Assembly (NCBI GenBank): GCA_965216305.1
Contig: OZ244144.1
Coordinates: 3,244,409-3,308,408, forward strand
Source of the DNA: Gammaproteobacteria bacterium
GTDB taxonomy: Bacteria; Pseudomonadota; Gammaproteobacteria; Ga0077536
Reading direction: 5' to 3'
Length of the DNA: 64,000 nt
Part shown: one piece after another, positions 1 through 64,000 of the stretch
Layout of the letters: the number at the start of each line of letters is the position of its first letter
How positions within the stretch are numbered: the stretch's first letter is position 1
Translations under genes and position numbers: made by a program
The notes under the pieces: model-generated
What the model saw: the letters and a program-made list of their open reading frames with translations, nothing else
Database searches by the model: none
Told to the model about the DNA's origin: nothing

Positions 1-2
1 AA

Positions 3-2567
3 GACGCCTGGCGGCATTTTCTCGCCAAGGGTTCCCCGTCGGAGCTATCGGGGATTATCTCTAAGATTGCCGAGGATCTCGATGCGGATGCATTGTCGAA
101 GGCACAAGCGAAATCCTTGCTATCGAGCGCATTAAAGGCGACAGAGATCCAGGCGATAGCGCAGCTCGAACGCCTGCCCTTCGTCCCGAAACAGGCGGTC
201 GACGCAATCACCGGGACACTCTCCGACCTTCGCGGGAACTCGGTCTCTTCGGTCGCAGCCTTGTTACAGTCCATGGTCCATGCAATCGGCCGCGCGAAAC
301 GTGAATTCAACTCCGTCGATCCCGATCGGCTGGAGGCCGACCTGCTCGAGGTCCTACTGAGTGCCGAGGCCGCGACGAAGAAGCTCCTGGACAACACTAC
401 TGTCGCGTTGAACGATGGCCTTGGTCCGCTCATCGGTGAAGTCGTGGATGCTAATGGTGCCGGCCCGCTCAGTCAGACGATCGCGAAGCTCAAAACAGAA
501 TTTGAACGCTTCTCACGCAGGGTGGAACTCGTCGTCTACGAATCACTACCACCGTTCGCTCTCGCCGAGCCTGACTGGGACGCCCTTGAGGACGATTTGT
601 CGCTCGATCAGTTCAAGACAAAGCTCGAAGCCGTATTCGATAACCTGACCCAAAGCGTCAAGAACGCAATCGGGTGTGCCCTGAGTGATTGGGAACGTCG
701 ACTCGATGATGCACGTACGAAGCTCGAGCGACAATTCGGCGATTTGGAGCAGAAGATTGACGAAGCACTCGCAGATGTCGGTGAGTTCGAGCGCAAAATG
801 CGATCCGTCGTCGACGCTCTCGTCCAGTCTGTAGACGACGAAGTCACGGCGTTCGGCCGGGAGATCATCGAGGGGCTCCCTGGCGACTATTCACTGTTCG
901 AGAAAGCGGTCGACTATATCCGCGGTCGCGATTTCAAAGACATTCTCGACGATGTCGATATCGATGCCCTGCTGGGGAACGGCACTGACGGCATCCTCGA
1001 TTTGCTGGATAAACTCGACCAGGAGATTTCTAAAGCGAATGCCGAGCTCGGACAGGTCAGCGAGCAGGTAGATGAAGCGCTGCAACAAGTCGCGCAAAGA
1101 TTTCGCAAGTTCGGCGATCAACTCGAAACAGCAGTCGCCGAGGAGGTCGGCGATGGCCTCGAAGGGCTCGAAGACGGTGCGCTGGAGCTCGTTCGTGCAC
1201 TTGCCGAAGGGCCGGTGACAGACACGCTGAGGAGCTCGCGTGAATACCTCGGCTATTACTACAACGCCGCCCGTGATCATCTCGACGTAACGAATGCGGC
1301 CGCGATTTTCAATGAACTCGGCGCGGGTATCCTGAATCCCTTATCGACACGATTGCCGTTCGACCGGATCCGTGAGCGGCTCTTGCCGGACCTCGCGAAT
1401 TTCGACGTCAACAAACTCTTTCCGAGTTTTGCGGGGCTACGCCTCGACCATTTGCTGGAAGGACTGACGGTCCCGCCGGATCCGTTGCGTGAGTACGATT
1501 GGATAACGCACAAGCACGGGTTCGACAAAGACCGCCTGAGCGCCTGGTCAGAAATCCGCATCGACAAACGGTTCGACGGCAAGCCCGAATTATTCGAGCT
1601 GCCCCCACTGGCGCTCAACGTCGTCGCGCCCCAGTTCAAGTCTCACAGTCGAATCGAGGCGGGAGCAGGACGCCCGGTTCGCCAGGAAACGCAAGGGCAG
1701 CTGACGGCGGACTGGGTCTTGAGCTTGAGCGGCCAGCCGGTGTTGACCATAGAGGACGGGGGATTGTTCTTCGATGGCGACGGCGATTTCCGCTTCGATT
1801 TCGATATCGACTCGATACAGCTCGCACCCGCCCTACAGTTCGTTACCGATGCGATCCGACAGTTCTTTCCAGAACAGGATGGCCTGACCATAACGCCGGT
1901 CGCGCCGGGGGGAATCAAAACCGAGTTGTCGATCCCGCTCCCCGACGTCGGCACGGGCGCGTTCACGCTGACCGGCATCACGCTGTATTCGCATTTCGAC
2001 CTGACTGTCGTCAACGGATTCGAGGTTGCGACGGGTTTGTGGCTGAGCAAACCGGATCGGCCCTTTGGCCTCGCAATTCTGTTCCTGGGCGGCGGAGGCT
2101 GGTTCGGCGTCGATGCCCGTTACCGCCCGCCAAGAGTATTCGAGACCCGGGTCTCCGTGGGAATTTCAGCCGGCGCCTTTATCGCGATCAATTTCGGCGT
2201 TGTGCACGGATCAGCCGGGATCTTGTTTACCGTCGGTCTCGATTTCTACAAGAACTGGAAAAGTGGCGGCGGCAGCAGCTACGCGATCTCCATCGGTCTG
2301 CTCGTGTGGGGGGGCTTCAGCGTACTCGGGATCGCCTCCGCCTACCTCCGGCTCGGCATGCGGATCGAATATCGCGACGGCAGCATGACCGGCTACGGGT
2401 ACGTTTCCATTACGATCAAAATATCCTGGTGCTTCAAACTGAAAGTCCGTTCTCAAGTGACCATGAAATTTGCAGGTGGCGGGAATCGCGCCGTCGGTGC
2501 GGCGGCCGTAATGCCGCCGCCCATCGACGAAGTCATCGATGCGTACGTCAAAAATCTCGATTGGTGA
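3..2567 (+). CDS. Large uncharacterised protein (at least 854 aa), probably 5'-truncated by the window. It has an acidic helical N-terminal part and a Gly/aromatic-rich hydrophobic C-terminal part.
   Basis: The frame is open from base 3 with no stop before the TTG at 93. The N-terminal two-thirds are rich in Leu/Glu/Asp/Ala (coiled-coil-like). The last ~230 aa contain segments such as LFLGGGGWFGVD, GISAGAFIAINFG, ISIGLLVWGGFSVLGIASAY and GYGYVSITIKISWCFKLKV. No family recognised. Confidence 0.7.
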   Translation, partial: DAWRHFLAKGSPSELSGIISKIAEDLDADALSKAQAKSLLSSALKATEIQAIAQLERLPFVPKQAVDAITGTLSDLRGNSVSSVAALLQSMVHAIGRAKREFNSVDPDRLEADLLEVLLSAEAATKKLLDNTTVALNDGLGPLIGEVVDANGAGPLSQTIAKLKTEFERFSRRVELVVYESLPPFALAEPDWDALEDDLSLDQFKTKLEAVFDNLTQSVKNAIGCALSDWERRLDDARTKLERQFGDLEQKIDEALADVGEFERKMRSVVDALVQSVDDEVTAFGREIIEGLPGDYSLFEKAVDYIRGRDFKDILDDVDIDALLGNGTDGILDLLDKLDQEISKANAELGQVSEQVDEALQQVAQRFRKFGDQLETAVAEEVGDGLEGLEDGALELVRALAEGPVTDTLRSSREYLGYYYNAARDHLDVTNAAAIFNELGAGILNPLSTRLPFDRIRERLLPDLANFDVNKLFPSFAGLRLDHLLEGLTVPPDPLREYDWITHKHGFDKDRLSAWSEIRIDKRFDGKPELFELPPLALNVVAPQFKSHSRIEAGAGRPVRQETQGQLTADWVLSLSGQPVLTIEDGGLFFDGDGDFRFDFDIDSIQLAPALQFVTDAIRQFFPEQDGLTITPVAPGGIKTELSIPLPDVGTGAFTLTGITLYSHFDLTVVNGFEVATGLWLSKPDRPFGLAILFLGGGGWFGVDARYRPPRVFETRVSVGISAGAFIAINFGVVHGSAGILFTVGLDFYKNWKSGGGSSYAISIGLLVWGGFSVLGIASAYLRLGMRIEYRDGSMTGYGYVSITIKISWCFKLKVRSQVTMKFAGGGNRAVGAAAVMPPPIDEVIDAYVKNLDW

Positions 2568-2573
2568 CCCAAG

Positions 2574-5500
2574 ATGCTTCGAGTCGCACTGACCCCTTCA
2601 TTCGTTGGCCCCCGCGGCCAGGCTTCGCTGGAAGCGAACGACAAGCTCTGGTTTGCCTTGCAGATTGGTGGCGGATTCGACGCGGACCCCGCGAACAAGC
2701 TCGCGGCCCTGCCCTATCTCTGGCCGTGGTCTTTGAATGTCCTTTCCGGAGACACCGTGCAGGTGTCGGCCTATTCGATTGCGGAGGACGACGCCGTTAC
2801 CGCAATTAACAGCGCCGAATTGACCCCGTCGTCGATAGCATCGGCAAAGCCCGCGTTTCACGACAAACTTAAACAGGCCATCACAAGAAACTATGAAACT
2901 GCTTCGGTGCTCGAATCGCTGAGCCTCAGGACCTATTTCCCGAGTGAGATACCCGGCATCGGAACGCAAGATGACATCGAGAATGCTCTGCGAAAGAATG
3001 TTCCGTCGCGTCTTGCTTTCCTGTCCACTTTACCGCCCGGACTCGCCGAACCGCTGCTAGCGACCACGTACGTCCAGATCGAAAGGAACGCACTATTCGA
3101 TCGCACAGCCGCGGGGTGGGAGCCGAAGTCGCGCTATCTGTGGCTCGCCCCGGCACGGATAAACGCGGAGGCGGGTCAACTCGATCTCGTCGGCCACCCC
3201 GCGAAGGATCCCGCTCTCGAGATCTGGAAGCAAGCGTACGCCGGTGACGCGGCCGCGTATGGTGCTTTGGTCGACCTGAATGACGTCGCTACGCCCGACG
3301 TCAGACGGAGCTTCGATTTGACGTCGTACTGGCTGCCCGTTTCCCTTGGCGACCATAGGTTCGCAATGGCCGAGGGCTGGGTCGTTGGTATTCTCGATCC
3401 ATTCTCCGAGCTGCGGGAGCTCGACAGCGAAGAATATCGGAGCCGGCTGGCCTTTCAGCACGTTACGACCGGCGCGCAAAGCCGCGGCGTCACCGCAGAC
3501 GAGATTGCGCTGCTACGCAAGCTCTGGTTGGTCGACATGATGCGCTCACGGCTGTCTCGTGCCGCCAAGGACTGGATCGAGAACGTACTGAAAACAGCCC
3601 TCGCTCATCTGGTTTCGCGCGTCAAGGCGAGCCGCACCGGTTTCAATGTCCCCCCCGACAAAGAGTTCGTCGATCTAATTCCCGATCCGCTCGCAGAGGG
3701 CCTCGAATCGGACGACCTGCTGGATAATCTTCGGGGTCTTGCTCGCCTTCTGCGGATTCAGCTCGACAACGATCGTGCGTTGCTGGCAGCAGTCGCGTCC
3801 CAGGCGGGGGAATCGACTATCCTTGATATCCTGCGCAGGGTTTTCTCAAGGATGTTAGATGAGCTGGCGCGAACGACGACGGACAATGCCGCAGAATGGT
3901 CGGTGCTGAACAGCACGTGGGGCACTGGTACCGATGCGCTTGGAGGCACCCAAGCAGAACGCGCCAAGCGGATCGAGGATCGCCAACTTGCTCAGATGCA
4001 TACCGCCTTCGCGCAAATTCTGGACGACGAGGGTCGGGCCCATCTTTCGGCGCTCGCCAAAGCAGACTCTGCCGCGGGGACGATCGCGTGGTTCCGCACA
4101 TATCTCACCGATCAGATCGTGGAACGCTGGCGTGCGCGATTCAGCGATCGCACGATTGTCGACGCACTGCGATCAATCCTGTTAGCGGAGCCGGCCAATG
4201 TCGACCCGGATGCTCCCGGTGAACTCACGCTACCGATTCCGGCCGAAAATATCCTGCAGTTCCACGGCGCACCAGCGCTCGATTCTATTATTGGACGTTA
4301 TGTCGAACCCTTTTTTGAAGCCCGCGTCGGCGGCGCCCCTGATGCCTACGCGAACGGGGACGGAGTGCCAGCCGAGACGGGCGCCGAACCGGTCGATCTG
4401 ATTCTTGGCTCGGCGGATTCACGCCTTATCCACGAAAACGCCGCCACGGCGCCCGAGCTACCGAGTGTCCGCGACGGCGGCGGCGACGTTTTCGAAGATG
4501 TGGTCGGACATCTGTTGCTCGTTCGCCGTGCAAGCGGTTCTCAGGCAGACCTCCAGACCGCTGAGTGGCGATTACCGTCGGCGGGCCTCGCGGCGCTAGA
4601 CCGTATGACAACTCAGCTGTTCGGGCCGAATACGCCACCCGAAACATGGCTGCCCCGCTTGCTGCCGATTCCCGAAGAGAATAATTTCGAGGACGGCGTG
4701 CTGCGCATGGACAGGTCGTACGACGGGCAGCCTCGACAGGTCCAAAACCCCGTAGAGCTTGCATACTGCGGTACAGGCACGGCCGAGAGTGCGTCGCATG
4801 GTGAGGTCTTCGACCAGGCGCCGTTCTATTATCAAGCGCTTGGATTGTTCAAAGGACACGCGGGTCCGCCGAATCTTGCACTCGAGGCCGAGGTATCCGC
4901 AGCACCCGTAATGCGTTACGGGGACTGGTACGAGTTTGCAGCCGCGCTAGTCGACAACGCAGGTGGTCTCGCCCGAGAACTTCGCTCGACCGAGAAGCCG
5001 TGGGAATTCGATCCGACGAGACTGCAAACGGCGTTCGACGTCCCGGATAGCTGCGTGGTCCGGTATCGCAGACGCCGACCGGTCGGTGAGTTGAACGTCC
5101 AGCCGACATCTTCCGGCGGCTGGATCCCAATACCCGATGGCGTTTCACTTCGCGCAACGGAGTGGTGGGCGGCGGTCTACGAGGAGACTGACAATGTAGT
5201 CTCGGCGCTGCTGTTCGCAGGTGAAGCGTTTTCCGCAGAGCGCCCGTCTGTTGAATTCATCGTCAGCGCACCATCGATCGACGAGTTCACGCTGCTGCGA
5301 TGGATCGTCTCCCCGACCGATGCGACTCCGGCCCAAGTCGAGGCGGACAAAATCGACTACAAGGTCGCGATGGGGAACATTCTTGCGGCCAGACGCGCAA
5401 CGTGTGCGCCAGGATCTTCGGATGCGGTGTCGCGACTTGAGGGAAACGAATACAAGGACGCAATGGAACGAGGATTCGTTCACGACCCGGCGGTACAAGC

Positions 5501-7577
5501 AGTCGGCGTCGAGATCGATTTCTTCCGACCGAATGGTCAGCACGCAAGCATCAGGTTGTCAGCAAAGTCGCTGGACGATGTCGATAATCGCGACGATTTG
5601 CCCCACCGCAAAAAGCACTTCGAGTTCAAGGTGTCGTACGCCGCTGGTGGAACCATTCCCACAAAACAGGAACTTGATGCGCTACCCGTTCGTGAGATCA
5701 GATTCGACCTGCCCGGCGGCCACTATTGCCTGATCAGTGTCTACCCGCTGGTGGCGGCGGATGATTACGAGAACCGATTCGCACGAATGCGACCGGAGAC
5801 GTTCTCCGTCGACGCGAATTTGTGGGCCGGATACGTCGCGTTTCCCCCGTCGCGAATTCTTGTGGAGTCTGCTGACGCCACGCTTCCGGACGCCGAAGAT
5901 TGTTACACTGCGCTGCAACTTGCCGTCGAAGCAGAATCGGTCGTCGTAAATTTCGATGAGTCGCGCTTGTCCGATCCGTCGCTATTGCAAATGGTGGATC
6001 GCTTCGTCCTGAACCGGGATCGCTGGGCCTGGCGCAACCGCCCTATTTTTGATGGCGAGGTGGTCCCCCCTGTCGATGAGGCACATCGGCGAAAGCTCGC
6101 CAGCGGTCCGCCCGACGACGCATTCGACGAATCGCTTCGGGACGATAGCGAGGCGGTTCGAAACTGGGAAGAACTCGCAAGCCTAGACCGGGGTTTCGCA
6201 CAGCGACCGCAGATCACCGGCAAGTGGCCTCGGCGACCCGGTACGCCGGACGTTGCCGCCGACGTTGCGCCGGTCACGACAGTATTGCAGACCGACCAAC
6301 GTGACGGTTCTCTGGTCGGCGATTATTTACGTTATGGCCTTGAGCTTCGGTCTCGATACGCGCCGATCCTGCAAGAGAGATATCGGTCGATCACGGCGAA
6401 GAAGCCGATCCGATTCGAGGGACGGTTGTTAGAGGAAACCCGAAAACGGGTCGTCGCACCGTTCCCGCCGACGGCCGATATCGCCCCGCCGAAGATTCTC
6501 GCCGTACTCCCGCTGACACGATCCTTGAGTGATGACCCGATTGCCTGGGTAAATCGTTTCGTGACACCGTTTCTCGTACTTCTCGACGAGACCTGGTTCA
6601 GGCAATACGGCGTCGGCGAGCGATTGGCCGCGCGCTTGTCGCTCGAATCTCCGGATATAGGCGAGGACATCACCGGGGTATTTCCGTATCGCGCGGGCCC
6701 ATTGCCCGATCACCACCTGCCTCCGTCAGCTCCGTATAAGGATCCAGTATCAATTGAGGAGGACGAGAGGAATCCGGTACGGCTTGAGACGTTCGGCCCG
6801 TTCGGATACACGCTGGACGATACTCCCAACGAGGCTTTGGCCAACGCTTCTGCATTCGTCGTCTATCCGCCGCCGGACGATGCCGATCTCAAGCGATACA
6901 TCGACGCGCACTGGGCGTTTTTCGTCAGCTTTCGACGAGTCATCGATTACCCCGGCGTCGACGAGCGAGAAAGCGATGCGTCGGATGTCTACCCGCTTTA
7001 CACCCTTCCGGACGAGGCGACTCTGGTCGTTGCCGAACGAAACGAGCGGGTAGCCCTTGAGCTTTCGCGGCTATCCGACGAAGGGAGGTTCAACGCGACT
7101 CCAACCGGTCTCACCTTCAAGCTGCAACCTGCCGGGATGAAGGCTACGATTCCCGGCACCGAGTCACGGGCCGAGAAGGCGGTTCGCTACGAGCGCCTGC
7201 GTCACTATCGTCATTTTCTGCTCGTGAGTGAACCGATGAAATTCGCGGGCAGGAACAGAACCATCGAAAGACCCGTTGCGCTGCTCCGATTCGATGAATC
7301 CGCAGTCACCGGATCGTTCTCTCTGTCATCGGTAGGACGCGAGCCGGCAGGGGAAGCCCTGGTTGGCAGAGTGATCGAAGTCATGTTGAACGGAAAGTAC
7401 GGGGAGGATGCGCCACTCGATTCGGTCACCTCGATTAAGCAATTCTGGAACAAGATACTAACGCCGATGGCTCCGGAAGATTCTCACGTGCAAGATCGCA
7501 CGAAAATGCACGACGCTTGGGGCATGGTGCGAAGGATCTCCGATTCATTTGACGTCGTATTCGATATTCGAGCGTGA
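2574..7577 (+). CDS. Very large uncharacterised protein (1667 aa), operonic with the preceding gene.
   Basis: An uninterrupted 5 kb ORF starts 7 nt after the upstream stop on the same strand. I saw no Walker A, DEAD/H, methyltransferase or obvious nuclease motifs by eye. Confidence 0.75.
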   Translation: MLRVALTPSFVGPRGQASLEANDKLWFALQIGGGFDADPANKLAALPYLWPWSLNVLSGDTVQVSAYSIAEDDAVTAINSAELTPSSIASAKPAFHDKLKQAITRNYETASVLESLSLRTYFPSEIPGIGTQDDIENALRKNVPSRLAFLSTLPPGLAEPLLATTYVQIERNALFDRTAAGWEPKSRYLWLAPARINAEAGQLDLVGHPAKDPALEIWKQAYAGDAAAYGALVDLNDVATPDVRRSFDLTSYWLPVSLGDHRFAMAEGWVVGILDPFSELRELDSEEYRSRLAFQHVTTGAQSRGVTADEIALLRKLWLVDMMRSRLSRAAKDWIENVLKTALAHLVSRVKASRTGFNVPPDKEFVDLIPDPLAEGLESDDLLDNLRGLARLLRIQLDNDRALLAAVASQAGESTILDILRRVFSRMLDELARTTTDNAAEWSVLNSTWGTGTDALGGTQAERAKRIEDRQLAQMHTAFAQILDDEGRAHLSALAKADSAAGTIAWFRTYLTDQIVERWRARFSDRTIVDALRSILLAEPANVDPDAPGELTLPIPAENILQFHGAPALDSIIGRYVEPFFEARVGGAPDAYANGDGVPAETGAEPVDLILGSADSRLIHENAATAPELPSVRDGGGDVFEDVVGHLLLVRRASGSQADLQTAEWRLPSAGLAALDRMTTQLFGPNTPPETWLPRLLPIPEENNFEDGVLRMDRSYDGQPRQVQNPVELAYCGTGTAESASHGEVFDQAPFYYQALGLFKGHAGPPNLALEAEVSAAPVMRYGDWYEFAAALVDNAGGLARELRSTEKPWEFDPTRLQTAFDVPDSCVVRYRRRRPVGELNVQPTSSGGWIPIPDGVSLRATEWWAAVYEETDNVVSALLFAGEAFSAERPSVEFIVSAPSIDEFTLLRWIVSPTDATPAQVEADKIDYKVAMGNILAARRATCAPGSSDAVSRLEGNEYKDAMERGFVHDPAVQAVGVEIDFFRPNGQHASIRLSAKSLDDVDNRDDLPHRKKHFEFKVSYAAGGTIPTKQELDALPVREIRFDLPGGHYCLISVYPLVAADDYENRFARMRPETFSVDANLWAGYVAFPPSRILVESADATLPDAEDCYTALQLAVEAESVVVNFDESRLSDPSLLQMVDRFVLNRDRWAWRNRPIFDGEVVPPVDEAHRRKLASGPPDDAFDESLRDDSEAVRNWEELASLDRGFAQRPQITGKWPRRPGTPDVAADVAPVTTVLQTDQRDGSLVGDYLRYGLELRSRYAPILQERYRSITAKKPIRFEGRLLEETRKRVVAPFPPTADIAPPKILAVLPLTRSLSDDPIAWVNRFVTPFLVLLDETWFRQYGVGERLAARLSLESPDIGEDITGVFPYRAGPLPDHHLPPSAPYKDPVSIEEDERNPVRLETFGPFGYTLDDTPNEALANASAFVVYPPPDDADLKRYIDAHWAFFVSFRRVIDYPGVDERESDASDVYPLYTLPDEATLVVAERNERVALELSRLSDEGRFNATPTGLTFKLQPAGMKATIPGTESRAEKAVRYERLRHYRHFLLVSEPMKFAGRNRTIERPVALLRFDESAVTGSFSLSSVGREPAGEALVGRVIEVMLNGKYGEDAPLDSVTSIKQFWNKILTPMAPEDSHVQDRTKMHDAWGMVRRISDSFDVVFDIRA

Positions 7578-7720
7578 TCGTGTTCCACTCAAACCATCTG
7601 CACGACTCAAAGGGTTCACTGCGTACATACTTTCCACTATTCGGGGAGACATCTACGACGGTTGCGCCTCGTTCACTAATGAGCAAGCCTTCATCACCAA
7701 GCCGGCTCTTCCGGGCGAGA

Positions 7721-8170
7721 TCACCAACGTGAATCGGCCTTCTCATCGAAACGCCGGAGATAATCCGCACGCTCACGCTCAGGCATCCTGCAGAGCATCT
7801 CGGCGAGGGCGAATTGCAGGCTGGCGTCATCGAATGTTGGCAGGCTCGTAGCGACGTCGTAGCTCGATGCAGTCGCGACATTCAGCCCGTAGCGATCGAG
7901 TACCGGTTCATAGAGCGCCCTCGACTCGGGTAGCGAGAAAGCCACGTCGTGGGGACCATCAGGAAGATGGGAGTTGCGCTTTTGGATAAGCGCTGCGTAT
8001 TCCAGGACGGGCTCCAGACATCCCGTAAACACAGCCCGACCATTGGCGGAGAGACCCTGCCAGTGCCGAATCGCGGCATCCCTTCCGCTCGTAACGTCCT
8101 CTTCCTCGACGTATGGTGTCAGTGTGGGCAGTGCCTCTGTGGTCGATCGGGATAGAGTACACGGCGTCAT
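7721..8170 (-). CDS. Hypothetical protein (149 aa), convergent with the giant-protein operon.
   Basis: Clean ORF with an AGGAG Shine-Dalgarno about 10 nt upstream of the ATG (reverse complement of 8171-8190). No family recognised. Confidence 0.5.
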   Translation of the reverse strand: MTPCTLSRSTTEALPTLTPYVEEEDVTSGRDAAIRHWQGLSANGRAVFTGCLEPVLEYAALIQKRNSHLPDGPHDVAFSLPESRALYEPVLDRYGLNVATASSYDVATSLPTFDDASLQFALAEMLCRMPERERADYLRRFDEKADSRW

Positions 8171-8702
8171 AGGCAGTTGACTCCTAGACTAGAGAGGAGC
8201 CGACGGTCCCCCTATATGAGCAGCAATTATTCTTCGAGTCTGTGGTTTTCTGTTCTGCACGATGCTAGCTGCCCAATTCAACGCAAGCCGGCCGGGGTCA
8301 TGACGTGGTTTACCGCACTCAATGCGGCCACATCGCCCGTTTTCTGCCTTTTTCCTTTTCGTTCTTGGTTCCGACCAGTTCCTCCAATAGGTTTATTCCA
8401 GCCATGACCTCAACGTAGGTCGGGGGCGCTCGAAAATCTTCCAACAGTTTATTCGAATCAGCGTGTGGCATGACGAATGACCACATGTGTATCCCCCGCT
8501 CTTTCGCTCTGCGAGAACCGATTTGAAGAACTTGTGAGGCACCGGCAAATTGATCGGTACCGCGCCCGATCACTGCGCCGGTTTATCGACTCGGACGCCT
8601 GCTGCATTCAAACATTACACTTGGCGACATCATTGCGACGGGCTGTTTCAGACTCCGTCCCTCGGTGTAACTGCGAATTCGTCCCCCACACGGCCCCATT
8701 CC

Positions 8703-10676
8703 TCATGCAGTTTTGCTTTGTGCGTCCTGATCCCACAGCTCACGTTCTAGGTAATCGAGTCGCGTCCTGAACCGTGACAATTTTCCGGACGACGTTCTGA
8801 TCAAAGTATGTAATGGCACCAAATCAATGACGCAATCAATACCGAGTTCTGCCCGAATTTCGCGGTCTACGCGCTCGACAAGATTGAGCCGCTTATTGAC
8901 ATCCGATTCACGAACCTGAATAACGATAACGGCCTGCTCCACTCCACCCGTTCCGGGGACCGAAAACGCGGAAGCATTACCAGGCCGGACTTCCGGCTGC
9001 TGTTCGGCGATGTATTCGATATCCTGTGGCCGTATGTTGCGACCGTTGATGGTAATGAGGTCTTTCTTGCGTCCCGTAATTATGATGTCGCCATCCACAC
9101 AGTAGCCGATGTCGCCGGTATCGAGCCAACCGTCCTTGGACAGCACATCCGGGAGATTATCGCTGTCTCCGAAATAACCGGACATAACGCTCGGACCGCG
9201 GACGAAAACGCTGCCGCAGCACCGCTCTGAGAGTTCATCGCCGTTTTCATCACGGATTACGACCTGATGCCCAGGCAGGGGTTTACCGCAATTTACGAAT
9301 TCGTTGCCGCGCGTGCTTTGTCGTGTCGCGTTACTCTCATCAAGCGGAATAGCGCGCTGTTCCACACTTAAACGCTCGGCGTCGATCCACTCCGACTGCA
9401 ATCCGACACTAAGTGGTGCGAAGCTCACCGCGAGCGTTGATTCGGAGAGTCCATAGAACGAGAGGAACGCGGCTCCGTCGAACCGTGCGGGAGCCAGCGC
9501 CTCGGCGAATTTCAGCAGCGGTTCAGGCCGGATATTTTCCGCGCTGATCCCAGCGACGCGCCATGCGCTGAGATCCAGCATTTCCGTGTCTTCGCGACGC
9601 AAGCGTCGGGCGCACAGCTCGTATCCAAACGGAGGGCCAAATGAAATCGTCGCTTTACTCTCGGACATGCGCACGAGCCACTGCCGGGGCCGCATGGCGA
9701 ATTCTCGCGTACCGAGATAATCGACCGACATCTGCGACACCACCGGTGCGAGCACGAGTCCGACGAGGCCCATGTCGTGGTAGTACGGCAACCAGGACAC
9801 GGCGCGATCATTCGGCTGGATCTGCAGATGTTCGACCGTGCACGAAAGATTACTGAGAACCGCGTTCTGTGTAATCATGACGCCGCGAGGAAAGCGGGTG
9901 CTTCCGGATGTGTAATGAAGATACGCCAGCTCGTCGGCTTGCAGCGGACGCAGGGCGACCGGTACTGCTGGGAAATTCGAAAACGCATCGGCGGAACCGA
10001 TGAACTGGAGATGCAGACCCTCCGAGGCCTCGACAAGAAATTCGCCGTATTCGGTAGGACCGACGCACACTCTGGCCTGCGAATCCAATAGAAGACGTCG
10101 CAGGTGGCCAGTGTACTCATGGCCGCCGCCGAGTTGAAGCGGCGGAGGTACCGGCACCGGCACGAGGCCGGCGTACTGACATGCGAAGAAAAACCGTTGG
10201 AAATTAGGGTGAGTCTCGGCAACGAGTGCAACCCGGTCGCCGCGTTTCAACCCTAGGCCATGGAGTCGGTAGGCAATTTCTAGGGCCTGTTCGCGCAACT
10301 CACGATACGGCAGGACAGCGAACAATTTGCCTGTCCCGGTATAGAAATTGCACCCGGTTTCGCCCTGAGCAGCGTAATCTAAAGCCTCGGAGAGATTGGT
10401 GAATTTAGCTGGGCAAAATGCCAGACTGTGGCCTGTTGGTGTTGGTAGAGGTGATGTATCGGTGACGCTTCGAGCAGCCGCTAACAAATTCACACCCGCT
10501 GGGTTATCAAGCTGGTTAGTTTCTGCCAGAAACTGAAGAAATTCCGCCTCTTTCACGGATTCCGCTTTCACGAGATTGGCTGCATTCTCGCCTGCGGCTG
10601 CAAACCGATTTAGTTTCTCGAAAACCTCGTCGTCAATAACGATCTCCTCAGTTACTTTTTCGTCGGATCTGATCAT
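8703..10676 (-). CDS. Adenylate-forming enzyme, fatty-acyl-AMP ligase (FAAL)/acyl-CoA synthetase-like, with an N-terminal extension of about 90 aa.
   Basis: AMP-binding core motifs are present: YTSGSTRFPRGV (A3-like), FYGLSES (A5-like) and WLDTGDIGY...ITGRKKDLITINGRNIRPQDIE (A7/A8, typical of FAALs). The start ATG overlaps the stop of the upstream gene (ATGA at 10673-10676). Confidence 0.8.
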   Translation of the reverse strand: MIRSDEKVTEEIVIDDEVFEKLNRFAAAGENAANLVKAESVKEAEFLQFLAETNQLDNPAGVNLLAAARSVTDTSPLPTPTGHSLAFCPAKFTNLSEALDYAAQGETGCNFYTGTGKLFAVLPYRELREQALEIAYRLHGLGLKRGDRVALVAETHPNFQRFFFACQYAGLVPVPVPPPLQLGGGHEYTGHLRRLLLDSQARVCVGPTEYGEFLVEASEGLHLQFIGSADAFSNFPAVPVALRPLQADELAYLHYTSGSTRFPRGVMITQNAVLSNLSCTVEHLQIQPNDRAVSWLPYYHDMGLVGLVLAPVVSQMSVDYLGTREFAMRPRQWLVRMSESKATISFGPPFGYELCARRLRREDTEMLDLSAWRVAGISAENIRPEPLLKFAEALAPARFDGAAFLSFYGLSESTLAVSFAPLSVGLQSEWIDAERLSVEQRAIPLDESNATRQSTRGNEFVNCGKPLPGHQVVIRDENGDELSERCCGSVFVRGPSVMSGYFGDSDNLPDVLSKDGWLDTGDIGYCVDGDIIITGRKKDLITINGRNIRPQDIEYIAEQQPEVRPGNASAFSVPGTGGVEQAVIVIQVRESDVNKRLNLVERVDREIRAELGIDCVIDLVPLHTLIRTSSGKLSRFRTRLDYLERELWDQDAQSKTA

Positions 10677-11533
10677 TCTTCACCGCTAATAGCGAATTTC
10701 GCTTTCAAACCTTCTTCATTGCTGATTTTGATTCCTTTTTTCCACAAAGTGTAGCGCATCATTAGCGACTGCATCGCCCCTAATGGGCGTCGGTCGGAAT
10801 CGAATAATCCTACTTCCGATGGCCGAACCATGAACGAACCGATTCTTGGTTTTTCGAGCCACGAACATTCCGCATACAGAACTAAATTGCCGAATAGAAA
10901 ATCTCGAAAGACCTTCTCACCGCGGGGCAAGGCAATGACCCAACGCACTCTGTTCTTAGTGTTGATCACGTCCAGCATTCTTTCTGCGCTCAAGAACGTC
11001 GCAGATGAACTTCGCTCAACATCGGCGTCGAACCGGATTTCCGGGGCGGGCACCTTTGTTCGGCTCCCAAGAGTCGGCGAGTTAGCGCCAAGGATCATGG
11101 TCGATTTCCGCCGGATAATGGATCGGTTTTCGTACTCAACATCAATTTGGTGGGCCTCAGTAAATTGATCTATTTCGCCTGAAAAAGCTTCGATGAGTAC
11201 TTCGGCCCCGCTGCATCCGATATAGAAATCTGCTCGCCGGACATGACCCCGCCTTACGCTGATCGGATTAAATACGACATTCAAATCGAGGCGCAATCGA
11301 TTTTCATTAATCGCATCTGGCTCCAACTCAATCAAAATGATGTTTTGCTCTTGCTCTTGGCGAGACATCCAAGGCGCTAAAACCGGTGGCGAAATGGTAA
11401 CTTTTCTCACGACGATTCCCGAGTAGCTACGGTTGAAATCCTTGCCGCGCCTTCCTAATTGTGAAGCTGCAGACGAATCGCTGAACTTGAATATTATCCC
11501 TGCTAGTTTATTGCACCTATGGACCCCGAACAA
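10673..11533 (-). CDS. Hypothetical protein translationally coupled to the FAAL-like gene. The start is uncertain: TTG at 11533 or ATG at 11368.
   Basis: The ORF ends in a 4-nt ATGA overlap with the FAAL start. No motifs recognised. Its 5' end overlaps the tail of the decayed transposase, so the shorter start may be the real one. Confidence 0.5.
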   Translation of the reverse strand: MFGVHRCNKLAGIIFKFSDSSAASQLGRRGKDFNRSYSGIVVRKVTISPPVLAPWMSRQEQEQNIILIELEPDAINENRLRLDLNVVFNPISVRRGHVRRADFYIGCSGAEVLIEAFSGEIDQFTEAHQIDVEYENRSIIRRKSTMILGANSPTLGSRTKVPAPEIRFDADVERSSSATFLSAERMLDVINTKNRVRWVIALPRGEKVFRDFLFGNLVLYAECSWLEKPRIGSFMVRPSEVGLFDSDRRPLGAMQSLMMRYTLWKKGIKISNEEGLKAKFAISGEE

Positions 11534-12531
11534 TCACGCAGCGAGCGGAACGTAGTAATGGTGGAGGCCTCGACGGCAGGAAGCTCGAGAACGTTGTCGG
11601 GATCGGCTGCTCGTACCGAGCAGCCCTCCGGTGCATCCTCGTCCAAAGACCGGTGCGTTCGCTAGGGATGGTAATAACCAAGGTACGACGACAACAATCG
11701 CTTGAGATGCCGTCCATTGAGGATGACAACGTGAACCAGGAGTTATGAACGAAGGCTACCGATCACACATTCAGCATAAGCGTTTTGCCAAGGTGAAGCC
11801 GGCGCCCTAACGACCTCCTATATTCCTAGAGAATCAATTCTTCGCCGGACCCTGTTTCCGTAAATGCCGTCGCCGTCCCGTAACAAGTAACGCGTAGCCG
11901 TATCGAAGGGAAACGCTTCAACCGGTTGCTGCGCCGTCCACTGAGCCGTGGGATGTTCTGTCACATTGAAATGGAGTATGCGCCGCCGATCATGGGCAAA
12001 TACGAGAAAAGCGAACAACCCTTTGAACTTCGCCGTTAGCACGATGAAGAATTCGACAGCGACAGGTTCTTTCAAATGTAAATCGAGAAATGTCCGCCAA
12101 GTCGCGGGCGGTAGCCTGTCCCCATGCGGCTTGTACTTCTCCACCGTCGATTTCGCGACTTCGATCCCGAGCTCCTGAAGTTCAGCGGCGATTCTCGGTA
12201 ATCCCCAAGCGGGATTAGCCCGCCACATCCGCCTGATGAGAATTCGTAATTCGGGCGCGATCTTTGACCGGCCCGGACAACCGCCTTGACTTAGTACCCG
12301 CCGATAATCTCGAAATCGCTTTTGCTGCCAGAGCGCGACCGTTCGCGGTTGAACAAAGTATATGGCTTTCCGCCACTGCGACCGTACCTTCGCGAGAATG
12401 GACCAGAACAAGCGATCAGACGGTGCGATGCGGGGTCTTTTCCCCGTCGATCGGTAAGCCGTAAGCTGATGGCGCAGAACGGCGTTTTCCAGCTGCAATG
12501 ACAGCGGAGAACGATCCGTCGACACGGGCAC
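11517..12531 (-). pseudogene. Decayed IS transposase (rve/DDE integrase-core type), broken by frameshifts.
   Basis: The 237-aa ORF (11818-12531) has an HTH-plus-integrase-core look and stops prematurely. The expected continuation EVVRAPASPWQNAYAECVIGSLR is readable in another frame at about 11745-11815. A further piece, HVVILNGRHLKRLLSSYLGYYH, is readable in a third frame at about 11640-11730. Confidence 0.75.
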
Positions 12532-12975
12532 TAGCGGACGTTAGAGTCCTTCGAGTCCGCAACCCCGAACTGGGTCGAATCATGCTGGAATCGATCGGCG
12601 ACGTACCACCCGTCGAGAAAGAGAACGCGTGTTATCACGAAACGGAGTCGACCCTCGCGGCCTGACTCGAATTAAACGGCCCCCGGGATTCCCGGCGCGG
12701 TTCATTCTCAGGCTTGGAGGTTTCTGATGGGAAGAAATCGAAGGCCACCGGAAACGACGGATACACGCGGCCAAAGAAACTCTTGACTCAAGCGGTGCTC
12801 TGATCCCGCATTCCCGTATTTGACCCACGGTGACAGACGATTTACAAGAATGACAATTTTGGTGGCTGAATCGACCATTTTTGCTAACCTTCGGCGCAAC
12901 TTGAGCCGTCCAGATTTATAGTAAGCCATTCCCACGCGTCCCACCTCCAACCTGACATAAAAGCGATTTTCGTCG

Positions 12976-13012
12976 TTGACAAGCTGGAACGATAGTGTGA
13001 CTATCGGTCACA
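12976..13012 (+). promoter_or_regulatory. Putative sigma70 promoter with an overlapping 17-bp palindromic operator, upstream of the MTase-vsr-REase genes.
   Basis: TTGACA (12976-12981), a 17-nt spacer, then TGtGACTAT (extended -10-like, hexamer 12999-13004). A perfect inverted repeat TGTGAC-N5-GTCACA at 12996-13012 overlaps the -10 element, about 40 nt upstream of the MTase ATG. Confidence 0.45.
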
Positions 13013-13052
13013 TTATTCTCCCCCTTTTTACAATTCACGAACGGGTAGGTCG

Positions 13053-14393
13053 ATGCGTGAGCAAACAGATTTCGAACTCCTTTCGACTGTCGCTTCCATC
13101 TATTCCCAGCAAGCTATTGCTGACGAAATTCAGCACCCAAGGGAAGTTGTCAATCGTTGGCTGAAAGAGCGTGCAAGCGCTGACAAGAAGGCATGGCTAA
13201 CATGGGTTGAGCGTGAGAGCCTGAACGCAATGCTTCCGTCGCCGAGTCAATCGGAACACCAATTCACTTTTATCGACCTTTTCGCCGGAATCGGTGGGAT
13301 TCGAAGGGGATTCGAGGCCGCGAATGGAAAGTGCGTATTCACCAGCGAATACGACAAATATGCCGTCAGAACTTACCTCGCAAACCATTACTGCGATCAC
13401 GTGATCCAAGGCGATATCAGGGACATAACGCAGTCACCAGGAATGAGCGAACGCCAGGCGACAGCGCATATTCGGCGTTCGATTCCTGACCACGATATCC
13501 TCTTGGCAGGATTCCCGTGTCAGCCTTTCTCGATTGCCGGCGTTTCGAAGAAGAATGCGCTTGGACGTGCCCATGGATTCGAGTGTGACACCCAAGGCAC
13601 GCTGTTTTTCGACGTAGCCCGGATAATCGCGGCCAAGCAACCGCTCGCATTGATGCTGGAAAACGTCAAAAATCTGAAGAGCCATGATCGTGGCAAGACT
13701 TTTCGTGTCATCATGGATGTGCTAGATGAACTTGGTTACGAGGTCTTGGATGCCGAATATTCGTTGGGCGACACTGATCCTAAAATTATAAACGGGAAAA
13801 ATTTCGTCCCGCAAAACCGAGAACGGATTGTGTTGGCAGCATTCCGGCGTGACTTGAATGTGGCGCAAGGACTAACGCTCGCTGACATCAAGAAGTTTTT
13901 CCCGAAAAGCCCCCCGAAAGTAGGCGATATCCTTGAGTCGGAATCAGAGGTCGACGATAGGTACACGCTGACCCCGAAACTTTGGGAATACCTTAAGGAC
14001 TACGCCGACAAGCACAAAGCCGCGGGCAATGGTTTTGGGTTTGGCAAAGTGACTGCGGAGGATCGCTCGACGCGTACGCTATCCGCGCGGTATTACAAAG
14101 ACGGCTCCGAAATCCTGATTGATCGTGGGCGTAATATGCGCCCTCGAAGACTGACCCCACGGGAATGCGCCCGATTGATGGGCTTCGACAAGCCGCGGGA
14201 AAGCAAATTCAAGATCCCTGTATCAGACACCCAAGCGTATAAGCAGTTCGGAAACAGCGTTGTCGTCCCGGTCTTCGAAGCAGTTGCGCTGCTCATGAAA
14301 CCTGCAATTCTGGAGGCGCAAAAGGTCGCCGCAAAAAATGCGGCTAAGCAGACCAAGGCTGCGGCGACCCGAAAGAAAAAGAAAGCAGCCTGA
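13053..14393 (+). CDS. dcm: DNA (cytosine-5) methyltransferase with an N-terminal HTH extension (SsoII/EcoRII-Dcm-like architecture).
   Basis: C5-MTase motifs are present: [10 protein letters not shown] (I), GFPCQPFS (IV), ENVKNL (VI), QNRERI (VIII) and GNSVVVPV (X). About 70 aa precede motif I and contain an HTH-like segment, [20 protein letters not shown]. The tail is Lys-rich. Confidence 0.93.
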
Positions 14394-14836
14394 TGGCGGA
14401 TGACGTCTCGCGGGAACAGCGCTCCCGCATGATGGCAGGAATCAAGGGAAAGGACACCAAACCGGAGCTCGTCGTGAGAAAGGCTCTTTTCCGCCGCGGC
14501 TTCCGTTACCGCTTGCACAGAAAGGATTTACCCGGCACGCCCGATATTGTTTTCCCGAAATACCACGCGGTTATCCTTGTTAATGGTTGTTTCTGGCACT
14601 GCCACGAGTGTGAACTGTTTAAATGGCCGAAGAAAAATGCAATGTTCTGGCGGACGAAAATCCTCAATAACAAGACGCGCGATGCACGTAACATGGCACT
14701 ACTCCGGGACGCGGGATGGCGCGTGACTACCCTTTGGGAGTGCAGCATAAAACGCAAACCCGCTAGGAGGATTGAAAGGGAAATTGATCGGTTGGAGGCA
14801 TGGCTCAAGGAAAAGCCGCGGGATTGGCGATATTGA
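14393..14836 (+). CDS. vsr: Very short patch repair endonuclease (Vsr).
   Basis: Sequence includes KGKDTKPELVVRKALFRRGFRYRLHRKDLPGTPDIVFPKYHAVILVNGCFWHCHEC, then FW..K...N..RD, then GWRVTTLWEC, which matches the Vsr family signature. The start overlaps the MTase stop (TGATG). Confidence 0.93.
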   Translation: MADDVSREQRSRMMAGIKGKDTKPELVVRKALFRRGFRYRLHRKDLPGTPDIVFPKYHAVILVNGCFWHCHECELFKWPKKNAMFWRTKILNNKTRDARNMALLRDAGWRVTTLWECSIKRKPARRIEREIDRLEAWLKEKPRDWRY

Positions 14837-14852
14837 ACCGGGGATTGATTCT

Positions 14853-16262
14853 GTGCCACAACAGCCGGGAACGTACGACACCAAGAAAGCAAAAGATCTG
14901 GGTTTGGCGGTGCTTCTCTCCATGTTCGACGACCTTGGCGCCGAGAAAATCTATGCGAAGCAGCTGGCCCCGAACGACAACAGCAAGAATCAACCCTATC
15001 TCGCGGGACATCTGACCGAGGTCGCGTTCCTCCCCACCGGGGAGCTAATCCCGTCGGGGACGCGGTCGCAAAAGACTGCAGATTCCAACCGACAAGTGAA
15101 GTTTCAGGCTCCGATGAACCTCGCCTGGCTGGATCCAGAAGGGCACCTGCACGACGCCCCAAACGCCAAGCTGATCTACTACCCCCAATATCCCGAAGTT
15201 CGATTTTCCGGTTTTCTGAAAGGTTCGTCCGTCAACTTGAGCGAATGGATGAACCCCGCACGTCGGGGGAGAGCGCCAGGTCGCTGGATGATTCTCGGCG
15301 TTAATCGAAACGGTACCGTCTATGCGTATCTGGCAACCCCTGGAAGCAGCCTGGCGAGCCAGCTTGAAAAAACTGAGTTGGTCGACGTGGGCAGTGCACT
15401 ACAGGAAATCCGCGTGAATAACTCGCTCAGCGGAAAATCAACGAAGGAAGTGTTGACGGCCAAGCTAAAGGAGATAAGCGAGCTCGGATGGATCGCCGGG
15501 CAGAAGATGAACGCTGACGGAAATTCCTCTCGCTACAAGGCACCGAACGGCGGAGGCTATACGCTTGAGGCGCTTCTTGGTATTTCACCAAACGGATATG
15601 CCGAACCAGATTATCTGGGTTGGGAGGTTAAGCAGTTCGGCGTAACGGAGTTTCCGAAACGCGGAGCCAAGCCAACAACACTTTTCACTCCCGAACCGGA
15701 CGGGGGCCTTTACCGGCAGCAAGGAGCAGCAGAATTTGTCAGGCGGTACGGATACCCTGACAAATCCGGCGTTCCCGACAGGCTCAATATTGGCGGAAAA
15801 CATACTTTCGGCATACGGGTCGAAGGCACGGGCCTGACCCTTGTTCTGACGGGGTTCGATCGCGACGACTGCCGCATTACCGATGCAAGCGGTGCGATAA
15901 CGTTGCTGGACAATGTGGAATCGGTCGCGGCGCACTGGAGTTACACAAAGCTGATAGATCACTGGAAACGCAAACATGCGCAGGCGGTGTACATACCCTG
16001 CATCAGACGAACCGGGCCAGCGCGTGAGCACGAATACAGTTACGGCGCGGATGTGGAACTCGGGTCCGGCACTGACTTCAACATGTTGCTCTCCGCAATT
16101 TCGGAAGGCCATGTTTACTACGACCCGGGGATCAAACTTGAAAAGGCTTCGAGCGATTCGCCGAAACTGAAAAGGCGGAACCAATTCCGGATCAACCACA
16201 GGCACTTGCAGAATCTCTACACTGAATTCGAGTTTCTTAATGTTTCTGAAAATGGCGATTAG
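14853..16262 (+). CDS. Putative type II restriction endonuclease partner of the MTase/Vsr pair. The start is uncertain: GTG at 14853, ATG at 14922, or the ORF-track start at 14772.
   Basis: It lies immediately downstream and on the same strand as dcm-vsr, the classical M-V-R arrangement. The N-terminal segment YAKQLAPNDNSKNQPYLAG loosely resembles the EcoRII N-domain segment IKRLSANDTGATGGHQVGLY. The catalytic motif was not identified by eye. Confidence 0.6.
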   Translation: MPQQPGTYDTKKAKDLGLAVLLSMFDDLGAEKIYAKQLAPNDNSKNQPYLAGHLTEVAFLPTGELIPSGTRSQKTADSNRQVKFQAPMNLAWLDPEGHLHDAPNAKLIYYPQYPEVRFSGFLKGSSVNLSEWMNPARRGRAPGRWMILGVNRNGTVYAYLATPGSSLASQLEKTELVDVGSALQEIRVNNSLSGKSTKEVLTAKLKEISELGWIAGQKMNADGNSSRYKAPNGGGYTLEALLGISPNGYAEPDYLGWEVKQFGVTEFPKRGAKPTTLFTPEPDGGLYRQQGAAEFVRRYGYPDKSGVPDRLNIGGKHTFGIRVEGTGLTLVLTGFDRDDCRITDASGAITLLDNVESVAAHWSYTKLIDHWKRKHAQAVYIPCIRRTGPAREHEYSYGADVELGSGTDFNMLLSAISEGHVYYDPGIKLEKASSDSPKLKRRNQFRINHRHLQNLYTEFEFLNVSENGD

Positions 16263-16593
16263 AGCGCAGCCAACCTCGGATCTGGCCTTTGCCAACGCGA
16301 AACCCGGTGCGACTCAATTAACTGACCAGTTGAGCTTCCCCGTTTGTTCCCCGGCAGCACCTGTGAGGGATCGCCCATGCAATCGATGACACAAACACGA
16401 TTACCAAGCTCGCCACGGCGCGATTCCGCACAGTTTTGAAATTGAACAGCCCGCAATTTTTCTGACAGCGGAGCGTTCGGAATCCATCCAGGTGCCACTG
16501 TCGAAGACCTGCGTGGTGAACTATAATATTTTAGTGCTGACCTCGGATATACGGCAAAACAGAGACGCCTCCAGGCTGCCAGGTTCACAACGG

Positions 16594-16827
16594 ATGAGCG
16601 CTCGAACGCCGCGGCATTATTTCGGGGTCGCGTTACGGCTTCTCTGGAGTGCAATCCGCATCGCTGTTCGCATTCTCGCCGGAATGACCCGCTTCCTTGC
16701 AGCGAACGCCCGGACAACGCCCGCCAGCGATGTGCTCAATAGTTCGATTAGAGGCGGCGTCCTGAACTACCGAACCGGGAAGCTCGACGACGGCACCGAT
16801 CCTTACGGTTGGTACGGGCGCGACTAA
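16594..16827 (+). CDS. Possible small membrane protein, convergent with the TraG-like gene.
   Basis: Short ORF with one hydrophobic segment (FGVALRLLWSAIRIAVRILAG) and a plausible soluble tail (GKLDDGTDPYGWY). There is no strong RBS. Weak call. Confidence 0.3.
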   Translation: MSARTPRHYFGVALRLLWSAIRIAVRILAGMTRFLAANARTTPASDVLNSSIRGGVLNYRTGKLDDGTDPYGWYGRD

Positions 16828-18395
16828 CGGCGGGCGCCTGCTCCCTTCGTGACGATTCCCTTGCCGATCGCGCCTCCCTGGCGACCGGCGTCCATGGCTG
16901 GACCTTTGAGCGGGCTAGTGGCCGCATCGATCGAACGACCTACTTTCACTCCTGCCCACATCATCATTCCACTCCACAGCAGCGGCAGCCCCAGATAAAG
17001 ACTGGTCGTAATCATATTCAGCAACATTCGCTTCCCGTCATGCTCACCCGGGTTTGCGAAAATCTGCAGAAAGATTTTCACATCCGGATACATCGATTGA
17101 ATCAGGTTCTGATCGACCCATAAGGCCAGGTACCAAAGCACGCTCCAGAATTTAACGGTGAAGATAGCCATCGCACCGGTCACCATCATCGACACAGAAT
17201 ATCGCGAAAGGACAACAATCATCGGTAGAAGCGCGTAAATGCCGAGGAGCAAAAGCGCCTGCACCATCGGCAGTCCGGCGAGGACTGCCGTCATCGTGAC
17301 TGAGAAGAGCGCCGATGCGACCAGTGTGCCGCCGACGGCAAGCCCGGCTTTCAGCGTATTTTCTACCGTGTTCAGTAATTCCGTCGTTCCCGCATTGCGC
17401 GACATTAGGTCGTTGTTCGACCAAGATGGCGGGGAATTGGCGAGAATGGTTTTAGCGACGGCATCGGATTGTTGTTCACTCGCTAAGGCTGGAGCGACGG
17501 AGACTACGAGGCTCGAAAAACCAGCGGCGGTCGCATTGGCTTCGTTGACCAGCTTTTTCCGTAAACCGTTCGTGCTCTCTTCCCACCATTCCTTGCAGTA
17601 AGGTTTGCCCCAGATCGGTGGTGATCCGGTTTCGTACTCCGTGTCGCGGGCCGCGTTGTATCGCCAGCCCGGCACCGGAATCGACGGTCGCAGCGTGTCG
17701 TAGTAACCCGGGGTCGTTCGATAAACGTGCGAGCCGAGCCAGTCCGGGTCGCTGTGGCCGTAGGTTGCGATGGCAGCGTTCACTGATACCGAACTAGGGC
17801 GTTCTGCCTGATATTTCGACCGCGCAGGAATATAGCACTCGCTGAAGAAGTCACTGACCTCCTGGCGTAATCGCGGATCCGCGATCGTGGCTAATCGTGC
17901 TTGTTGCTCGTAAGTGCGCATATCCGAGGCGGACGGCAGCCCTTCGATCACGGCATGATTAAATCCGGCGCTCATAGATAGCACGGCATACCACCAGATC
18001 GGAATGTTTACCGTCCCCGCCGATCCAGCGAATCCCGAGGATCCGTAGGTGCTCTGCGGTGCCGCGACCGTCGCCGTCGCCGGGGACGGCTCATTCAATG
18101 TCGGCGGCGGAGTGTAATTTAGCGTGGTCGCCTGCAATGGCGTCAGTGCGGCTGGCTGCCCGGCGAGTACGACGACAAGCAATGCAATGAACAGCTCGAG
18201 TTCCATTCGACGCAACGAGAGTCCCGTCACGGTACCGAACTCTCCGCCCTCGGCCGGTTCGCGCCAGTTATCGATCAGGATCCCGAGGAACGGCAGGAAC
18301 ACAATGCCCGTAGCGACCAGCACATCCCACAGGACGCGATAGAACGTCCATCCGAACAGCGTCGTGAATAATTCGAGATAACTGTCTACGCTCAC
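16824..18395 (-). CDS. traG: ICE conjugal transfer membrane protein, TraG N-terminal-domain family.
   Basis: A 523-aa polytopic membrane protein. It begins MSVDSYLELFTTLFGWTFYRVLWDVLVATGIVFLPFLGILIDNW, typical of TraG_N proteins of this ICE family, and sits at the distal end of the mating-pair formation operon. Confidence 0.8.
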   Translation of the reverse strand: MSVDSYLELFTTLFGWTFYRVLWDVLVATGIVFLPFLGILIDNWREPAEGGEFGTVTGLSLRRMELELFIALLVVVLAGQPAALTPLQATTLNYTPPPTLNEPSPATATVAAPQSTYGSSGFAGSAGTVNIPIWWYAVLSMSAGFNHAVIEGLPSASDMRTYEQQARLATIADPRLRQEVSDFFSECYIPARSKYQAERPSSVSVNAAIATYGHSDPDWLGSHVYRTTPGYYDTLRPSIPVPGWRYNAARDTEYETGSPPIWGKPYCKEWWEESTNGLRKKLVNEANATAAGFSSLVVSVAPALASEQQSDAVAKTILANSPPSWSNNDLMSRNAGTTELLNTVENTLKAGLAVGGTLVASALFSVTMTAVLAGLPMVQALLLLGIYALLPMIVVLSRYSVSMMVTGAMAIFTVKFWSVLWYLALWVDQNLIQSMYPDVKIFLQIFANPGEHDGKRMLLNMITTSLYLGLPLLWSGMMMWAGVKVGRSIDAATSPLKGPAMDAGRQGGAIGKGIVTKGAGARR

Positions 18396-18775
18396 GCTTG
18401 ATCAGCCTGCAGCAATCCGAGCATCTGGCCAATCAGGTTCTGGCCCAGCAGGAGTTCGATCACGATGAGCCAGATCACGATCCGCCATCGCAGCGATTTC
18501 AGCGCGGTAACGTCTTCGCTACTGAGATGCCGTCTTTGCTGAATACTGTTGATGACGAGAGGCCAGGCAATTGCGATGAGTGCGATCAGACTCAGCCGGA
18601 TCCCGGTGATGGTGGGTTGCATGGAATCGATCCGTTGTTGTATTTCGCTAATGGAAGACAGTGCTACCGATTGCCATAGCGCCCAACCGACGATTACCGT
18701 CAACGTCATCGCCAGCAGCGTTAATCGAACGGACCAGCGATAACTCGATGCCGACCGACTACTCGACTCGTCCAT
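18392..18775 (-). CDS. Small ICE inner-membrane protein (127 aa from the ATG at 18775).
   Basis: Three hydrophobic helices. The ORF-track N-terminal extension overlaps the upstream gene and is Arg-rich noise. ATGA-type coupling to the traG-like gene at 18392-18395. Confidence 0.6.
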   Translation of the reverse strand: MDESSSRSASSYRWSVRLTLLAMTLTVIVGWALWQSVALSSISEIQQRIDSMQPTITGIRLSLIALIAIAWPLVINSIQQRRHLSSEDVTALKSLRWRIVIWLIVIELLLGQNLIGQMLGLLQADQA

Positions 18776-20195
18776 TGCGCAAAGGCTTCGGGTCGATCGT
18801 TGGAACGCCGGGTGTCTGCAAGGATGCTTGCCGCCGGACCGCCGCGCGCTCGAGTAGCGTTGCAATCGTCTCCGAGACCACCTCCTTCCGTACTCGGGTT
18901 TCGAACAACAGATCCTCGATTTCCTGGTCGAGCTCCGCGATCGCCGTGTCCGCATGTTCGCGTGCAACTTCGGTGGCGTAGACTTCCGGCACCTGCCGGC
19001 CGCTCAGTAGCAACCGCCGCGCGAGTAAGGCCTTCTCCACCGTACGCGCCGTGCTGATTTCCGATACGAGGCGCCCGATGATCAGGGCTTGTTCTGAAGA
19101 CGGCATCTCCCGGATCGACTCGATCACCTGACGCGTGATCGCAACACCGGGCGCGGTGATTTTGTCCAGGTTCGCTAATGTTAAGGGCGTCGCGCCATCG
19201 ACGAGTTTTTGTAGATCCGCGGTAACGTCCGCCGCTTCCTCGTTGAGCTTCGGCAGGAGGCCTGTGCCGGGGATCGTGTCCTTTCGACAGGTATCGCACG
19301 TCGTCACGATGTTTTCGCCGACGACATCGACCACCCAGTTTCTGGCGGCGGCCGGGGTTTTCCAGTGCTGGGTTAAGCGCGCCACCTTTGTGGGTCGGCT
19401 TGTCGCTGTGATCGCGCGATTCATATTGATGTTGTAGCCGGCCTTCACGATGTCGCCCGTGAATGCCAGCACCGGCTGGCCTCGGCCGCCTGCATTTCGG
19501 CCGATCCACGGGACACCATTCTTCCCGTTGGACGTTTCCACGGATTTCTTTGCCTTGACGGCGTCGTTGCCGCCGATTCCCATCTGGCGTTTCCAGTCGT
19601 TGCCCTTGGACAGCGTGATCAGATCGGCATAGGGATTTTTGCCTTGTGCAATCTCGGCCTCCATCTGCTCACAGGATTTCGTGGCCAGCTCGACGGTGGC
19701 CTCGGCTTTCAACAACGCGTTTTGGAACAAGTCGTAAAGGCCCGGGTTCGCGCGCTGCAGGATGAGCGCCGGTAATGATGCGATAGCCGCGCTCGCCGCC
19801 GTTGTCATGGCGCTCAACATGCTGTCGACCCCGGCACCGATGTTGTTCAGTGTGTTCGTGACGGCGGCAACCGGGTCGAACTTCCCGCAGCTGTAGCCGA
19901 GTCCGAGTTGGGCGGAGCCACCCAACGTAATTGATACGACGGAAGGGTTCGCCGGCGCCGAGACCGGCGTTGCGCCACCGATCTCGTAGTACCACAGACC
20001 GTCTTCCGTTGGTCCCTTTGTAACGGCGTAAGTCGCGTCCATGTTCAGAGACCCGAGTAAAAGCGCTACGCATAGTTGGCGACGTACGTTCGCGGATCCG
20101 GTTCGCCGGGTCACGGGTAGGTCACCCAGTCGATGTCGAATAAAAACCATTGACCGCGACGCCGGCAGCACTTGTAGGGACGCCACAGGTTCCAC
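18759..20195 (-). CDS. ICE mating-pair formation protein (PFL_4711-like / TraH-like). The start is probably internal to the ORF-track call.
   Basis: Position in the conserved operon. A signal-peptide-like segment RRQLCVALLLGSLNMDA follows an implausible leader that overlaps the upstream gene. Confidence 0.7.
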   Translation of the reverse strand: MEPVASLQVLPASRSMVFIRHRLGDLPVTRRTGSANVRRQLCVALLLGSLNMDATYAVTKGPTEDGLWYYEIGGATPVSAPANPSVVSITLGGSAQLGLGYSCGKFDPVAAVTNTLNNIGAGVDSMLSAMTTAASAAIASLPALILQRANPGLYDLFQNALLKAEATVELATKSCEQMEAEIAQGKNPYADLITLSKGNDWKRQMGIGGNDAVKAKKSVETSNGKNGVPWIGRNAGGRGQPVLAFTGDIVKAGYNINMNRAITATSRPTKVARLTQHWKTPAAARNWVVDVVGENIVTTCDTCRKDTIPGTGLLPKLNEEAADVTADLQKLVDGATPLTLANLDKITAPGVAITRQVIESIREMPSSEQALIIGRLVSEISTARTVEKALLARRLLLSGRQVPEVYATEVAREHADTAIAELDQEIEDLLFETRVRKEVVSETIATLLERAAVRRQASLQTPGVPTIDPKPLRNGRVE

Positions 20196-21127
20196 GCGTA
20201 ATCGCCGCCACTATCGACCTTACCGCCGCCCCAGGAAGTCAAACCCGTGAGATCGCTCGTCCCGAAGACGTTGCAGCTTGATTCCGCTCGCGGGGTCAGC
20301 ATTTGCCAGGTGCCCGTGTGACTGTCACCTTCAACCAGCGAGCCGGGCGGCCATACTTTTCCGGATCCGGGCGAGCCGATCACGGGGAAATAGATGTGCG
20401 GTTGACCCACGCGGGTCACGATATCGCCAGCGCGTTGCGCGTTGAGCGCCGCGGCCTTGGGTTCGTCAGCCTGGGTCGTCCAACCCGTTCGCGGGTATAC
20501 CCCACCCCACGATTGGGCCGACCAGGTGCCCACCTCGCGCAGACCGGGGATGAGACTCGCGGGATAGAAGATCTCCGGGACTTCCTGCCGCCACGACAAG
20601 GCATCGAGGCTTGATTGAAAATACGGCAGCAACGGCGCGGTTTGCGACGGGCAGACGAGTCCGATACCGGCAGCGACTCCGGACATTGAACTCAACGGGT
20701 GACCGATGGCATCCGTCTCCCGATAAACTAGGTTCTTGTGGTCCCGGCCCGAGGTACCTTCCGTCCGGTTCCCGGCGCTGCCAACGGGAATCGGCAACAG
20801 CGCGCCCAGCAAACCCGCCGTCGCAACCTTCTGAGCGAGGCCCAGGGTCGCGCGGATCTCGGCCCAGGGATTACCCCCGATATCGTTGTAAGCGCTGACC
20901 ACGAGATCGGGATTGTAATGACCGATCTTGATCGACGTACGCACTTTGCAGCCGGAGAACGAACATCGAAGCCAGAAGCACAGACCCACAGGAGTCCATC
21001 GCATGCAGGAGATTGCAGCCGAAGTTGTCCGCGCAATGATTTGAGGCGTCGTAATCGTTCCACTGATCCCGACCGTCGGAATGAAAAACAGCAGCACGAG
21101 GATTACGGCGGACAACGGTTTTCTCAT
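20111..21127 (-). CDS. ICE mating-pair formation protein, TraU-like (PFL_4710-like).
   Basis: Begins MRKPLSAVILVLLFFIPTVG (signal peptide) followed by CMRWTPVGLCFWLRCS, typical of TraU-like proteins. The ATG at 21127 forms an ATGA overlap with the upstream stop. Confidence 0.75.
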   Translation of the reverse strand: MRKPLSAVILVLLFFIPTVGISGTITTPQIIARTTSAAISCMRWTPVGLCFWLRCSFSGCKVRTSIKIGHYNPDLVVSAYNDIGGNPWAEIRATLGLAQKVATAGLLGALLPIPVGSAGNRTEGTSGRDHKNLVYRETDAIGHPLSSMSGVAAGIGLVCPSQTAPLLPYFQSSLDALSWRQEVPEIFYPASLIPGLREVGTWSAQSWGGVYPRTGWTTQADEPKAAALNAQRAGDIVTRVGQPHIYFPVIGSPGSGKVWPPGSLVEGDSHTGTWQMLTPRAESSCNVFGTSDLTGLTSWGGGKVDSGGDYAWNLWRPYKCCRRRGQWFLFDIDWVTYP

Positions 21128-21636
21128 CGCTTGCGCTGCTCCATTTGCCACGCCTCGTAGGCCTCGACCGCTACTGACACATCGGTCACCCCGTAAACAA
21201 CGGCTTCGCCATCGAATACCACGGCCGGGGTGCGATCGATGCCGTATTGGATTGCCTTTGCCAGGCCCATGGCGGCGCCGCGCATCCGCCGGAGTTCCGG
21301 TTCTTCAAGGCGTTGAAGACGCCGCATTGCGAGGTGCCGGGATTGACCGCGGTCAGTGGGCAGGTCGTGCGATAGCTTGCGTTCTATGAATTGAAGCCCG
21401 TCGATTTCATACACGGCGACGGCATAGCCGGACATAGCGTTCGCCGCGCTTTTTGGTGCAAGCGCAACAACCGGACGTTGCGATGTCGTAAACACTTCGA
21501 GCGCAATCCGTGGCACGTCCGGTTCGGCGCTGGTGTCGGAAATGCTCAGGATCAGGGCACATAGGCAGAGGCAGAATCGCCTCGCCTGACGAGACGCGGC
21601 TCCAGGCCTTGTCGAATAACACGGCACGCTCATCAC
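21124..21636 (-). CDS. ICE periplasmic protein (PFL_4709-like).
   Basis: Signal peptide, ATGA overlaps at both ends, and a conserved position between the ATPase and the TraU-like gene. Confidence 0.65.
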   Translation of the reverse strand: MMSVPCYSTRPGAASRQARRFCLCLCALILSISDTSAEPDVPRIALEVFTTSQRPVVALAPKSAANAMSGYAVAVYEIDGLQFIERKLSHDLPTDRGQSRHLAMRRLQRLEEPELRRMRGAAMGLAKAIQYGIDRTPAVVFDGEAVVYGVTDVSVAVEAYEAWQMEQRKR

Positions 21637-24362
21637 CCGCCCCGCTTTTCAGCAATGCGCTCGGCGACGACGTGTACCGCCTCGAGCTCGGTGCAGTCCC
21701 GCTCACGCATAATGGCGGCACGCTCGGCCTTCTCGTGTTTTTCCGTCATGGCCAGCGCCAGGGACAAGGGCGGCGGTACGTTGCGGAACAATGCCTCGAG
21801 GTTGTCCGCCAGCACCACGCCTTCGACGTATTTGCCCGGCTCCTTTCTCGCCGAGAGCAACAGGCTCCGCTGCACATCGGTCAAATCCTTGAAGCGGGCG
21901 ATCTGCTCCACCTCTTCCTTGGGCATCACGAGGCACAGCCACCACTCCATCATATTGAGCATCTTGCGACTCGCGTCCGGGAAGTCCTCGAGATTCTGCG
22001 TCGCGATCCAGAACCACGCACCAAGCTTGCGCCACATCTTCGTGATCTTGACGACGTAACGGGCGAGCAAGGGGTTCGTCGTGATGATGTGTCCTTCGTC
22101 CGTGACGACCAGAGTCGGTCGCGCATCGTGCTGATGACGTTCCACGAGATCGTTGATGTGGCTCATCATCGAGATATAGGCAACGGTCAGCTGATCCTCG
22201 TAACCCTCGCGAGCGAGGATCCCCATCTCCAGAATGGTCACATCCGCAGCCGGCCAGGGCGTGCCGGGCCGATTGAAGAAATGCCCGGCGAGGCCAGAGC
22301 AGAACAGCGCCATCCCGTCACCCATTTCACTCGCGCGGGCACGCCGATGATCCGAGAGGCGTTTGTCTTGTCCAATCTGCTGCAGCGCTGCAACGACATC
22401 TTCCGTCAGCACCTGATCCCGATCTGCGGTTCTCACCGTTTTGGCCGCGAGGAAGATGGCGTTCCGGATCAACAGCCGATCGGCACGGGTCATGCGCGCG
22501 TCCTCGCGTTCGTCACCGCCGGTGATCATGATCCGGGCAGCGATCTCCATCTCGCCGAGGACATCACGTCCGGCACCGTCGTCTTCGGACACCTCATCGT
22601 CGTCGGTGAGCGCATCGGGATCGTCGCCCAGATGACGCTGGCGCTCCTTGTCCAATACGCGCAGGGCATCGCCGAATGGGGGCAAACTCACATCGGTGTT
22701 CGGATTCAACGTCACTTGGTTGACCGCCAGGCCGTGTGCCCGGAATTGCTGCCCCAATAGCGAGAATGAGCCGCCGGCCTCGATAATGAAGATCCGTGGT
22801 CGATGGATCGCGGCCATCTGCTGCAGGAGGTAGACGAGCAACGCAGACTTTCCCGCGCCCGTCGGCCCCAGGATCAGCATATGCGCGTTCTTTTTTCGAT
22901 CGGCCCGGTGTAACGGATCGAATACCAGCGGCTCGGCGCCTCGATTGAAGAAGACGAGGCCCGGATGCCCCGTTCCTTTGGAACAACCATAAAACGGCAA
23001 CAGGTTCGCCGTGTGGCTCGAGAATACGAGGCGCGATCGACGCGTGCTTTTATCCAACGCCACGTCATACGCCATCGGCAGGTTTCTTACGTAGCTATCG
23101 AGTGCGAGCAAATCCGCCTCGTGCACGATCGGTTGCAAACCATTCGGCAGCAGTAACGCGTTCAACTGGTTTACGTTCGCACGGAGATTTTTCAGATCGT
23201 CGCCCCGAACATAGAACGCAATATTGAGTGGATAGAGTTTATTGCCTTGCGCCATTTCCCGTTCGACGGCCTCGGCTGCTTCGCGCGTCAAATCCGCCTC
23301 GGCGGAGTCGCCGACTGCCGCGCGCTTGACCTGGGCGATGTGGTTGCGGGTCACGTCCTGCGGCCTGACGGTCAACGTAAGCACCATGACGGTATCTGGC
23401 GGGAAGCGATCGAAAAGCGAGTAGACATGGTCCCCGGCTTCGCGCTCTGCGGTCATGTGTCCGATCGTTGGTGCGCGACGCAGCCCTTGCACGGAGACAA
23501 TCGTGTGCGGCAGGTCATCGAACCACCAGGTCGCGGAATCGTTATCCGATCGGGGCGTGCTCAACGTTAAGCACTCGGCCAGATCGTGGCCGAACGGCAA
23601 TGCGTCGTCACCGGGATACGGCGCAAGGACCAGCAGTTTGTCGGGATCAGCACTGGCAACGTCCGGCTTCGGATTGAACCATTTCAGGAGCCAGGCATAA
23701 AAATCCGCACCGGTCCCGCGGCGCACCCGGATCCCGGCCGATGCCAGAGACGCCACCCACTTCGTTGCGACGTCGTTCAATGCTTCCTCGATTTCCACGG
23801 CCGAGGGTGTCCGGCCACCGGTTGGTATACGGCGGTACAACGTCGCACGCACGCGGCGGATCCGTCCCTGCCATCGCGTGCCCGTCACGGCGGTGTCTTC
23901 GAATAAACCGCCCGGCCGGGTTATCCGTGCCAGATGTTCCGCCATCATGTCCTGAAAGACGCCGGTGTATTCCGAGCCGGCCTTGTTGGACTTCGCATAG
24001 GCTGCCAACCCGGCGCTAAGGTCATGAAGACTCGGCTCGTCCTGCACGTACACCTGCACGACCCACGGCGCGCCATCGTCTTCCGGGATCGCGTCGGTGA
24101 GGCCTGTTTGGATCGCGTCGCGCAGTTGCGTCATGAATGCTGTGGTACGCGCTTCCGTGCCGACCGGGGTCAGTTCAAACAAGGCACCGACGCTCACCCC
24201 GTCTTCGAGTAGAAACGATCGACTCACCGGGTTGTATTCCATCCAAGGCAGCAGATCGGTGAACGACCGGGGTCGATCGTAGAGTTGCTTGAATTGCCGC
24301 GTGGTGACGGGTGTGTCTTCCGATTGCCCGACGGATTCGGGATGCGTCCGGTTCAACTTCAT
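21633..24362 (-). CDS. Conjugative transfer ATPase (VirB4/TraC-like, PFL_4706 class).
   Basis: 909 aa. Walker A is LILGPTGAGKSALL and Walker B-like is PTLVVTDEGH. Its size and position are typical of the ICE T4SS ATPase. Confidence 0.9.
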   Translation of the reverse strand: MKLNRTHPESVGQSEDTPVTTRQFKQLYDRPRSFTDLLPWMEYNPVSRSFLLEDGVSVGALFELTPVGTEARTTAFMTQLRDAIQTGLTDAIPEDDGAPWVVQVYVQDEPSLHDLSAGLAAYAKSNKAGSEYTGVFQDMMAEHLARITRPGGLFEDTAVTGTRWQGRIRRVRATLYRRIPTGGRTPSAVEIEEALNDVATKWVASLASAGIRVRRGTGADFYAWLLKWFNPKPDVASADPDKLLVLAPYPGDDALPFGHDLAECLTLSTPRSDNDSATWWFDDLPHTIVSVQGLRRAPTIGHMTAEREAGDHVYSLFDRFPPDTVMVLTLTVRPQDVTRNHIAQVKRAAVGDSAEADLTREAAEAVEREMAQGNKLYPLNIAFYVRGDDLKNLRANVNQLNALLLPNGLQPIVHEADLLALDSYVRNLPMAYDVALDKSTRRSRLVFSSHTANLLPFYGCSKGTGHPGLVFFNRGAEPLVFDPLHRADRKKNAHMLILGPTGAGKSALLVYLLQQMAAIHRPRIFIIEAGGSFSLLGQQFRAHGLAVNQVTLNPNTDVSLPPFGDALRVLDKERQRHLGDDPDALTDDDEVSEDDGAGRDVLGEMEIAARIMITGGDEREDARMTRADRLLIRNAIFLAAKTVRTADRDQVLTEDVVAALQQIGQDKRLSDHRRARASEMGDGMALFCSGLAGHFFNRPGTPWPAADVTILEMGILAREGYEDQLTVAYISMMSHINDLVERHQHDARPTLVVTDEGHIITTNPLLARYVVKITKMWRKLGAWFWIATQNLEDFPDASRKMLNMMEWWLCLVMPKEEVEQIARFKDLTDVQRSLLLSARKEPGKYVEGVVLADNLEALFRNVPPPLSLALAMTEKHEKAERAAIMRERDCTELEAVHVVAERIAEKRGG

Positions 24363-24781
24363 TTGTGCTCGCCGCGCCGGGTTGTCGGCACTTCTCCCGG
24401 CACGGCGTATTCCACTTGCTCGTAAAGCGTGAACGCCGTTGCGTAACCCGGTACCGGCGCGCGCAACGCGCCGGCCAGGTGCGGAAACACGTACATCACG
24501 AGCGTCGGATTCGGAAGCCTCGGAAAGAGGACATCGATCTCGTTGAATGCGTCACGCGTGTAACCGTACAGATCGCGCTCTCCTGATTGGATTGGGCGCG
24601 GGCCCAGGGACTGCCGGATCACTTCGGGCTTTTCGGCGTTCACTTGCCGGATATGCCGCGAGTAGATCATCGCCATCGTCGGCCCGTCCTGCGGCAACAC
24701 CGAATCCTTCGATCCGGCGCAGCCCGCGAGGGTGAGACTAATCAAGCCGAGCGTGATGCGTCGGATCAGTGGATTGTTCAT
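24359..24781 (-). CDS. Conjugative transfer region lipoprotein.
   Basis: From the ATG at 24781 the protein begins MNNPLIRRITLGLISLTLAGCAGS, a lipobox (LAGC). AGGAAA lies 8 nt upstream. The longer ORF-track extension overlaps the upstream gene. Confidence 0.7.
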   Translation of the reverse strand: MNNPLIRRITLGLISLTLAGCAGSKDSVLPQDGPTMAMIYSRHIRQVNAEKPEVIRQSLGPRPIQSGERDLYGYTRDAFNEIDVLFPRLPNPTLVMYVFPHLAGALRAPVPGYATAFTLYEQVEYAVPGEVPTTRRGEHK

Positions 24782-26132
24782 GCTTAAGTTTCCTGCCGGT
24801 TGTTTCGAAATCGATGGGGAGTTCGAGATCAACGTGGATGGCGACGGGAATGCCGGCCGGCACGAAAATCGCGTCAAAGCTCTGCGCCTGACGTTCGAGT
24901 AGCCATTTCGAGATCTCATCGGTGCCACCGGAGAACGTCTTGCCGAGCACGTACCGGCTCGAATCACCCGTCACGCTGTTCGTCACCCCGCCGGCGTCGG
25001 TTACGACCGAGGTTGTCTCGGCATTCGCCGCGGCTTCCGCCGCCGCCTGGATCGCCATTACGCCGATGCGCTGAGTCAGGAATGCCGGCGCGTTCGTTTT
25101 GCGCTCACCGGTGATGCAGGGGATCCCCCGCTCATCCGAGATCCAGCCGAGTGATTTGTCGGCGCCGCCTTGCTGGTTCTCGCGATCATCACCCGAGATC
25201 GTCCGGATCGTGCCGTCGTCAAAGACGAACGTGACCGAATCGAGGCGGCCCGTAACGCAGGACAGCGTCCAGTCACCGATCGCAGTCCCGCTCCAGACCA
25301 TGCCCTGGACCCCGGGCACACTCAGCCCGTTCGCGGCGAGATTCTCTGCACCCGTGATGATTTTGAACGGCATCGGATCGCGCACCTGGCCCTGCACCGG
25401 GATCCGCCCCACGAGCGCCGTCATGGCGGTTGAGCCAATCAACGTGGCGTTGCGCGGTACGGTATAGACGGGTCGTTCAGAAATTGCAGCATCAAAGAGA
25501 TTGCGTGTTGGATCAGACACGGCGTCGAACGTGTCACGCGTCGACTGCCCGGCGCGGCCCAACAGTCCATCGGGTTCCCCCAACGTCGCGGTGGTTTCCG
25601 CGCCGTCGAGGGGTTCAACCCAGATCACGTTGTCGGGCGACACCCCACTGGTCCAATCATCGAAACCCAACCCGACGGTTAGATCGCTCGGTCCCTGGGC
25701 CAACCGACTTTCGGTGAGCGCCTGCGACAGCGCGTCGACCCGCGCCGTCAACGATGACAGCACACCGGGTTCAAGTTGATCGCGGGCGCCATGATCGTTT
25801 TGGCGGGCAAGCAGTTTGCGCTGGACCCGGACCGCGACGTTCTCCTCGATCTGCTCCCGGTTCGCCAGCAGCTCGCGATTCTCCGTGTGTAATTGATCGT
25901 TGTTCTTCCGCAAGGCCTGCACCTCCGCGGTCATCGCGGCCACGTTCGCGGTCAGGGTTTTTATCGTGTCTGCAGGGCTGTCCGCGTCCGGCGAGGGTGC
26001 CTTCGGTACGGACTTGAGCGACTCCGACGCCAGGCGCTCGTCTGAACAGGATTTGAACGTCACGAATGCGAGGATTAACAGCACGCTGCCGGCGAGGATC
26101 GGCAGCAGTCGATTGGCGGTTGCGACGGGCAT
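24738..26132 (-). CDS. ICE mating-pair formation protein (PFL_4705-like, VirB10-like topology).
   Basis: An N-terminal TM helix, a coiled-coil segment (TLTANVAAMTAEVQALRKNNDQLHTENRELL) and a beta-rich C-terminal domain, in the conserved operon position. Confidence 0.7.
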   Translation of the reverse strand: MPVATANRLLPILAGSVLLILAFVTFKSCSDERLASESLKSVPKAPSPDADSPADTIKTLTANVAAMTAEVQALRKNNDQLHTENRELLANREQIEENVAVRVQRKLLARQNDHGARDQLEPGVLSSLTARVDALSQALTESRLAQGPSDLTVGLGFDDWTSGVSPDNVIWVEPLDGAETTATLGEPDGLLGRAGQSTRDTFDAVSDPTRNLFDAAISERPVYTVPRNATLIGSTAMTALVGRIPVQGQVRDPMPFKIITGAENLAANGLSVPGVQGMVWSGTAIGDWTLSCVTGRLDSVTFVFDDGTIRTISGDDRENQQGGADKSLGWISDERGIPCITGERKTNAPAFLTQRIGVMAIQAAAEAAANAETTSVVTDAGGVTNSVTGDSSRYVLGKTFSGGTDEISKWLLERQAQSFDAIFVPAGIPVAIHVDLELPIDFETTGRKLKHEQSTDPTHHARLD

Positions 26133-26140
26133 TGGTCGGC

Positions 26141-26938
26141 CTACCGTGCGACGTCGAACGGTCGTTTTGAGATGAGGTAAACCGCTGTGGTGTCGGCCTC
26201 ATCACCCTTCGGCAGCAACCGATGATGTTGAAACGTCGCGGTCACCCACTCTCCCCTGAGTTCCCTCGGGTCCAGGGTCTGGGCTTCCGGCGTTCGATTG
26301 GAAAGTTTCACGGCGGTGACATAGAACCCGTTCCCGCGCCAACCGACGAGGGGTACGGCTTCAACGGCGCCGCCATGGACCAAATCGAATGGCTCGTGCT
26401 CGATTGGAACGCGAACGACACCGGGTATCGAACTCGCCAGGCGTGATGGCGCGTAGAGTTGTCGGGCGGCGAATCGCGTAAGTTCGATGTATCCAGTTCG
26501 CCTTGGTGTCGGCTCATTACCGTTACGCGTCAGACCGTCGGCGTTTTCCGTCTGTTCGGCCACGAATATTCTGATCGGATCACCGGGCGCGCCCTTCTCC
26601 GCTGCCGTTAAATCAAAGAGGTAGATCCGACCGCTGCCAATCTCCCGAACCATGAGTCGACTGGCATCGAACGGCGCATTGGCCAATAGATAAACGGCCC
26701 CGTTTACGCTCTGCGTTCGGAGCAACGGTTGGATCGAACCCGGCACACCAACCTTGACCGCCGCGGGGAATTCGATCCGCTGTTCTTCGCCGACAACCAG
26801 CGGTACCTCGATAGGGACCTTCTGCCATTCGATCCGCTGAAGCGTGGCGGGCGCGGCGTAAACGAAAGAATGAAAGGCCAGTAGCGCAACCGAGAGACAA
26901 ACTGCGCTGAAGGCTCGGAAGGGATACGCTTCGTCCAT
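26141..26938 (-). CDS. ICE periplasmic protein (PFL_4704-like, VirB9-like position).
   Basis: From the ATG at 26938 the protein begins MDEAYPFRAFSAVCLSVALLAFHSFVYA (signal peptide). Conserved operon position. Confidence 0.65.
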   Translation of the reverse strand: MDEAYPFRAFSAVCLSVALLAFHSFVYAAPATLQRIEWQKVPIEVPLVVGEEQRIEFPAAVKVGVPGSIQPLLRTQSVNGAVYLLANAPFDASRLMVREIGSGRIYLFDLTAAEKGAPGDPIRIFVAEQTENADGLTRNGNEPTPRRTGYIELTRFAARQLYAPSRLASSIPGVVRVPIEHEPFDLVHGGAVEAVPLVGWRGNGFYVTAVKLSNRTPEAQTLDPRELRGEWVTATFQHHRLLPKGDEADTTAVYLISKRPFDVAR

Positions 26939-26957
26939 AACCGATCTCCGTTTGCGG

Positions 26958-27605
26958 CTATTGCGTTGCATCGGCGACCAGATCCGACTCATCCAGCCGG
27001 CGAGGACCCTCGGCAGCAAAACCGTCGAGCGCCAAACCCCACGGGTTTGCTTTCGCATCCACCGCCAGACGCACAACCCGTAGTGGATAACGGATGGCCG
27101 TCTTCTTTACCGTCATGCCTTTCACGGACTCGAGCAGGTCCAGGTCCAACCACACCACCCACACGCCCGGTGCCAGCACGTCTACCCGGCGCTCTTCGTA
27201 ACCGTGTCCGGCAATCTCGTGCACCCCACGCACCCGGTAGCTCAGCTCTCCCTGGCGACCTTTAAGCTCCATATCCGCAATCAGATCCGCGCGGTATCGG
27301 GGTGTGACATAAGGTGAGATCCGGAAAATGGCTTTGCCGTAGTCCTTGGCACCGTCCTCAGGCCAGCGGTTCAGTTGCTGAAACAGGTAGAACGCGAACG
27401 CATAAACATTCGCCGCCGGCACTTCGTCGACCGACAGCGTCGCGCCGGAACGAAGATCGGGCGGTACATGCACCGTCAATTGCTTGGGTGCCTGACTCCA
27501 GCCGAACCAGAGCACCGCAATAACGATGAACTGCAGTCCGATCACGACCCACAACGAACGCAGGTGAGCGCGGACGTTATCGATCTCGGTCCGGTAACGT
27601 CGCAA
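26958..27605 (-). CDS. ICE membrane protein (PFL_4703-like).
   Basis: A single N-terminal TM helix (LWVVIGLQFIVIAVLWFGW) and a conserved operon position. Confidence 0.65.
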   Translation of the reverse strand: MRRYRTEIDNVRAHLRSLWVVIGLQFIVIAVLWFGWSQAPKQLTVHVPPDLRSGATLSVDEVPAANVYAFAFYLFQQLNRWPEDGAKDYGKAIFRISPYVTPRYRADLIADMELKGRQGELSYRVRGVHEIAGHGYEERRVDVLAPGVWVVWLDLDLLESVKGMTVKKTAIRYPLRVVRLAVDAKANPWGLALDGFAAEGPRRLDESDLVADATQ

Positions 27606-27957
27606 CGCGAGTCCTCCCGATGTCCCACGTGCCGCTGCGCCTGATAAAGCGCGCCGGCCGAATGCCGAAATCAGCGAGCCAGATATGAACCCGCTGTTGG
27701 TAGTAACCGTCAGGACGACCGCGTTTCAGCCGTTGCAGGAGACCGGCCATCACAATCACCGTCCCAACGACCCCGACCCCGGCCAAACCGAACCCCATCG
27801 TGACCGCGCCCATCAGACCCGCAAGGACGAGGCTGACGGGCAACCAGACGAGCGCGGCCACAACGACGATGACGCCAAGCTCCGAGGAGGAACAGCCTTT
27901 GAAAATGGTCGGCTCCACATTGAGACGGTCGGCCAGAATGTCGTCGCGCTCGGTCAT
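27577..27957 (-). CDS. ICE membrane protein (PFL_4702/4701-like).
   Basis: Two hydrophobic helices and a conserved operon position. Confidence 0.6.
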   Translation of the reverse strand: MTERDDILADRLNVEPTIFKGCSSSELGVIVVVAALVWLPVSLVLAGLMGAVTMGFGLAGVGVVGTVIVMAGLLQRLKRGRPDGYYQQRVHIWLADFGIRPARFIRRSGTWDIGRTRVATLPDRDR

Positions 27958-27960
27958 CGA

Positions 27961-28311
27961 TTAGATAACGCCGGCGGCTTCGGTGAGCAGGAAGCTCGCA
28001 AAGATGAGTACGACCGCCCCGACAATTCCCAGGACCCCAACCTCGGCCCACTCGGCCTTGCCCTGTCGGGCCTCGTTGAACTTCGCGAATCCGAGATAGG
28101 CGACCCACAGGAAGCCGATCACAGCGATCGCCAATCCGAGGACCAGCCCACCGTCCTTGATGTAACCCTTGATGAGTCCAATCCAGTCGCCTGCCGCCGG
28201 TGCCGTACTGGGCGCGACGGGCGTCGGTAACGCAGCCCATACCGATTGCACAGTAGACATTGCAAGCAAACCGCCTCCCGTCGCCGCTCGTTTCATGCTT
28301 TTCTGCAACAT
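27961..28311 (-). CDS. ICE membrane protein, candidate conjugative pilin-like subunit.
   Basis: From the ATG at 28311 the protein begins MLQKSMKRAATGGGLLAMSTVQSVWA (signal peptide), followed by two TM helices. The ORF-track N-terminal extension is Cys/Arg-rich and implausible. Confidence 0.6.
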   Translation of the reverse strand: MLQKSMKRAATGGGLLAMSTVQSVWAALPTPVAPSTAPAAGDWIGLIKGYIKDGGLVLGLAIAVIGFLWVAYLGFAKFNEARQGKAEWAEVGVLGIVGAVVLIFASFLLTEAAGVI

Positions 28312-28393
28312 TGTTTTCTCTCCGAGATAACGGGGTTTCCCGTTGTTATGAAAATCGGGGTGCCCCGAGTCAACGCGACAGCAACCGATGGCC

Positions 28394-28624
28394 CTACCGC
28401 AGATAAAATCCCAGCACCATGAGCACGATGCTCGCGCGCAACGTGCTCCAGACCACGTCGAACAACACGATCTGACCGTTTTGCCACGCGCGAAATGTGC
28501 CAAGGCTTACCCAGATCAACCAGACGAAAACGAGCACCAGAATGACCGACGCAATCGCCGTCAGCAGCTTCTCCGGGGAAACGCCGGAACCCGCCTGGAA
28601 TGCTACGTTCTGAGCTGCGGTCAT
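28394..28624 (-). CDS. Small ICE membrane protein (76 aa).
   Basis: Two TM helices and a conserved position near the start of the mating-pair operon. Confidence 0.55.
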   Translation of the reverse strand: MTAAQNVAFQAGSGVSPEKLLTAIASVILVLVFVWLIWVSLGTFRAWQNGQIVLFDVVWSTLRASIVLMVLGFYLR

Positions 28625-28633
28625 GAGTTAACA

Positions 28634-28936
28634 TCACCGACGGTAATCACCGCGAAGCGGCGGAAACGTTCGAGGCTGTGACCGTGGCGCATCGATGTGT
28701 GCTTCGATTCCGAGCCGGACCTGCTTCAGATCCTGGCGCAACCAGTCGTAGTTGAATTTGATCCGGGCATCGGGATCAGCTTGAGACCGGGCTTTCTCGA
28801 TCAGCGGTTCGATCGCGACCAACTCATGAGTGATTCGCGCGAGCATCGCGCGCTCGCCGTCCGTGTCGGCTAGCGAGAATTCGATAGGAATGAGGCCTGC
28901 CAGCAGGCCTGGAATAAGCAAGGGTGCCTTACGCAT
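28634..28936 (-). CDS. RAQPRD-family ICE protein (first gene of the mating-pair operon).
   Basis: Signal peptide MRKAPLLIPGLLAGL and the motif DAPRSQPRTFPPLRGDY, a RAQPRD-like signature. Confidence 0.65.
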   Translation of the reverse strand: MRKAPLLIPGLLAGLIPIEFSLADTDGERAMLARITHELVAIEPLIEKARSQADPDARIKFNYDWLRQDLKQVRLGIEAHIDAPRSQPRTFPPLRGDYRR

Positions 28937-29408
28937 CGATGCCTCCCTGGATTGAACACGACGCGCATGATGTGCGACGACGGGAGGGCTATCTATGGAA
29001 AATCAATTCAGACTTGTGAGGGGTTATGTTTGAGCTCTGGAGCGAAAATGGGGAACTTGTGTTATCGAGGACGATTCATCTGCCTCCGCTTACGCCGACG
29101 GGCAAACATTCAACTTTGCTAAAAGCGGTATCTAAATTCGCATTAGTCTACGTTACTCAAATTAGATCGGTTTTCAGAGCACCAAACCACTTACAAAGAC
29201 GCTCCCTCAGTATGGGGGCTGTTAACCGAGAAAATTTCTTTGAAAATTCGACGGGGCGGACAGTATCGAAAAAAGAAACTCTCAAGCGCCTACCACGACT
29301 ATTACGAGTAAAATTTAACGTTAGCGCAAATAATACCGTCAATAATTTTACTTCTTTTGATCGATGCACAATGGCACCTGCCCGGAACTCTGGCCGAAGA
29401 GGGTAATG

Positions 29409-30023
29409 TCACCCAAGCGTTTTCTGAATATTCTGTCTCGCCGAGTCCGACAAGCCTCCGAGCTTTGCCAAATTATATCGCCGTTTAATATTTTTGCGGC
29501 CGAATACAGCCAGTAATGCAGTCCATAGCAATTCGCAAGATGACTCGATTCCCAACGGAATGGTTGGCCATGAGTCCTCAAACCCGAGGGGCAATGAGAA
29601 ACTTGTTTCCGTTTTGTCTCTGAGCGATTGACAGAATTGGATGTGATAGAAGTCGTGTTCCCCATCGCTCTGACTCGCGTCAAATTCGTAACATGACGGC
29701 GTTTCGAATCGCATTGCGGATTTATTTCGATCATCCCCAGCCGTGAAGATAGTTACAATTTGGGCGACGACTTCCCCTCTGGTGTTTGTCCTTGCTCGGA
29801 AAACGAACTGTACAGATCTATTCCCTTCACGATACGCAAGGACGTGCTGCCTCGATATTCCCATTTTCGGCGATGATCGAGCACTATCTATGATACTTTC
29901 GCTAACCCTCGGGAACCTCCAATCCATCGCATTTATGGACTCTCCAAAACTGTCAATATCTCTCCCTAAATCGTCCTGAACGGCGGTTAATAGTTCAAGG
30001 AAATCGTCCCAGTCGTTAGCCAT
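29409..30023 (-). CDS. Hypothetical protein (204 aa), last gene of the MTase/GHKL cargo operon.
   Basis: The ATG lies 12 nt after the upstream stop and is preceded by GGGGAG. AT-rich codon usage matches the three upstream genes. No motifs recognised. Confidence 0.65.
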   Translation of the reverse strand: MANDWDDFLELLTAVQDDLGRDIDSFGESINAMDWRFPRVSESIIDSARSSPKMGISRQHVLAYREGNRSVQFVFRARTNTRGEVVAQIVTIFTAGDDRNKSAMRFETPSCYEFDASQSDGEHDFYHIQFCQSLRDKTETSFSLPLGFEDSWPTIPLGIESSCELLWTALLAVFGRKNIKRRYNLAKLGGLSDSARQNIQKTLG

Positions 30024-30035
30024 TAGCTCCCCACG

Positions 30036-31259
30036 CTAGGTTAGCAGTCGGACCTTCGGCTTATACTCCACTTCAATGTTCCCACCGTCAGTCGGGGCAA
30101 CGAGATTTGTCGCAACGTACCGCAGTGGATAAGAAGTGGGAATGTCTGCTCGAAAACGATGACATTGATCGATCGGTCTAAAGCCCGACAAATCTTCACA
30201 GAATCCGAAATCGGGAGTATCGATGAGGTCCCCCATGATTTCTTCAAGGTCGACATTTTTTAGTTTCGCCCAATTCCACACGTCGCGGCCTAACCAGTCC
30301 TGATGCTCATATCGGGCTCCCTCTATATGTGGAGAGTATGTGTAAGTGTTTGTTGGCCTAGCTTCATCGTGAAGTCCACACAACTGCTCAGGGAAGTCTT
30401 CTAATGAAACGCCATTGAAAGCGCCCGGTGCGCGAGCGTACAAATGCGGTGCATCCACCAAGATATGCTGACCCGCAAGTACGAACTCCAACCACCTAGT
30501 GATCCGACTTTGTGCGACCAGTGCAATCCGAGAATCGGAAATTGTCGTTGGAGCGTCATCCCTCGTATAGCTGTCGCGGGTTTTTAAACCCATCGGCGAT
30601 TTCCGAACAAAGTCTCTGATCGATGCACTTTCATAGTCGGAGCCAAGTAGGTCGATATACGCTCTATCGAATTCCGAAATGATATCTCGTAACTCCAGTA
30701 CATCTAAAAGCGGGTCGCTTAGTTTGGTTTCGAGTTCTGCTGCTCTTCTCCGTGCAAGGATGCCCCGCCGGGTTAATAATGGCCATGACCAAGGCCGATA
30801 GCTTCTACCGTCTGATTGACTCCACAGCCTCGGGTTTCGAACGTCTTCGGCCGATACTGACAAGTCACTGAAAGATGTAAGCGATGGTCGAAGGGTTAGA
30901 TCGAAAGTGGGACTAGAGGGCCCTGAATTCAGCATAACAATCGCCCCAACGTCCGAATACCCTCGTGCTAAATACGCAACATCTTCACCTGTGAAAAATA
31001 CGTTGTCGTCATATTCCAGCAAATCAAAATCGATGAAGGCAAAAGCTGCTGAATCGAAAATTGATGGAGACTCGGTTTTGTCATTAGGCGAACGTGCATT
31101 CTTCCTTCGTTCTTCAAGTAGGGAAATTTCATTCCGGAAAGTTTCCTGATCTAACGGAACGATTTCATGATTTTTCGACACGAACTCTGGTAAGCTTTCG
31201 GATAACGAGTCCCGGAAATCTGTCTCGTCATCGATCAATAATAATTTCTGGTTTTCCAA
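30036..31259 (-). CDS. Receiver (REC)-like N-terminal domain protein with an uncharacterised C-terminal domain of about 270 aa.
   Basis: The TTG start directly abuts the TGA of the upstream gene. The N-terminus KLLLIDDETDF (acidic pair), AFAFIDFDL (candidate phospho-acceptor Asp) and GAIVMLNSG (Ser/Thr position) follow the CheY-like pattern. The C-terminal part has no recognised motif. Confidence 0.7.
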   Translation of the reverse strand: MENQKLLLIDDETDFRDSLSESLPEFVSKNHEIVPLDQETFRNEISLLEERRKNARSPNDKTESPSIFDSAAFAFIDFDLLEYDDNVFFTGEDVAYLARGYSDVGAIVMLNSGPSSPTFDLTLRPSLTSFSDLSVSAEDVRNPRLWSQSDGRSYRPWSWPLLTRRGILARRRAAELETKLSDPLLDVLELRDIISEFDRAYIDLLGSDYESASIRDFVRKSPMGLKTRDSYTRDDAPTTISDSRIALVAQSRITRWLEFVLAGQHILVDAPHLYARAPGAFNGVSLEDFPEQLCGLHDEARPTNTYTYSPHIEGARYEHQDWLGRDVWNWAKLKNVDLEEIMGDLIDTPDFGFCEDLSGFRPIDQCHRFRADIPTSYPLRYVATNLVAPTDGGNIEVEYKPKVRLLT

Positions 31260-33440
31260 TCAACGCTCCCACGAAACCATAACGCACGTCTTAAAACCAT
31301 CGTCTGGCTCGACAAAATTACAATCAACGCCAAGACCGCCACACAGCAGGCGAACTATAGCCAAGCCCATCCCCGCGCCTCCCGCGCCAAGCGCTCTCCT
31401 GCTATCGCTAAGTGATACTCGTCTAACGAAAGGCTCGAACAACTCCTCTGCAGTCTCCAAGTTCACTCCAACGCCTACGTCTTGTACGAAAATCTGACCC
31501 GTGTTTTCGTCTGCATAAGACGAAATAGAAATTGTCTTCGTTTCGGAATTGGCCACCGCATTAGCCGCATTGATTAATAGGTTCTGGAAAACCGAACTCC
31601 ATTCAGCATATGTGCCAATTGGTAACTTAAGCGAGCTCGATAATCCTTCAAGGTCTGGCTTAATGCCCCGAAGATATACTCGAGATTGGCTTATCGTTTC
31701 CTCAAGTAGCGAATGAGCCTTCATCGAAACGCGCTCTAAGCGGTTTTCTTCATCCATTAGCGGAGCAAATATTGCTCTTGTATCCTGTGAATGTTGAACC
31801 CAAGTCTTGATGTTCGCAGCGACATGGTTCAATTCATCCAGATCGTTATCTCTCGCCAATCTTTTGAGTTGCGTAGCGATTCGCGACAGTTTTCTGTATT
31901 GTTTTACAGCCTCATGCTCGAATGCGATTGCGCTGATTCCTGCCGTCGCAAGAGCCCCGAGCAAACTCTGTTCCTGCCGGATAATCTCCGATCTCGCCCC
32001 CTCTGCCTTGGCGACTTTCATCAGCTGTCTATGCACCGCGCCATAAACAGGCTCAGGGATCACATCTTGCGCCTCGCGTACTAGCTTTAACACCGAATCA
32101 ACAGTAACAGTCCCAGACGATTCGATTCTTTCAAGAGATTTGGATGCTTGCCTCAGTCGCCGACGAGTTTGCTCCATCGCGTATAGATCGATTCCTATGC
32201 GTACGGTTTTCGCGAGCGATTTGTATGCGCTGTTGTTGAGGAGGCGGTCTCGAGTCACCGCGATCGAGAGTATTTCATCTGGCGACGATATGTCGCCCCT
32301 GCTGCGAAACTCCTGGCCGGTGTCAATATGAACTTCCCCAAGCATGCGAGTTTGCGTGGGAAGATTATTCATCCCATCGGTCTCTTGAAGCGAACTGGGC
32401 AGTAACTTCGATTTGCTTAAACGATGCGAATGGTCTTCCTCGATATTCAACCAGTCGGTTTCAAGTCCATAACTTGAGAGTCCAAAGCCAGAATCAAAGA
32501 TTCGGACGCCACCGTGATGATCCATGTATTCTCGGAGCTCGCGCACCTTGATGCCTAGTGGTTGCCTCCCGACGAAATCGAAAATGAGAATATCAAATTG
32601 CACGTATCCTAGGTGACAATCCTCAAGCAGGAACTCTTTGCTTATTTTCCCGCGCGGATTTTGAAATTCGATTTTGAGGTGTAGCCTACGGCTCTTGTCT
32701 AAATCAGAAGGGCGTGATTCTACAAGCCTACCCGTGATGCGCGCGTGCCAAACGGAATCAAGGATGTTCATCACGTTAGAGAAGCTTTCGGCGGCACCCG
32801 GCGACACGCCCTCAAGGTCTACGCTAAACGTACCTAGCCGGTCTACATTATCTGCGCGGAGCGGGGGAGACAGTTTCCAAATATCTCGGGCAAGGTCCTT
32901 AAATTGACGCTGGGAATCCCAGCTATGAATTAAACCTCCAATCTCTAACCTGAAACCGGATTTTGATCCTAGGTATTCAAAACCGTCATCGCGATATTCG
33001 AAATCAGCTTCGGCTTCTTGTAGATCTTCGGATTCAATTGCGTCATCCCAGTCGATTTCAACGAATAGCTCCCGGTTTTCTCTCCTAGAAGTTGTGGAAA
33101 GCTTTAACGTTCGCCCCAAGTATTGAACGGCTAATCTCCCCACTCCTTTGGACCCGGTGAGTGGCCTCTTGTATTTGGGCGAACTTAAGGATTTTTGTTT
33201 GTGAGGGCTGCCCACTTTCATCCAGTAATCCCTAAATTCGGAAATTGTCATTCCGCTACCGTTGTCTTCGACAATCAGGCTGTTTTTCTCGAACCTTACG
33301 GATACTTTGGTGGCATCCGCGTCATACGCGTTTTTGATCAATTCTCCGACCGCGAGAGCTGGAGATCCAACTAAGCGTTCCCCGAGCTCCCTCAGCAGGG
33401 CGGCCGAGGCCGAGAAATGGAATTTTCCTTTGTTCGTCAT
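31260..33440 (-). CDS. Dual GHKL-fold ATPase: an N-terminal MORC/MutL/Hsp90-like ATPase module plus a C-terminal histidine-kinase-like module.
   Basis: N-terminal Bergerat motifs: ELIKNAYDADA (N box), VEDNGSGM (G1) and GSKGVGRLA (G2). C-terminal set: NLLINAANAV (N box), VQDVGVGV (G1), FEPFV (F box) and GAGGAGMGLAIV (G2). A candidate H-box, AIAFEHEAVKQY, lies about 130 aa upstream of the second N box. ATGA overlap with the MTase stop. Confidence 0.85.
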   Translation of the reverse strand: MTNKGKFHFSASAALLRELGERLVGSPALAVGELIKNAYDADATKVSVRFEKNSLIVEDNGSGMTISEFRDYWMKVGSPHKQKSLSSPKYKRPLTGSKGVGRLAVQYLGRTLKLSTTSRRENRELFVEIDWDDAIESEDLQEAEADFEYRDDGFEYLGSKSGFRLEIGGLIHSWDSQRQFKDLARDIWKLSPPLRADNVDRLGTFSVDLEGVSPGAAESFSNVMNILDSVWHARITGRLVESRPSDLDKSRRLHLKIEFQNPRGKISKEFLLEDCHLGYVQFDILIFDFVGRQPLGIKVRELREYMDHHGGVRIFDSGFGLSSYGLETDWLNIEEDHSHRLSKSKLLPSSLQETDGMNNLPTQTRMLGEVHIDTGQEFRSRGDISSPDEILSIAVTRDRLLNNSAYKSLAKTVRIGIDLYAMEQTRRRLRQASKSLERIESSGTVTVDSVLKLVREAQDVIPEPVYGAVHRQLMKVAKAEGARSEIIRQEQSLLGALATAGISAIAFEHEAVKQYRKLSRIATQLKRLARDNDLDELNHVAANIKTWVQHSQDTRAIFAPLMDEENRLERVSMKAHSLLEETISQSRVYLRGIKPDLEGLSSSLKLPIGTYAEWSSVFQNLLINAANAVANSETKTISISSYADENTGQIFVQDVGVGVNLETAEELFEPFVRRVSLSDSRRALGAGGAGMGLAIVRLLCGGLGVDCNFVEPDDGFKTCVMVSWER

Positions 33441-34468
33441 GGATCCTGCGGCATGTCTTGGAGCTGCTCCCCGATTGCTTTAGCCAAACCCGGTGGCACA
33501 GCATTTCCGATCAGTTTCGCCACCCTGCTTAAGCTGAATTCTTTTCCGGGGGGGTGGAATTCGTAGCCCTCCGGAAAGCTCTGAAGGAGAGCTGCCTCCC
33601 TCAGTGATATGCATCGATCCTGATCAGGATGACCGAATCGGCCAGATCCATAATTGAATGATTGAGTAGTGATAGTCGGTGCGGGAGCGTCCCAACTCAT
33701 TCGACCGTAGACTGGCGTGTACTTTGTACCCTCGCCTTGCTTGTGGCATTCGAGAAGAAGATTCTTCGGCCAGTCTTTCCAACTGCCCGCCGGACGCGAG
33801 CTGCGGATTCTCTGCAGATTAATCGCCGTCAATCCGGCGGATCTGTGCAATGGATCGTCGTCACTGGTTTCGCCGGCCGCTATTGCAGGCAGCGAGCCGA
33901 TCACATCTCGCACAGAAATTTCTATGCCTTGCGGTTTCAACGGTTGAATCGAGCCACTCCGCCTAGCGAGCAGCACAAGTCTTTTCCGGTGTTGCGGTAC
34001 CGCAAACCTGGAACAATCGACTACGTCAAACCAAACACTGTACTTGGCCGCATTTAGGCCGGAAAGGAAATTAGCAAATTCATTGGATTTTCGAAGGTTC
34101 GGCACATTTTCCATCGTGACGACGTCGGGCAACACCTCAAGTACTAGCTGAGCGAATTTCTTTACTAATCGCCATCGCCCTGATCGGCTACGCCCCTGCT
34201 TGTTTGTCAGGCTTGAATATTTTTGACAGGGGGCGCACCCAGCAATCATTCGGGGCGATTTACCTGAAAAATTGGCGCTCAACTCAGAGGCCGTCAGTGT
34301 CATGATGTCACGCAGGTAAAATTTGGACGTTACGTTTGATTCGTACGCGAATTGACAATCGGGGTCATTATCATATCCAGCGACTACCGCTAATCCAGCT
34401 TTCTTCAAGCCGAACGACAATCCACCCGCTCCGCAAAATAGGTCAACTACTTCCACACATTCCACCAA
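33437..34468 (-). CDS. dcm: DNA (cytosine-5) methyltransferase, first gene of the cargo operon.
   Basis: Motifs present: VDLFCGAGG (I), GCAPCQKYS (IV), ENVPNL (VI), QHRKRL (VIII), QSFPEGYEF and GNAVPPGLA (X). Confidence 0.92.
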   Translation of the reverse strand: MVECVEVVDLFCGAGGLSFGLKKAGLAVVAGYDNDPDCQFAYESNVTSKFYLRDIMTLTASELSANFSGKSPRMIAGCAPCQKYSSLTNKQGRSRSGRWRLVKKFAQLVLEVLPDVVTMENVPNLRKSNEFANFLSGLNAAKYSVWFDVVDCSRFAVPQHRKRLVLLARRSGSIQPLKPQGIEISVRDVIGSLPAIAAGETSDDDPLHRSAGLTAINLQRIRSSRPAGSWKDWPKNLLLECHKQGEGTKYTPVYGRMSWDAPAPTITTQSFNYGSGRFGHPDQDRCISLREAALLQSFPEGYEFHPPGKEFSLSRVAKLIGNAVPPGLAKAIGEQLQDMPQDP

Positions 34469-34856
34469 AAATAAAATGTATTCTACTAGCAGCCATTTCC
34501 ATCCTTGCCACTCGATATGCGAAAGCGGGTTTTACAAAAGACGAAGATTAAATCTCTCGAAAACGGCAAAATCAATGCAGCAACCTGTTATTGCGATAGT
34601 TTCCAGTGTCTATTCGATGGCGTTTGCCTTCCAGACCACGAGTCACCCTGATAGAGCAAAAATAGACGCGAAATTACTGCAATCTTACTTGAATCTGCTC
34701 AGATCGTCGTTCTCTACGCTACACGCAGGCTCGCCCGCCTCCCTCAGGCCACTCTAAGTGAGTATGTCAATGCTAGCTGGGTAATTCGGTTCATCTAGAT
34801 TGATCATAAGATTTCCTAGAATCCGGCCCGTTGGACTCAGATCTGCGACCATGGAC

Positions 34857-35591
34857 CTATAAGTACTTCTTGAACGTACTGGCCGTAATGGCTATGGCCG
34901 TCGCAAAGAACATTGCAAACGGCAACACGATTACGGTCGGATGCAGACTGAACGGTAAAGCGAGATAGGTAACCCAGGTCATCACCACGAGGGGTATCAT
35001 GGCCTTCTTCGCATAGTGATACACGAAGGAACTCTCGCGACCTCCGCCCCAACGGCGCAAATCGCGTTGTACGAGACCGTCGATCAGGCCGAGGAGACTG
35101 AACAATAAAAATACCGGCATTGCCAGGGTCAGGATCGCAAGTCGTACGGAGAAGACCCCCGTCACCTGCATCATCGCAATGACAAATTCGGCAATCGGCG
35201 CATACATTGCGTGCAAGGCAGATCGCATCCCCCGTTCGCTTTGTTCCGGCGAGGCGGATGCCCAGCGAGCCAGATCGATTAAGCGCGTCGCTTCGAAGAG
35301 TACATAATGAGTTTTGTTCGCGACACCTCTCGCGAACTGCACAGGGTCTGACGTGACCATGCTCCGGGCAAACTCGCTATCGAGATAACTGATCTCGTTT
35401 GCGAGCATCGCTCGACTATGTTCTACGCCCTCTTCCGGCCACCAGAACACCATACCGACCCATTCAATCAGTATTGAGAAGACGAGCGAAAATATCAGCC
35501 ACAGAATGGCGGTTCCTGCTGCAGTGAAGCAGCGTGAAACAATCCCACCCTGGACCGCGCGTCGTCGCGGGTCAGAGGCTTGCTCGGCCAT
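34857..35591 (-). CDS. ICE membrane protein (PFL_4697-like), downstream of traD.
   Basis: Four to five TM helices. Overlaps the traD stop by 20 nt. Conserved ICE position. Confidence 0.7.
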   Translation of the reverse strand: MAEQASDPRRRAVQGGIVSRCFTAAGTAILWLIFSLVFSILIEWVGMVFWWPEEGVEHSRAMLANEISYLDSEFARSMVTSDPVQFARGVANKTHYVLFEATRLIDLARWASASPEQSERGMRSALHAMYAPIAEFVIAMMQVTGVFSVRLAILTLAMPVFLLFSLLGLIDGLVQRDLRRWGGGRESSFVYHYAKKAMIPLVVMTWVTYLALPFSLHPTVIVLPFAMFFATAIAITASTFKKYL

Positions 35592-37683
35592 TACGCGCTA
35601 TTGATGCGTCGGTCGATACAGTACTGTCCCCGACCGACGTCCACCACGCCTTCTCGGACCGGTACCAGTGATCGTTCGTGATATAGGTGCGTTCCATCTC
35701 GTTCGCGATCACCGCGAGTGATTCCGGCATGTCCGGATCCGAGGACGGCAGCGGCATTCGGATCTTCCACAACTGGCCGCCCTCCAGCAATGCGAACGCC
35801 TGGCCTTTCGGCAGGGTGATGAGCTCCGCCGGCGTCAACATCGGCACTTCAGAGACACTGATCCGATCTTCGTTACGGGACTTGAAATCGACCCCTGATC
35901 CAGGCTCCGATGAATCATCCACGCCGGAGACGCTCATCAAGCTGAACACCTCGACGCTCGGGAGTTGCTCGGTCAACATCTCCGCAGTCGCGAGTTCCTT
36001 AACCCGAAGCATGATCAACGTATTGAAGTTGCCGGCTACCTGCCCTGCTTTCGCCTGGTTACCGATCCGCGCTTCGACGTCCGACCAGGTCTGGGTATAG
36101 GCGGTCACCTGGAACCCGGCGCCACCGGCTTTATTCAACAGCGGGATAAACTCATCCCCGATGAGTTCGTTGAACTCGTCGGCGTGCATCGAGATCGTCG
36201 GCGGCGGTGCATTCGCCTCACCGGAAACGCCGTGCTTATAGATGTGGCCCGCGACAGAAACGAGATCGGCAAACATTGAATTACCGACCGCGCCCGCGAC
36301 AGTGGTGTCGGTCAGCGCATCAAGCCCCACGTAAACGATCCCCTTATTTCGGATCACGTCCATCCACTCGAAAATCGGCCGCGATTCGGTTTCATCCAGG
36401 TAGTTCGGGGAGATCAGTTCGGCGATATTGCCGGTTGTGAGCTTCTCCATCAGTGGTCCGACCGAACTGACGATTTTGTCGAAGTAGGTCTTGTCGTATT
36501 TAAACGCCGACACCAGTCCGTCGAGGACCGGATCGTAGAAGTCCTGGCTCTGGACATAACGCATCAACGCGATAGCTTCGACGTTTCGGCCACGCAGCGC
36601 AGCGGGAAGGTTACGTTCGCTGGTCTTGCCGAGTTGCGCGTCGACCTGCACTTTCCAATCCGGCGCACCGTGCCGAGCGAGATAGTCTCTCGTGTACTCC
36701 ACGAACAGCGGCTCGATATCGTTGATGTAGCGTCGCACCTGCTGGTAGTCGGGGCGCCGTTTGAGCGCGACCAACGCCCGCGCGATGATATTTACAAAGC
36801 GCCACGCGAATTCCTTGAACGCTGCCGAATTGCCTTCGCCGGGCAGTTGATTCGCGATCCGGGTCGCTACTTCGGTGATCCTCGAAAAATTACCGATCGC
36901 GTTGTAACGGGCGGAAACCTCCGGGAATCCGAGGTGGAACAGCGTGAAATCCCTGGCGCGGCCTGCACGCTTCGCTTCCACGTAAACCCGCCGCAGTAGA
37001 TCCGCGTCCCCTTTCGGGTCGAAGACGATCACGACGTCGCCGCGTCGGATGTCCTGGGTGATCAGGATTTCAGCGAGACGCGTCTTGCCGACCCGCGTGG
37101 TACCGAGCACGAGGGTATGACCCACCCGCTCGGCGTTGTCCATCCACACATCCTGTTCTTCGAGCTCAACGGCATGTATCGCCGGCTTCCCGCCAACGGC
37201 AGGCAACGGCGAGAGCGGATTCCACCACGCCCGTGTTTGGATTAGATGAGCTACCCAACCGAGCATTGCTGTCGATTCCCAGGCAACTTCTTTTCGACGG
37301 GCCCATCGATAGAGCGCACCGGGTTGCACGTAGCGTTGCACTTCCGGTCGCAGGGTGTCGCGCAACCGTTGGGTATGTTTCTGGCTCCAGCGGAAGCCTT
37401 TCCCCAGAAAGAGTTTGCGACGACTAAGCGGGATCCGGGTTGACGGGATCTGATAGGTCGGCAGTTGCCGCATGTTGCGTTGGTAGCGCAGCACCCGGAA
37501 TGCCTGCCGGGCACGTATCGAGCCCATCACGATGAGCGCGGCACCGGCACCGTACGCGACCCCGGGCGGCATAAACAGCGCCCAGGGAGCAAGTATGGCG
37601 ACCGCCGCTGCCGCGTAGGCTGCCAGCGTCGACCAGAGTTCGACCGGCGGCCGCAACAGGGCCTCAATTGGATGGGTGCTCAC
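35572..37683 (-). CDS. traD: Conjugative coupling protein TraD (T4CP), ICE class.
   Basis: N-terminal TM helices. Walker A is LVLGTTRVGKTRL and the Walker B region is DVVIVFDPKGD. 703 aa. Confidence 0.9.
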   Translation of the reverse strand: MSTHPIEALLRPPVELWSTLAAYAAAAVAILAPWALFMPPGVAYGAGAALIVMGSIRARQAFRVLRYQRNMRQLPTYQIPSTRIPLSRRKLFLGKGFRWSQKHTQRLRDTLRPEVQRYVQPGALYRWARRKEVAWESTAMLGWVAHLIQTRAWWNPLSPLPAVGGKPAIHAVELEEQDVWMDNAERVGHTLVLGTTRVGKTRLAEILITQDIRRGDVVIVFDPKGDADLLRRVYVEAKRAGRARDFTLFHLGFPEVSARYNAIGNFSRITEVATRIANQLPGEGNSAAFKEFAWRFVNIIARALVALKRRPDYQQVRRYINDIEPLFVEYTRDYLARHGAPDWKVQVDAQLGKTSERNLPAALRGRNVEAIALMRYVQSQDFYDPVLDGLVSAFKYDKTYFDKIVSSVGPLMEKLTTGNIAELISPNYLDETESRPIFEWMDVIRNKGIVYVGLDALTDTTVAGAVGNSMFADLVSVAGHIYKHGVSGEANAPPPTISMHADEFNELIGDEFIPLLNKAGGAGFQVTAYTQTWSDVEARIGNQAKAGQVAGNFNTLIMLRVKELATAEMLTEQLPSVEVFSLMSVSGVDDSSEPGSGVDFKSRNEDRISVSEVPMLTPAELITLPKGQAFALLEGGQLWKIRMPLPSSDPDMPESLAVIANEMERTYITNDHWYRSEKAWWTSVGDSTVSTDASIARNGRASL

Positions 37684-38207
37684 TGTTCGATGGCGTGTGG
37701 GGAAATCAGTACCGGGTAGTGCGTCAGACTTAAGGCCTTTGCGATGTCACTCGCGGAGGCCGGCAGGATGGGCAGCCCGCGTGCCAATTCGATAGTCACC
37801 TTGAGATCGCCCACGGTCTCTGCCTGTACGAGCATGCCGACAGCGCCGATTTCGTGTAGTCGCGGCTGGTTTTTCTTTAACCAGCGCCAGGAACGGGGAT
37901 CGGAACCGACCAGAAAGAACGGGCGCGTGAACGCGCGCTGATGCGATCGCGTCTCGACCGGTCCCGGCGTTAACCCGGGAGATCGGATCGGCAGCCAGGT
38001 GTCCGGATCGGCCGCACCGATAGCGGGCTTATCAGTCACCGGCGATTCCGGCATTGCGTCCTCCGCGTCAAACGGTTCAAGATACGGAGCGATGGGCTCA
38101 GTCCGACCGGTGTCGGCAATGACGGTGAGCGCGGCATGTGTCGAAACCGACGCGAGCAAACAACACAGCGAAAAAATCCAAAACCACGCCCGTGCAGACC
38201 GAACCAT
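37680..38207 (-). CDS. ICE periplasmic protein (PFL_4695-like).
   Basis: Signal peptide MVRSARAWFWIFSLCCLLASVSTHA. ATGA coupling to traD. Confidence 0.65.
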   Translation of the reverse strand: MVRSARAWFWIFSLCCLLASVSTHAALTVIADTGRTEPIAPYLEPFDAEDAMPESPVTDKPAIGAADPDTWLPIRSPGLTPGPVETRSHQRAFTRPFFLVGSDPRSWRWLKKNQPRLHEIGAVGMLVQAETVGDLKVTIELARGLPILPASASDIAKALSLTHYPVLISPHAIEQ

Positions 38208-38210
38208 CGG

Positions 38211-38759
38211 TTACCCGCCGTTCTCGATCTGCTGCAACCGGGCGATGACACGCTCACGGTACCGTGCGGCTCTATCCGGATCCGACGGCGCATGATAGCA
38301 ACCGACACTCACCATCCAATCACGTGCGTTGGTCGCGCAGGCTTTCAGGATTGCCGCCCCCACCGCCAGGTTGTAATACGGATCGAGCGCCTGCCAGGCG
38401 GTACCCAATCGATGTTTGTGATATCGCCAGTTAACCTGCATCAGACCGATATCAATCGACCGCCGCCCTGCTTCGAGCCAGCCCGCTAAGGCACGCCAAG
38501 CCGCTACCCGGGACTCAAAATAGTAGCCTTGCCCTGCCACGTTCAGCGTCCACGGCCACGGGCGAAGCGCATTCGAATACCCGAGCGCCCTTCCGCTCTC
38601 GGTGAGGGCGACGGCATAAAGCAATGGGCCCGGGATCCCAAACGCAGCTGCCGTAGATTCGTATCTTGGCGGGATCGGCCCGCGGCTCGAGGCAGCGTCC
38701 GGAAGAAGCACCAGCGACAGGACCAATAGCCCTGTCGTATGACGATTGAATTGCCCCAC
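38211..38759 (-). CDS. Lytic transglycosylase (SLT domain) of the ICE.
   Basis: LYAVALTESGR (catalytic Glu context) and DIGLMQVN motifs. Signal peptide. Confidence 0.8.
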   Translation of the reverse strand: MGQFNRHTTGLLVLSLVLLPDAASSRGPIPPRYESTAAAFGIPGPLLYAVALTESGRALGYSNALRPWPWTLNVAGQGYYFESRVAAWRALAGWLEAGRRSIDIGLMQVNWRYHKHRLGTAWQALDPYYNLAVGAAILKACATNARDWMVSVGCYHAPSDPDRAARYRERVIARLQQIENGG

Positions 38760-38762
38760 CGG

Positions 38763-39536
38763 TTACAGCGCCGAAACGTCGATAGGCGCCACGTGGTCGC
38801 CGTGTCGGCGGAAGACCATCGGCAGATCGGCCGTACTGGTCGCCAGCTTCGCCAACGCACCACCGTCGTGATTCAACGTCACGCGACGGGACCGGACCCA
38901 TTCGGGGTCGATGTCGTGCGTCGCTGCCCAGGTCCTGACGGTCGCGTCGTCGTTGGCATCGAGACCCACCAAATAGATATCGATCCCGGCGACCGCATCG
39001 ATGCGCCCGAGCAACGTCGCTACGAGGGCGTCGCAGGCCGAACACCCGGGGGCTGCAAAAAACAGCAGGCGATCGGTATCGAGATAGTCGGCATTTTTAT
39101 CAGTTTGTTGCGGCAGCCGATTCACATCGATCAACGGATCGTCCGGGTATAGACGCTTCACTGCCGCGTCGTAAGCATGCTGAAACGCAAGGATCCGATC
39201 GACATCATCACGCATCGCTTGTGCCCAGAGCTCCGCATAACGCCGGCGCTCTGCCTCATTGCGCGCGTGGATCCCGAGCACCTCGATCGGTGATATCGTC
39301 GCGGGACTGATACTTCCGCGGATCCCCTGCATCAGGCTTTGATAGCGTTGCCACTCCGTCGCCGATAAGGTCCACAGCTTCGCGCGCGTGTGTTCTGTTT
39401 CTGAAAGCCGACTCATAGTGGTTGAGGATTCATTTGTGCCGGTTTTTGGTGCGGGCGAGTTAACGTGCTCGCCCGCAAACGCCGCTGGCAGTCCCAACAG
39501 TGTGATCACCGCGATCACGGGTTTCAGATCACTCAT
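38763..39536 (-). CDS. ICE thioredoxin-fold/DsbA-like periplasmic protein (PFL_4693-like).
   Basis: From the ATG at 39536 the protein begins MSDLKPVIAVITLLGLPAAFA (signal peptide). CxxC motif in FFAAPGCSACDALV. Confidence 0.65.
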   Translation of the reverse strand: MSDLKPVIAVITLLGLPAAFAGEHVNSPAPKTGTNESSTTMSRLSETEHTRAKLWTLSATEWQRYQSLMQGIRGSISPATISPIEVLGIHARNEAERRRYAELWAQAMRDDVDRILAFQHAYDAAVKRLYPDDPLIDVNRLPQQTDKNADYLDTDRLLFFAAPGCSACDALVATLLGRIDAVAGIDIYLVGLDANDDATVRTWAATHDIDPEWVRSRRVTLNHDGGALAKLATSTADLPMVFRRHGDHVAPIDVSAL

Positions 39537-39662
39537 TATTCGAGCCTTCTTTCGCACGTTCGATTCGACACCGTTCAGGGTCGGATGCGCATCATTCCAG
39601 AATGCCGACACCGGCTGAACGGATAACGACTTCAAGACGATGCGGGGTTTCCACGACGACAA

Positions 39663-40529
39663 TTACGTGCCCAAGTAGACGCTCGAGATTTGACGACGGG
39701 CGTGTCCGAGTTCCTCGCTGATAGTTTGACGCGCCACGCGGTCCAAGACTTTCTGACCGGGACTGAGCGTCCTGGTCGCGGGCCCGGCCGCCGCCGGCGG
39801 TTTCCACCCGGTGAGGTCTTCGTATCGGCGCTGTGCGTAGGCGTGTCGCAAGCCATGAAGTTTTGATAACCCGGCATTGCTCGTTTGCCGCTCATAGAGA
39901 CGCAGTTGCTGGACGTACGTGCGTTCACTTGGAATAAGGGACCCGGTGCCTGCGAGCAATCGCGCCCGGTGGAGTACGGCGCGTTGTTCATCCGTCCTTA
40001 CCGGCACATCGCGCTCACGCCCGCCCTTGGTCCAGCTCGATTTCAGCGTGATGTGATCGCCACGGTCCGCGAAACTCGGCGTGAACTTGATCGCCTCCTC
40101 CCGACGCAGACCGAATGCCTGCTGCAGTGCGAGACTCATCCGGACGTAGGGATCCTCGATATTCTCAAGATCCCGCGTATCCACAGTCCGCGCCCTGGAC
40201 TCGTTCGTCACGAACTGTCGATCCGGGATCCCGTAATTCTCGTTAGATCGTGCGACGACGTTCTGCTTGTCTACCTTCTCCGCCCACCAACGCAGAACCG
40301 CCATCCGGTTCTTAATGGTTCCGATGGCGAGATCCTGCTGCAGCCACCCTTTCACCAAACTATCGACATGCTTCGGCTTCAGCGATCTCGCCTTCATCCC
40401 GCGGAAGCCGGCATCGTGTAACTGGTTCGCGATCAACATCAGGTGATGCATTCGCTTACTCTGCGTGACATAGCTGCCGTCACGATTGCGGCGGCAGAGT
40501 TGCTTAAGTTGGTAGTTCAGATCTCTCAC
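39663..40529 (-). CDS. Tyrosine-recombinase-fold protein internal to the ICE (Integrase_1-like).
   Basis: GLRREEAIKF (Arg), HGLRHAYAQRRY (His-x-x-Arg) and a C-terminal SSVYLG (Tyr). The N-terminus resembles the ICE/phage integrase N-terminal SAM-like domain. Confidence 0.7.
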   Translation of the reverse strand: MRDLNYQLKQLCRRNRDGSYVTQSKRMHHLMLIANQLHDAGFRGMKARSLKPKHVDSLVKGWLQQDLAIGTIKNRMAVLRWWAEKVDKQNVVARSNENYGIPDRQFVTNESRARTVDTRDLENIEDPYVRMSLALQQAFGLRREEAIKFTPSFADRGDHITLKSSWTKGGRERDVPVRTDEQRAVLHRARLLAGTGSLIPSERTYVQQLRLYERQTSNAGLSKLHGLRHAYAQRRYEDLTGWKPPAAAGPATRTLSPGQKVLDRVARQTISEELGHARRQISSVYLGT

Positions 40530-41392
40530 GGTGCTTCTTCCAGTTGGTCAGTGTTGTCGGTCATACCCGGTAACCGCAGCTACCCGGCTCGCTCGCGCGA
40601 ACAGACCGTGGGACACCAATCCCAATAGACCTGAATGTGCCTGGTCTCAGGCAACGCCGTTTTTCCCTGTCGGGTAATGGCCCGGCATTGGCCAACGTGC
40701 CCGTCAAGGGCCTGCTTTGAGTTGTCGTTGCATTGCTGCACCTCCTTTTTTTGAAATTGCGGAAAACTTCCGCGGCGAATAAAAATGAACCGTAACGGCA
40801 TCGCTACCGCGATGGATTCGGCCCTGCAGTTGAAGTCAGGCGGTTGCCTGAATGAGTGAATCGACTGAATGGTCGATTCGGTTTCGAAGATGGATCCGCG
40901 ACTCAATGTCGCTGCGCGTTATTGGATCCGAAGACGCGCTATCGCCACTTTGCCGCAGTGGCCGCGGATGAATTCGATCGAGGGCGGCATTCTAAGAACA
41001 CATAACCCCGCCGTAATCCGAAAATCCAATCGCAAACCCGCGCCGTTAACGGGACTCCGCCCTCGTCACTACCCCGCTGCGCTCGCTAGTGACGAGGGCG
41101 CCTAGTTACAGCTACGGGATCCCGCCTCGTTTTTCATGCTCATGGCGCGAGAGTCTGAAGTTCGTTTTACCTTTGATGGTGAAACCAAGTGACTCTTTCG
41201 AAAACCATGAGCCTTCGACGCAGTGCATTACGATTTGGTCAGATTTCCCGGTTAGCAAATATCTGAAAGCGTTCACCACAGCTTGTAACCAAGCGATTCG
41301 GCAATTATCGTTCAGCGTAACGCCCTCCGATAGCCAGTATCCATGCCGCCTTTTCCGGCAACAAGGATACAAATCAGGAGTCGAGAAGAACA

Positions 41393-41701
41393 ATGGCCAA
41401 TCCTAGTGATCTGGAAACTGCTTTCGACGAGCGCATGCGACAAATATATGTTCAAGCGAAGCACGAATGTGGCTATTCCGCAATCCGGTTCCTGCAAATG
41501 GTTAATACGGACGGCGGACTCGAGACGGCAAGAACGCTGCTTAATTCAGACGCGTATTCCGAAGGTTTGACCAGACTCTGGGAAGAAAAGAGGCTCGACA
41601 TCTCGATGGAAGCAACGTTATTCAGGAACCCTGGAAGCAGTTGTTTACAGAGCAACAACTCACAGTGGCCAGGAAAAAACTCGAAGCACTGGGTTATTTG
41701 A
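41393..41701 (+). CDS. Hypothetical protein, probably frameshifted near 41620-41630. The alternative frame continues to a stop at 41710-41712.
   Basis: Good ORF up to ...DISMEATLF. From about 41629 another frame reads PWKQLFTEQQLTVARKKLEALGYLIDG-stop, which looks like a genuine C-terminus and overlaps the next ATG. Confidence 0.5.
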   Translation: MANPSDLETAFDERMRQIYVQAKHECGYSAIRFLQMVNTDGGLETARTLLNSDAYSEGLTRLWEEKRLDISMEATLFRNPGSSCLQSNNSQWPGKNSKHWVI

Positions 41702-41704
41702 TCG

Positions 41705-42157
41705 ATGGATGAGCGTGTAAGAAAGATCAAAACCGCCAAGGGCTGCGAAATTTTCGCTAAAAACGCGCAGGAGCGAGGACGCCCGGACCTGGCGAATGAG
41801 GCTAAGCGAAGAGCGGTTGAAATACGCGCAGAGGAATACGGCGCGCAATCGGCCGCTGAGAACGAGGCGATACAAGCCATTTATGCCTATGAAGAGGTAT
41901 TGACAAGGAAAAATGGCAAACGGACTCGAGCCTCCCGCACCTGGCAGATGATTAAACGCCACGGAATTATTGAGTCTGTCGAGCGAGCCGTTAACCGCGA
42001 CGCGGAAACCCAAGGCTACACGGCATTGGTCGCGATGGGATTGGAAGATTTCGCGTTTGAGGCGGTAATCCTCCGACATCCGGAATTATTCAGTGAAGCA
42101 GCTGTGAAAAAATCTCGTGAGCGAATGGGCGCGTGGAGAAATACCCGAACCGATTAA
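41705..42157 (+). CDS. Hypothetical protein (150 aa), AT-rich cargo.
   Basis: Clean ORF immediately after the previous gene. It shares a similar-looking helical C-terminal region with the previous gene. No family recognised. Confidence 0.55.
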   Translation: MDERVRKIKTAKGCEIFAKNAQERGRPDLANEAKRRAVEIRAEEYGAQSAAENEAIQAIYAYEEVLTRKNGKRTRASRTWQMIKRHGIIESVERAVNRDAETQGYTALVAMGLEDFAFEAVILRHPELFSEAAVKKSRERMGAWRNTRTD

Positions 42158-42252
42158 ATGACAACTTTGCCGCGGTGTTTATTACGAAAACGGCACGGCG
42201 CCACATGGTTTTCTCATGTTGAATCAAAAGGTATCCCAGCATTAACGAATTA

Positions 42253-42870
42253 TTGACCCGATCGGCGGAACTGGAAGAAACGCTAACTGCATTCCTGAAA
42301 TTAAGGCCGTACGATAATTCTGCGCGAATCGCATCCAGTAGAACCGTGTGCGGGGTTGCGATGGAACATTCCGAGAGCGCGAAAATGCTCATTGCAACCG
42401 GCAACTTCACTTCGGCGCTCGGACTTGTTCGCTTGCAGTATGAGGCTCTCGTCAGGGCAATGTGGTTGCTTTATGGCGCATCAGAAGCCGATGTATCGAA
42501 ACTGGCGAGCGACCTCACCGAGGTCACGGCCAGAAAGGCCCAAAAAATGCCAATGCTTACTGAGATGCTTAGATCCCTTGAGGGAAAAGCCCCTCGAGAC
42601 GCGATGGATCAGCTAATTGAGTTCAAAGAATATTCCTGGAAGCCGTTGAGCTCATATGTCCACGGCGGCATACACGCTATTCATCGCCACGGTAAAGGTT
42701 ATCCGCCACGGTTACTCCGGCAGGTTTTAAAAGCGTCGAATGGCGTCTCAATAATGACCGGCATGCTACTTGTAGTTCTTTCAGGCGATACGGCACAGCT
42801 TGGGAAAATTCCGAAAATTCAGCAGACGTTTGCGGATTGCCTGCCGGAACCGAAAATCGATGAATCGTGA
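42253..42870 (+). CDS. Hypothetical protein (205 aa, TTG start).
   Basis: Clean ORF in the same AT-rich cargo patch. No motif confidently recognised. Confidence 0.5.
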   Translation: MTRSAELEETLTAFLKLRPYDNSARIASSRTVCGVAMEHSESAKMLIATGNFTSALGLVRLQYEALVRAMWLLYGASEADVSKLASDLTEVTARKAQKMPMLTEMLRSLEGKAPRDAMDQLIEFKEYSWKPLSSYVHGGIHAIHRHGKGYPPRLLRQVLKASNGVSIMTGMLLVVLSGDTAQLGKIPKIQQTFADCLPEPKIDES

Positions 42871-43000
42871 CGATCCGATCGACGTGTCGGCGAACATCAC
42901 GTTTATATGGAGTTTTCCGAGAAACTACAACCATATCCCGTTCTCGTCACCCGCTGGAGAGATTGTCTCTCCAGCGGGGTTGTGGTTTGGAAAAGAGGCT

Positions 43001-43429
43001 TCAGTCCTCGTGTGGCAGTAGCACGGTAATAACCGGCTCGCCGGCGTCACCAGGCCCAGCGATCATTTTGAGCGTCGTCAACTCCGGCTCCGTCGATTTC
43101 CCATCGCGGGGCACCCGATAGACCTGAAGTTGCAGCTCGTTAGTCTGCCGTTTGCACGTACGAATGGCATGGGAGGCCATGTAGATAACATCCCATAACC
43201 GACCCGCTTGATCCTGATAGACCTGCTTCTCACTATCGGCTTCAGTCCAAGCGACACAATTGGCCCACGCTTCTGCGGTGATAGCGATTGGCCAGACAAT
43301 GCCCGCCTCCTTGGCAATTGCGCCGGGGTCGATCAGGACGCCGTCCGCAATGGCTTGCGCACGGGAATAGGTAGAAATCACGTTCCCGAAGAAATATTCG
43401 GGTGACTGCGAGTTTGAGGTGTTAGACAT
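43001..43429 (-). CDS. Conserved ICE/plasmid hypothetical protein (142 aa).
   Basis: ORF in backbone-like GC context upstream of radC. The sequence style (FGNVISTYSRAQAIADGVLID...) is familiar from ICE accessory proteins, but I cannot name the family. Confidence 0.55.
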   Translation of the reverse strand: MSNTSNSQSPEYFFGNVISTYSRAQAIADGVLIDPGAIAKEAGIVWPIAITAEAWANCVAWTEADSEKQVYQDQAGRLWDVIYMASHAIRTCKRQTNELQLQVYRVPRDGKSTEPELTTLKMIAGPGDAGEPVITVLLPHED

Positions 43430-43525
43430 ATTAATGCTCCTTCATGTGAATGTGTCCGGGTTTCACCTCCTCCCCTGCCCGGGAAGAACGCGCTTCCCGG
43501 ACAGGGTTGGATAAAAAAATCTCGC

Positions 43526-44032
43526 TCAAAGCAGACCGCGTTCCGCGAATGAGACGCTGTCGCCGGCCGATACCACGAGGTGGTCCAGCACGCGAACTTC
43601 GATCAGCGCGAGGGCATCCTTGAGCCTGCGCGTGAGCGCTTCGTCTGCATGGCTTGGTTCTGCGACCCCTGACGGGTGGTTGTGGAAAAAGATCGTGGCT
43701 GCCGCATTGACATCTAGGGCCTGCTGAACGACGACGCGGGGATGAACCGTCGCGCCGTCAATCGTGCCCTGGAACAATTCCCGCAGCGCGATTACCCGAA
43801 GCCGGGTATCCAGAAACAGGCAGCCAAACACCTCGTGACGGTAATCCGCCAGCCGAAGACTCAGGTATTGCCGAGTTGACGCAGCGCAACTTAACGCGCT
43901 GCCGACACGGTGTTTACCTGCCAGGATTTTCATCGCCAAGCCGACCAACGATCTTTTCTCCGCATCGCTGAGTACCGAGAGTTTTAGATCGGCGAACCGA
44001 TCCCCTGTTTGTTTCATGCTTGATCTCCTCAA
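43526..44032 (-). CDS. radC: RadC-like JAB/JAMM domain protein.
   Basis: HNHPSGVAEPSHAD JAMM motif, typical RadC length, and an ICE context. Confidence 0.88.
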   Translation of the reverse strand: MRRSSMKQTGDRFADLKLSVLSDAEKRSLVGLAMKILAGKHRVGSALSCAASTRQYLSLRLADYRHEVFGCLFLDTRLRVIALRELFQGTIDGATVHPRVVVQQALDVNAAATIFFHNHPSGVAEPSHADEALTRRLKDALALIEVRVLDHLVVSAGDSVSFAERGLL

Positions 44033-44121
44033 TGGAACGGGAGATCGAACCCGTGGAGGGAAGATCCCCCACCGGGTGGTAAAGATGGCCGGGTAACTGG
44101 GTTACCCGGCCGCGTCTTGAT

Positions 44122-44526
44122 TTACGCTGCGGCCTCCTGCCGCTTGTAGAACGATTGCCCGTCGACCTTGGCCCACGCAATGCGCAGAAGCCGTGATTTC
44201 AGGCTGATCCCGATTTCACCGGCCTTGGCTCCGCTTTTATAGGTAAAGGGTTCGGCGGAAAGATCGCTCAGCGTGAAACCGAGCAACACCTTCAGATCGC
44301 AGTCGACCGCGGGTTTCAAGCGGCGCACGATTTCCCGCGCCTGCTTACCCGAGACGACGCACTCGAAGTAGCTGTACTCGGCGTTTTCCACGCTTCCCCG
44401 AAGGGCAGCAATCGTGACGCTCAAGAAGGGTGATCCTTCTTTGGGCGTGACTTCACGGATCCGGTTGAGATAACCGATCCCGTCGATATGAAGATCGAAA
44501 TACTTCGTTGTTTCGTTAGACGACAT
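44122..44526 (-). CDS. STY4534/DUF3577-like ICE protein (134 aa from the ATG at 44526).
   Basis: AAGGAG lies 8 nt upstream of the ATG at 44526. MSSNETTKYFDLHIDGIGYLNRIREV is the typical start of this ICE family. The longer ORF-track extension is not supported. Confidence 0.7.
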   Translation of the reverse strand: MSSNETTKYFDLHIDGIGYLNRIREVTPKEGSPFLSVTIAALRGSVENAEYSYFECVVSGKQAREIVRRLKPAVDCDLKVLLGFTLSDLSAEPFTYKSGAKAGEIGISLKSRLLRIAWAKVDGQSFYKRQEAAA

Positions 44527-44741
44527 TGCGCTTACTCCTTGAACGTAACTGAGATTCGAGCAAGCGCACCCCTGGCGGGGAGACTTGCCCACCAGGGTGA
44601 AACGAATGAAAACCAATCGGCTTTCTGAAGACAGACCGACGGCGAACGAATCGCCGTTGTGCACCTGTTGCACGGTCTGAAGGTGCCTCGATTGCCACTG
44701 AGCCGCAGTGACGACGGATAAATTCGGCTGGGGTGAAACAC

Positions 44742-45767
44742 TCATGCCACATCGGATGCCTCGCAGACGTAGCGCAGGTACTTCAGCATCCCGCGGGCGT
44801 TCGCAAACGCTGGGTGCGCCGCCAGTGCCTGATGCGGATACCAGTCCGCGATATCCTCGGCCAGGGCAACGGCGCCACCACCGACGAACAGGACGCGATC
44901 GAGTTCGACACCGAGCCCCAGCTGTCGCCGGGTCTCAAGATAGATGCGTTCGACAACTTCGCGTTTTGCGGCCGCGACCAGTGCGGTGACATCATGATCG
45001 GTGCCGCGCAAGCGCACGACGTTGTGCTGCACGGCGTAGTCGACGCGCTGCTCGCTGAGCACTTCGAGGTCGAACCGCGCCTGGATCTCGTCGGCGACGA
45101 GCTGTTTCACATTCAGCATGCCGCACTGCAAAGACCCGGACGACTCATGGAGGATCCCCTGATCCTTGACCACGACGTAATCCGTGGTACGCCCGCCGAT
45201 ATCGACGACGGCGACGGGGACCGATACGCGCTCGGCATCGAGGGTGATCGAATCGCCCTGTTCGACGATCACATCGTCGTACCAGGCGGCCAATGCTTCC
45301 GGGATCACTTCGTGAAAGGCGATCGCGGCCGGCAACGAGCCCGACAAGGGCTGTACAGGTTTTCTTAGACTCTCTCGCTTTCTTGCTATCGCATCGTTCC
45401 GGAGTTCACCACCCTTGCGGTAGAAGGCGCTGACAGGAAGGCCCGACACCGCATGGACGGATTGCCCCCTTAGCCCTGCGTGCTGCAGGGCGTGCTGCAC
45501 GATGGCACGATTCAACCCGGACCACGGGTATCCCTCGAAATGCGTCGGTGCGCCATCAATGGGACCGACCGAGTAGACGGCGTCTTCCGTTGCGTACTCG
45601 AAGACGCGCCGCTCGGCGTCATTGATCCAGGTCACCGCTGATTGCCCGATCCGGGCTCGTGACGGCAGGGCTATTAACCGACCATCCGGTAGTGCCAGCT
45701 TTGTAAACGCATAGCCATCGTCGAGACCTATCGCGGTCGGGATCGCCGGATTGAGTTCGGTCGTCAT
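44742..45767 (-). CDS. ParM/StbA-like actin-fold ATPase.
   Basis: IGLDDGYAFTK (phosphate 1) and VAVVDIGGRTTDYVVV (phosphate 2) motifs. 341 aa. Confidence 0.8.
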   Translation of the reverse strand: MTTELNPAIPTAIGLDDGYAFTKLALPDGRLIALPSRARIGQSAVTWINDAERRVFEYATEDAVYSVGPIDGAPTHFEGYPWSGLNRAIVQHALQHAGLRGQSVHAVSGLPVSAFYRKGGELRNDAIARKRESLRKPVQPLSGSLPAAIAFHEVIPEALAAWYDDVIVEQGDSITLDAERVSVPVAVVDIGGRTTDYVVVKDQGILHESSGSLQCGMLNVKQLVADEIQARFDLEVLSEQRVDYAVQHNVVRLRGTDHDVTALVAAAKREVVERIYLETRRQLGLGVELDRVLFVGGGAVALAEDIADWYPHQALAAHPAFANARGMLKYLRYVCEASDVA

Positions 45768-45779
45768 CGTTGTCGATCT

Positions 45780-46193
45780 CTAAGGTGATATTTCCGGGAG
45801 CACGCGTACGCCATAACCGATCACTCGTGCGAGCGCCGCAAACGGTTTGGCGCCAGCACAAGGTTCCGATTGCTGGGGTGCCGGTGCACAAGGGGCAGTT
45901 CGTCTCGATGCGTGCGCGTTTCGGTGGCCGGGTGCGTTCCACGTGGAAATGGGGATTGTCCTGCCGTGCTCGGAAGCGTCCGGTGGATTTTGAAGTGCCT
46001 GGCACTCGGCTCTGAAACCAGCGAGCAATAAACTTCGCAGCCACTCCTGGCGGCGCGTGGCCGGGGTACGCTCCAATCGATTCAAAATAATCGCCTCCAG
46101 TGCAATTCGAGGATCGAGCTGCATCGCAATGCGCGTGGTCGGTTTTACTCTAGCCATTCGATGGCCAATCGGACATCGCGCGTATTGGGGCAA
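45780..46193 (-). CDS. Hypothetical ICE protein. The start is uncertain; internal ATGs at 46157 and 46124 are possible.
   Basis: ORF in the conserved backbone between the PFL_4669-like and ParM-like genes. Only the N-terminal half looks protein-like. Confidence 0.4.
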   Translation of the reverse strand: MPQYARCPIGHRMARVKPTTRIAMQLDPRIALEAIILNRLERTPATRRQEWLRSLLLAGFRAECQALQNPPDASEHGRTIPISTWNAPGHRNAHASRRTAPCAPAPQQSEPCAGAKPFAALARVIGYGVRVLPEISP

Positions 46194-46237
46194 ACCTACG
46201 GGTTTCGATCATCTCCTCGCCAGCGATAATCCAGTCA

Positions 46238-47050
46238 TTAGCCGTCGGCATTCTTTTCGTCGTGTGGTGCGGGCATGGAGGGCCGCAGCGCGGTGAAATT
46301 CGTGGGGCTACTCAGCGCGGCCGGCGTGGTTGATCGACGAGGTGCAAACGGCGGCCGACGTTCACCGTTCAGAATGTCTTCGGGGATTTCGCCCATCGCT
46401 TTGCGCGCCTCGTGCGTCCTGCCGGTCCGCGCGCGGACCGTCGCGCGGCTCAGTTTCAGGTACCGATAAGTCTGCGGGAGCATGAAAAGGCTACGGAGCT
46501 TTCTCGCGCACGAATGCTGGATCTGTTGTCGGCGTTCAAGCCCCAGGAGCCCGACGTGTGCAGCCGTCACGACCGCGCACACCAATTCGTCGTAGCGTGC
46601 CAGCAGGCCCGCTGCCTGGTAGGCATAAGGGCTCGCGAATTGCAGGCGGATCCGGGTTGGCCGTTCCGAGCTCGCAACGGCGACGTCGATCGAAGACAGC
46701 TGTTCCAGCTGACTCGACACCGTGGCTTGCTGGGCTTCGACGAAATCGCTGACGGATCGGATCGCCTCGTCGATTCGAATCAACCACCAGTCGGCATAAG
46801 GGTCATCACTGCGGGCGCCCTGCCAGATCACGCGCAGTCGATCGGCGAAACCGATGAGCCCGACGATCGCGGGCTTATCCGGCAACGCTTCCCGTCCGTG
46901 AACGAGCATCAATGCCTGGTGCGTTTGTAACGTTAGCCACGTCTCGCCGTGCAAGGCGCCGGGAGGACTCGGTTCGATTGCACCTTGCGGATTGGCGCCG
47001 GTAAGTGGCTCTGTAGTGATCGGCTCTGCATCCATGACACCAGTGAGCAC
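46238..47050 (-). CDS. ICE protein (PFL_4669-like).
   Basis: A 270-aa ORF in the conserved position downstream of the STY4528-like gene. Family assignment is by synteny and recollection only. Confidence 0.55.
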   Translation of the reverse strand: MLTGVMDAEPITTEPLTGANPQGAIEPSPPGALHGETWLTLQTHQALMLVHGREALPDKPAIVGLIGFADRLRVIWQGARSDDPYADWWLIRIDEAIRSVSDFVEAQQATVSSQLEQLSSIDVAVASSERPTRIRLQFASPYAYQAAGLLARYDELVCAVVTAAHVGLLGLERRQQIQHSCARKLRSLFMLPQTYRYLKLSRATVRARTGRTHEARKAMGEIPEDILNGERRPPFAPRRSTTPAALSSPTNFTALRPSMPAPHDEKNADG

Positions 47051-47221
47051 CGAGCGGGTCTACGGAGCCAAGTGAGAATCCATTCGAATCATGTCGTGAT
47101 TTATAGAGGGATCACGCGGCGCGATTGCCGCGTACGTCAGACTTTCCGATCATCGAGTGTCGATATTCGACATCTGGACAAGAATTGACCGCTTGGTCGG
47201 GGCCTGACCAACCTATTAGGT

Positions 47222-48469
47222 TTAAGTTTTGGCCATAACGTTCTGATTTTTGATCACCGGCGCGCCGACCAGAACTTTCCGGAGTTCGGCAAGACGCGCC
47301 CGGCTTTCGGCAACCCGGCTCTGGCGTTCGTCATCCGTCTCCTTCGCTGGACGTTTTGCTGCGCGCCGTAGCGCGATTTCGTTGTGCCGAGCCTCCTTCA
47401 CCCGCAGGCCCAGGTTTGGTCTGAATTTTCCCCGGCGCGTCAGGTTACACAGGGATTGCAGGAAACTGAGCTCGTCATAGACGGGCTTCATGCCTTTGGC
47501 TTCGGCGTTGAAACGCCCTTCGAGCTCGTCGAGGACTGGCTGACGTTGTTCGGGCTGAAGAGTCTCGAGGTAGCGCATCGCGGTGTCTCGATGATCATCG
47601 CAGAGACGTTTAGGGAAGATTAGCGGCGCGTCGCTTTCCCCTTTCGTGTCGAATTTCGAATTATCCTTTTTCGTAGTAGTAGTATTTTTATTATTACTAC
47701 TACTACTCAAGTTCGATTTTTGGACATCGTGATCCGCGGTGTTCGAATTTTGATCACGGTGCGGCCGGCTGGTGCGCGGCTGCCGTAGATCGTGGCGCAG
47801 GCGCTGAACACTGTCCCTGGTCAGCGAAAAGCTGCGTCCCGAAACGGTCCCGTCGTTCGAAATGGTGCTGCGCAAGCGCCGCTCGATTGGATGTGGTTGC
47901 ACCCACGCATCACCGCCCGCCTTGATATCGTCGTCAATCGAATCAAGCACCGCCCGTGCGACCGCTGCGACGCGCCGGTGTCCGTGGTCCTGAGCGTTGC
48001 GAAGGAACGAGAGGTAGTGCGAATCGAGATGCAGCGCATCGATGAGCGGGATGGGCTCGTCGTGCAACGCGTAGACATGGCCGCGGAACCGGCCGTTGAT
48101 CCGTCGGCGCTTTGCGCACAGGGTCAGCCAACGGGTAGCACGCAAGATCGCAATGGCACGCGCGATCGTTGAGCGCGAGGCGACGTTAGCCATTCGGCCG
48201 ATGGCGTCATATCCGGGAAACGCGGTGTGATTGCCGCTGTCCCGGACCGCGAGCATGATCACCATCCAGACGAGCTTGTCGACCGGTTCGAGGACCGGAT
48301 CCTTCACCACCGCAACGGGGATCGACTGGTGGTGATTGCCAAGGAAGACCATTCGGTCGAATGCTCCGTCATCGATCGACGCCTCGGCCGCGGCGACCGC
48401 CTCCTGGATGACGGCTTCGAGGGCGAGTGTCTCTACGCGAGGGATGGCGGCGCGTTCATTCATCGGCAC
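47222..48469 (-). CDS. STY4528-family ICE replication/DNA-binding protein.
   Basis: 415 aa. It has a winged-helix-like N-terminal region (LVWMVIMLAVRDSGNHTAFPGYDAIGRMANVASRSTIARAIAILRATRWL) and sits after the DUF2857-like and ParB genes, as in pKLC102-type ICEs. Confidence 0.65.
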   Translation of the reverse strand: MPMNERAAIPRVETLALEAVIQEAVAAAEASIDDGAFDRMVFLGNHHQSIPVAVVKDPVLEPVDKLVWMVIMLAVRDSGNHTAFPGYDAIGRMANVASRSTIARAIAILRATRWLTLCAKRRRINGRFRGHVYALHDEPIPLIDALHLDSHYLSFLRNAQDHGHRRVAAVARAVLDSIDDDIKAGGDAWVQPHPIERRLRSTISNDGTVSGRSFSLTRDSVQRLRHDLRQPRTSRPHRDQNSNTADHDVQKSNLSSSSNNKNTTTTKKDNSKFDTKGESDAPLIFPKRLCDDHRDTAMRYLETLQPEQRQPVLDELEGRFNAEAKGMKPVYDELSFLQSLCNLTRRGKFRPNLGLRVKEARHNEIALRRAAKRPAKETDDERQSRVAESRARLAELRKVLVGAPVIKNQNVMAKT

Positions 48470-49061
48470 CAGCCGGCGTTGTCACCGTCTCGGATGGTTC
48501 GTTGAGGTGCCCGAACTTCGCGAACCGTTGCGTCTGCGTCCAGATAGCGCGCATCGGCAGTTCCGTCTCGTGGTGGATATCGAGGTACTGTTCAGGCGTT
48601 AAGAGTCCGGATGAATCGTCATCAACGCGCGCCGACCAACTCGCCCACAGTCGGTGCGAGGTTTCATCGTCCACCTCGGGAGGCCGGCCTACCGCCGGAT
48701 CGACCATCAGGGTCCGTCGCAATCGCGTGTAATCACGCTGATTGAGGCCAAACAACACCTGCATCATTTCCTGCGGGGCATCGGCAACGATCAGGGTCTG
48801 GATCGTGTCCTCCATTTCCCGTTGGCGACAGAGATTGCCGATCATCGGCCAGTAGACTTCCCGATTGAGCGCAATCTCGAGGCAGTGCGCCCGTAGCGAT
48901 TCAATCCGATACAGATCAGCAACCTTCAGTTCGCGCAAAGATTCGATTTCCTTAACCCCGAAATTCATGTGACGCAGCGCCGCCTGGTCACCTTCTGCCA
49001 GGCAGCGCATCGCGTACAGCAAAACGGAAGCCACCAGGTCCGCTTCCTTCGTGCCTTCCAT
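48456..49061 (-). CDS. DUF2857-like ICE protein.
   Basis: A 201-aa ORF immediately downstream of parB with a small overlap into the next gene. Assignment is by synteny. Confidence 0.55.
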   Translation of the reverse strand: MEGTKEADLVASVLLYAMRCLAEGDQAALRHMNFGVKEIESLRELKVADLYRIESLRAHCLEIALNREVYWPMIGNLCRQREMEDTIQTLIVADAPQEMMQVLFGLNQRDYTRLRRTLMVDPAVGRPPEVDDETSHRLWASWSARVDDDSSGLLTPEQYLDIHHETELPMRAIWTQTQRFAKFGHLNEPSETVTTPAGADE

Positions 49062-49062
49062 G

Positions 49063-50589
49063 CTAGTTCCAGAGGGTCGCGCCGGTTTGGGTCGCGAGGT
49101 GGCGGATCCGACGGTAGTTGTCCATGAGACTCAACAGATCGACCCAGTCGCGGTCGTGCATGAGGCGCCAGAGACGGTAGCCTGTGTGTCCCGGGTCCAG
49201 CGTCCAGACGCTCTTGAACAGGAGATCCGGATCATCGTCCTGGAGCGCTCGGCGCAGAACGGAATCGGGAGGCAGGTACGGCAGCAGGGACTCCAGCGGC
49301 GCCGCCGTCATCTCGGCACAGGCCGCGAGCTGCCACCACAGGATGCTCAGCTGGGCGAGCGCGGTGTCGTCCAGTTGATCGGCGAGATCCGGATCGGGCA
49401 CATCGCGCAATACGTATCCGAGTCCTTTGCCGGACAGCGGTAACACGAGTTCCCCGATCCCGTTACGTTGCGCGATCCGCGCGGCAAGCGTCCACGCCCT
49501 CCCGCGCAGGGTCTTCAAATCGTTCGCGATCGCCTCGCCCGTATCGATCGGCAGACGCAGGGATCCGTCGTCCGAACCTTCCGGATCAGCCGATGACTCG
49601 GCCAACGTTTCAGTGTTTTCGGGCGACTCGTCAACGTCTCCTCCGGGCGAAGCACTGCGGCTATCCGGCTCGCCGGATCGGGGGTCGTCTGGGGTCGAAT
49701 CTTCGTCGGTCCGCCGCTCTTTCCCCGGCTCCGGCGGGGCTTTGATCGGAACGAATGCCGGAATGACGATTTCCCGCTGGTTGAGGGCCGCGTCGAACGC
49801 CGCGCGGATTGTTTGCAGGTTCGAATCCGATGCTTCCGCAATTTCGGTTTCGAGTGCTCCCTGCAAGACCGTGTTATCCCATTCCGGCGCATCGTACCGT
49901 TGGCAAAGCGTCGCGAAGACCGACTCGAACGCCGGCTCGCCGCCTGTGCAATGGTTAAGCCAGACTGCAAGACCCGCCCGCTCCAGCGCGCGAATTCTCG
50001 TGACCTTGTCTCGCCCCAGCCCGCTCTCCAGAGCCACCGGGATCAACCCGGATAGCTTATTCGTCGTGTAGGCGATCAGCGACAGACTTGGGTGGCCGAT
50101 CCGGTAGCCCGCCTTCCCGAGTTCTGCAGCGAAACGGCGCTGCGTGAGCGATTCGAGACCCAGCTCTTCAATGAAGAGTCTCCGCGCATCTTCGATCGCG
50201 CGGGCCCTGTCGATAAACGTCAGGTCGCCGCGCAAATCATTTTCCCGCAGATGCGCTAGGACCACGCTCGACTCGGATAGCCAGGGCTTGATGAGACACG
50301 GAACCTCCGAGAACCGCGCCTCTCCAGTCTCCTCGAGTAGCTCACGCAGAATCTTCAGACGGGTGTTGCCACCCGAGTGAACAATATAGTCAGGTGAGTC
50401 CGGTCGCTGCGTGATTACCAGAGGCTGATCGATCCCGCTCTGACGTATCGAATCCTTGATACGAGCATACTCCGGGTTCGCGCCGTGTCGCGGATTGCGT
50501 TCATACGGTTGGATCCGATGAATATCCATCATCACCTGGTGCGGCAACGGCTCCGATCCGGTCGACCCGGACGATTGTCGAGCCATCAA
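49063..50589 (-). CDS. parB: ParB-family protein, ICE (PFGI-1) class.
   Basis: ParB/Srx N-terminal domain: IHRIQPYERNPRHG...IVHSGGNTRLKILREL. 508 aa with an acidic, low-complexity central linker. Confidence 0.85.
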   Translation of the reverse strand: MMARQSSGSTGSEPLPHQVMMDIHRIQPYERNPRHGANPEYARIKDSIRQSGIDQPLVITQRPDSPDYIVHSGGNTRLKILRELLEETGEARFSEVPCLIKPWLSESSVVLAHLRENDLRGDLTFIDRARAIEDARRLFIEELGLESLTQRRFAAELGKAGYRIGHPSLSLIAYTTNKLSGLIPVALESGLGRDKVTRIRALERAGLAVWLNHCTGGEPAFESVFATLCQRYDAPEWDNTVLQGALETEIAEASDSNLQTIRAAFDAALNQREIVIPAFVPIKAPPEPGKERRTDEDSTPDDPRSGEPDSRSASPGGDVDESPENTETLAESSADPEGSDDGSLRLPIDTGEAIANDLKTLRGRAWTLAARIAQRNGIGELVLPLSGKGLGYVLRDVPDPDLADQLDDTALAQLSILWWQLAACAEMTAAPLESLLPYLPPDSVLRRALQDDDPDLLFKSVWTLDPGHTGYRLWRLMHDRDWVDLLSLMDNYRRIRHLATQTGATLWN

Positions 50590-50844
50590 CTAAGCCCCGA
50601 TCAGTAACCCGGAGAAGATCTCAGGATGCCGAACCAGGCTTTCACGCGGAACGAGCTCGAGCCGGCCATCCGATTTTGCGGCGATCTGTCGGCTCATCTG
50701 CTCGATCCGCATCGCCATATGCGGGCTCGCGTATCGATGCTGGCCTGCCAGTTGGTAGAGGTATTGCACCGAGTCGTTGCAAACCGTCGCGAGCTCGGCG
50801 CGTTCCCTTTTCGTCGCACGTTTCAGGAAGGTTTGCAGGTTCAT
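50590..50844 (-). CDS. Small Cro/YdaS-like HTH regulator.
   Basis: 84 aa. The HTH-like segment is RAELATVCNDSVQYLYQLAGQHR. It is the first gene of the parB operon and abuts the parB start. Confidence 0.6.
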   Translation of the reverse strand: MNLQTFLKRATKRERAELATVCNDSVQYLYQLAGQHRYASPHMAMRIEQMSRQIAAKSDGRLELVPRESLVRHPEIFSGLLIGA

Positions 50845-51923
50845 TGGATTACACCTTCCGACTTTCGATACGACTGACTGACAACCTCATTGTTCGTCAT
50901 AATTCGATCGCTCCTGATCTCGACGTCCGACCATGTGTCCTTATTGGCCGTGCTGTGTTTCCGATTACCGAGCTGCAGGCCGCCTATCCAAGCGATGTAG
51001 ATTGCAGTCGATTCCACTTGCGAGTTGCCGACAGTAGCAATGGATATTTTCACCATCAAGCTACCAGCCGGGGTATTTTCTTATCGCTCTGCTAACAAAA
51101 TTGTGCACCCTCTGCACGCCGGAACGCGGTGGGTGCTCTCCAGCAGTTCGGTTGTGTAGAAGCGGAGTTTTGGAAATATTTTTGCGTCAATTTCGTGAAT
51201 TTTTTGTCTGACCGAAGTCGTTCGGAAACGCTAATCGCACCTCGGATTATCTCAAGACTCAGGCCGACGGTATCTGGATGCCATTCCTATACAGATTTAT
51301 TGATTTCAATATCGCGCGGGAATTCTTCCTGCGGATCACATGAGCATTATCTAATCGCGCACACAACGTGTAGCCGTTCGTAGCAGGTCGTAACGCTTTA
51401 GGTTCGGAAAGTCGCGTTCTTGGAATCTGAATTTTTCCGAGCTGCAACGGAGCGTTTCCGATATCGGTATCGGGATTCCGTCAACCCGTTCGCGGCAGCT
51501 GGACGGTTGTGGCGGGTAGGCGAATCTTCCCGACCGGGATTCGTAGCGTGTTCGCGTCCTGTCCGAATCGACGTTGGCTCTGGCGAAGCAGTTGAACGAT
51601 TCGCTCTTTAGCGGACCAGTTGTCTGAGGTCATCACTTCGATCCGGGCGTGATTGCCTTTACCCGGGTGCTAAACATTTTTCCTTTGCCTGGTAATTTTT
51701 CCCCGTGCTAACGTTTTTGCAAATCGTGTTGACCCGGCAACATCCTGGACCTAAGCGACCCTTCGGATTTTGGCGCGAGCGCAATCGTGGTTTATTCCCG
51801 CGACCTTCTACCTGAAAGCGTTCGTACCATTGACTGGATCATTTACGGGATTCGCGAACGACGGGAGCGGCGCTACGTTCGCACCATCACTTGTAATCAA
51901 TACCAAGCCAACGAGGCGAAATC

Positions 51924-52142
51924 ATGGACACGAATTCGACTCCCCTTTTTTTATCAGAAGGCGAACTCTTTGAACTGACCGGGGTCCGTAGAACGTCAGC
52001 GCAGAAGCGCTGGCTGGCCTTGTTCAACGTGCCTTTTAGGGTCAACGCCCGGGGCCGTGTTATCGTATTGCGCAGTCATTTCGTTGCGCAAGAACAACCG
52101 AAACACGCGAAGTACGTCGCCAATGTCCCGGAAAAACCGTAA
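51924..52142 (+). CDS. DUF4224-like small protein (excisionase-like partner of the integrase).
   Basis: FLSEGELFELTGVRRTSAQKRWLALFNVPFRVNARGRVIVLRSHF resembles the DUF4224 pattern. It overlaps the integrase start. Confidence 0.6.
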   Translation: MDTNSTPLFLSEGELFELTGVRRTSAQKRWLALFNVPFRVNARGRVIVLRSHFVAQEQPKHAKYVANVPEKP

Positions 52143-53148
52143 ACCGCAGCACACCGGATTGCCGTCGCGATGGGAGTACCATCACGGCGCTTACTATTAC
52201 CGGCCAAGGCCGGAGATCCGGCACCTTTGGGACGACAAAGTCCGCTTCCGCCTGGGTAAAACGTTATCTGAAGCGTATCGCGTTTTCGCCGGTCGGGTTG
52301 ACGCGTCGGAACCGGGAGCGAGTGTCGCCGCACTGCTCGATCGCTACGCACTCGAGATCGTCCCGAAGAAGGCCTTGCGAACGCAGGACACGGAACTTCC
52401 ACTGATACCCCAGCTGAAAGATTTCCTCGGCCACATTCCCGTAGTCGCGCTAAGCGCAGTGCACGTCTATCAAATGCTTGATGCCGTCGATTCCAAATCT
52501 AAAGGCAATCGGATGGTGGCGATTATTTCCCACGCGTGCACGTATGCAATTCGCTGGGGTTTACGCGAAGATCATCCGGTCAAAGGTCGGGTCGTTCGTC
52601 ACTCCCAAGGCAGCCGGGCGCGGTACGTAGAAACCGACGAACTGCGTTCGTGTTTCGCCATCGCGCCACCGCTTATCCGCGCCTATATACCCGTGAAGCT
52701 GTGCACCGGCGCGCGGAAATCCGGGATATTGCGGATCCGTAACGCTGATATAACGGACTCCGGGCTATCCCTTACCGAAAGCAAAACCGGCGAGCGCAAA
52801 CTCTACGAAATGGACGAGACGCTAACCGCCGCGGTCGACAATGCGCGTTTGCTCATGCCGAAAGATATTGCGCCCTGGTTGTTTCACACGAGGAAAGGAG
52901 CCTGCTACGTGAAGGACAACGACAAAACTAGCGGCTTCGACAGCTTGTGGCAGCGATGGATGCAGAAATGTTTGGAACAGGAGTTAGTCAGCGAGCGGTT
53001 TCAGGAACATGACCTTCGCGCCAAAACGGCGTCGGATTCCGATTCAGAAACTCGCGCGGCAGAATTACTTGGATCGAAATTGGCCGTCGTTAAAAAGCAT
53101 TATTTGCGGCGACCCCGATCATTGAAGCCGCATGACCCGGGACTCTGA
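52123..53148 (+). CDS. int: Tyrosine site-specific integrase of the ICE.
   Basis: From the ATG at 52123 the protein begins MSRKNRKPQHTGLPSRWEYHHGAYYYRP (arm-binding-type N-terminus). Catalytic residues: TGARKSGIL (Arg), HDLRAKTASD (His-x-x-Arg) and VVKKHYLRR (Tyr). It lies next to the tRNA-derived repeat. Confidence 0.88.
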   Translation: MSRKNRKPQHTGLPSRWEYHHGAYYYRPRPEIRHLWDDKVRFRLGKTLSEAYRVFAGRVDASEPGASVAALLDRYALEIVPKKALRTQDTELPLIPQLKDFLGHIPVVALSAVHVYQMLDAVDSKSKGNRMVAIISHACTYAIRWGLREDHPVKGRVVRHSQGSRARYVETDELRSCFAIAPPLIRAYIPVKLCTGARKSGILRIRNADITDSGLSLTESKTGERKLYEMDETLTAAVDNARLLMPKDIAPWLFHTRKGACYVKDNDKTSGFDSLWQRWMQKCLEQELVSERFQEHDLRAKTASDSDSETRAAELLGSKLAVVKKHYLRRPRSLKPHDPGL

Positions 53149-53227
53149 TTTCGACCGATTCTATACCCCAAACCGCGTTCTATGACCCATCCTAATATTT
53201 ATGCGGTAAGTAAGTTACCCAAAGGCA

Positions 53228-53270
53228 TGCCGAGCCTGCTGACGTGAGTTGCGGACCTTCGCATTATGAG
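53228..53270 (-). repeat. Degenerate copy of the 3' half of tRNA-Thr (displaced att-type repeat).
   Basis: tgccg...ttgcggaccttcgcattatga aligns with the tRNA gene segment tgccg...ctgcggacctacgcattacga at 55678-55719. A 21-nt core matches 19/21. The T-arm part has diverged and no longer pairs. The upstream flank (53161-53227) also repeats 55611-55677. Confidence 0.7.
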
Positions 53271-53402
53271 GATGGCCAGCAACCTTAATTTTTTTAATTA
53301 CGTAATTTCGGGCGCCCGTTGTCAGGCAACGCCCAACGATGCTCTGCTGAGTTCCGCGAATCGCCCGGACGGTTTCCGAGCGCATCGCCGGCGTGAGCAC
53401 GC

Positions 53403-53783
53403 TCAGAAGCTAACGTGCTCCAAGCTACGACACCATACTTCGACATCAGCCACTCGCCAGCGCACGGCGCGATTACCGATACGAACAGGCGGCGGGAATT
53501 TTCCTTCACTAAGCCACCGGTAAATGGTGCCGCGCGAAACAGCGAGCTGCTCGCAGAGATCGGTCAGCCTGACTAGGAGCTGACCGGCCATAGCGGCGCG
53601 TTGTTCGGTGTTATCACGGTCAGTCGCCAAGGCACCGCTGCGGCTCCTTGCTCCCCGGAGCTTCTGAATTTCGGCCCGGAGCGTGCGGATTTCGTGCAGC
53701 GCCTCCTCCCGCTCCTGAATTAGCTCGCCTATCGTGCGGCGCCCGGGATCGGTCTTAAGAAGGTCAAGAATATCGGTAGTCAA
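53403..53783 (-). CDS. alpA: AlpA/MerR-type HTH regulator or excisionase.
   Basis: The C-terminal LAVSRGTIYRWLSEGKFPPPVRIGNRAVRWRVADVEVW is the AlpA-type HTH signature. The N-terminal part is coiled-coil-like. Confidence 0.75.
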   Translation of the reverse strand: MTTDILDLLKTDPGRRTIGELIQEREEALHEIRTLRAEIQKLRGARSRSGALATDRDNTEQRAAMAGQLLVRLTDLCEQLAVSRGTIYRWLSEGKFPPPVRIGNRAVRWRVADVEVWCRSLEHVSF

Positions 53784-53889
53784 AGCGTTGCTCCTCTGGC
53801 TTGAGTTCTGTCGGTTTGATTGTCTTTAAGCGAATTGGTTACGCTGTCATTCAAGGTGGTAGCGGGCAAACAAAAGCGAGCATGTCTGG

Positions 53890-54897
53890 TTGGATTTTGT
53901 GACAAAAGACACCGACCCATTTTCGGAACTGCAGTTCGAGTTTCCCAACGCTTGGGATCAGGACTGGGAGGAGCTTGCTGATGGTTGGGAAGGGACAAAG
54001 GGAGAACTCATACGCACGCTCGGTAAAGGCGCGAGTACGCTGAAGATCGCGGCCACCTGGCAGGTTTCGCCGGAACGCCTCGCGTGGTTGGTCCTGTGGA
54101 CCAGGAACTGGACGCAAGCGAAAGCCGCCATCGCGGCGCTCGACGGGAAATCAACGTTCTTGCTCGAACTGATCTGGCGTTCGGCATTTGAGCTGAACCT
54201 GCAGATTTCGGCGATATTGAACCCGAAGGCGCCCGGTATCTGGCCGAAATCCGAGTTCACGATCACGGAGATCGAGGAGATCTCCGAAAGGCTACGCGCG
54301 TATCTGGCGTGGGCACTCGATAGCGACCGGCGATATTTAAGCGGGATGCTGCGACGCGATACGATGGATAAGGTATTCAACGCGGAAGAGGAATATGACG
54401 AAGTGGCAGACGAAAAACTCCAGCCGTTAACGCAGGCTTTATGGGGTGATTTCAAACGCCCGGTCGTCGGACATGAGGCGGCTGAAGAAAAAAAGAAGGC
54501 GCGGAGCTATATCTTCGGGCGCCGGAATCGCATCGTCGGGCTGCTGGATGACTCTCGGCTTCAGAAATGGCGCAACCTGATTGAGAGAGACCGCCCCCGC
54601 ACGTTCTTCGCGATGCTGTGCAAGTTTGATTCGTCAATTACCAATCGGCTGAAAGCGATGGATATGGAGATCGGCAAATCACTTTACGAACACCCGTCCG
54701 GCCTCCTGCACGGTTCATCAGTAGAAGGATTCCTCAAGCTTTCAGACACGCTGGTCGTTCCGGATTTTTCTGCGTCCGAAACCGAGGCCGAGCGTGAGTC
54801 TGCCTCTGTGCGGCGATATTGCCACAACAACGGTTTCGGCCTTGAGCTTATAGCTCGGATCCTGGATGCAGATCTCACTGCGTCCGCGCAGGAGTAA
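53890..54897 (+). CDS. Hypothetical protein (335 aa, TTG start; the start is uncertain).
   Basis: Long clean ORF. No motifs recognised. Confidence 0.5.
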   Translation: MDFVTKDTDPFSELQFEFPNAWDQDWEELADGWEGTKGELIRTLGKGASTLKIAATWQVSPERLAWLVLWTRNWTQAKAAIAALDGKSTFLLELIWRSAFELNLQISAILNPKAPGIWPKSEFTITEIEEISERLRAYLAWALDSDRRYLSGMLRRDTMDKVFNAEEEYDEVADEKLQPLTQALWGDFKRPVVGHEAAEEKKKARSYIFGRRNRIVGLLDDSRLQKWRNLIERDRPRTFFAMLCKFDSSITNRLKAMDMEIGKSLYEHPSGLLHGSSVEGFLKLSDTLVVPDFSASETEAERESASVRRYCHNNGFGLELIARILDADLTASAQE

Positions 54898-55478
54898 GCT
54901 GCCGCGCCGCTAATGTCCGCGCTCATCGCCGCTCTTACCGGGCCGCGCGGCGCGTTTGAAACCCCTTGTCGGCTGCATAAGCGTATCCGGTGTCAACCTG
55001 CTTGACTCTCATCGCGCCTTCGCGTTGCTCCAGCTTGAGTACGAGCTGCTGGCACACAGCCAGGGAGGTTTTCGGGTCCGCGTAGGCTCCGCTCGGTCGT
55101 AAGCGCGGGCCGCTAAGATCTAGGAGGCCGTCACTAGGGACGAATACCAGCGCTGGCTGAAAGAGAGCAGTCCGTTCAAATTACGATCACCACGGACCTT
55201 CATCTCTCCTTTCGCGATCCGCAGAGCCCATGCCAGAGAGTCAAATCAAAAACTCTCCAACGCGAGACTTTGCGTAAATGCAAAGATCGAATCGCGCGGG
55301 TTAAAAAAGTAGCCGGATATCGTTAAAAGTATGCTGATAGACGTAAGCGACGCGTTTGCAGGTGCCGACGTAGAAGTTGTTCCGATGCGTTAGGTAGCCG
55401 AGGTGGTGGTTTCAATCTCGCCGACGGCCTCGTCGCGTGCCGGTACTGCTCGAGCGTCGCAAGCGGGGCCTCGGTTAA

Positions 55479-55603
55479 TCGGGACCGTTAGCTGCAAATG
55501 ACGCTTCGAGCGCACTCAGATCGGCCGTGGAAAAGCATTATTTACGGCGCCCCGCCAATTACCAAACGCCGTGTGGCTCGGACGTCAGATCGAACATGTT
55601 TTG
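55479..55603 (+). pseudogene. 3'-terminal remnant of a second tyrosine integrase gene.
   Basis: Translation ...AANDASSALRSAVEKHYLRRPA... parallels the C-terminus of the intact integrase (...AAELLGSKLAVVKKHYLRRPRS...). The DNA also aligns with 53081-53130. Upstream sequence is interrupted by stops. Confidence 0.55.
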
Positions 55604-55677
55604 AGCAATTCTGTGCCCCAAACCGCGTTCTGTGCCCCACCTGGATATTTATCCAGTACATAAGCCTCTGAAAGGTA

Positions 55678-55750
<73 letters not shown>

Positions 55751-55994
55751 ATCGGAGAGATTTGTGCCGTGTCCGGCGCCGCGGAGCTACAGTGCAAACC
55801 GTAGCAACAGGCCGGGTGGCAAATCGGCCGCGATGATAACGCAAAATTCCGCCCGTGTGGGCGTTCGCGGTGACATTTTTATCGTTGCCGGACTCTCGTA
55901 GTGTGTGGGCTTGCGAAGTGGGCATTCTGCCTCGCCGTGCAGGCGGAATACGGATTGTGCGCCTGGGTAAGTCGACGCGGAGGCGGTGCTCGGG

Positions 55995-56429
55995 TCAGGC
56001 TTGCTTGTTACGGATCCGGATGACGATATCGACGCCTTCGGCAATCGTACCGGCCGGTGGGCACGGCAGCTGTTCGATCGGCAATTCCGCAGAATCAACG
56101 TCGATCAGCGTCCCGTCGTCAACGTTGTAGAAATGATGGTGGGTGTCGGCGTTCGAGTCGTAGAATACTTTTGCCGGGTCGACGATGACTTCGCGGATGA
56201 GCGATTTTTCGGCAAACAGGCCGAGCGTGTTGTAGACCGTGGCTTTCGATACCGCCGCGCCCTGTGCGATGAGGCGTCCGAGTACCTGGTCGGCCGAGAG
56301 ATGCTGCCGCTTGCTCAGCAATATTGCGGCGATTTCAACGCGTTGCGCGGTGGGGGAAATTCCGTGCCCTTGTAGCAAGGCCGCCAGGGCTTCGCGGTCG
56401 GGGGTGAAATTGTCGGTCGGCGCGGCCAT
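55995..56429 (-). CDS. Fur-family transcriptional regulator (144 aa from the ATG at 56429), lacking the CxxC pairs.
   Basis: A winged-helix N-terminal region (ISPTAQRVEIAAILLSKRQHLSADQV...SKATVYNTL) and a His cluster (DTHHHFYNVDDG) at the position of the Fur regulatory metal site. Only one Cys is present in the protein. Confidence 0.75.
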   Translation of the reverse strand: MAAPTDNFTPDREALAALLQGHGISPTAQRVEIAAILLSKRQHLSADQVLGRLIAQGAAVSKATVYNTLGLFAEKSLIREVIVDPAKVFYDSNADTHHHFYNVDDGTLIDVDSAELPIEQLPCPPAGTIAEGVDIVIRIRNKQA

Positions 56430-56828
56430 GGCGGCAGTATAACTGAGAATTAGACTCTGTCTATATCGCGAATTGTGTCGGAATCCGCGGAGCCTGCCCG
56501 GTTGGGTCCGGATACAGTAATGAACAGCCAAGCGGCGGGTAGCCGCGCAGACAATAGAGTAAGGCATGAGGTGTCAATATCCTTTACATCGTTATGCGGC
56601 TCTTTTTGCGGGCTAAGCCGCTGAAAATATGATCATTTTTAGCCCCGCGCGTATTACGGCAGTGGAAACCGTTGGCGGATCCTGTCAACGTGCTTTACAG
56701 AACCGCCGACGGCAGCGTCGGGGTATTTTCAAGTCATTGTTATCCTTGATAAATTTTATGTGGCCCGGTATTTGCATTTTCCCCGGTAATCCGTCAATAA
56801 ATCCAGTTGGACGCTTGAGGTAAAAACA

Positions 56829-57545
56829 ATGGAACGCTCTAGAAACCTGATAAAGCTGATTGCGGCACTCGCACTCATCACCAGCGGCTCGGCCGCGCAC
56901 GCTGTTGCAATCTCGCTGGATGGCGGCGTAACTGCCCCGGACGGTTCGGTCAATTACGCGTTTGGCGCATCTAACCTTGGAAATGCGAATGTTGATGTCG
57001 ACGGCAACGATCTCACGATTACAAAATCGTTTCTGGATCTGTCAACGGTTGCTTTCAGCGGTAGCTTCGATGCCAGTGGCGGCCAGACCATTAACGTCTC
57101 CGAATCGATCTCAAACAACTCCGTCAGCGGTATTCCAACCATACCCGGTGGTGACTGGCTCGATTACCACATAGAGATCGCGTTCTCTTTCTCGGATGCC
57201 TGTGTTGCGCAGAATCAGGATCCCCTGGCGTCGTGTGCCGACACCGTAGGCCTAGGAAGCCTGGTGCCCAGTACGTTCACTTTAGCCCACGTACAAACCA
57301 ACCTTACCGACTCAGGCGGCACGATCACGGTCGATCTGTCGGGCGGCACGGTCCCTCAAGCCGGTGGCGCTTTTACCGTCGACTTCATGCTCACCGTGGT
57401 CAATGACACCGGCCCCATCGATTTCACCATCTCGCAATACCCCACCATGGATGGGGGCAGTACGGCGATGCCAGAACCCACCACGCTGGCACTGCTCGGC
57501 CTCGGACTTGCCGGACTGGGCGCACGCCGCCGCAAGAAGGCCTGA
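56829..57545 (+). CDS. PEP-CTERM sorting-domain secreted protein.
   Basis: Signal peptide (LIAALALITSGSAAHA). The C-terminal MPEPTTLALLGLGLAGLGARRRKKA shows the canonical PEP motif, a TM helix and a basic tail. Confidence 0.88.
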   Translation: MERSRNLIKLIAALALITSGSAAHAVAISLDGGVTAPDGSVNYAFGASNLGNANVDVDGNDLTITKSFLDLSTVAFSGSFDASGGQTINVSESISNNSVSGIPTIPGGDWLDYHIEIAFSFSDACVAQNQDPLASCADTVGLGSLVPSTFTLAHVQTNLTDSGGTITVDLSGGTVPQAGGAFTVDFMLTVVNDTGPIDFTISQYPTMDGGSTAMPEPTTLALLGLGLAGLGARRRKKA

Positions 57546-57566
57546 GAGTTCCCAACAGTCACCATC

Positions 57567-57595
57567 AAGCCCCGCGCTCGCGGGGCTTTTTTTTG
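57567..57595 (+). terminator. Rho-independent terminator after the PEP-CTERM gene.
   Basis: A 9-bp GC-rich stem, AGCCCCGCG-CT-CGCGGGGCT, followed by a run of eight T, about 20 nt after the stop codon. Confidence 0.85.
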
Positions 57596-57807
57596 TCCGC
57601 CCGGCTCGTGCCGGACTATGAAGCTGCCGCCGCCGGCTCGGCATGGCACGGATACGGCCCCGGGATTTCCCGCACCGTATCCACAGGTGGTCTCACCGCC
57701 GGTTCCGGCACTTAGCGCCCGATCCGGTTAATTCGCTTGAATTGCGCAACTTAAGCGCGGAACATGACGCGATATCTAACGTCTAATCCGATTGTTATCC
57801 GGAAGCT

Positions 57808-58266
57808 ATGGCAGCAACTATGAACACATCGCCTTTATATCTGCTGATCGCCCTGTCCACCGCATTTTGCGCCAACAGTGCGAGCGCCGAGATCTATAGA
57901 TGGGTTGACGAGAACGGCGTCACCCAGTTTTCCGAGCGGCAACCGGAGAAGGAAGTGCCGGTCGCGACCGTCGAAATCACGCACTCGAAAGCAAGCGATA
58001 CCCGCGCGACGTGGCAGGAACGTGACGCGGCGTTCAAGGAGCGCGCCGAAACGTCCTCCAAGGCCGCTGCGGAACGCGCCACGGCCGAGGCGGAAGCTGC
58101 GGCGAAACGCGAGAATTGCGTCGCTGCGACGAAGCGCGCGACGAGCCTGAAGCGCCCACGCATCAACGAGGTGAAGGAAGATGGTACCCGGGTGCGGATC
58201 GGCGAAGACCAGCGTCAGGCGGAGATCAAAAAAGCGAACGAGGCGATCGCGAAGTTCTGTAACTAA
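57808..58266 (+). CDS. DUF4124-domain periplasmic protein.
   Basis: A signal peptide followed by EIYRWVDENGVTQFSERQP, the DUF4124 signature. The C-terminal part is a charged coiled coil. Confidence 0.75.
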   Translation: MAATMNTSPLYLLIALSTAFCANSASAEIYRWVDENGVTQFSERQPEKEVPVATVEITHSKASDTRATWQERDAAFKERAETSSKAAAERATAEAEAAAKRENCVAATKRATSLKRPRINEVKEDGTRVRIGEDQRQAEIKKANEAIAKFCN

Positions 58267-58371
58267 CGTTGACAGCCGCTTGTGGCGCCCTGTCGTGGCT
58301 TCCCGGCTCGCGCGCCAGCGAAAACATTCCGCGAATTCTCACCTGAGGATACCGCGCGCCTCATTTTACAG

Positions 58372-59142
58372 TCAGGCGTTATCCCGCCCTTCTTCTGCCG
58401 CCGGCACCCGTTTCGGCGGCGGCCAACGGTAAGCCTGGCGTAACATCTCGGCCATTAAATCGCCACGCGAGGTGCCGCGGTATTTTTCCGCGAGTTTGAT
58501 CAGAATATTCCGTGCCTGCTTACCACCAAACAGCGACAGACCCGTGATCGCGCTTTGCGCCACGTAGTGGTTATCGCCGTCACTCATCGCCTCGAGGTAG
58601 GACAAATCATCGAGATGCCCGTTGAATCCGAGTGCCACCGCAACCTGGGCGCGGTTGAACTCATGCGCATCGTCCTTATGTGCACGCACGTAGTCAATAT
58701 AAATCTCCGTACGTACGATGCGGATCCGGTTCAGCGTGCTGGCGAGCGCGATCCGCGCCGGCGGTTGCGCGATGGACTCCCATGCCAATTCGGGGAACTT
58801 CGCCTCGTCGATTGCCCACATCCCGTCCAGCAAATGGATCACGCCGCGGTGCTGCCGCATCGTGTACAGCGCATGGATCGTGTTCGCAAGTGATACCGGA
58901 TCCGGATCGGTCAGCGCGCGGCGCGCATCGGCGAGCGTGGCGCGACCATACGTAATTTTCTGGCGTAGCCTGTTGTAGTCGTATTGCGCCGCAGGCGTTA
59001 CAGGGGCGGGCGCAACCGCCGCCACGGACTCCGCACCCCGTGGCGGGATCCGGGGCTGTTCCAGGGCGTTCGCGAAGACGGCGGCCAGCGCCACGGCGCC
59101 GGCAATGAGTGCGAGCCCGGCTAAGGGCGGAGATTGATTCAT
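58372..59142 (-). CDS. Hypothetical secreted helical-repeat protein.
   Basis: Signal peptide (LAGLALIAGAVALAAVFANA) and alpha-helical repeat-like composition. No family recognised. Confidence 0.55.
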   Translation of the reverse strand: MNQSPPLAGLALIAGAVALAAVFANALEQPRIPPRGAESVAAVAPAPVTPAAQYDYNRLRQKITYGRATLADARRALTDPDPVSLANTIHALYTMRQHRGVIHLLDGMWAIDEAKFPELAWESIAQPPARIALASTLNRIRIVRTEIYIDYVRAHKDDAHEFNRAQVAVALGFNGHLDDLSYLEAMSDGDNHYVAQSAITGLSLFGGKQARNILIKLAEKYRGTSRGDLMAEMLRQAYRWPPPKRVPAAEEGRDNA

Positions 59143-59251
59143 AAGCGTGATCGTGAACGGCGGAATTCGTCTAATCGCGGACTGCAGCAGGGCTCCCGAA
59201 TCCGGCGCCGTGACTTGCCGCGAATGAACGCATTAGTGCAGGGAACGTCGT

Positions 59252-59680
59252 CTAGCGATTCCAGCAGTCGTCGCCCGAGCCGGATTGCCCCTGTGCGCCC
59301 GTGTTCGTGTATGTCAGGTTCCCGCATTTCGTATCAGTAAAGCCCGAAGGCGTTGCAGTTAGTGTGAACGACTGGTTGTTCGCGCCCACGGTTACGGAAA
59401 TCGTGTAATGATTATTCTCCGACGTTGGGGCGATATTCGCGGTTGCGAGGTTGTTCGTGTACTGGTTGGTATCGGAATAAAGGCGCTCCATACGCGCCGC
59501 CGCATCGAGCAGGTGCGCGCGTGCCTCCGCGCGCTTCGCGCGCCGACCATATTCCTGGTAGGCGGGGTACGCAACCCCGGCGAGGATGCCAACGATGGCA
59601 ACCACGATCATGAGTTCAACCAGGGTTACCCCGCGCATCGCGCGGAAGCCTGGCGGCGTGTATCGCAGGGATTTGTTCAT
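59252..59680 (-). CDS. pilE: Type IV pilin (PilE-like minor/major pilin).
   Basis: Prepilin N-terminus ...[29 protein letters not shown] (class III signal, Glu5). C-terminal Cys pair (KCGNLTY...GDDCW). Confidence 0.85.
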
Positions 59681-59765
59681 AACATTCTACCTAATTGCAC
59701 CGTTGTACTCCCTTGCGTCGGTTTGAATTCCGGCGCAAGGGTAGTCGACTCCGCGGCCGCCCCGA

Positions 59766-62700
59766 TTATTCTTCGTACCAGTATGTATTGAAGCGTGGCA
59801 AATCCGCTACCTTGCCAAGATTCTCCGCACCACCGCCGGTACCCACGAGCACCGTCACACCTTCAGCGGTGAAGATTGGTACCGCCTCCGACGGAATACC
59901 GGAGCCCAGCTCGGCCGCGCGATTCGTGATCGGATCGGGCGACGACGATGGATTCGTCGGGTCATCCGCGTCCCAGTCGAGCGCCGCGGCAGTGGAAAGT
60001 ATATTGAAGTTGTATGCAAACCCGGATCCCTCAGCGGCTTTGCACGGATCCTGGATCACCGAGACATCGTCCGGTATATAAGTGGTGAAAATCAGGATGT
60101 TCTGGAACACGCCTGATCCGGCGAGCACCTTCTCACCGGCCCGTCCGGAGTTCGCGGTGGCGAAATCGATATACCAACCGAGCGCATCCGGGATCGTACT
60201 GTCAGAGGAAGGATCAAGCACCGCGGTCGATACGTCGATCAATTCAGGGTTCGATCCGGTATCGACGATTGGCCCGCCATTCGCGGTCGCGTCAATATTC
60301 AGCGGATAGCTGTCCGCAATATTGTTCGAGTTCGTATCGGCCATCAGCCCGGTCGTGACATCGCGGAACCCGTAGAACCGGTCCTGCACCTCCGTATCGA
60401 GCGGGTTCGCACGATTACCCGTGCCGATTAGGACGTAGTCGTACTCACCGCCTGCCGCATCGGAATACTCCGTGTCGATTACCTGTACAACGCTCGGCTT
60501 GTAGAAGAACCGGCGTTCCTTCGCCAGCGTCCCGGCGGTCGAAACGCGAGCGAGAATGCCGACGACGGAATCGCCTTTGCCTTTCGTGTCGTCGTTCGCG
60601 GTAGGATCGATGTTCGTCAGATCAACGCGGAACAATTGCCCGGCCGTATCACCCACGTAGAGCCGATCGTCGAAGCCGTCGCCGTCGGAGTCGAATACCG
60701 TAACGTTCGAGGGGATCGAGTACTGCATCTCGGGAACGTAAATATTCCCGGCGGGAGTGGCGGAGTCACCGTTCACGGAGAAAATCAGATCACCCGTATC
60801 CGCATTGACAATGTATATCGCATTGCCGGCATTCGGTGTTCCCGCTTCGGCGCCGAAGTTCTTCGCGATGCCGGAACCGTCGTCGTCGTCCAGATTCGCA
60901 TCGTAACCGCCACCGAAGATGAACGTAGCGACCGGGCCGCTGGACGTGTCGATCGTTACAAGAGCCGGTTCGGACCAGGTCTGGCCCAGCGCAGCAAAGC
61001 CCGGCGTGGCACTCGATATGCTCCACAGGAATTTCGGTACGACAGAATCAAGCGCCGTCGTACTCGTCAGTTTCGCTGACGGCGTGAGATCGAGCGCGTA
61101 GATGTTGTCGCCTCCGCGGCGCTGCGAAATCACCACCTTCACCGAATCGCCAGCCGCGGGGTCAATCGTGCCGTCGGTATTGACGTCAGTGACATAGAGG
61201 ATCGGGGTCGAATCCATCCCGTAAATATGATTAATGGCGGTGTTGTCATACAGCGCCGGTTGCGCGCTTAGCACCGCGCGAGGCATAAACACCCACTCTT
61301 CTTCACCGGTTGTGCCATTGATGAAATGGAGACCACCGTCGTTCGTCCCAACGAGCACCTTGTCGATGAATTGCTGTGACGCGTTCTGCCCGTAGGTTAC
61401 GGCGACCGGGCTCGAATGCAGCACATCCTGGAACCACCAGCGCGTGCCCGCGGAAACCGCCGGCGGATTCGCGTCGAGAAACGTATTCTTGCCCAGCATC
61501 CACAGCATGCGCATTTCGCAATCCGAGCCCGCACTCACATCGGTCGGATCCGCGCACACCTGATCGCGCACAGCCGCTGCGTCAGCCGAATCCCAGTTCG
61601 TGCTGTCTATCTTGAAACCGGTATCAGCAAGCGACTGACCGGACGCTGCGAAAGCACCATTGTAGAAATCCGTGTACAGCGTCCGCTCCGTGAAATTCGT
61701 GATCTCACCGCCGGCGCCCCCAAGCCTCGTTGTGCGACCATCAACCAGATCACTCCACTCGCTCTGCGCCGCGGTGGAAAACAGGCCGTCGTCGGCTAAG
61801 GGACTCGCCGGGTTGGGGCTTTCAACAATGGCCTCCACGCCGTTCGCATCGAGTACGTCCCCAAGCCGGCAATCATCACCGTTACCCGGCGTGCCATCCG
61901 GATCCGGATCGACGCAGACGTTATATTTCTTCACGTTGCCGTCCCAACGGGGTTGTTCCGCCGGTTCAAACAGACCGAAAAAGACTTCGTCGCGCGAGAA
62001 CAGGCGGTTGAACGCGTTTGCCGCAATTGATGGGGCGACGAACGACGTATCTTTCTGCAGGATATCGTTCGTGATCGTTGTAAACGCGGCGACGAGTTCG
62101 TCCACCGTATTCGCGTTGAAGTACTTCCCGCCGCCGACCGAAGACTGGGCTTTTAGTACTCTAATTGCCTCAGGATCCGTTCTCGGCGCGCTGCACGAAC
62201 GCGTACCGTCACCGTTGTCGGTTGAATTACCTACCGCACAGCAAATCGATTCTCCGGTCGCGTCATCAACTGCCGTGACGTTACCAGTGCCGCATAAATT
62301 GAAACCGATGTTATAGATATCGAGCGTCTGCGAGTCCGCGATTGGCGCCGTTCCCGATTGTAGATTCTGACCACTCGAGTAGATCTGATCGTTTTCATGC
62401 AGAAACTTCGCGAGCTTCACCGTGCATTCGTCGTGCGAGTCACCGGAAAATCCAATCAGGCCCGAGAGCAGCGTTGGCGTATCGCACGATCCGAGTGTGA
62501 CGAGATTTCCGTCATCGTCGTGCGCCTGCAGCGCTTCGATACGATCCTGCTCGTCGATGCTGAGCAAGGGCAGCAGGTTGTTGTTCAGACCGGCGCCCGT
62601 GTAATACCCGGCGCCATCAGTCAGTTGCACAAGATAGTTCGACTGGCATTCAGAAATAATCGGACTCTTGTACTGTGGATCCCCGCCGGATATCACCTGG

Positions 62701-64000
62701 TCTGAGCAATCCGAATGGTTCAGATTCTCCTCCGAGCAGCTACCCGGGTAGGTCACCGTCGCGCCGTTTGGCGTATACGATGCTGCATGGCTCACGCGCG
62801 AAACACGATAACTCGATGACTGCGTCCCCCGTTGGCGGCCGTACAAAACGTCCTCACCACGGAAGTAGTAAGCCGCTTCGAGCATTGCCCCGGCGATCGG
62901 TGTGCCGCTTGCCTGGGTGAGTTCCTCGACGATACTCTTGAGTCGCTGACGTACCGTCGCCTTCACCGTCGTCGCCTGGCCTTCAAATGTGATCGTGAGG
63001 CGCGGCGCGGCCGCTGGGTTACGGTCGAAAGATTGCGCCACACGTTTACCGGACCCCGATACGAACAAGGCAAGATCATTACCTGCTTCCCAGGCGGTCT
63101 GATTGACGATTTCCTGGATGATCGTTTTCAGCTCGGGGGTGTCATGAAGTGCACCCGCCACCGAGAACGCGGCCGGTGCCCAGGACACGGACGCGCTGGT
63201 ACGCGGTCGGTTCGTTGTGTTCGTAATGTTGTTTGTGTTCGTCGAGAAGATTTCCGCGTCCGGCGATTTCTGCCCTTTCAGCACGAGCGACGTCGCGCCA
63301 CTGCCAACCTCGTCCACGGTGAACGTGAGCTTCGCGCTGGTGATTGTCGTGTTCTTCGCGATCGGAATTTCCGTGAAACGCAGCCCCACAACCTGCTCAT
63401 TGGATTCCTCCACCATCTCGAGGTCGCTGCTTGTCGCGTCGATATCGCCGGTAACGGTATCTTCCTCCGCGTCGTTATTCGTACCCGTCAATACGCTGAC
63501 GATAGTCGTCCGCGTACAGCCCGTCGGGTTGCTGCCGGCATCGTAGGTAATCGACAGTACGGGGGCTTTCTGGCTGTCGCCCTCGACGGAGTATGCCGTG
63601 CGCAAACCCTGGTCACCCCCGGTACGTTCGATCATGAACATTATGTCGTTGCCGCCGCACCAACCGCCGCGATTGACAATGGTCTGTACCTGGGCAGCCA
63701 AATCCGGCGTTGAATAGGTCTGGTCCACCGGCGCCCAGTCGCCTAGTGCCGGAGTAGAACCCGTATCCCATGTAATGCCGCTCGTGAACGTCCGCGAGGT
63801 AAATGGCGTGGCGGCCACGAACGGCGCTGCATCGTCAGCATTCTCAGCCTTGATCGAAAACGTCGGATTGTTGCCGATCGCTAATGTCGTATTGACAAAA
63901 TCGATGCGCGCGCCGGTGATCGTCGAACCCTGTGGAATATCGATGTCTGTGAAACGCAGCCCCGTACGCATGTTCGTGCCGGTCGGGCTGCTGCAAGTCT
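59766..64000 (-). CDS. pilY1: PilY1-like type IV pilus tip adhesin/biogenesis protein. Its N-terminus lies beyond the window edge.
   Basis: More than 1400 aa, directly upstream of the pilin gene. It has a C-terminal beta-propeller-like region with Asp-rich Ca-binding-like loops (FDSDGDGFDDRLYVGD), as in the PilY1/PilC family. The frame stays open from 63971 to base 64000. Confidence 0.8.
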   Translation of the reverse strand, partial: TCSSPTGTNMRTGLRFTDIDIPQGSTITGARIDFVNTTLAIGNNPTFSIKAENADDAAPFVAATPFTSRTFTSGITWDTGSTPALGDWAPVDQTYSTPDLAAQVQTIVNRGGWCGGNDIMFMIERTGGDQGLRTAYSVEGDSQKAPVLSITYDAGSNPTGCTRTTIVSVLTGTNNDAEEDTVTGDIDATSSDLEMVEESNEQVVGLRFTEIPIAKNTTITSAKLTFTVDEVGSGATSLVLKGQKSPDAEIFSTNTNNITNTTNRPRTSASVSWAPAAFSVAGALHDTPELKTIIQEIVNQTAWEAGNDLALFVSGSGKRVAQSFDRNPAAAPRLTITFEGQATTVKATVRQRLKSIVEELTQASGTPIAGAMLEAAYYFRGEDVLYGRQRGTQSSSYRVSRVSHAASYTPNGATVTYPGSCSEENLNHSDCSDQVISGGDPQYKSPIISECQSNYLVQLTDGAGYYTGAGLNNNLLPLLSIDEQDRIEALQAHDDDGNLVTLGSCDTPTLLSGLIGFSGDSHDECTVKLAKFLHENDQIYSSGQNLQSGTAPIADSQTLDIYNIGFNLCGTGNVTAVDDATGESICCAVGNSTDNGDGTRSCSAPRTDPEAIRVLKAQSSVGGGKYFNANTVDELVAAFTTITNDILQKDTSFVAPSIAANAFNRLFSRDEVFFGLFEPAEQPRWDGNVKKYNVCVDPDPDGTPGNGDDCRLGDVLDANGVEAIVESPNPASPLADDGLFSTAAQSEWSDLVDGRTTRLGGAGGEITNFTERTLYTDFYNGAFAASGQSLADTGFKIDSTNWDSADAAAVRDQVCADPTDVSAGSDCEMRMLWMLGKNTFLDANPPAVSAGTRWWFQDVLHSSPVAVTYGQNASQQFIDKVLVGTNDGGLHFINGTTGEEEWVFMPRAVLSAQPALYDNTAINHIYGMDSTPILYVTDVNTDGTIDPAAGDSVKVVISQRRGGDNIYALDLTPSAKLTSTTALDSVVPKFLWSISSATPGFAALGQTWSEPALVTIDTSSGPVATFIFGGGYDANLDDDDGSGIAKNFGAEAGTPNAGNAIYIVNADTGDLIFSVNGDSATPAGNIYVPEMQYSIPSNVTVFDSDGDGFDDRLYVGDTAGQLFRVDLTNIDPTANDDTKGKGDSVVGILARVSTAGTLAKERRFFYKPSVVQVIDTEYSDAAGGEYDYVLIGTGNRANPLDTEVQDRFYGFRDVTTGLMADTNSNNIADSYPLNIDATANGGPIVDTGSNPELIDVSTAVLDPSSDSTIPDALGWYIDFATANSGRAGEKVLAGSGVFQNILIFTTYIPDDVSVIQDPCKAAEGSGFAYNFNILSTAAALDWDADDPTNPSSSPDPITNRAAELGSGIPSEAVPIFTAEGVTVLVGTGGGAENLGKVADLPRFNTYWYEE

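Follow-up and report, generated by a model that had tools for sequence, protein, structure and literature searches.

A four-gene methyltransferase and histidine-kinase cassette carried by a conjugative element as a candidate methylation-linked immune module and sister subtype of Ambrosia

The four tightly packed minus-strand genes at positions 29409-34468 of the window, i.e. the whole analysed stretch of 64,000 nucleotides, can be interpreted as a mobile, methylation-linked immune module, in which a DNA methyltransferase (MTase) acts together with a receiver protein (P3) and a sensor that unites a MORC-like ATPase and a histidine kinase, while the C-terminal domain of P3 (P3-CTD) and/or the fourth protein (P4) serves as effector. 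We assign this interpretation a probability of roughly 0.55, i.e. slightly better than even. The defence-type role favoured in the earlier note is the best reading because of the carriage on ICEs and plasmids, the restriction-modification (R-M) and defence-island neighbours, the linkage to Vsr and the patchy phyletic spread.

The operon layout described in the earlier note was found in every detail. The MTase gene (33437-34468; 343 aa) is the first gene and shares a stop/start ATGA overlap with the GHKL-HK gene (31260-33440; 726 aa), with the junction sequence CCATGACG. The TTG start codon of the P3 gene (30036-31259; 407 aa) directly follows the GHKL stop codon TGA, and a gap of 12 nt precedes the P4 gene (29409-30023; 204 aa). 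These genes and all features mentioned below are located on the minus strand. The cassette is also AT-richer than its surroundings, as had been noticed, with a GC content of 0.493 versus 0.57-0.61 in the flanks and GC3 values of 0.47-0.53 versus 0.72-0.75 in backbone genes. Around it, genes for TraD (TIGR03754), TIGR03747, RAQPRD (TIGR01690) and TIGR03746/49/50/52 are present; the host element is an ICE of the PFGI-1/ICEclc type, and the cassette is a low-GC cargo insert within its conjugation gene cluster, in agreement with the proposed cargo status. The low-GC (0.456) upstream intergenic region (34469-34856) is the presumed promoter region of the operon; it contains no reading frame for a regulator of the XRE or C-protein type, and neither a consensus sigma-70 promoter nor notable repeats or operator-like sites.

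As judged from its motifs, the 343-aa protein is a complete C5 cytosine DNA methyltransferase. Its match to PF00145 runs end to end, from profile position 2 to 323 of 324 (E 2.9e-51), TIGR00675 is matched as well (1.8e-35), and the full motif set reported before is readable in the translation (motifs I, IV (PCQ), VI (ENV), VIII and X), which shows FxGxG, PCQ, ENV, QxRxR and GNAVPP. The 726-aa protein combines a paraMORC-like GHKL ATPase with a histidine kinase, and both Bergerat-fold modules that had been claimed for it were recovered. The N-terminal MORC/MutL-type ATPase domain (aa 28-135; 33036-33359) matches HATPase_c_3 (PF13589, 9e-24) and contains the invariant residues E33, N37, D40, D59xGxG and G96xKGxGR. 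The histidine-kinase catalytic (CA) domain (aa 616-719; 31284-31595) matches HATPase_c (PF02518, 1.6e-18) as well as CpxA, EnvZ and WalK in the PDB, with invariant N620/N624, D654xGxG, F668xPF and G685xGGxGxGL representing the N/G1/F/G2 boxes. A DHp-like helical region (31761-31973) carries the H-box H509-E510 (H509 codon at 31914-31916), to which the candidate "FEHE" histidine corresponds; its conservation is no less than 98% when the window protein is aligned with 40 distinct relatives, and still at least 90% once distant clades are included. Of 34 kinase family members, seven match PF19191 (HEF_HK) at E values up to 0.1 (best 7.3e-5); the window kinase itself does not. The family HMM finds the window protein at 4e-271, and this protein is a full-length homologue of plasmid-borne genes annotated as "sensor histidine kinase".

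The description of P3 as a CheY-like receiver joined to a domain without known relatives was correct with regard to fold and lack of matches, whereas the receiver itself deviates from the canonical type. An AlphaFold2 model (pLDDT 86.8) confirmed the receiver fold of the N-terminal REC domain (aa 1-136; 30852-31259), for which Foldseek returned receiver domains including ArcA and MtrA at probability 1.00. Among 177 P3 members the acidic pocket is formed by D10 (98%), D11 (95%) and D77 (98%, 174/177; codon 31029-31031), the latter being the "IDFD" aspartate singled out in the earlier note. However, the receiver appears less canonical than the term CheY-like implies, because Asn replaces the Thr (N111 in 95% of the members) and the Lys is unconserved (K/R in just 57%); PF19192 or PF00072 was matched by none of 36 members. 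Since the canonical Thr and a conserved Lys are absent, the kinetics of phosphotransfer, and even the phosphorylation of P3, are uncertain. The invariant H-box and N/G1/F/G2 boxes, the REC fold and the conserved D10/D11/D77 support that kinase and P3 form a bona fide pair of the His-Asp type.

Two parts of the cassette are without known relatives. The P3-CTD (aa 137-407, about 270 aa; 30036-30851), a candidate output or effector domain, is confidently modelled and mostly helical at aa 160-265. It has no structural match in PDB or BFVD, and sequence searches of 36 members against Pfam, PADLOC, NCBIfam and PDB were all negative. Near-invariant positions among the 177 members are D269, H272, R276, E355 (100%), D356, S358 and R380. 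P4 is a fast-evolving protein with an AF2 model of pLDDT 79.9 and pTM 0.80, for which the best Foldseek match in the PDB has E 0.11 and probability 0.12; none of 32 members matches Pfam, PADLOC or PDB. It is recognised by the signature R105-x-E107 ... H123-x3-H127-x-Q129 (29637-29711), in which R105, H127 and Q129 are invariant and, according to the alignment used, E107 or H123 as well. The pattern H..[FYCH]H.Q occurs in 43 of 48 P4 ORFs versus 0 of 2690 other ORFs, and also in the fourth gene of two N6-MTase-linked loci (L056, L057). The search for cryptic effector folds suggested in the earlier note did not yield a match for P3-CTD or P4, and families of nucleases, helicases or McrBC were detected in none of the four proteins, which agrees with the statement there. 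The PADLOC search gave a divided picture: P3 and P4 matched no model of known systems, whereas the MTase matched MTase_II/DrmMII (about 1e-78) and the GHKL N-terminus REase_II models (about 1e-10).

Conservation of synteny, which had been named as a check, is extensive. The order GHKL-HK, P3, P4 is kept in about 50 loci spread over archaea and many bacterial phyla. The GHKL gene is upstream in 50/50 loci, a P4 homologue comes after P3 in all 47 loci with enough sequence, and a C5-MTase is adjacent in 38 of the 45 loci with adequate flanks (about 84%). Given this recurrence in independent loci, the four-gene arrangement is far beyond chance, and a co-inherited operon is supported. The view that the genes are mere adjacent cargo without joint function has a negligible probability and is effectively refuted by the synteny data, given that the reading frames overlap or abut and that the identical order persists in distant phyla with protein identities of just 30-40%. 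Vsr adjoins or is fused to the MTase in 21/52 loci (about 40%), and neighbours of the relatives include type I and MmeI-type R-M genes and AAA_15/AAA_21 ATPases. The distribution over bacterial phyla and archaea is patchy and some copies are pseudogenised, which is typical of defence genes. A point against the immune reading is that no family members were found on viral contigs.

The class of the MTase differs among related loci. The core is retained with N6_N4 MTases in one related locus (L023) and with Eco57I-like or N6 MTases in L056 and L057, while seven Poribacteria loci have an intact core and no adjacent C5-MTase. These MTase-less cores are not expected for a simple restriction of unmethylated DNA, unless an unlinked MTase serves. 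They also bear on the alternative raised in the earlier note, a signal-controlled epigenetic switch, in which kinase and receiver would tune MTase activity or expression and thereby the methylome of host or ICE, with P3-CTD and P4 as accessory regulators. The MTase is indeed the sole component to which an enzymatic activity on DNA can be assigned, a nuclease is not recognisable, and eukaryotic MORCs serve epigenetic silencing (PMC8011034). However, because the core persists with the MTase swapped or absent, the MTase looks interchangeable and not like the centre of the regulation; the R-M and defence neighbours, the defence function of the homologous Ambrosia system, and the patchy, transfer-driven distribution with pseudogenes also make such a switch improbable. 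Likewise, we see little probability for a selfish addiction module stabilising the ICE by post-segregational killing, in which loss of the element would dilute methylation and the leftover sensor/effector would kill, a role compatible with defence. The location inside the ICE conjugation cluster, relatives on plasmids and the known role of R-M systems as addiction modules (PMC8011034) are in line with it, but most relatives are chromosomal in MAGs without evident mobile-element context, and MTase-less cores exist.

For the favoured immune module, the following sequence of events can be proposed. The C5-MTase, with its intact motifs and the Vsr linkage in relatives, would mark resident DNA. By comparison with paraMORC, MutL and VcSduA, the middle region of the kinase and its GHKL domain may together dimerise in an ATP-driven manner and sense infection or the state of the DNA. 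Upon activation, the CA domain would autophosphorylate H509, as the invariant boxes suggest, and the phosphoryl group could be passed to D77 of P3, whose Ambrosia equivalent is the aspartate altered by D60A, a mutation that abolishes defence. Finally, phosphorylation might free the output, P3-CTD and/or P4. Sister systems encode HNH or other nucleases at the same operon position, and by this positional analogy the output would most likely attack invading DNA; the effector step rests on analogy since no effector fold was recognised in either protein. Both contain enzyme-like clusters of invariant polar residues (D269/H272/E355/D356/S358 in P3, R105/E107/H123/H127/Q129 in P4).

The claim that the system is undescribed holds for the subtype and not for the architecture, which is known from two sources. 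First, Ambrosia (AbrR/AbrA/AbrB/AbrC/AbrD) was described in 2025 with demonstrated anti-phage defence that requires every gene and the REC aspartate, since D60A abolishes it (bioRxiv 10.1101/2025.09.30.679545). As in the window cassette, a single operon encodes a DNA MTase, a soluble sensor kinase with HATPase_c_3 and HATPase_c domains, a REC protein and a fourth protein of small size, and AbrB shares 36% identity over 159 aa (GHKL domain) with the window kinase (E 2e-21; family HMM 5e-50). In contrast, its MTase is of the N6-adenine type, it has an XRE regulator, its REC protein is short (209 aa) and its fourth protein is a canonical HNH nuclease, whereas the window cassette encodes a C5-MTase, lacks a regulator gene, carries the unique 270-aa domain on a REC protein of 407 aa and has a non-HNH fourth protein without fold match; no relation of P3 and P4 to AbrC and AbrD is detectable. 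In Ambrosia, methylation does not protect the phage, expression is infection-induced, and the authors prefer transcriptional control of the homologous kinase/REC pair (bioRxiv 10.1101/2025.09.30.679545). The lack of protection and the preferred model weigh against the immune module in the form favoured here. Applied to the window, the kinase would sense infection and phosphorylate P3, P3-CTD would be a novel DNA-binding output inducing the operon, P4 alone would be the nuclease or toxic effector in the AbrD position, and the MTase product would be a protective mark or a target. We regard this as rather unlikely: the helical stretch at aa 160-265 is compatible with a DNA-binding module, but Pfam, PDB and Foldseek searches gave P3-CTD neither an HTH nor a winged-helix match, its fully conserved E355-D356-x-S358 motif and D269/H272 look catalytic and not DNA-reading, and the upstream region is devoid of repeats, operator-like sites or an XRE co-regulator. 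Moreover, the translational coupling within a single operon means that induction would have to act on all genes including that of the kinase.

Second, HEF_HK (PF19191)/Response_reg_2 (PF19192) pairs resembling two-component systems were computationally tied to R-M systems, with HATPase_c_3+HEF_HK+HATPase_c proteins adjoining receiver-like proteins, a C5-MTase upstream and Vsr downstream (Bellieny-Rabelo et al. 2021, PMC8011034). The kinase of the window cassette is built identically, from HATPase_c_3, H-E DHp and HATPase_c in a soluble protein of paraMORC origin, and the adjacent receiver-like gene, the upstream C5-MTase and the frequent Vsr are shared as well. However, Response_reg_2 is reported with the conserved Thr and Lys that P3 lacks, and P4 is an additional conserved component not described for these pairs (PMC8011034). 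As the earlier note pointed out, paraMORC GHKL ATPases occur in R-M systems (Iyer, Abhiman & Aravind 2008, PMC2292703), and in paraMORC3/Shedu VcSduA the GHKL ATPase is required for the linked nuclease to defend (PMC12137116). They share with the window kinase the N-terminal MORC/MutL-type GHKL with intact ATP motifs, and cytosine methylases and Vsr nearby. Because the window GHKL is fused to a histidine-kinase core and not, as in paraMORCs, to a nuclease, TIR or other effector, its signal would be passed by phosphorelay to separate proteins. The first approximately 130 residues of the kinase also match the N-terminal GHKL domain of the restriction enzymes BbrUII/HgiDII (NF050001, 3.7e-22), but only there (78.6 bits versus a family cut-off of 550), the rest of the protein being kinase. 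The logic resembles Detocs, a defensive two-component system in which a histidine kinase reportedly responds to infection by phosphorylating a receiver that carries an effector domain. Detocs differs from the window cassette in that it reportedly relies on another kinase, has an ATP nucleosidase of the PNP type as effector, and contains neither MTase nor MORC-like domain. Collectively, the cassette is best read as a sister subtype of Ambrosia, with a common kinase scaffold and an unrelated receiver-effector and fourth protein, and what remains new is this subtype, with a P3-CTD and a P4 to which nothing in Pfam, PADLOC, NCBIfam, PDB or BFVD is related.

The cassette consists of four minus-strand genes encoding a C5-cytosine methyltransferase (MTase; 343 aa, 33437-34468), a GHKL protein (726 aa, 31260-33440), the receiver-like protein P3 (407 aa, 30036-31259) and a fourth protein, P4 (204 aa, 29409-30023). 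ORF translation of the window confirmed these genes at the coordinates claimed in the earlier note, and the junction sequences also agree with its description: the stop and start codons of the MTase and GHKL genes overlap in ATGA, the TGA of the GHKL gene is directly followed by the TTG start of the P3 gene, and 12 nt separate the latter from P4. The AT-richer composition is likewise real, with a GC content of 0.493 and a GC3 of 0.47-0.53 compared to approximately 0.6 and 0.72-0.75, respectively, in the flanking genes of the integrative element (ICE). These flanks are of the PFGI-1/ICEclc type (TraD TIGR03754, TIGR03747, RAQPRD TIGR01690 and TIGR03746/03749/03750/03752), the TIGR03747 gene being next upstream of the cassette. 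Since ICE genes occur on both sides, the cassette represents a cargo insert of about 5.9 kb between the TIGR03747 and RAQPRD genes. The ICE backbone shows only remote similarity to traD of Pseudomonas plasmids, a megablast search with the cassette against plasmid and E. coli genome collections returned no match, and scans for promoters, terminators and repeats around the operon gave nothing above the shuffled expectation. The low-GC spacer that separates P4 from the RAQPRD gene contains an ORF of 126 aa on the opposite strand (29026-29406, plus), perhaps a fifth gene of the cargo, perhaps spurious, and dips in GC content to about 0.51 against about 0.6 at 41000-43000 and 51000-52000 suggest further cargo inserts in the ICE.

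A second cytosine-methylation module was found in another low-GC island of the same ICE (13053-16262, plus strand). It comprises a C5-MTase of 446 aa (13053-14393; MTase HMM 3.4e-27), an abutting Vsr gene (14393-14836; Vsr HMM 2.7e-44) and an ORF of 496 aa (14772-16262) that could encode the cognate restriction enzyme. The cassette under study has no Vsr of its own, and the Vsr of the second module could also serve its MTase. Beside this island, three more minus-strand ORFs (8703-12531) were read from their translations alone; the first, of 657 aa, carries the AMP-binding-enzyme motif YTSGSTxxPRGV, the second is a 286-aa orphan, and the third, of 237 aa, looks like a transposase or integrase fragment.

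The match of the MTase to PF00145 spans the entire profile (2.9e-51), and all C5 motifs are present, as had been read from the sequence before. The GHKL protein contains a HATPase_c_3 domain at aa 28-135 (PF13589, 9e-24) and a HATPase_c domain at aa 616-719 (Pfam); its N-terminal 130 residues match the N-terminus of the BbrUII/HgiDII restriction enzymes (3.7e-22) and MutL, while its C-terminal part matches CpxA, EnvZ and PhoR. When the window protein is aligned with 40 relatives, the first ATP site is invariant (E33, N37, D40, D59xGxG, G96xKGxG), the kinase boxes are invariant or nearly so (N620/N624, D654xGxG, F668xPF and the G2 box G685xGGxGxGL), the FEHE histidine is invariant as H509-E510, and the unassigned middle region (aa 140-480) is conserved as well. 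The invariance of both ATP sites and the H-box indicates that a MORC-like ATPase and a complete histidine-kinase core are fused in one protein, in line with the two Bergerat-fold modules, one MORC/MutL-like and one sensor-kinase-like with a candidate H-box, that the earlier note had proposed.

Searches with P3 in Pfam, NCBIfam, PADLOC and the PDB sequences returned no match. Its AlphaFold2 model, for which 36 homologues were used (pLDDT 86.8, pTM 0.89), was compared with known structures by Foldseek, which matched the first ~135 residues to receiver domains (ArcA, MtrA, PhoB, Spo0F and others) with probabilities of 0.9-1.0. The CheY-like N-terminus suggested previously is borne out for the (beta-alpha)5 fold; the acidic pocket is conserved as well, but the canonical Thr is replaced and the Lys is not fixed. 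Among 177 members the pocket residues D10, D11 and D77 are conserved in 98%, 95% and 98%, respectively, the Thr/Ser position is occupied by N111 (95%), and the Lys position holds K or R in only 57%, with R124 in the window protein. None of 36 members matches PF00072. Further near-invariant acids were noticed at aa 69-132 (~30864-31055), namely D69, D79 in a D77-x-D79 motif, D120 and D132; such extra acids without the usual Thr and Lys are unusual for a receiver and may point to an additional metal site or to phosphorylation by a different chemistry. A Toprim- or HAD-like N-terminal domain, which the D77-x-D79 motif and the additional invariant acids brought into consideration, was rejected, because all structural neighbours are receivers and the P3 gene translationally abuts a kinase gene with an intact H-box. 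The 270 residues of the C-terminal domain (P3-CTD) found no structural match when the full P3 model was searched against PDB and BFVD. D269, H272, R276, E355 (100%), D356, S358 and R380 are near-invariant in this domain among the 177 members.

P4 evolves fast; a search with the single sequence retrieved one relative only, and its family was reached via an alignment of the products of neighbouring genes, whereby the genes located 3' of P3 in other loci turned out to be homologous to P4. R105, H127 and Q129 are invariant, E107 and H123 invariant or nearly so. The signature H-x-[FY]-x-H-x-Q (regex H..[FYCH]H.Q) was present in 43 of 48 P4 ORFs, whereas 2690 other ORFs all lacked it. The fourth genes of two plasmid loci, from Paraburkholderia and Hymenobacter, have it too (HPIFHAQLG, HPLYHVQFG), hence P4-like proteins are not confined to loci with a C5-MTase. 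The AlphaFold2 model (pLDDT 79.9, pTM 0.80) gave nothing credible in PDB by Foldseek (best E 0.11, probability 0.12); ZinT, p32 and PARP WGR domains were discarded as P4 folds at probabilities of 0.23 or lower. The 32 P4 members match no Pfam, PADLOC or PDB family and no HNH family. An assignment as HNH or His-Me nuclease, considered for H123 and H127, was rejected for want of a beta-beta-alpha-metal topology and a family match. Two tandem P4 paralogues were observed in locus L004 (3623-5334), and in some P4 proteins the C-terminus is extended by a conserved stretch of ~80 aa with the motif YPGC-x-I-x-GITK; the loci listed for the extension or paralogy are, besides L004, L010, L014, L030, L036 and L046. 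Scanning the P3 and P4 families member by member against Pfam and PADLOC revealed no consistent family, and phmmer and profile hmmsearch against PDB sequences gave noise only for both. The invariant clusters on P3-CTD and P4 are enzyme-like.

The four genes form a co-inherited system. P3 relatives are ~30-36% identical and none is annotated; a P3 profile search of 1.84 billion representative proteins yielded 736 clusters. Loci were collected from the contexts of P3 relatives and from a one-genome-per-species scan (46 loci) and annotated with iterative HMMs. A GHKL-kinase gene lies directly upstream of P3 in all 50 loci that reach that far, and a P4 homologue follows P3 in all 47 with enough sequence, which answers the synteny check called for in the earlier note and effectively refutes a mere chance adjacency of the four genes. 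A C5-MTase is adjacent, upstream or downstream, in 38 of 45 loci with adequate flanks, and 21 of 52 loci have a Vsr, either next to the MTase or as a fusion with it; this linkage argues that the MTases really make 5-methylcytosine. Fusions of Vsr to the C5-MTase were seen in L020, L028, L030, L040, L043 and L050 (MTase of 570-640 aa), the Vsr domain being N-terminal in most, C-terminal in L028 and confirmed by Pfam for L043.

The hosts comprise Poribacteria (~17 loci), Chloroflexota, Bacteroidota, Acidobacteriota, Actinomycetota, Elusimicrobiota, Accumulibacter, Methylococcaceae and three archaea, and two actinobacterial plasmids also carry the system, while no P3 relative was found in a scan of viral contigs. 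The concentration in Candidatus Poribacteria, symbionts of sponges, is striking, at ~17 of the 46 species-level genome loci (L007, L011, L013, L016-L019, L021, L023, L024, L026, L027, L033, L034, L038, L051). Seven Poribacteria loci have no adjacent C5-MTase; among them, L023 has two N6_N4 MTases instead, and L017 and L019 are nested in a type I restriction-modification (R-M) locus. In L017 the core lies between HsdR/HsdS and HsdM and beside an AAA_15/AAA_21+DUF3696 ATPase. The MTase is an exchangeable part of the system, with a presumed role in self-marking. Pseudogenised copies with kinase and/or P3 broken into several ORFs occur in L028, L046 and L047, and an insert of ~1.3 kb interrupts the kinase gene of L038 (4752-6066); decay of this kind would fit the turnover that defence genes typically undergo.

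The earlier note had regarded the cassette as a candidate for phosphorelay-gated defence with an undescribed architecture. The former remains a reasonable reading, whereas the latter is not supported, because the class was described in 2021 (PMC8011034) and 2025 (10.1101/2025.09.30.679545). By comparative genomics, Bellieny-Rabelo et al. reported soluble HATPase_c_3+HEF_HK+HATPase_c "HK-like" proteins beside "RR-like" proteins (Response_reg_2), together with a C5-MTase upstream, a Vsr downstream and an over-representation of R-M genes, and traced the family back to the paraMORCs that Iyer et al. had described in 2008 (PMC8011034). The window kinase follows the same plan of HATPase_c_3, a DHp His-acidic pair (H509-E510) and HATPase_c, and a linked C5-MTase is common to both, located upstream with the ATGA overlap in the window. 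PF19191 (HEF_HK) gave no hit with the window kinase itself at E up to 1; of 34 family members, 7 reach it at E up to 0.1 (best 7.3e-5), and the Paraburkholderia homologue reaches E 0.0079 with 17.1 bits against a cut-off of 24.1; the best scorer must be an in-clade member, since distant clades score worse. PF19192 (Response_reg_2) matched none of 36 P3 members at E up to 1 in a search run without a positive control.

The validated member of the class is Ambrosia, shown to work in Pseudomonas aeruginosa and composed of the XRE regulator AbrR, the N6-MTase AbrA, the HATPase/kinase AbrB, the REC protein AbrC and the HNH nuclease AbrD; its defence needs all genes and the REC Asp, and its authors favour infection-induced transcription (10.1101/2025.09.30.679545). 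Using sequences from Table S1 of that preprint (AbrB as its first 399 aa), the window kinase was found homologous to AbrB (BLASTP 36% over 159 aa, E 2e-21; family HMM 5e-50), with the same sensor plan of N-terminal HATPase_c_3 and C-terminal HATPase_c. The other parts differ. AbrA is an N6-adenine MTase while the window encodes a C5-cytosine MTase; AbrC has 209 aa and a Pfam Response_reg domain, whereas P3 has 407 aa and its family aligns by hhalign with 2.7% probability over the first strand only; AbrD is unrelated to the P4 family (hhalign probability 0.1%); and the Ambrosia cluster is headed by the XRE/HipB-like AbrR, whereas no such ORF exists in 34469-34856 upstream of the window MTase. 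For the window operon, a rival reading in which transcription is gated as in Ambrosia and P3-CTD serves as a new kind of DNA-binding output appears unlikely.

Related kinases on plasmids (102 records by tblastn) show the same modular logic with other parts. The Paraburkholderia locus combines an HTH protein, an Eco57I-like MTase, kinase, a 355-aa and a 225-aa protein, the Hymenobacter locus kinase, a 367-aa protein, a 289-aa protein and an N6 MTase, the Rhizobium locus kinase, a 438-aa protein, dcm, vsr and an EcoRII-type nuclease, and the Campylobacter locus kinase, a REC protein and a C5-MTase. By hhalign, P3 and the receiver-like partners from the distant Paraburkholderia and Rhizobium clades aligned in the first REC elements only, with negligible probability, and the Paraburkholderia fourth gene retrieved only itself from plasmids by tblastn. 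The Hymenobacter system (L056, NZ_CP014303.1, 1-4856) lies in a dense defence neighbourhood, directly beside a gene with a Piwi domain (prokaryotic Argonaute-like) and a DNA methyltransferase of 1118 aa. Classical type II R-M systems have a recognisable endonuclease partner, but none was detected by family or fold among the window partners, as the earlier note had said; only the GHKL N-terminus resembles the BbrUII/HgiDII enzymes, and it shares intact ATP-binding motifs and R-M context with paraMORC GHKL ATPases (PMC2292703). Detocs (kinase DtcA, buffer REC DtcB, REC-PNP effector DtcC) gave no PADLOC v2.0.0 match with the four proteins, 36 P3 and 32 P4 members, in a model set that may lack Detocs. 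The class itself is known, but the cassette in the window forms a distinct subtype, of which neither the receiver-effector protein nor the fourth protein has been described.

We consider a phosphorelay-gated, methylation-linked defence the most likely way of working, at a probability of roughly 0.55. This reading rests on the intact MTase, the two ATP sites and H-box on one soluble protein and the receiver fold with its acidic pocket, and also on the strict co-inheritance, the exchangeable MTase, the Vsr linkage and the mobile-element and R-M neighbourhoods. The MORC-like module would sense the DNA state or infection, as paraMORC/MutL biology and VcSduA suggest, the latter being a case in which defence by a linked nuclease requires the GHKL ATPase (PMC12137116). 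The sensor would then drive autophosphorylation of H509 and phosphotransfer to D77, which might unleash P3-CTD and/or P4 on the invader, by positional analogy to the HNH, EcoRII-C and other nucleases of sister systems. Against this model stand the lack of a recognised effector fold in the partners, the atypical receiver with Asn for Thr and no fixed Lys, the existence of MTase-less cores, and the finding that Ambrosia methylation did not protect phage (10.1101/2025.09.30.679545). A signal-controlled epigenetic switch we regard as improbable, given the cores that have no MTase. Equally improbable, though compatible with defence, is an addiction module that stabilises the ICE in which the cassette resides. 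Returning to phosphorelay-gated defence, it is possible, if short of even odds, that P3-CTD and P4 are two unseen folds acting as a joint phosphorylation-triggered effector, which could be a DNase of a new kind, or else a module that reads the cytosine-methylation state and is coupled to a new toxic activity. The cassette would then be a distinct unnamed defence system with ~700 clusters at 50% identity in bacteria and archaea, in which a MORC-like DNA sensor signals to its effector at the post-translational level, through a His-Asp phosphorelay, instead of the transcriptional control proposed for Ambrosia.

How MORC-type GHKL ATPases sense DNA and to what they signal is a question common to bacterial immunity and eukaryotic epigenetic silencing. 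The cassette appears to wire a MORC-like module to a readable output, the predicted phosphorylation of a defined Asp on a partner, and so offers a direct handle on signalling by such a sensor. The subtype is widespread but invisible to all annotation libraries tested, having no Pfam, NCBIfam or PADLOC models; family models would annotate hundreds of loci, concentrated in sponge-symbiont Poribacteria and Chloroflexota. To a system class that already has a validated member it brings two confidently modelled proteins with no known fold. If the phosphorelay gates the effector directly, the cassette would be a compact model system for the way in which immunity is triggered by a methylation-aware DNA sensor, and two new effector folds would be added to the defence repertoire.

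Follow-up and report, generated by a model that had tools for sequence, protein, structure and literature searches.

A two-ATPase histidine-kinase-like protein as the probable sensor kinase of a mobile, methylase-linked gene cassette

We propose that P0001, a protein that joins two GHKL ATPase modules in one chain, serves as sensor kinase in a mobile cassette of four genes that acts as a phosphorelay-gated defence (or addiction) module of restriction-modification-like type, a reading to which we assign a probability of about 0.62. The cassette lies within the window, by which we mean the whole 64,000-nucleotide stretch of DNA that was analysed, and its genes run in the order C5-methyltransferase (P0003), dual-GHKL kinase (P0001), receiver protein (P0002), and X3 (P0006) (Table 1). 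It represents a known kind of system in a variant not studied before, and its architecture is not new, because the type was predicted in 2021 and anti-phage activity was demonstrated for a distant relative in 2025. As judged from sequence, P0001 retains both an intact MORC/MutL-type ATPase and an intact kinase catalytic domain, and the kinase, receiver, and X3 genes are strictly co-inherited near a C5 methylase in the loci examined. The cassette genes are probably translationally coupled, because the P0003 stop codon overlaps the P0001 ATG by 4 nt, the P0001 stop codon directly abuts the P0002 start (0-nt gap), and the 12-nt gap between P0002 and X3 carries a Shine-Dalgarno sequence. The X3 ATG is preceded by GGGGAG, 6 nt upstream.

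Table 1. Features of the cassette, with window coordinates, strand, and the basis of each assignment.
Feature	Coordinates	Strand	Basis
P0003, C5 cytosine DNA methyltransferase, first cassette gene, 343 aa	33437..34468	-	PF00145, TIGR00675
P0001, dual-GHKL histidine-kinase-like protein, predicted soluble	31260..33440	-	726 aa, ATG start
P0001 N-terminal MORC/MutL-type GHKL ATPase domain, residues 28-135	33036..33359	-	HATPase_c_3
P0001 beta-rich transducer-like middle domain (predicted), residues about 136-400	32241..33035	-	AF2, Foldseek, invariant columns
P0001 DHp-like helical hairpin, residues 463-556	31773..32054	-	AF2 helices, invariant H509-E510
P0001 candidate phospho-acceptor H509 codon	31914-31916	-	codon checked
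P0001 histidine-kinase catalytic (CA) GHKL domain, residues 575-725	31266..31718	-	HATPase_c
P0002, receiver-like partner, 407 aa	30036..31259	-	Foldseek REC top hits
P0002 REC fold, residues 1 to about 140	30840-31259	-	AF2, Foldseek
P0002 D77 codon	31029-31031	-	
P0002 C-terminal domain without assigned fold, residues about 150-407		-	no database match
X3 (P0006), small conserved partner protein, 204 aa	29409..30023	-	family HMM

The sequence-only reading of this DNA had described a single polypeptide with two complete GHKL modules, and Pfam bears this out, finding two genuine ATPase folds and not one: HATPase_c_3 (PF13589) matched residues 28-135 (84.5 bits, E 9e-24) and HATPase_c (PF02518) matched residues 616-719 (67.6 bits, E 1.6e-18), as separate matches far over the Pfam gathering cut-offs. 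Every motif that it had named is present, including ELIKNAYDADA (33-43), DNGSGM (59-64), and GSKGVGRLA (96-104) in the N-terminal module and NLLINAANA (620-628), DVGVGV (654-659), FEPFV (668-672), and GAGGAGMGLAI (685-695) in the C-terminal one. We measured conservation over 40 full-length homologues at 40-54% identity. Residues invariant in 40/40 were, in the N-terminal module, E33, K36, N37, D40, D59, G61, G63, G96, K98, G99, and G101; in the N and G1 boxes of the CA domain, Q619, N620, N624, N627, D654, G656, and G658; in its F and G2 boxes, F668, P670, F671, G687, G688, G690, and G692; and, between the two modules, H509 and E510. The absence of a transmembrane segment, also claimed earlier, held as well (maximum 19-residue Kyte-Doolittle mean 1.52).

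Profile searches placed the two modules among different relatives. The N-terminal GHKL domain matched MutL, PMS2, and MORC3, a sacsin-type ATP-binding domain (NCBIfam, E 3e-8), two PADLOC REase_II models, and, over residues 8-133, positions 2-130 of the BbrUII/HgiDII restriction-enzyme model (NF050001, E 3.7e-22). The CA domain matched AdeS and CpxA (E 4e-10 to 1e-9), and the family profile over residues about 473-705 aligned to the DHp and CA cores of CpxA, FixL, and HK853 (HK853 to residues 514-708), with the kinase-core profile matching CpxA, FixL, HK853, and EnvZ at E 1e-9 to 6e-6. No HisKA-type model in Pfam matched P0001, no PADLOC model matched its kinase half below E 0.02, and the T/N at His+4 is absent.

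The predicted structure (AF2, searched with Foldseek) lays P0001 out as a GHKL domain with a transducer-like domain that together resemble SMCHD1, TopoVI-B, and Hsp90, a long helical hairpin that carries H509, and a kinase catalytic domain. The central region had earlier been considered as either a DHp hairpin or a transducer, and the model suggests that it contains both. It supports a beta-rich transducer-like domain at residues about 140-400, modeled mostly at pLDDT 80-95, and in Foldseek the N-terminal part aligns well beyond the GHKL domain with TopoVI-B (586 columns), the ATPase module of SMCHD1 (474 columns), and HtpG (440 columns). Invariant motifs of the middle domain comprise GGVxxxDxGF..YG..DW, E334/H337/S338/R340, and R397-D398-R399. 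Residues about 404-556 are predicted to form a helical stalk and then a DHp-like hairpin, in which helix 463-531 folds back on helix 534-556 directly before the catalytic domain, with an AF2 confidence in the DHp region of just 59-72 in this monomer model. The candidate phospho-acceptor motif AIAFEHEAV (residues 504-512), which the sequence-only reading had placed in a helical region upstream of the second module, lies on helix 463-531 and contains the invariant His-Glu pair. In a HMMER alignment to CpxA, H509 falls about 20 residues N-terminal of the CpxA H-box. In Foldseek the kinase part has histidine kinases as its top hits, with YF1, EnvZ, CpxA, and HK853 at E about 1e-9 over 225-260 columns, and FixL is also among the kinases resembling the catalytic domain.

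The gene upstream of the kinase is the DNA methyltransferase that had been noticed as its neighbor, and it proved to be of the C5 type (PF00145, E 2.9e-51; TIGR00675 also matches), with matches to the PADLOC DrmMII/MTase_II models at E 1e-77 to 4e-78. The gene downstream encodes P0002, whose AF2 model (pLDDT 86, pTM 0.89) has REC domains as its top Foldseek hits (XynC, RcsB, Rcp1, and Spo0A; prob 0.97-1.0, E about 0.01). The model shows a predicted acidic pocket in which beta1 (4-9) is followed by D10 and D11 and beta3 (71-77) ends in D77. In 33 homologues the invariant residues are D10, D77, D269, H272, R276, E355, D356, S358, R380, and Y399, and D11 is near-invariant among family members. 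In the family, the end of beta4 carries no invariant Thr/Ser, and the position after beta5 is mostly K/R, not an invariant Lys. P0002 found no match in Pfam, NCBIfam, PADLOC, PHROGs, or a PDB sequence search (for P0002 and X3 alike, PADLOC was read to E 0.02). Its C-terminal domain, 250 aa of predicted mixed alpha/beta structure, was left unassigned because Foldseek against the PDB and viral structures returned receiver-domain or chance hits alone. We also considered whether the P0002 C-terminus (PTD...EVEYK) could be a PD-(D/E)xK motif and rejected this, because the residues concerned are not conserved in the family. X3 belongs to a family with 1035 representatives at E<=1e-3, clustered at 50% identity, and with invariant R105, E107, H123, H127, Q129, and P153; Pfam and PDB profile searches and comparisons with PHROGs and PADLOC gave no match. 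These searches found no recognisable nuclease or other effector chemistry in P0002 or X3.

The dual-ATPase kinase architecture has been described computationally as HEF_HK/Response_reg_2 and linked to restriction-modification (R-M) systems (Bellieny-Rabelo, Pretorius & Moleleki, Genome Biol Evol 2021, PMC8011034; Pfam PF19191, PF19192). For P0001 we infer, along the lines suggested by the sequence-only reading, that the kinase may be driven by the N-terminal module in response to DNA or nucleotides, an idea that the 2021 authors had already proposed (PMC8011034). P0001 and HEF_HK proteins are both soluble and have HATPase_c_3, a DHp-like His-Glu helix, and HATPase_c in the same order; in both, the next gene encodes a receiver-like protein without another known domain, a C5 methyltransferase lies upstream, Vsr is often nearby, and the distribution is sporadic. 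BLASTP aligned P0001 497-723 to residues 774-987 of a true HEF_HK protein, His-Glu on His-Glu, and the P0001 family HMM matched true HEF_HK members at E about 1e-23. H509-E510 aligned to the 'HHEF' of locus L088 and the 'THEF' of locus L009, the latter of which reaches the PF19191 cut-off. We set aside Pfam-defined HEF_HK membership for P0001, and homology rests on these BLASTP and HMM bridges: PF19191 found no match in the whole protein, in a search restricted to residues 481-628 (E<=10), or at the locus when the genome was searched in six frames (true members, as controls, score 95.8 and 30.2 bits). PF19192 likewise gave no match at E<=10 for P0002 or for five of the six counterparts tested, the L009 partner being the sole counterpart with a match, a weak one of 16.9 bits (true partners score 101 and 51 bits).

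Several features separate the two groups. [quoted passage not shown] When the P0002 family was compared with the partners of L088, L009, L013, and L005, hhalign probabilities were below 3%, and partners from other clades were not detectably homologous to P0002 past the receiver start. X3 is an obligatory third protein in the P0001 clade, unlike in HEF_HK systems, and in the tree a long, fully supported branch sets the P0001 clade apart from true HEF_HK.

A second point of comparison is Ambrosia (AbrR-AbrA-AbrB-AbrC-AbrD) of P. aeruginosa, validated as an anti-phage system in 2025, which combines a methyltransferase, a histidine-kinase/Hsp90-like ATPase, a REC protein, and an HNH protein and blocks phage only when every predicted catalytic residue, the receiver Asp included, is intact (bioRxiv 10.1101/2025.09.30.679545). 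With our cassette it shares a DNA methylase, a soluble histidine-kinase/Hsp90-like ATPase, and a receiver in one operon, AbrB being compared by description. The differences are that Ambrosia has an XRE regulator while the cassette has no HTH-family match, that its methylase is N6-adenine and the cassette's C5, and that it has a wHTH on the receiver and an HNH nuclease where the cassette has the P0002 C-terminal domain and X3. None of the four cassette ORFs matches an HTH, N6_Mtase, or HNH family. Locus L101 encodes an N6 methyltransferase, a 763-aa dual-GHKL kinase, a 214-aa receiver with Asp61, and an HNH protein, which is the gene order of Ambrosia. The L101 kinase shows full-length homology to P0001 (23% identity; P0001 family HMM E 1e-51), and the P0002 family HMM does not detect the L101 receiver. 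L101 is a sister variant with an HNH nuclease after a short receiver.

GHKL-S5 ATPases of the paraMORC and wider prokaryotic MORC type, which belong to R-M systems (Iyer, Abhiman & Aravind 2008, PMC2292703), resemble P0001 in their intact Bergerat motifs, in the domain that comes next, predicted to be transducer-like in P0001, and in their association with cytosine methylases and Vsr. These enzymes and the GHKL restriction enzymes carry or recruit nucleases or helicases, no histidine-kinase core having been described for them, and PMC2292703 makes no mention of a kinase fused to a MORC-type ATPase. Beyond residue about 135, P0001 has no match to the BbrUII/HgiDII restriction-enzyme model. MADS was rejected as a match, the 'histidine kinase' linked to it being no more than a marker gene in its flank. 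Detocs, which consists of the kinase DtcA, the buffer receiver DtcB, and the receiver-effector DtcC, applies a His-Asp phosphorelay directly to anti-phage defence through a receiver fused to an enzymatic effector. It is not known to have a methylase or a MORC-like module, and it differs from the cassette also in its sensor domain and in its effector of purine-nucleoside-phosphorylase type.

We envisage the following course of events. The N-terminal ATPase clamp of P0001 would dimerise on ATP and read a cytoplasmic cue, most plausibly DNA not methylated at cytosine by the cassette itself, or some other feature that betrays invading DNA. Reading this cue would govern autophosphorylation at H509, carried out by the C-terminal CA domain; the phosphate would then pass to D77 of P0002, and the phosphorylated receiver would turn on its own C-terminal domain as the effector, alone or together with X3. 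The methylase P0003 would mark self DNA. Because P0002 lacks the invariant Thr/Ser and Lys and P0001 the His+4 T/N, the phosphorelay may be non-canonical. In Ambrosia, methylation gave the phage no protection (bioRxiv 10.1101/2025.09.30.679545), and therefore the step in which methylation marks self may not transfer to the cassette. The boldest form of this scheme, 'restriction by signal transduction', in which a MORC-like clamp reads whether DNA is methylated or foreign and His-Asp photransfer activates, directly and not transcriptionally, an effector made of two families without known relatives, the P0002 C-terminal domain and X3, is a tentative proposal that we doubt somewhat more than we believe. 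If true, it would add a hitherto unrecognised class of defence enzyme, activated by phosphorylation and found in about a thousand or more lineages of bacteria and archaea.

The strongest competitor of direct activation, although an unlikely one, is transcriptional two-component control, in which P0001 would sense infection, phosphorylated P0002 would induce the cassette or other genes, and killing or restriction would occur elsewhere. The Ambrosia authors propose such control and prefer it over direct effector activation, AbrC carries a wHTH, and reporter genes in the Ambrosia cluster were induced on infection (bioRxiv 10.1101/2025.09.30.679545). The Foldseek hits of P0002 also include the REC + HTH regulators RcsB (about 149 columns) and VpsT (114-119 columns). 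However, P0002 has no HTH or wHTH match in Pfam, NCBIfam, or PDB profile searches, the invariant polar constellation of its C-terminal domain is more typical of an enzyme site, the cassette has no separate nuclease gene to regulate, and X3 is strictly co-inherited.

Next in standing, and also improbable, is a scaffold without phosphotransfer: the C-terminal half of P0001 would dimerise constitutively and bind ATP as a pseudo-kinase, and the protein as a whole, an ATP-driven DNA clamp, would recruit P0002 and X3 through protein-protein contacts. Such a role would liken the C-terminal half to the dimerisation domains of MutL or Hsp90, and a C-terminal dimerisation domain is required by GHL ATPases (background in the Tiamat preprint). 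It would also suit the receiver that does not keep the canonical Thr and Lys, the kinase without a His+4 T/N phosphatase motif, and the fact that the N-terminal module has its nearest relatives in the BbrUII/HgiDII family, GHKL restriction enzymes made of a single chain. Against it, H509-E510 and all the CA ATP-binding boxes are invariant across the whole conservation set, and D10 and D77 are invariant although the receiver partners are just 30-35% identical. This conservation of active residues is hard to explain without catalysis and therefore counts against a scaffold, as does the finding that the receiver Asp is essential in Ambrosia (bioRxiv 10.1101/2025.09.30.679545).

The cassette is cargo of an integrative conjugative element (ICE). 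Its GC content is 49%, compared to 59-61% in the flanks and 60% for the ICE, and it is inserted among the transfer genes, between the TIGR03747 and RAQPRD genes; two small ORFs that flank it had no NCBIfam match. This position within the ICE transfer genes, the known behavior of R-M modules as selfish stabilisers (discussed in PMC8011034), and the suggestion of NTP sensing by the 2021 authors (PMC8011034) would fit a role other than defence. The cassette could then have an epigenetic or regulatory function, or could stabilise the ICE through post-segregational 'addiction', and the kinase would monitor host-chromosome methylation or nucleotide pools and not invaders. We regard this as the least probable of the alternatives. 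Against it, the trio is also found in chromosomal islands of defence type and on plasmids, outside any ICE. Addiction and defence roles are not mutually exclusive.

The kinase-receiver-X3 trio was present in 8/8 clade loci, which come from Pseudomonadota, Myxococcota, an actinobacterial plasmid, and metagenomes; in all eight the X3 family HMM matches the gene after the receiver gene, and in each locus examined a C5 methyltransferase adjoins the kinase or lies within a few kb. Homologous loci stand in defence or mobile contexts, with GmrSD, HEPN, ApaLI R-M, ParDE, resolvase, Mrr, and HNH genes. Within the phylum the distribution is sporadic (7/401 genomes). A contig scan with the P0001 family alignment, swamped by generic kinase patterns (G2 box), yielded three distant full-length relatives only. 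The P0001 clade raises two questions, how a histidine kinase can take its input through a MORC/MutL-type ATPase and what output the clade produces, since it has no recognisable nuclease and instead two conserved families absent from Pfam, the PDB, PADLOC, and PHROGs. It also bears on whether cytosine-methylation status can be read through a phosphorelay. Current defence-finder models miss this large clade, and one wet-lab characterisation would therefore annotate many genomes. The clade contains at least 120 full-length kinase clusters and spans many bacterial phyla, and homologues of its receiver also occur in archaeal MAGs.

We found every motif quoted in the sequence-only reading in the ORF of P0001, the dual-GHKL kinase, and its proposal of two complete GHKL modules in one polypeptide is borne out by Pfam, which gives two separate domains: HATPase_c_3 scores 84.5 bits (E 9e-24) over residues 28-135, and HATPase_c scores 67.6 bits (E 1.6e-18) over residues 616-719. 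NCBIfam likens the N-terminus to MutL and to the opening 130 positions of the BbrUII/HgiDII model for GHKL restriction enzymes (E 3.7e-22); the C-terminus resembles many sensor kinases, including PhoR, RstB, CpxA, and EnvZ (E about 1e-11). Searching 5.8 billion proteins through a word index gave 1,853 matches; each of the best 120 spans the full length (coverage 99-100%, identity 40-54%, 716-776 aa) and carries both Pfam GHKL domains. Conservation was scored on an alignment of 40 of these 120. Identical in 40/40 were all the Bergerat-motif residues checked, namely E33, K36, N37, D40, D59, G61, G63, G96, K98, G99, and G101 in the N-module and Q619, N620, N624, N627, D654, G656, G658, F668, P670, F671, G687, G688, G690, and G692 in the C-module; also invariant were H509-E510 of the AxEHE box and, in the middle region, G310, G311, D316, G318, F319, Y324, G325, D329, W330, E334, H337, S338, R340, and R397-D398-R399. 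No TM segment was visible in the sequence-only reading, and we found no hydrophobic segment along the protein. The dual-GHKL observation is real and far beyond chance.

Whether the centre of P0001 forms a transducer domain or a DHp hairpin had been posed as a choice; the AlphaFold2 model (mean pLDDT 81) and Foldseek indicate both, in succession. In the model, a beta-rich region runs from the GHKL domain to about residue 400; after it come helices 404-442, 447-456, and 463-531, a return helix 534-556, and an alpha/beta domain 575-725. The candidate phospho-acceptor motif AIAFEHEAV does lie in a helical region upstream of the second module, with H509-E510 on helix 463-531 of a DHp-like hairpin. 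The hairpin has a pLDDT of only 59-72, as expected because this is a monomer model of a dimeric bundle. The top Foldseek matches in the PDB were histidine-kinase cores (YF1, 4gcz; an EnvZ chimera, 4kp4; CpxA; HK853), with E about 1e-9 over the 225-260 columns of DHp plus CA, and the N-terminal half matched the SMCHD1 ATPase module (474 columns), topoisomerase VI-B (586), and HtpG (440) across GHKL plus transducer or middle domain. A P0001-family profile searched against PDB sequences agreed, matching CpxA over profile positions 473-705 (E 1.4e-9), FixL chimeras over 471-681, HK853 over 514-708, and MutL, PMS2, and MORC3 over 25-81. Because the HMMER helix register is offset relative to CpxA, we did not rest the His assignment on that alignment. 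We conclude that P0001 has two intact ATPase sites and an invariant His-Glu on a DHp-like hairpin.

This architecture is already published. Bellieny-Rabelo et al. 2021, whose point of departure was a Pectobacterium protein with "two HATPase domains (PF02518; PF13589)", described the arrangement HATPase_c_3 + HEF_HK + HATPase_c, with 91.6% linkage to a receiver-like gene, Response_reg_2, and with C5 methylases, Vsr, and type II R-M genes over-represented around it; their entirely computational study proposed a cytoplasmic two-component-like system of paraMORC origin (PMC8011034). Ambrosia, an anti-phage system validated in P. aeruginosa in a 2025 preprint, combines an XRE regulator with an N6 methylase, a kinase/Hsp90-like ATPase, a wHTH-bearing receiver, and an HNH nuclease, and its defence was abolished by mutating any predicted catalytic residue, receiver Asp60 included (10.1101/2025.09.30.679545). 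With two true HEF_HK systems (L088 and L089) as controls for membership, PF19191 and PF19192 went undetected in P0001 and its receiver-like partner P0002, even with excised regions at E<=10 or in a six-frame genome search. The control proteins are also larger (kinases 993-1003 aa versus 726 for P0001, partners 555-617 aa versus 407 for P0002). In the L089 locus (11415-12751), Vsr comes after the HEF_HK system, together with a NOV_C (DUF3883, PD-(D/E)xK) protein; the GHKL defence protein Tiamat has NOV_C as its nuclease domain. By BLASTP, residues 8-119 and 497-723 of P0001 align to the L088 kinase, with FEHEA on HHEF; an Ignavibacteria protein (L009, 712 aa), which itself just reaches the PF19191 threshold, is 24% identical over residues 9-697, with THEF aligned to EHEA; and the P0001-family HMM matches all of these proteins at E 1e-23 to 1e-73. 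Judged by these alignments, P0001 is clearly homologous to HEF_HK proteins despite the missing Pfam matches. A maximum-likelihood tree built from 26 dual-GHKL kinases recovers the P0001 clade with 100/100 support on a long stem and places two Bacteroidota/unclassified proteins as its sister. On the opposite side are HEF_HK proper, L009, L100/L102, and the Ambrosia-like L101; the deep order is uncertain owing to long branches. Across kinase clades the partner proteins share the receiver start alone, with no detectable relation between output domains of different clades. The Ambrosia-like L101 of a same-class genome (5535-10369) has Ambrosia's gene order minus the XRE gene, its N6 methylase being followed by a dual-GHKL kinase of 763 aa, a receiver of 214 aa (Asp61), and a 209-aa HNH endonuclease; it shows that output in this superfamily can be a classical nuclease.

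P0002 was recognised by none of Pfam, NCBIfam, PADLOC, and PHROGs. Among 33 aligned homologues (30-35% identity; homologues occur in archaeal MAGs too), D10 and D77 are fully conserved, D11 and D79 almost so. In the AF2 model (pLDDT 86, pTM 0.89), beta1 (4-9) leads to D10 and D11 and beta3 (71-77) ends in D77, the places of the acidic pocket and phospho-acceptor of receiver domains, and the best Foldseek matches are the receiver domains of XynC, RcsB, Rcp1, and Spo0A (prob 0.97-1.0, E about 0.01, about 115 columns). P0001 has a cognate receiver-fold partner with an acidic pocket. Neither the canonical Thr/Ser closing beta4 nor the Lys following beta5 is invariant, and about three quarters of sequences have K/R at the likely Lys position, which makes the receiver atypical. 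The rest of the protein (residues about 150-407) is modelled with confidence as a mixed alpha/beta domain, for which PDB and BFVD gave no match; its invariant polar residues are D269, H272, R276, E355, D356, S358, R380, and Y399, and W256, W322, and W328 are invariant too. For X3 (P0006), the third protein, no Pfam or PDB relative was found. A seven-sequence profile searched against a 1.84-billion-protein library gave 1,035 representatives (744 at E<=1e-10), all 147-338 aa, lengths that give no sign of fusions; 60 of them all share R105, E107, H123, H127, Q129, and P153 (consensus RFETP...HxYYHxQ). In a metagenome contig (L004), the public gene call missed the X3 homologue (11292-12173; family HMM E 3e-68), which overlaps the receiver gene end, so X3 is under-reported in automated annotations.

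The cassette consists of four tightly coupled genes, with a GC content of 49% against 59-61% in both flanks. It is inserted among core genes of an ICEclc/PFL_4669-type integrative conjugative element, with TraD (TIGR03754) and TIGR03747 upstream and RAQPRD, TIGR03745, TIGR03750, TIGR03746, TIGR03749, TIGR03752, and TraC downstream, the insertion lying between the TIGR03747 and RAQPRD genes. By family HMMs, kinase, receiver protein, and X3 are three consecutive genes in 8/8 clade loci (the window, Hyalangium, Bradyrhizobium, the metagenome contig, three same-phylum genomes, and a Mycolicibacterium plasmid), each with a C5 methylase adjoining or within a few kb, sometimes fused to or beside Vsr. 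Of 401 sampled genomes from the phylum, just a few carry the clade; with more distant relatives included, the number is 7 at E<=1e-20. The trio is strictly co-inherited, accompanied by the methylase, and horizontally mobile.

Features of the window
Feature	Position	Strand	Remarks
ORF	93-2567	+	824 aa; weak coiled-coil-type matches only
ORF	2574-7577	+	1667 aa; no Pfam match
Low-GC (52%) stretch	8703-12531	-	657-aa AMP-binding (adenylate-forming) enzyme, 286-aa protein without family, transposase-like HTH protein
Second R-M system	13053-16262	+	conventional
C5 methyltransferase of second R-M system	13053-14393	+	PF00145 E 1.8e-80
Vsr mismatch endonuclease	about 14399-14614	+	sole Vsr in genome
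MvaI/BcnI-family restriction endonuclease	14772-16262	+	E 6.6e-41
ICE core transfer genes	16824-28936 and 34857-40529		includes TraG_N, PFL_4695
X3 (P0006)	29409-30023	-	204-aa ORF; 12 nt with GGGGAG before it
P0002	30036-31259	-	407-aa ORF; start abuts P0001 stop
P0001 dual-GHKL kinase	31260-33440	-	ATG start, 726 aa
C5 methyltransferase (P0003)	33437-34468	-	stop overlaps P0001 ATG by 4 nt
tRNA-Thr(CGT)	55677-55751		may mark ICE attachment end
ORF	59766-63971	-	1401 aa

Overall, these results support the sequence-only interpretation of P0001, and we favour, at a probability of roughly 0.6, a defence phosphorelay: the MORC-like clamp would sense DNA state or another infection cue and so gate H509 autophosphorylation, phosphotransfer to P0002 D77 would activate the P0002 C-domain and/or X3, and the cassette methylase would mark self. 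Control of transcription only, which the Ambrosia authors favour for their system, whose methylase gave phage no protection (10.1101/2025.09.30.679545), is an unlikely alternative here. The atypical receiver bears on a second possibility, that P0001 is a non-transferring pseudo-kinase scaffold, which we consider improbable alongside the invariant H509-E510 and D77. A non-defence role in addiction or epigenetics seems unlikely too. In other genomes the neighbouring genes are of the kind found in defence or mobile islands (GmrSD, HEPN, ApaLI system, ParDE, resolvase, Mrr, HNH_2). We regard the cassette as an uncharacterised, deeply branching variant of an already described architecture, with a predicted effector pair. 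In one clade member (L098, 2954-4846), the trio is directly followed by genes for a restriction endonuclease (Mrr_cat) and an HNH_2 protein, which may belong either to it or to an adjacent system.

Vsr is absent within the dual-GHKL cassette, which may rely on that of the second R-M system, cargo on the same ICE. The low-GC stretch is probably further cargo.
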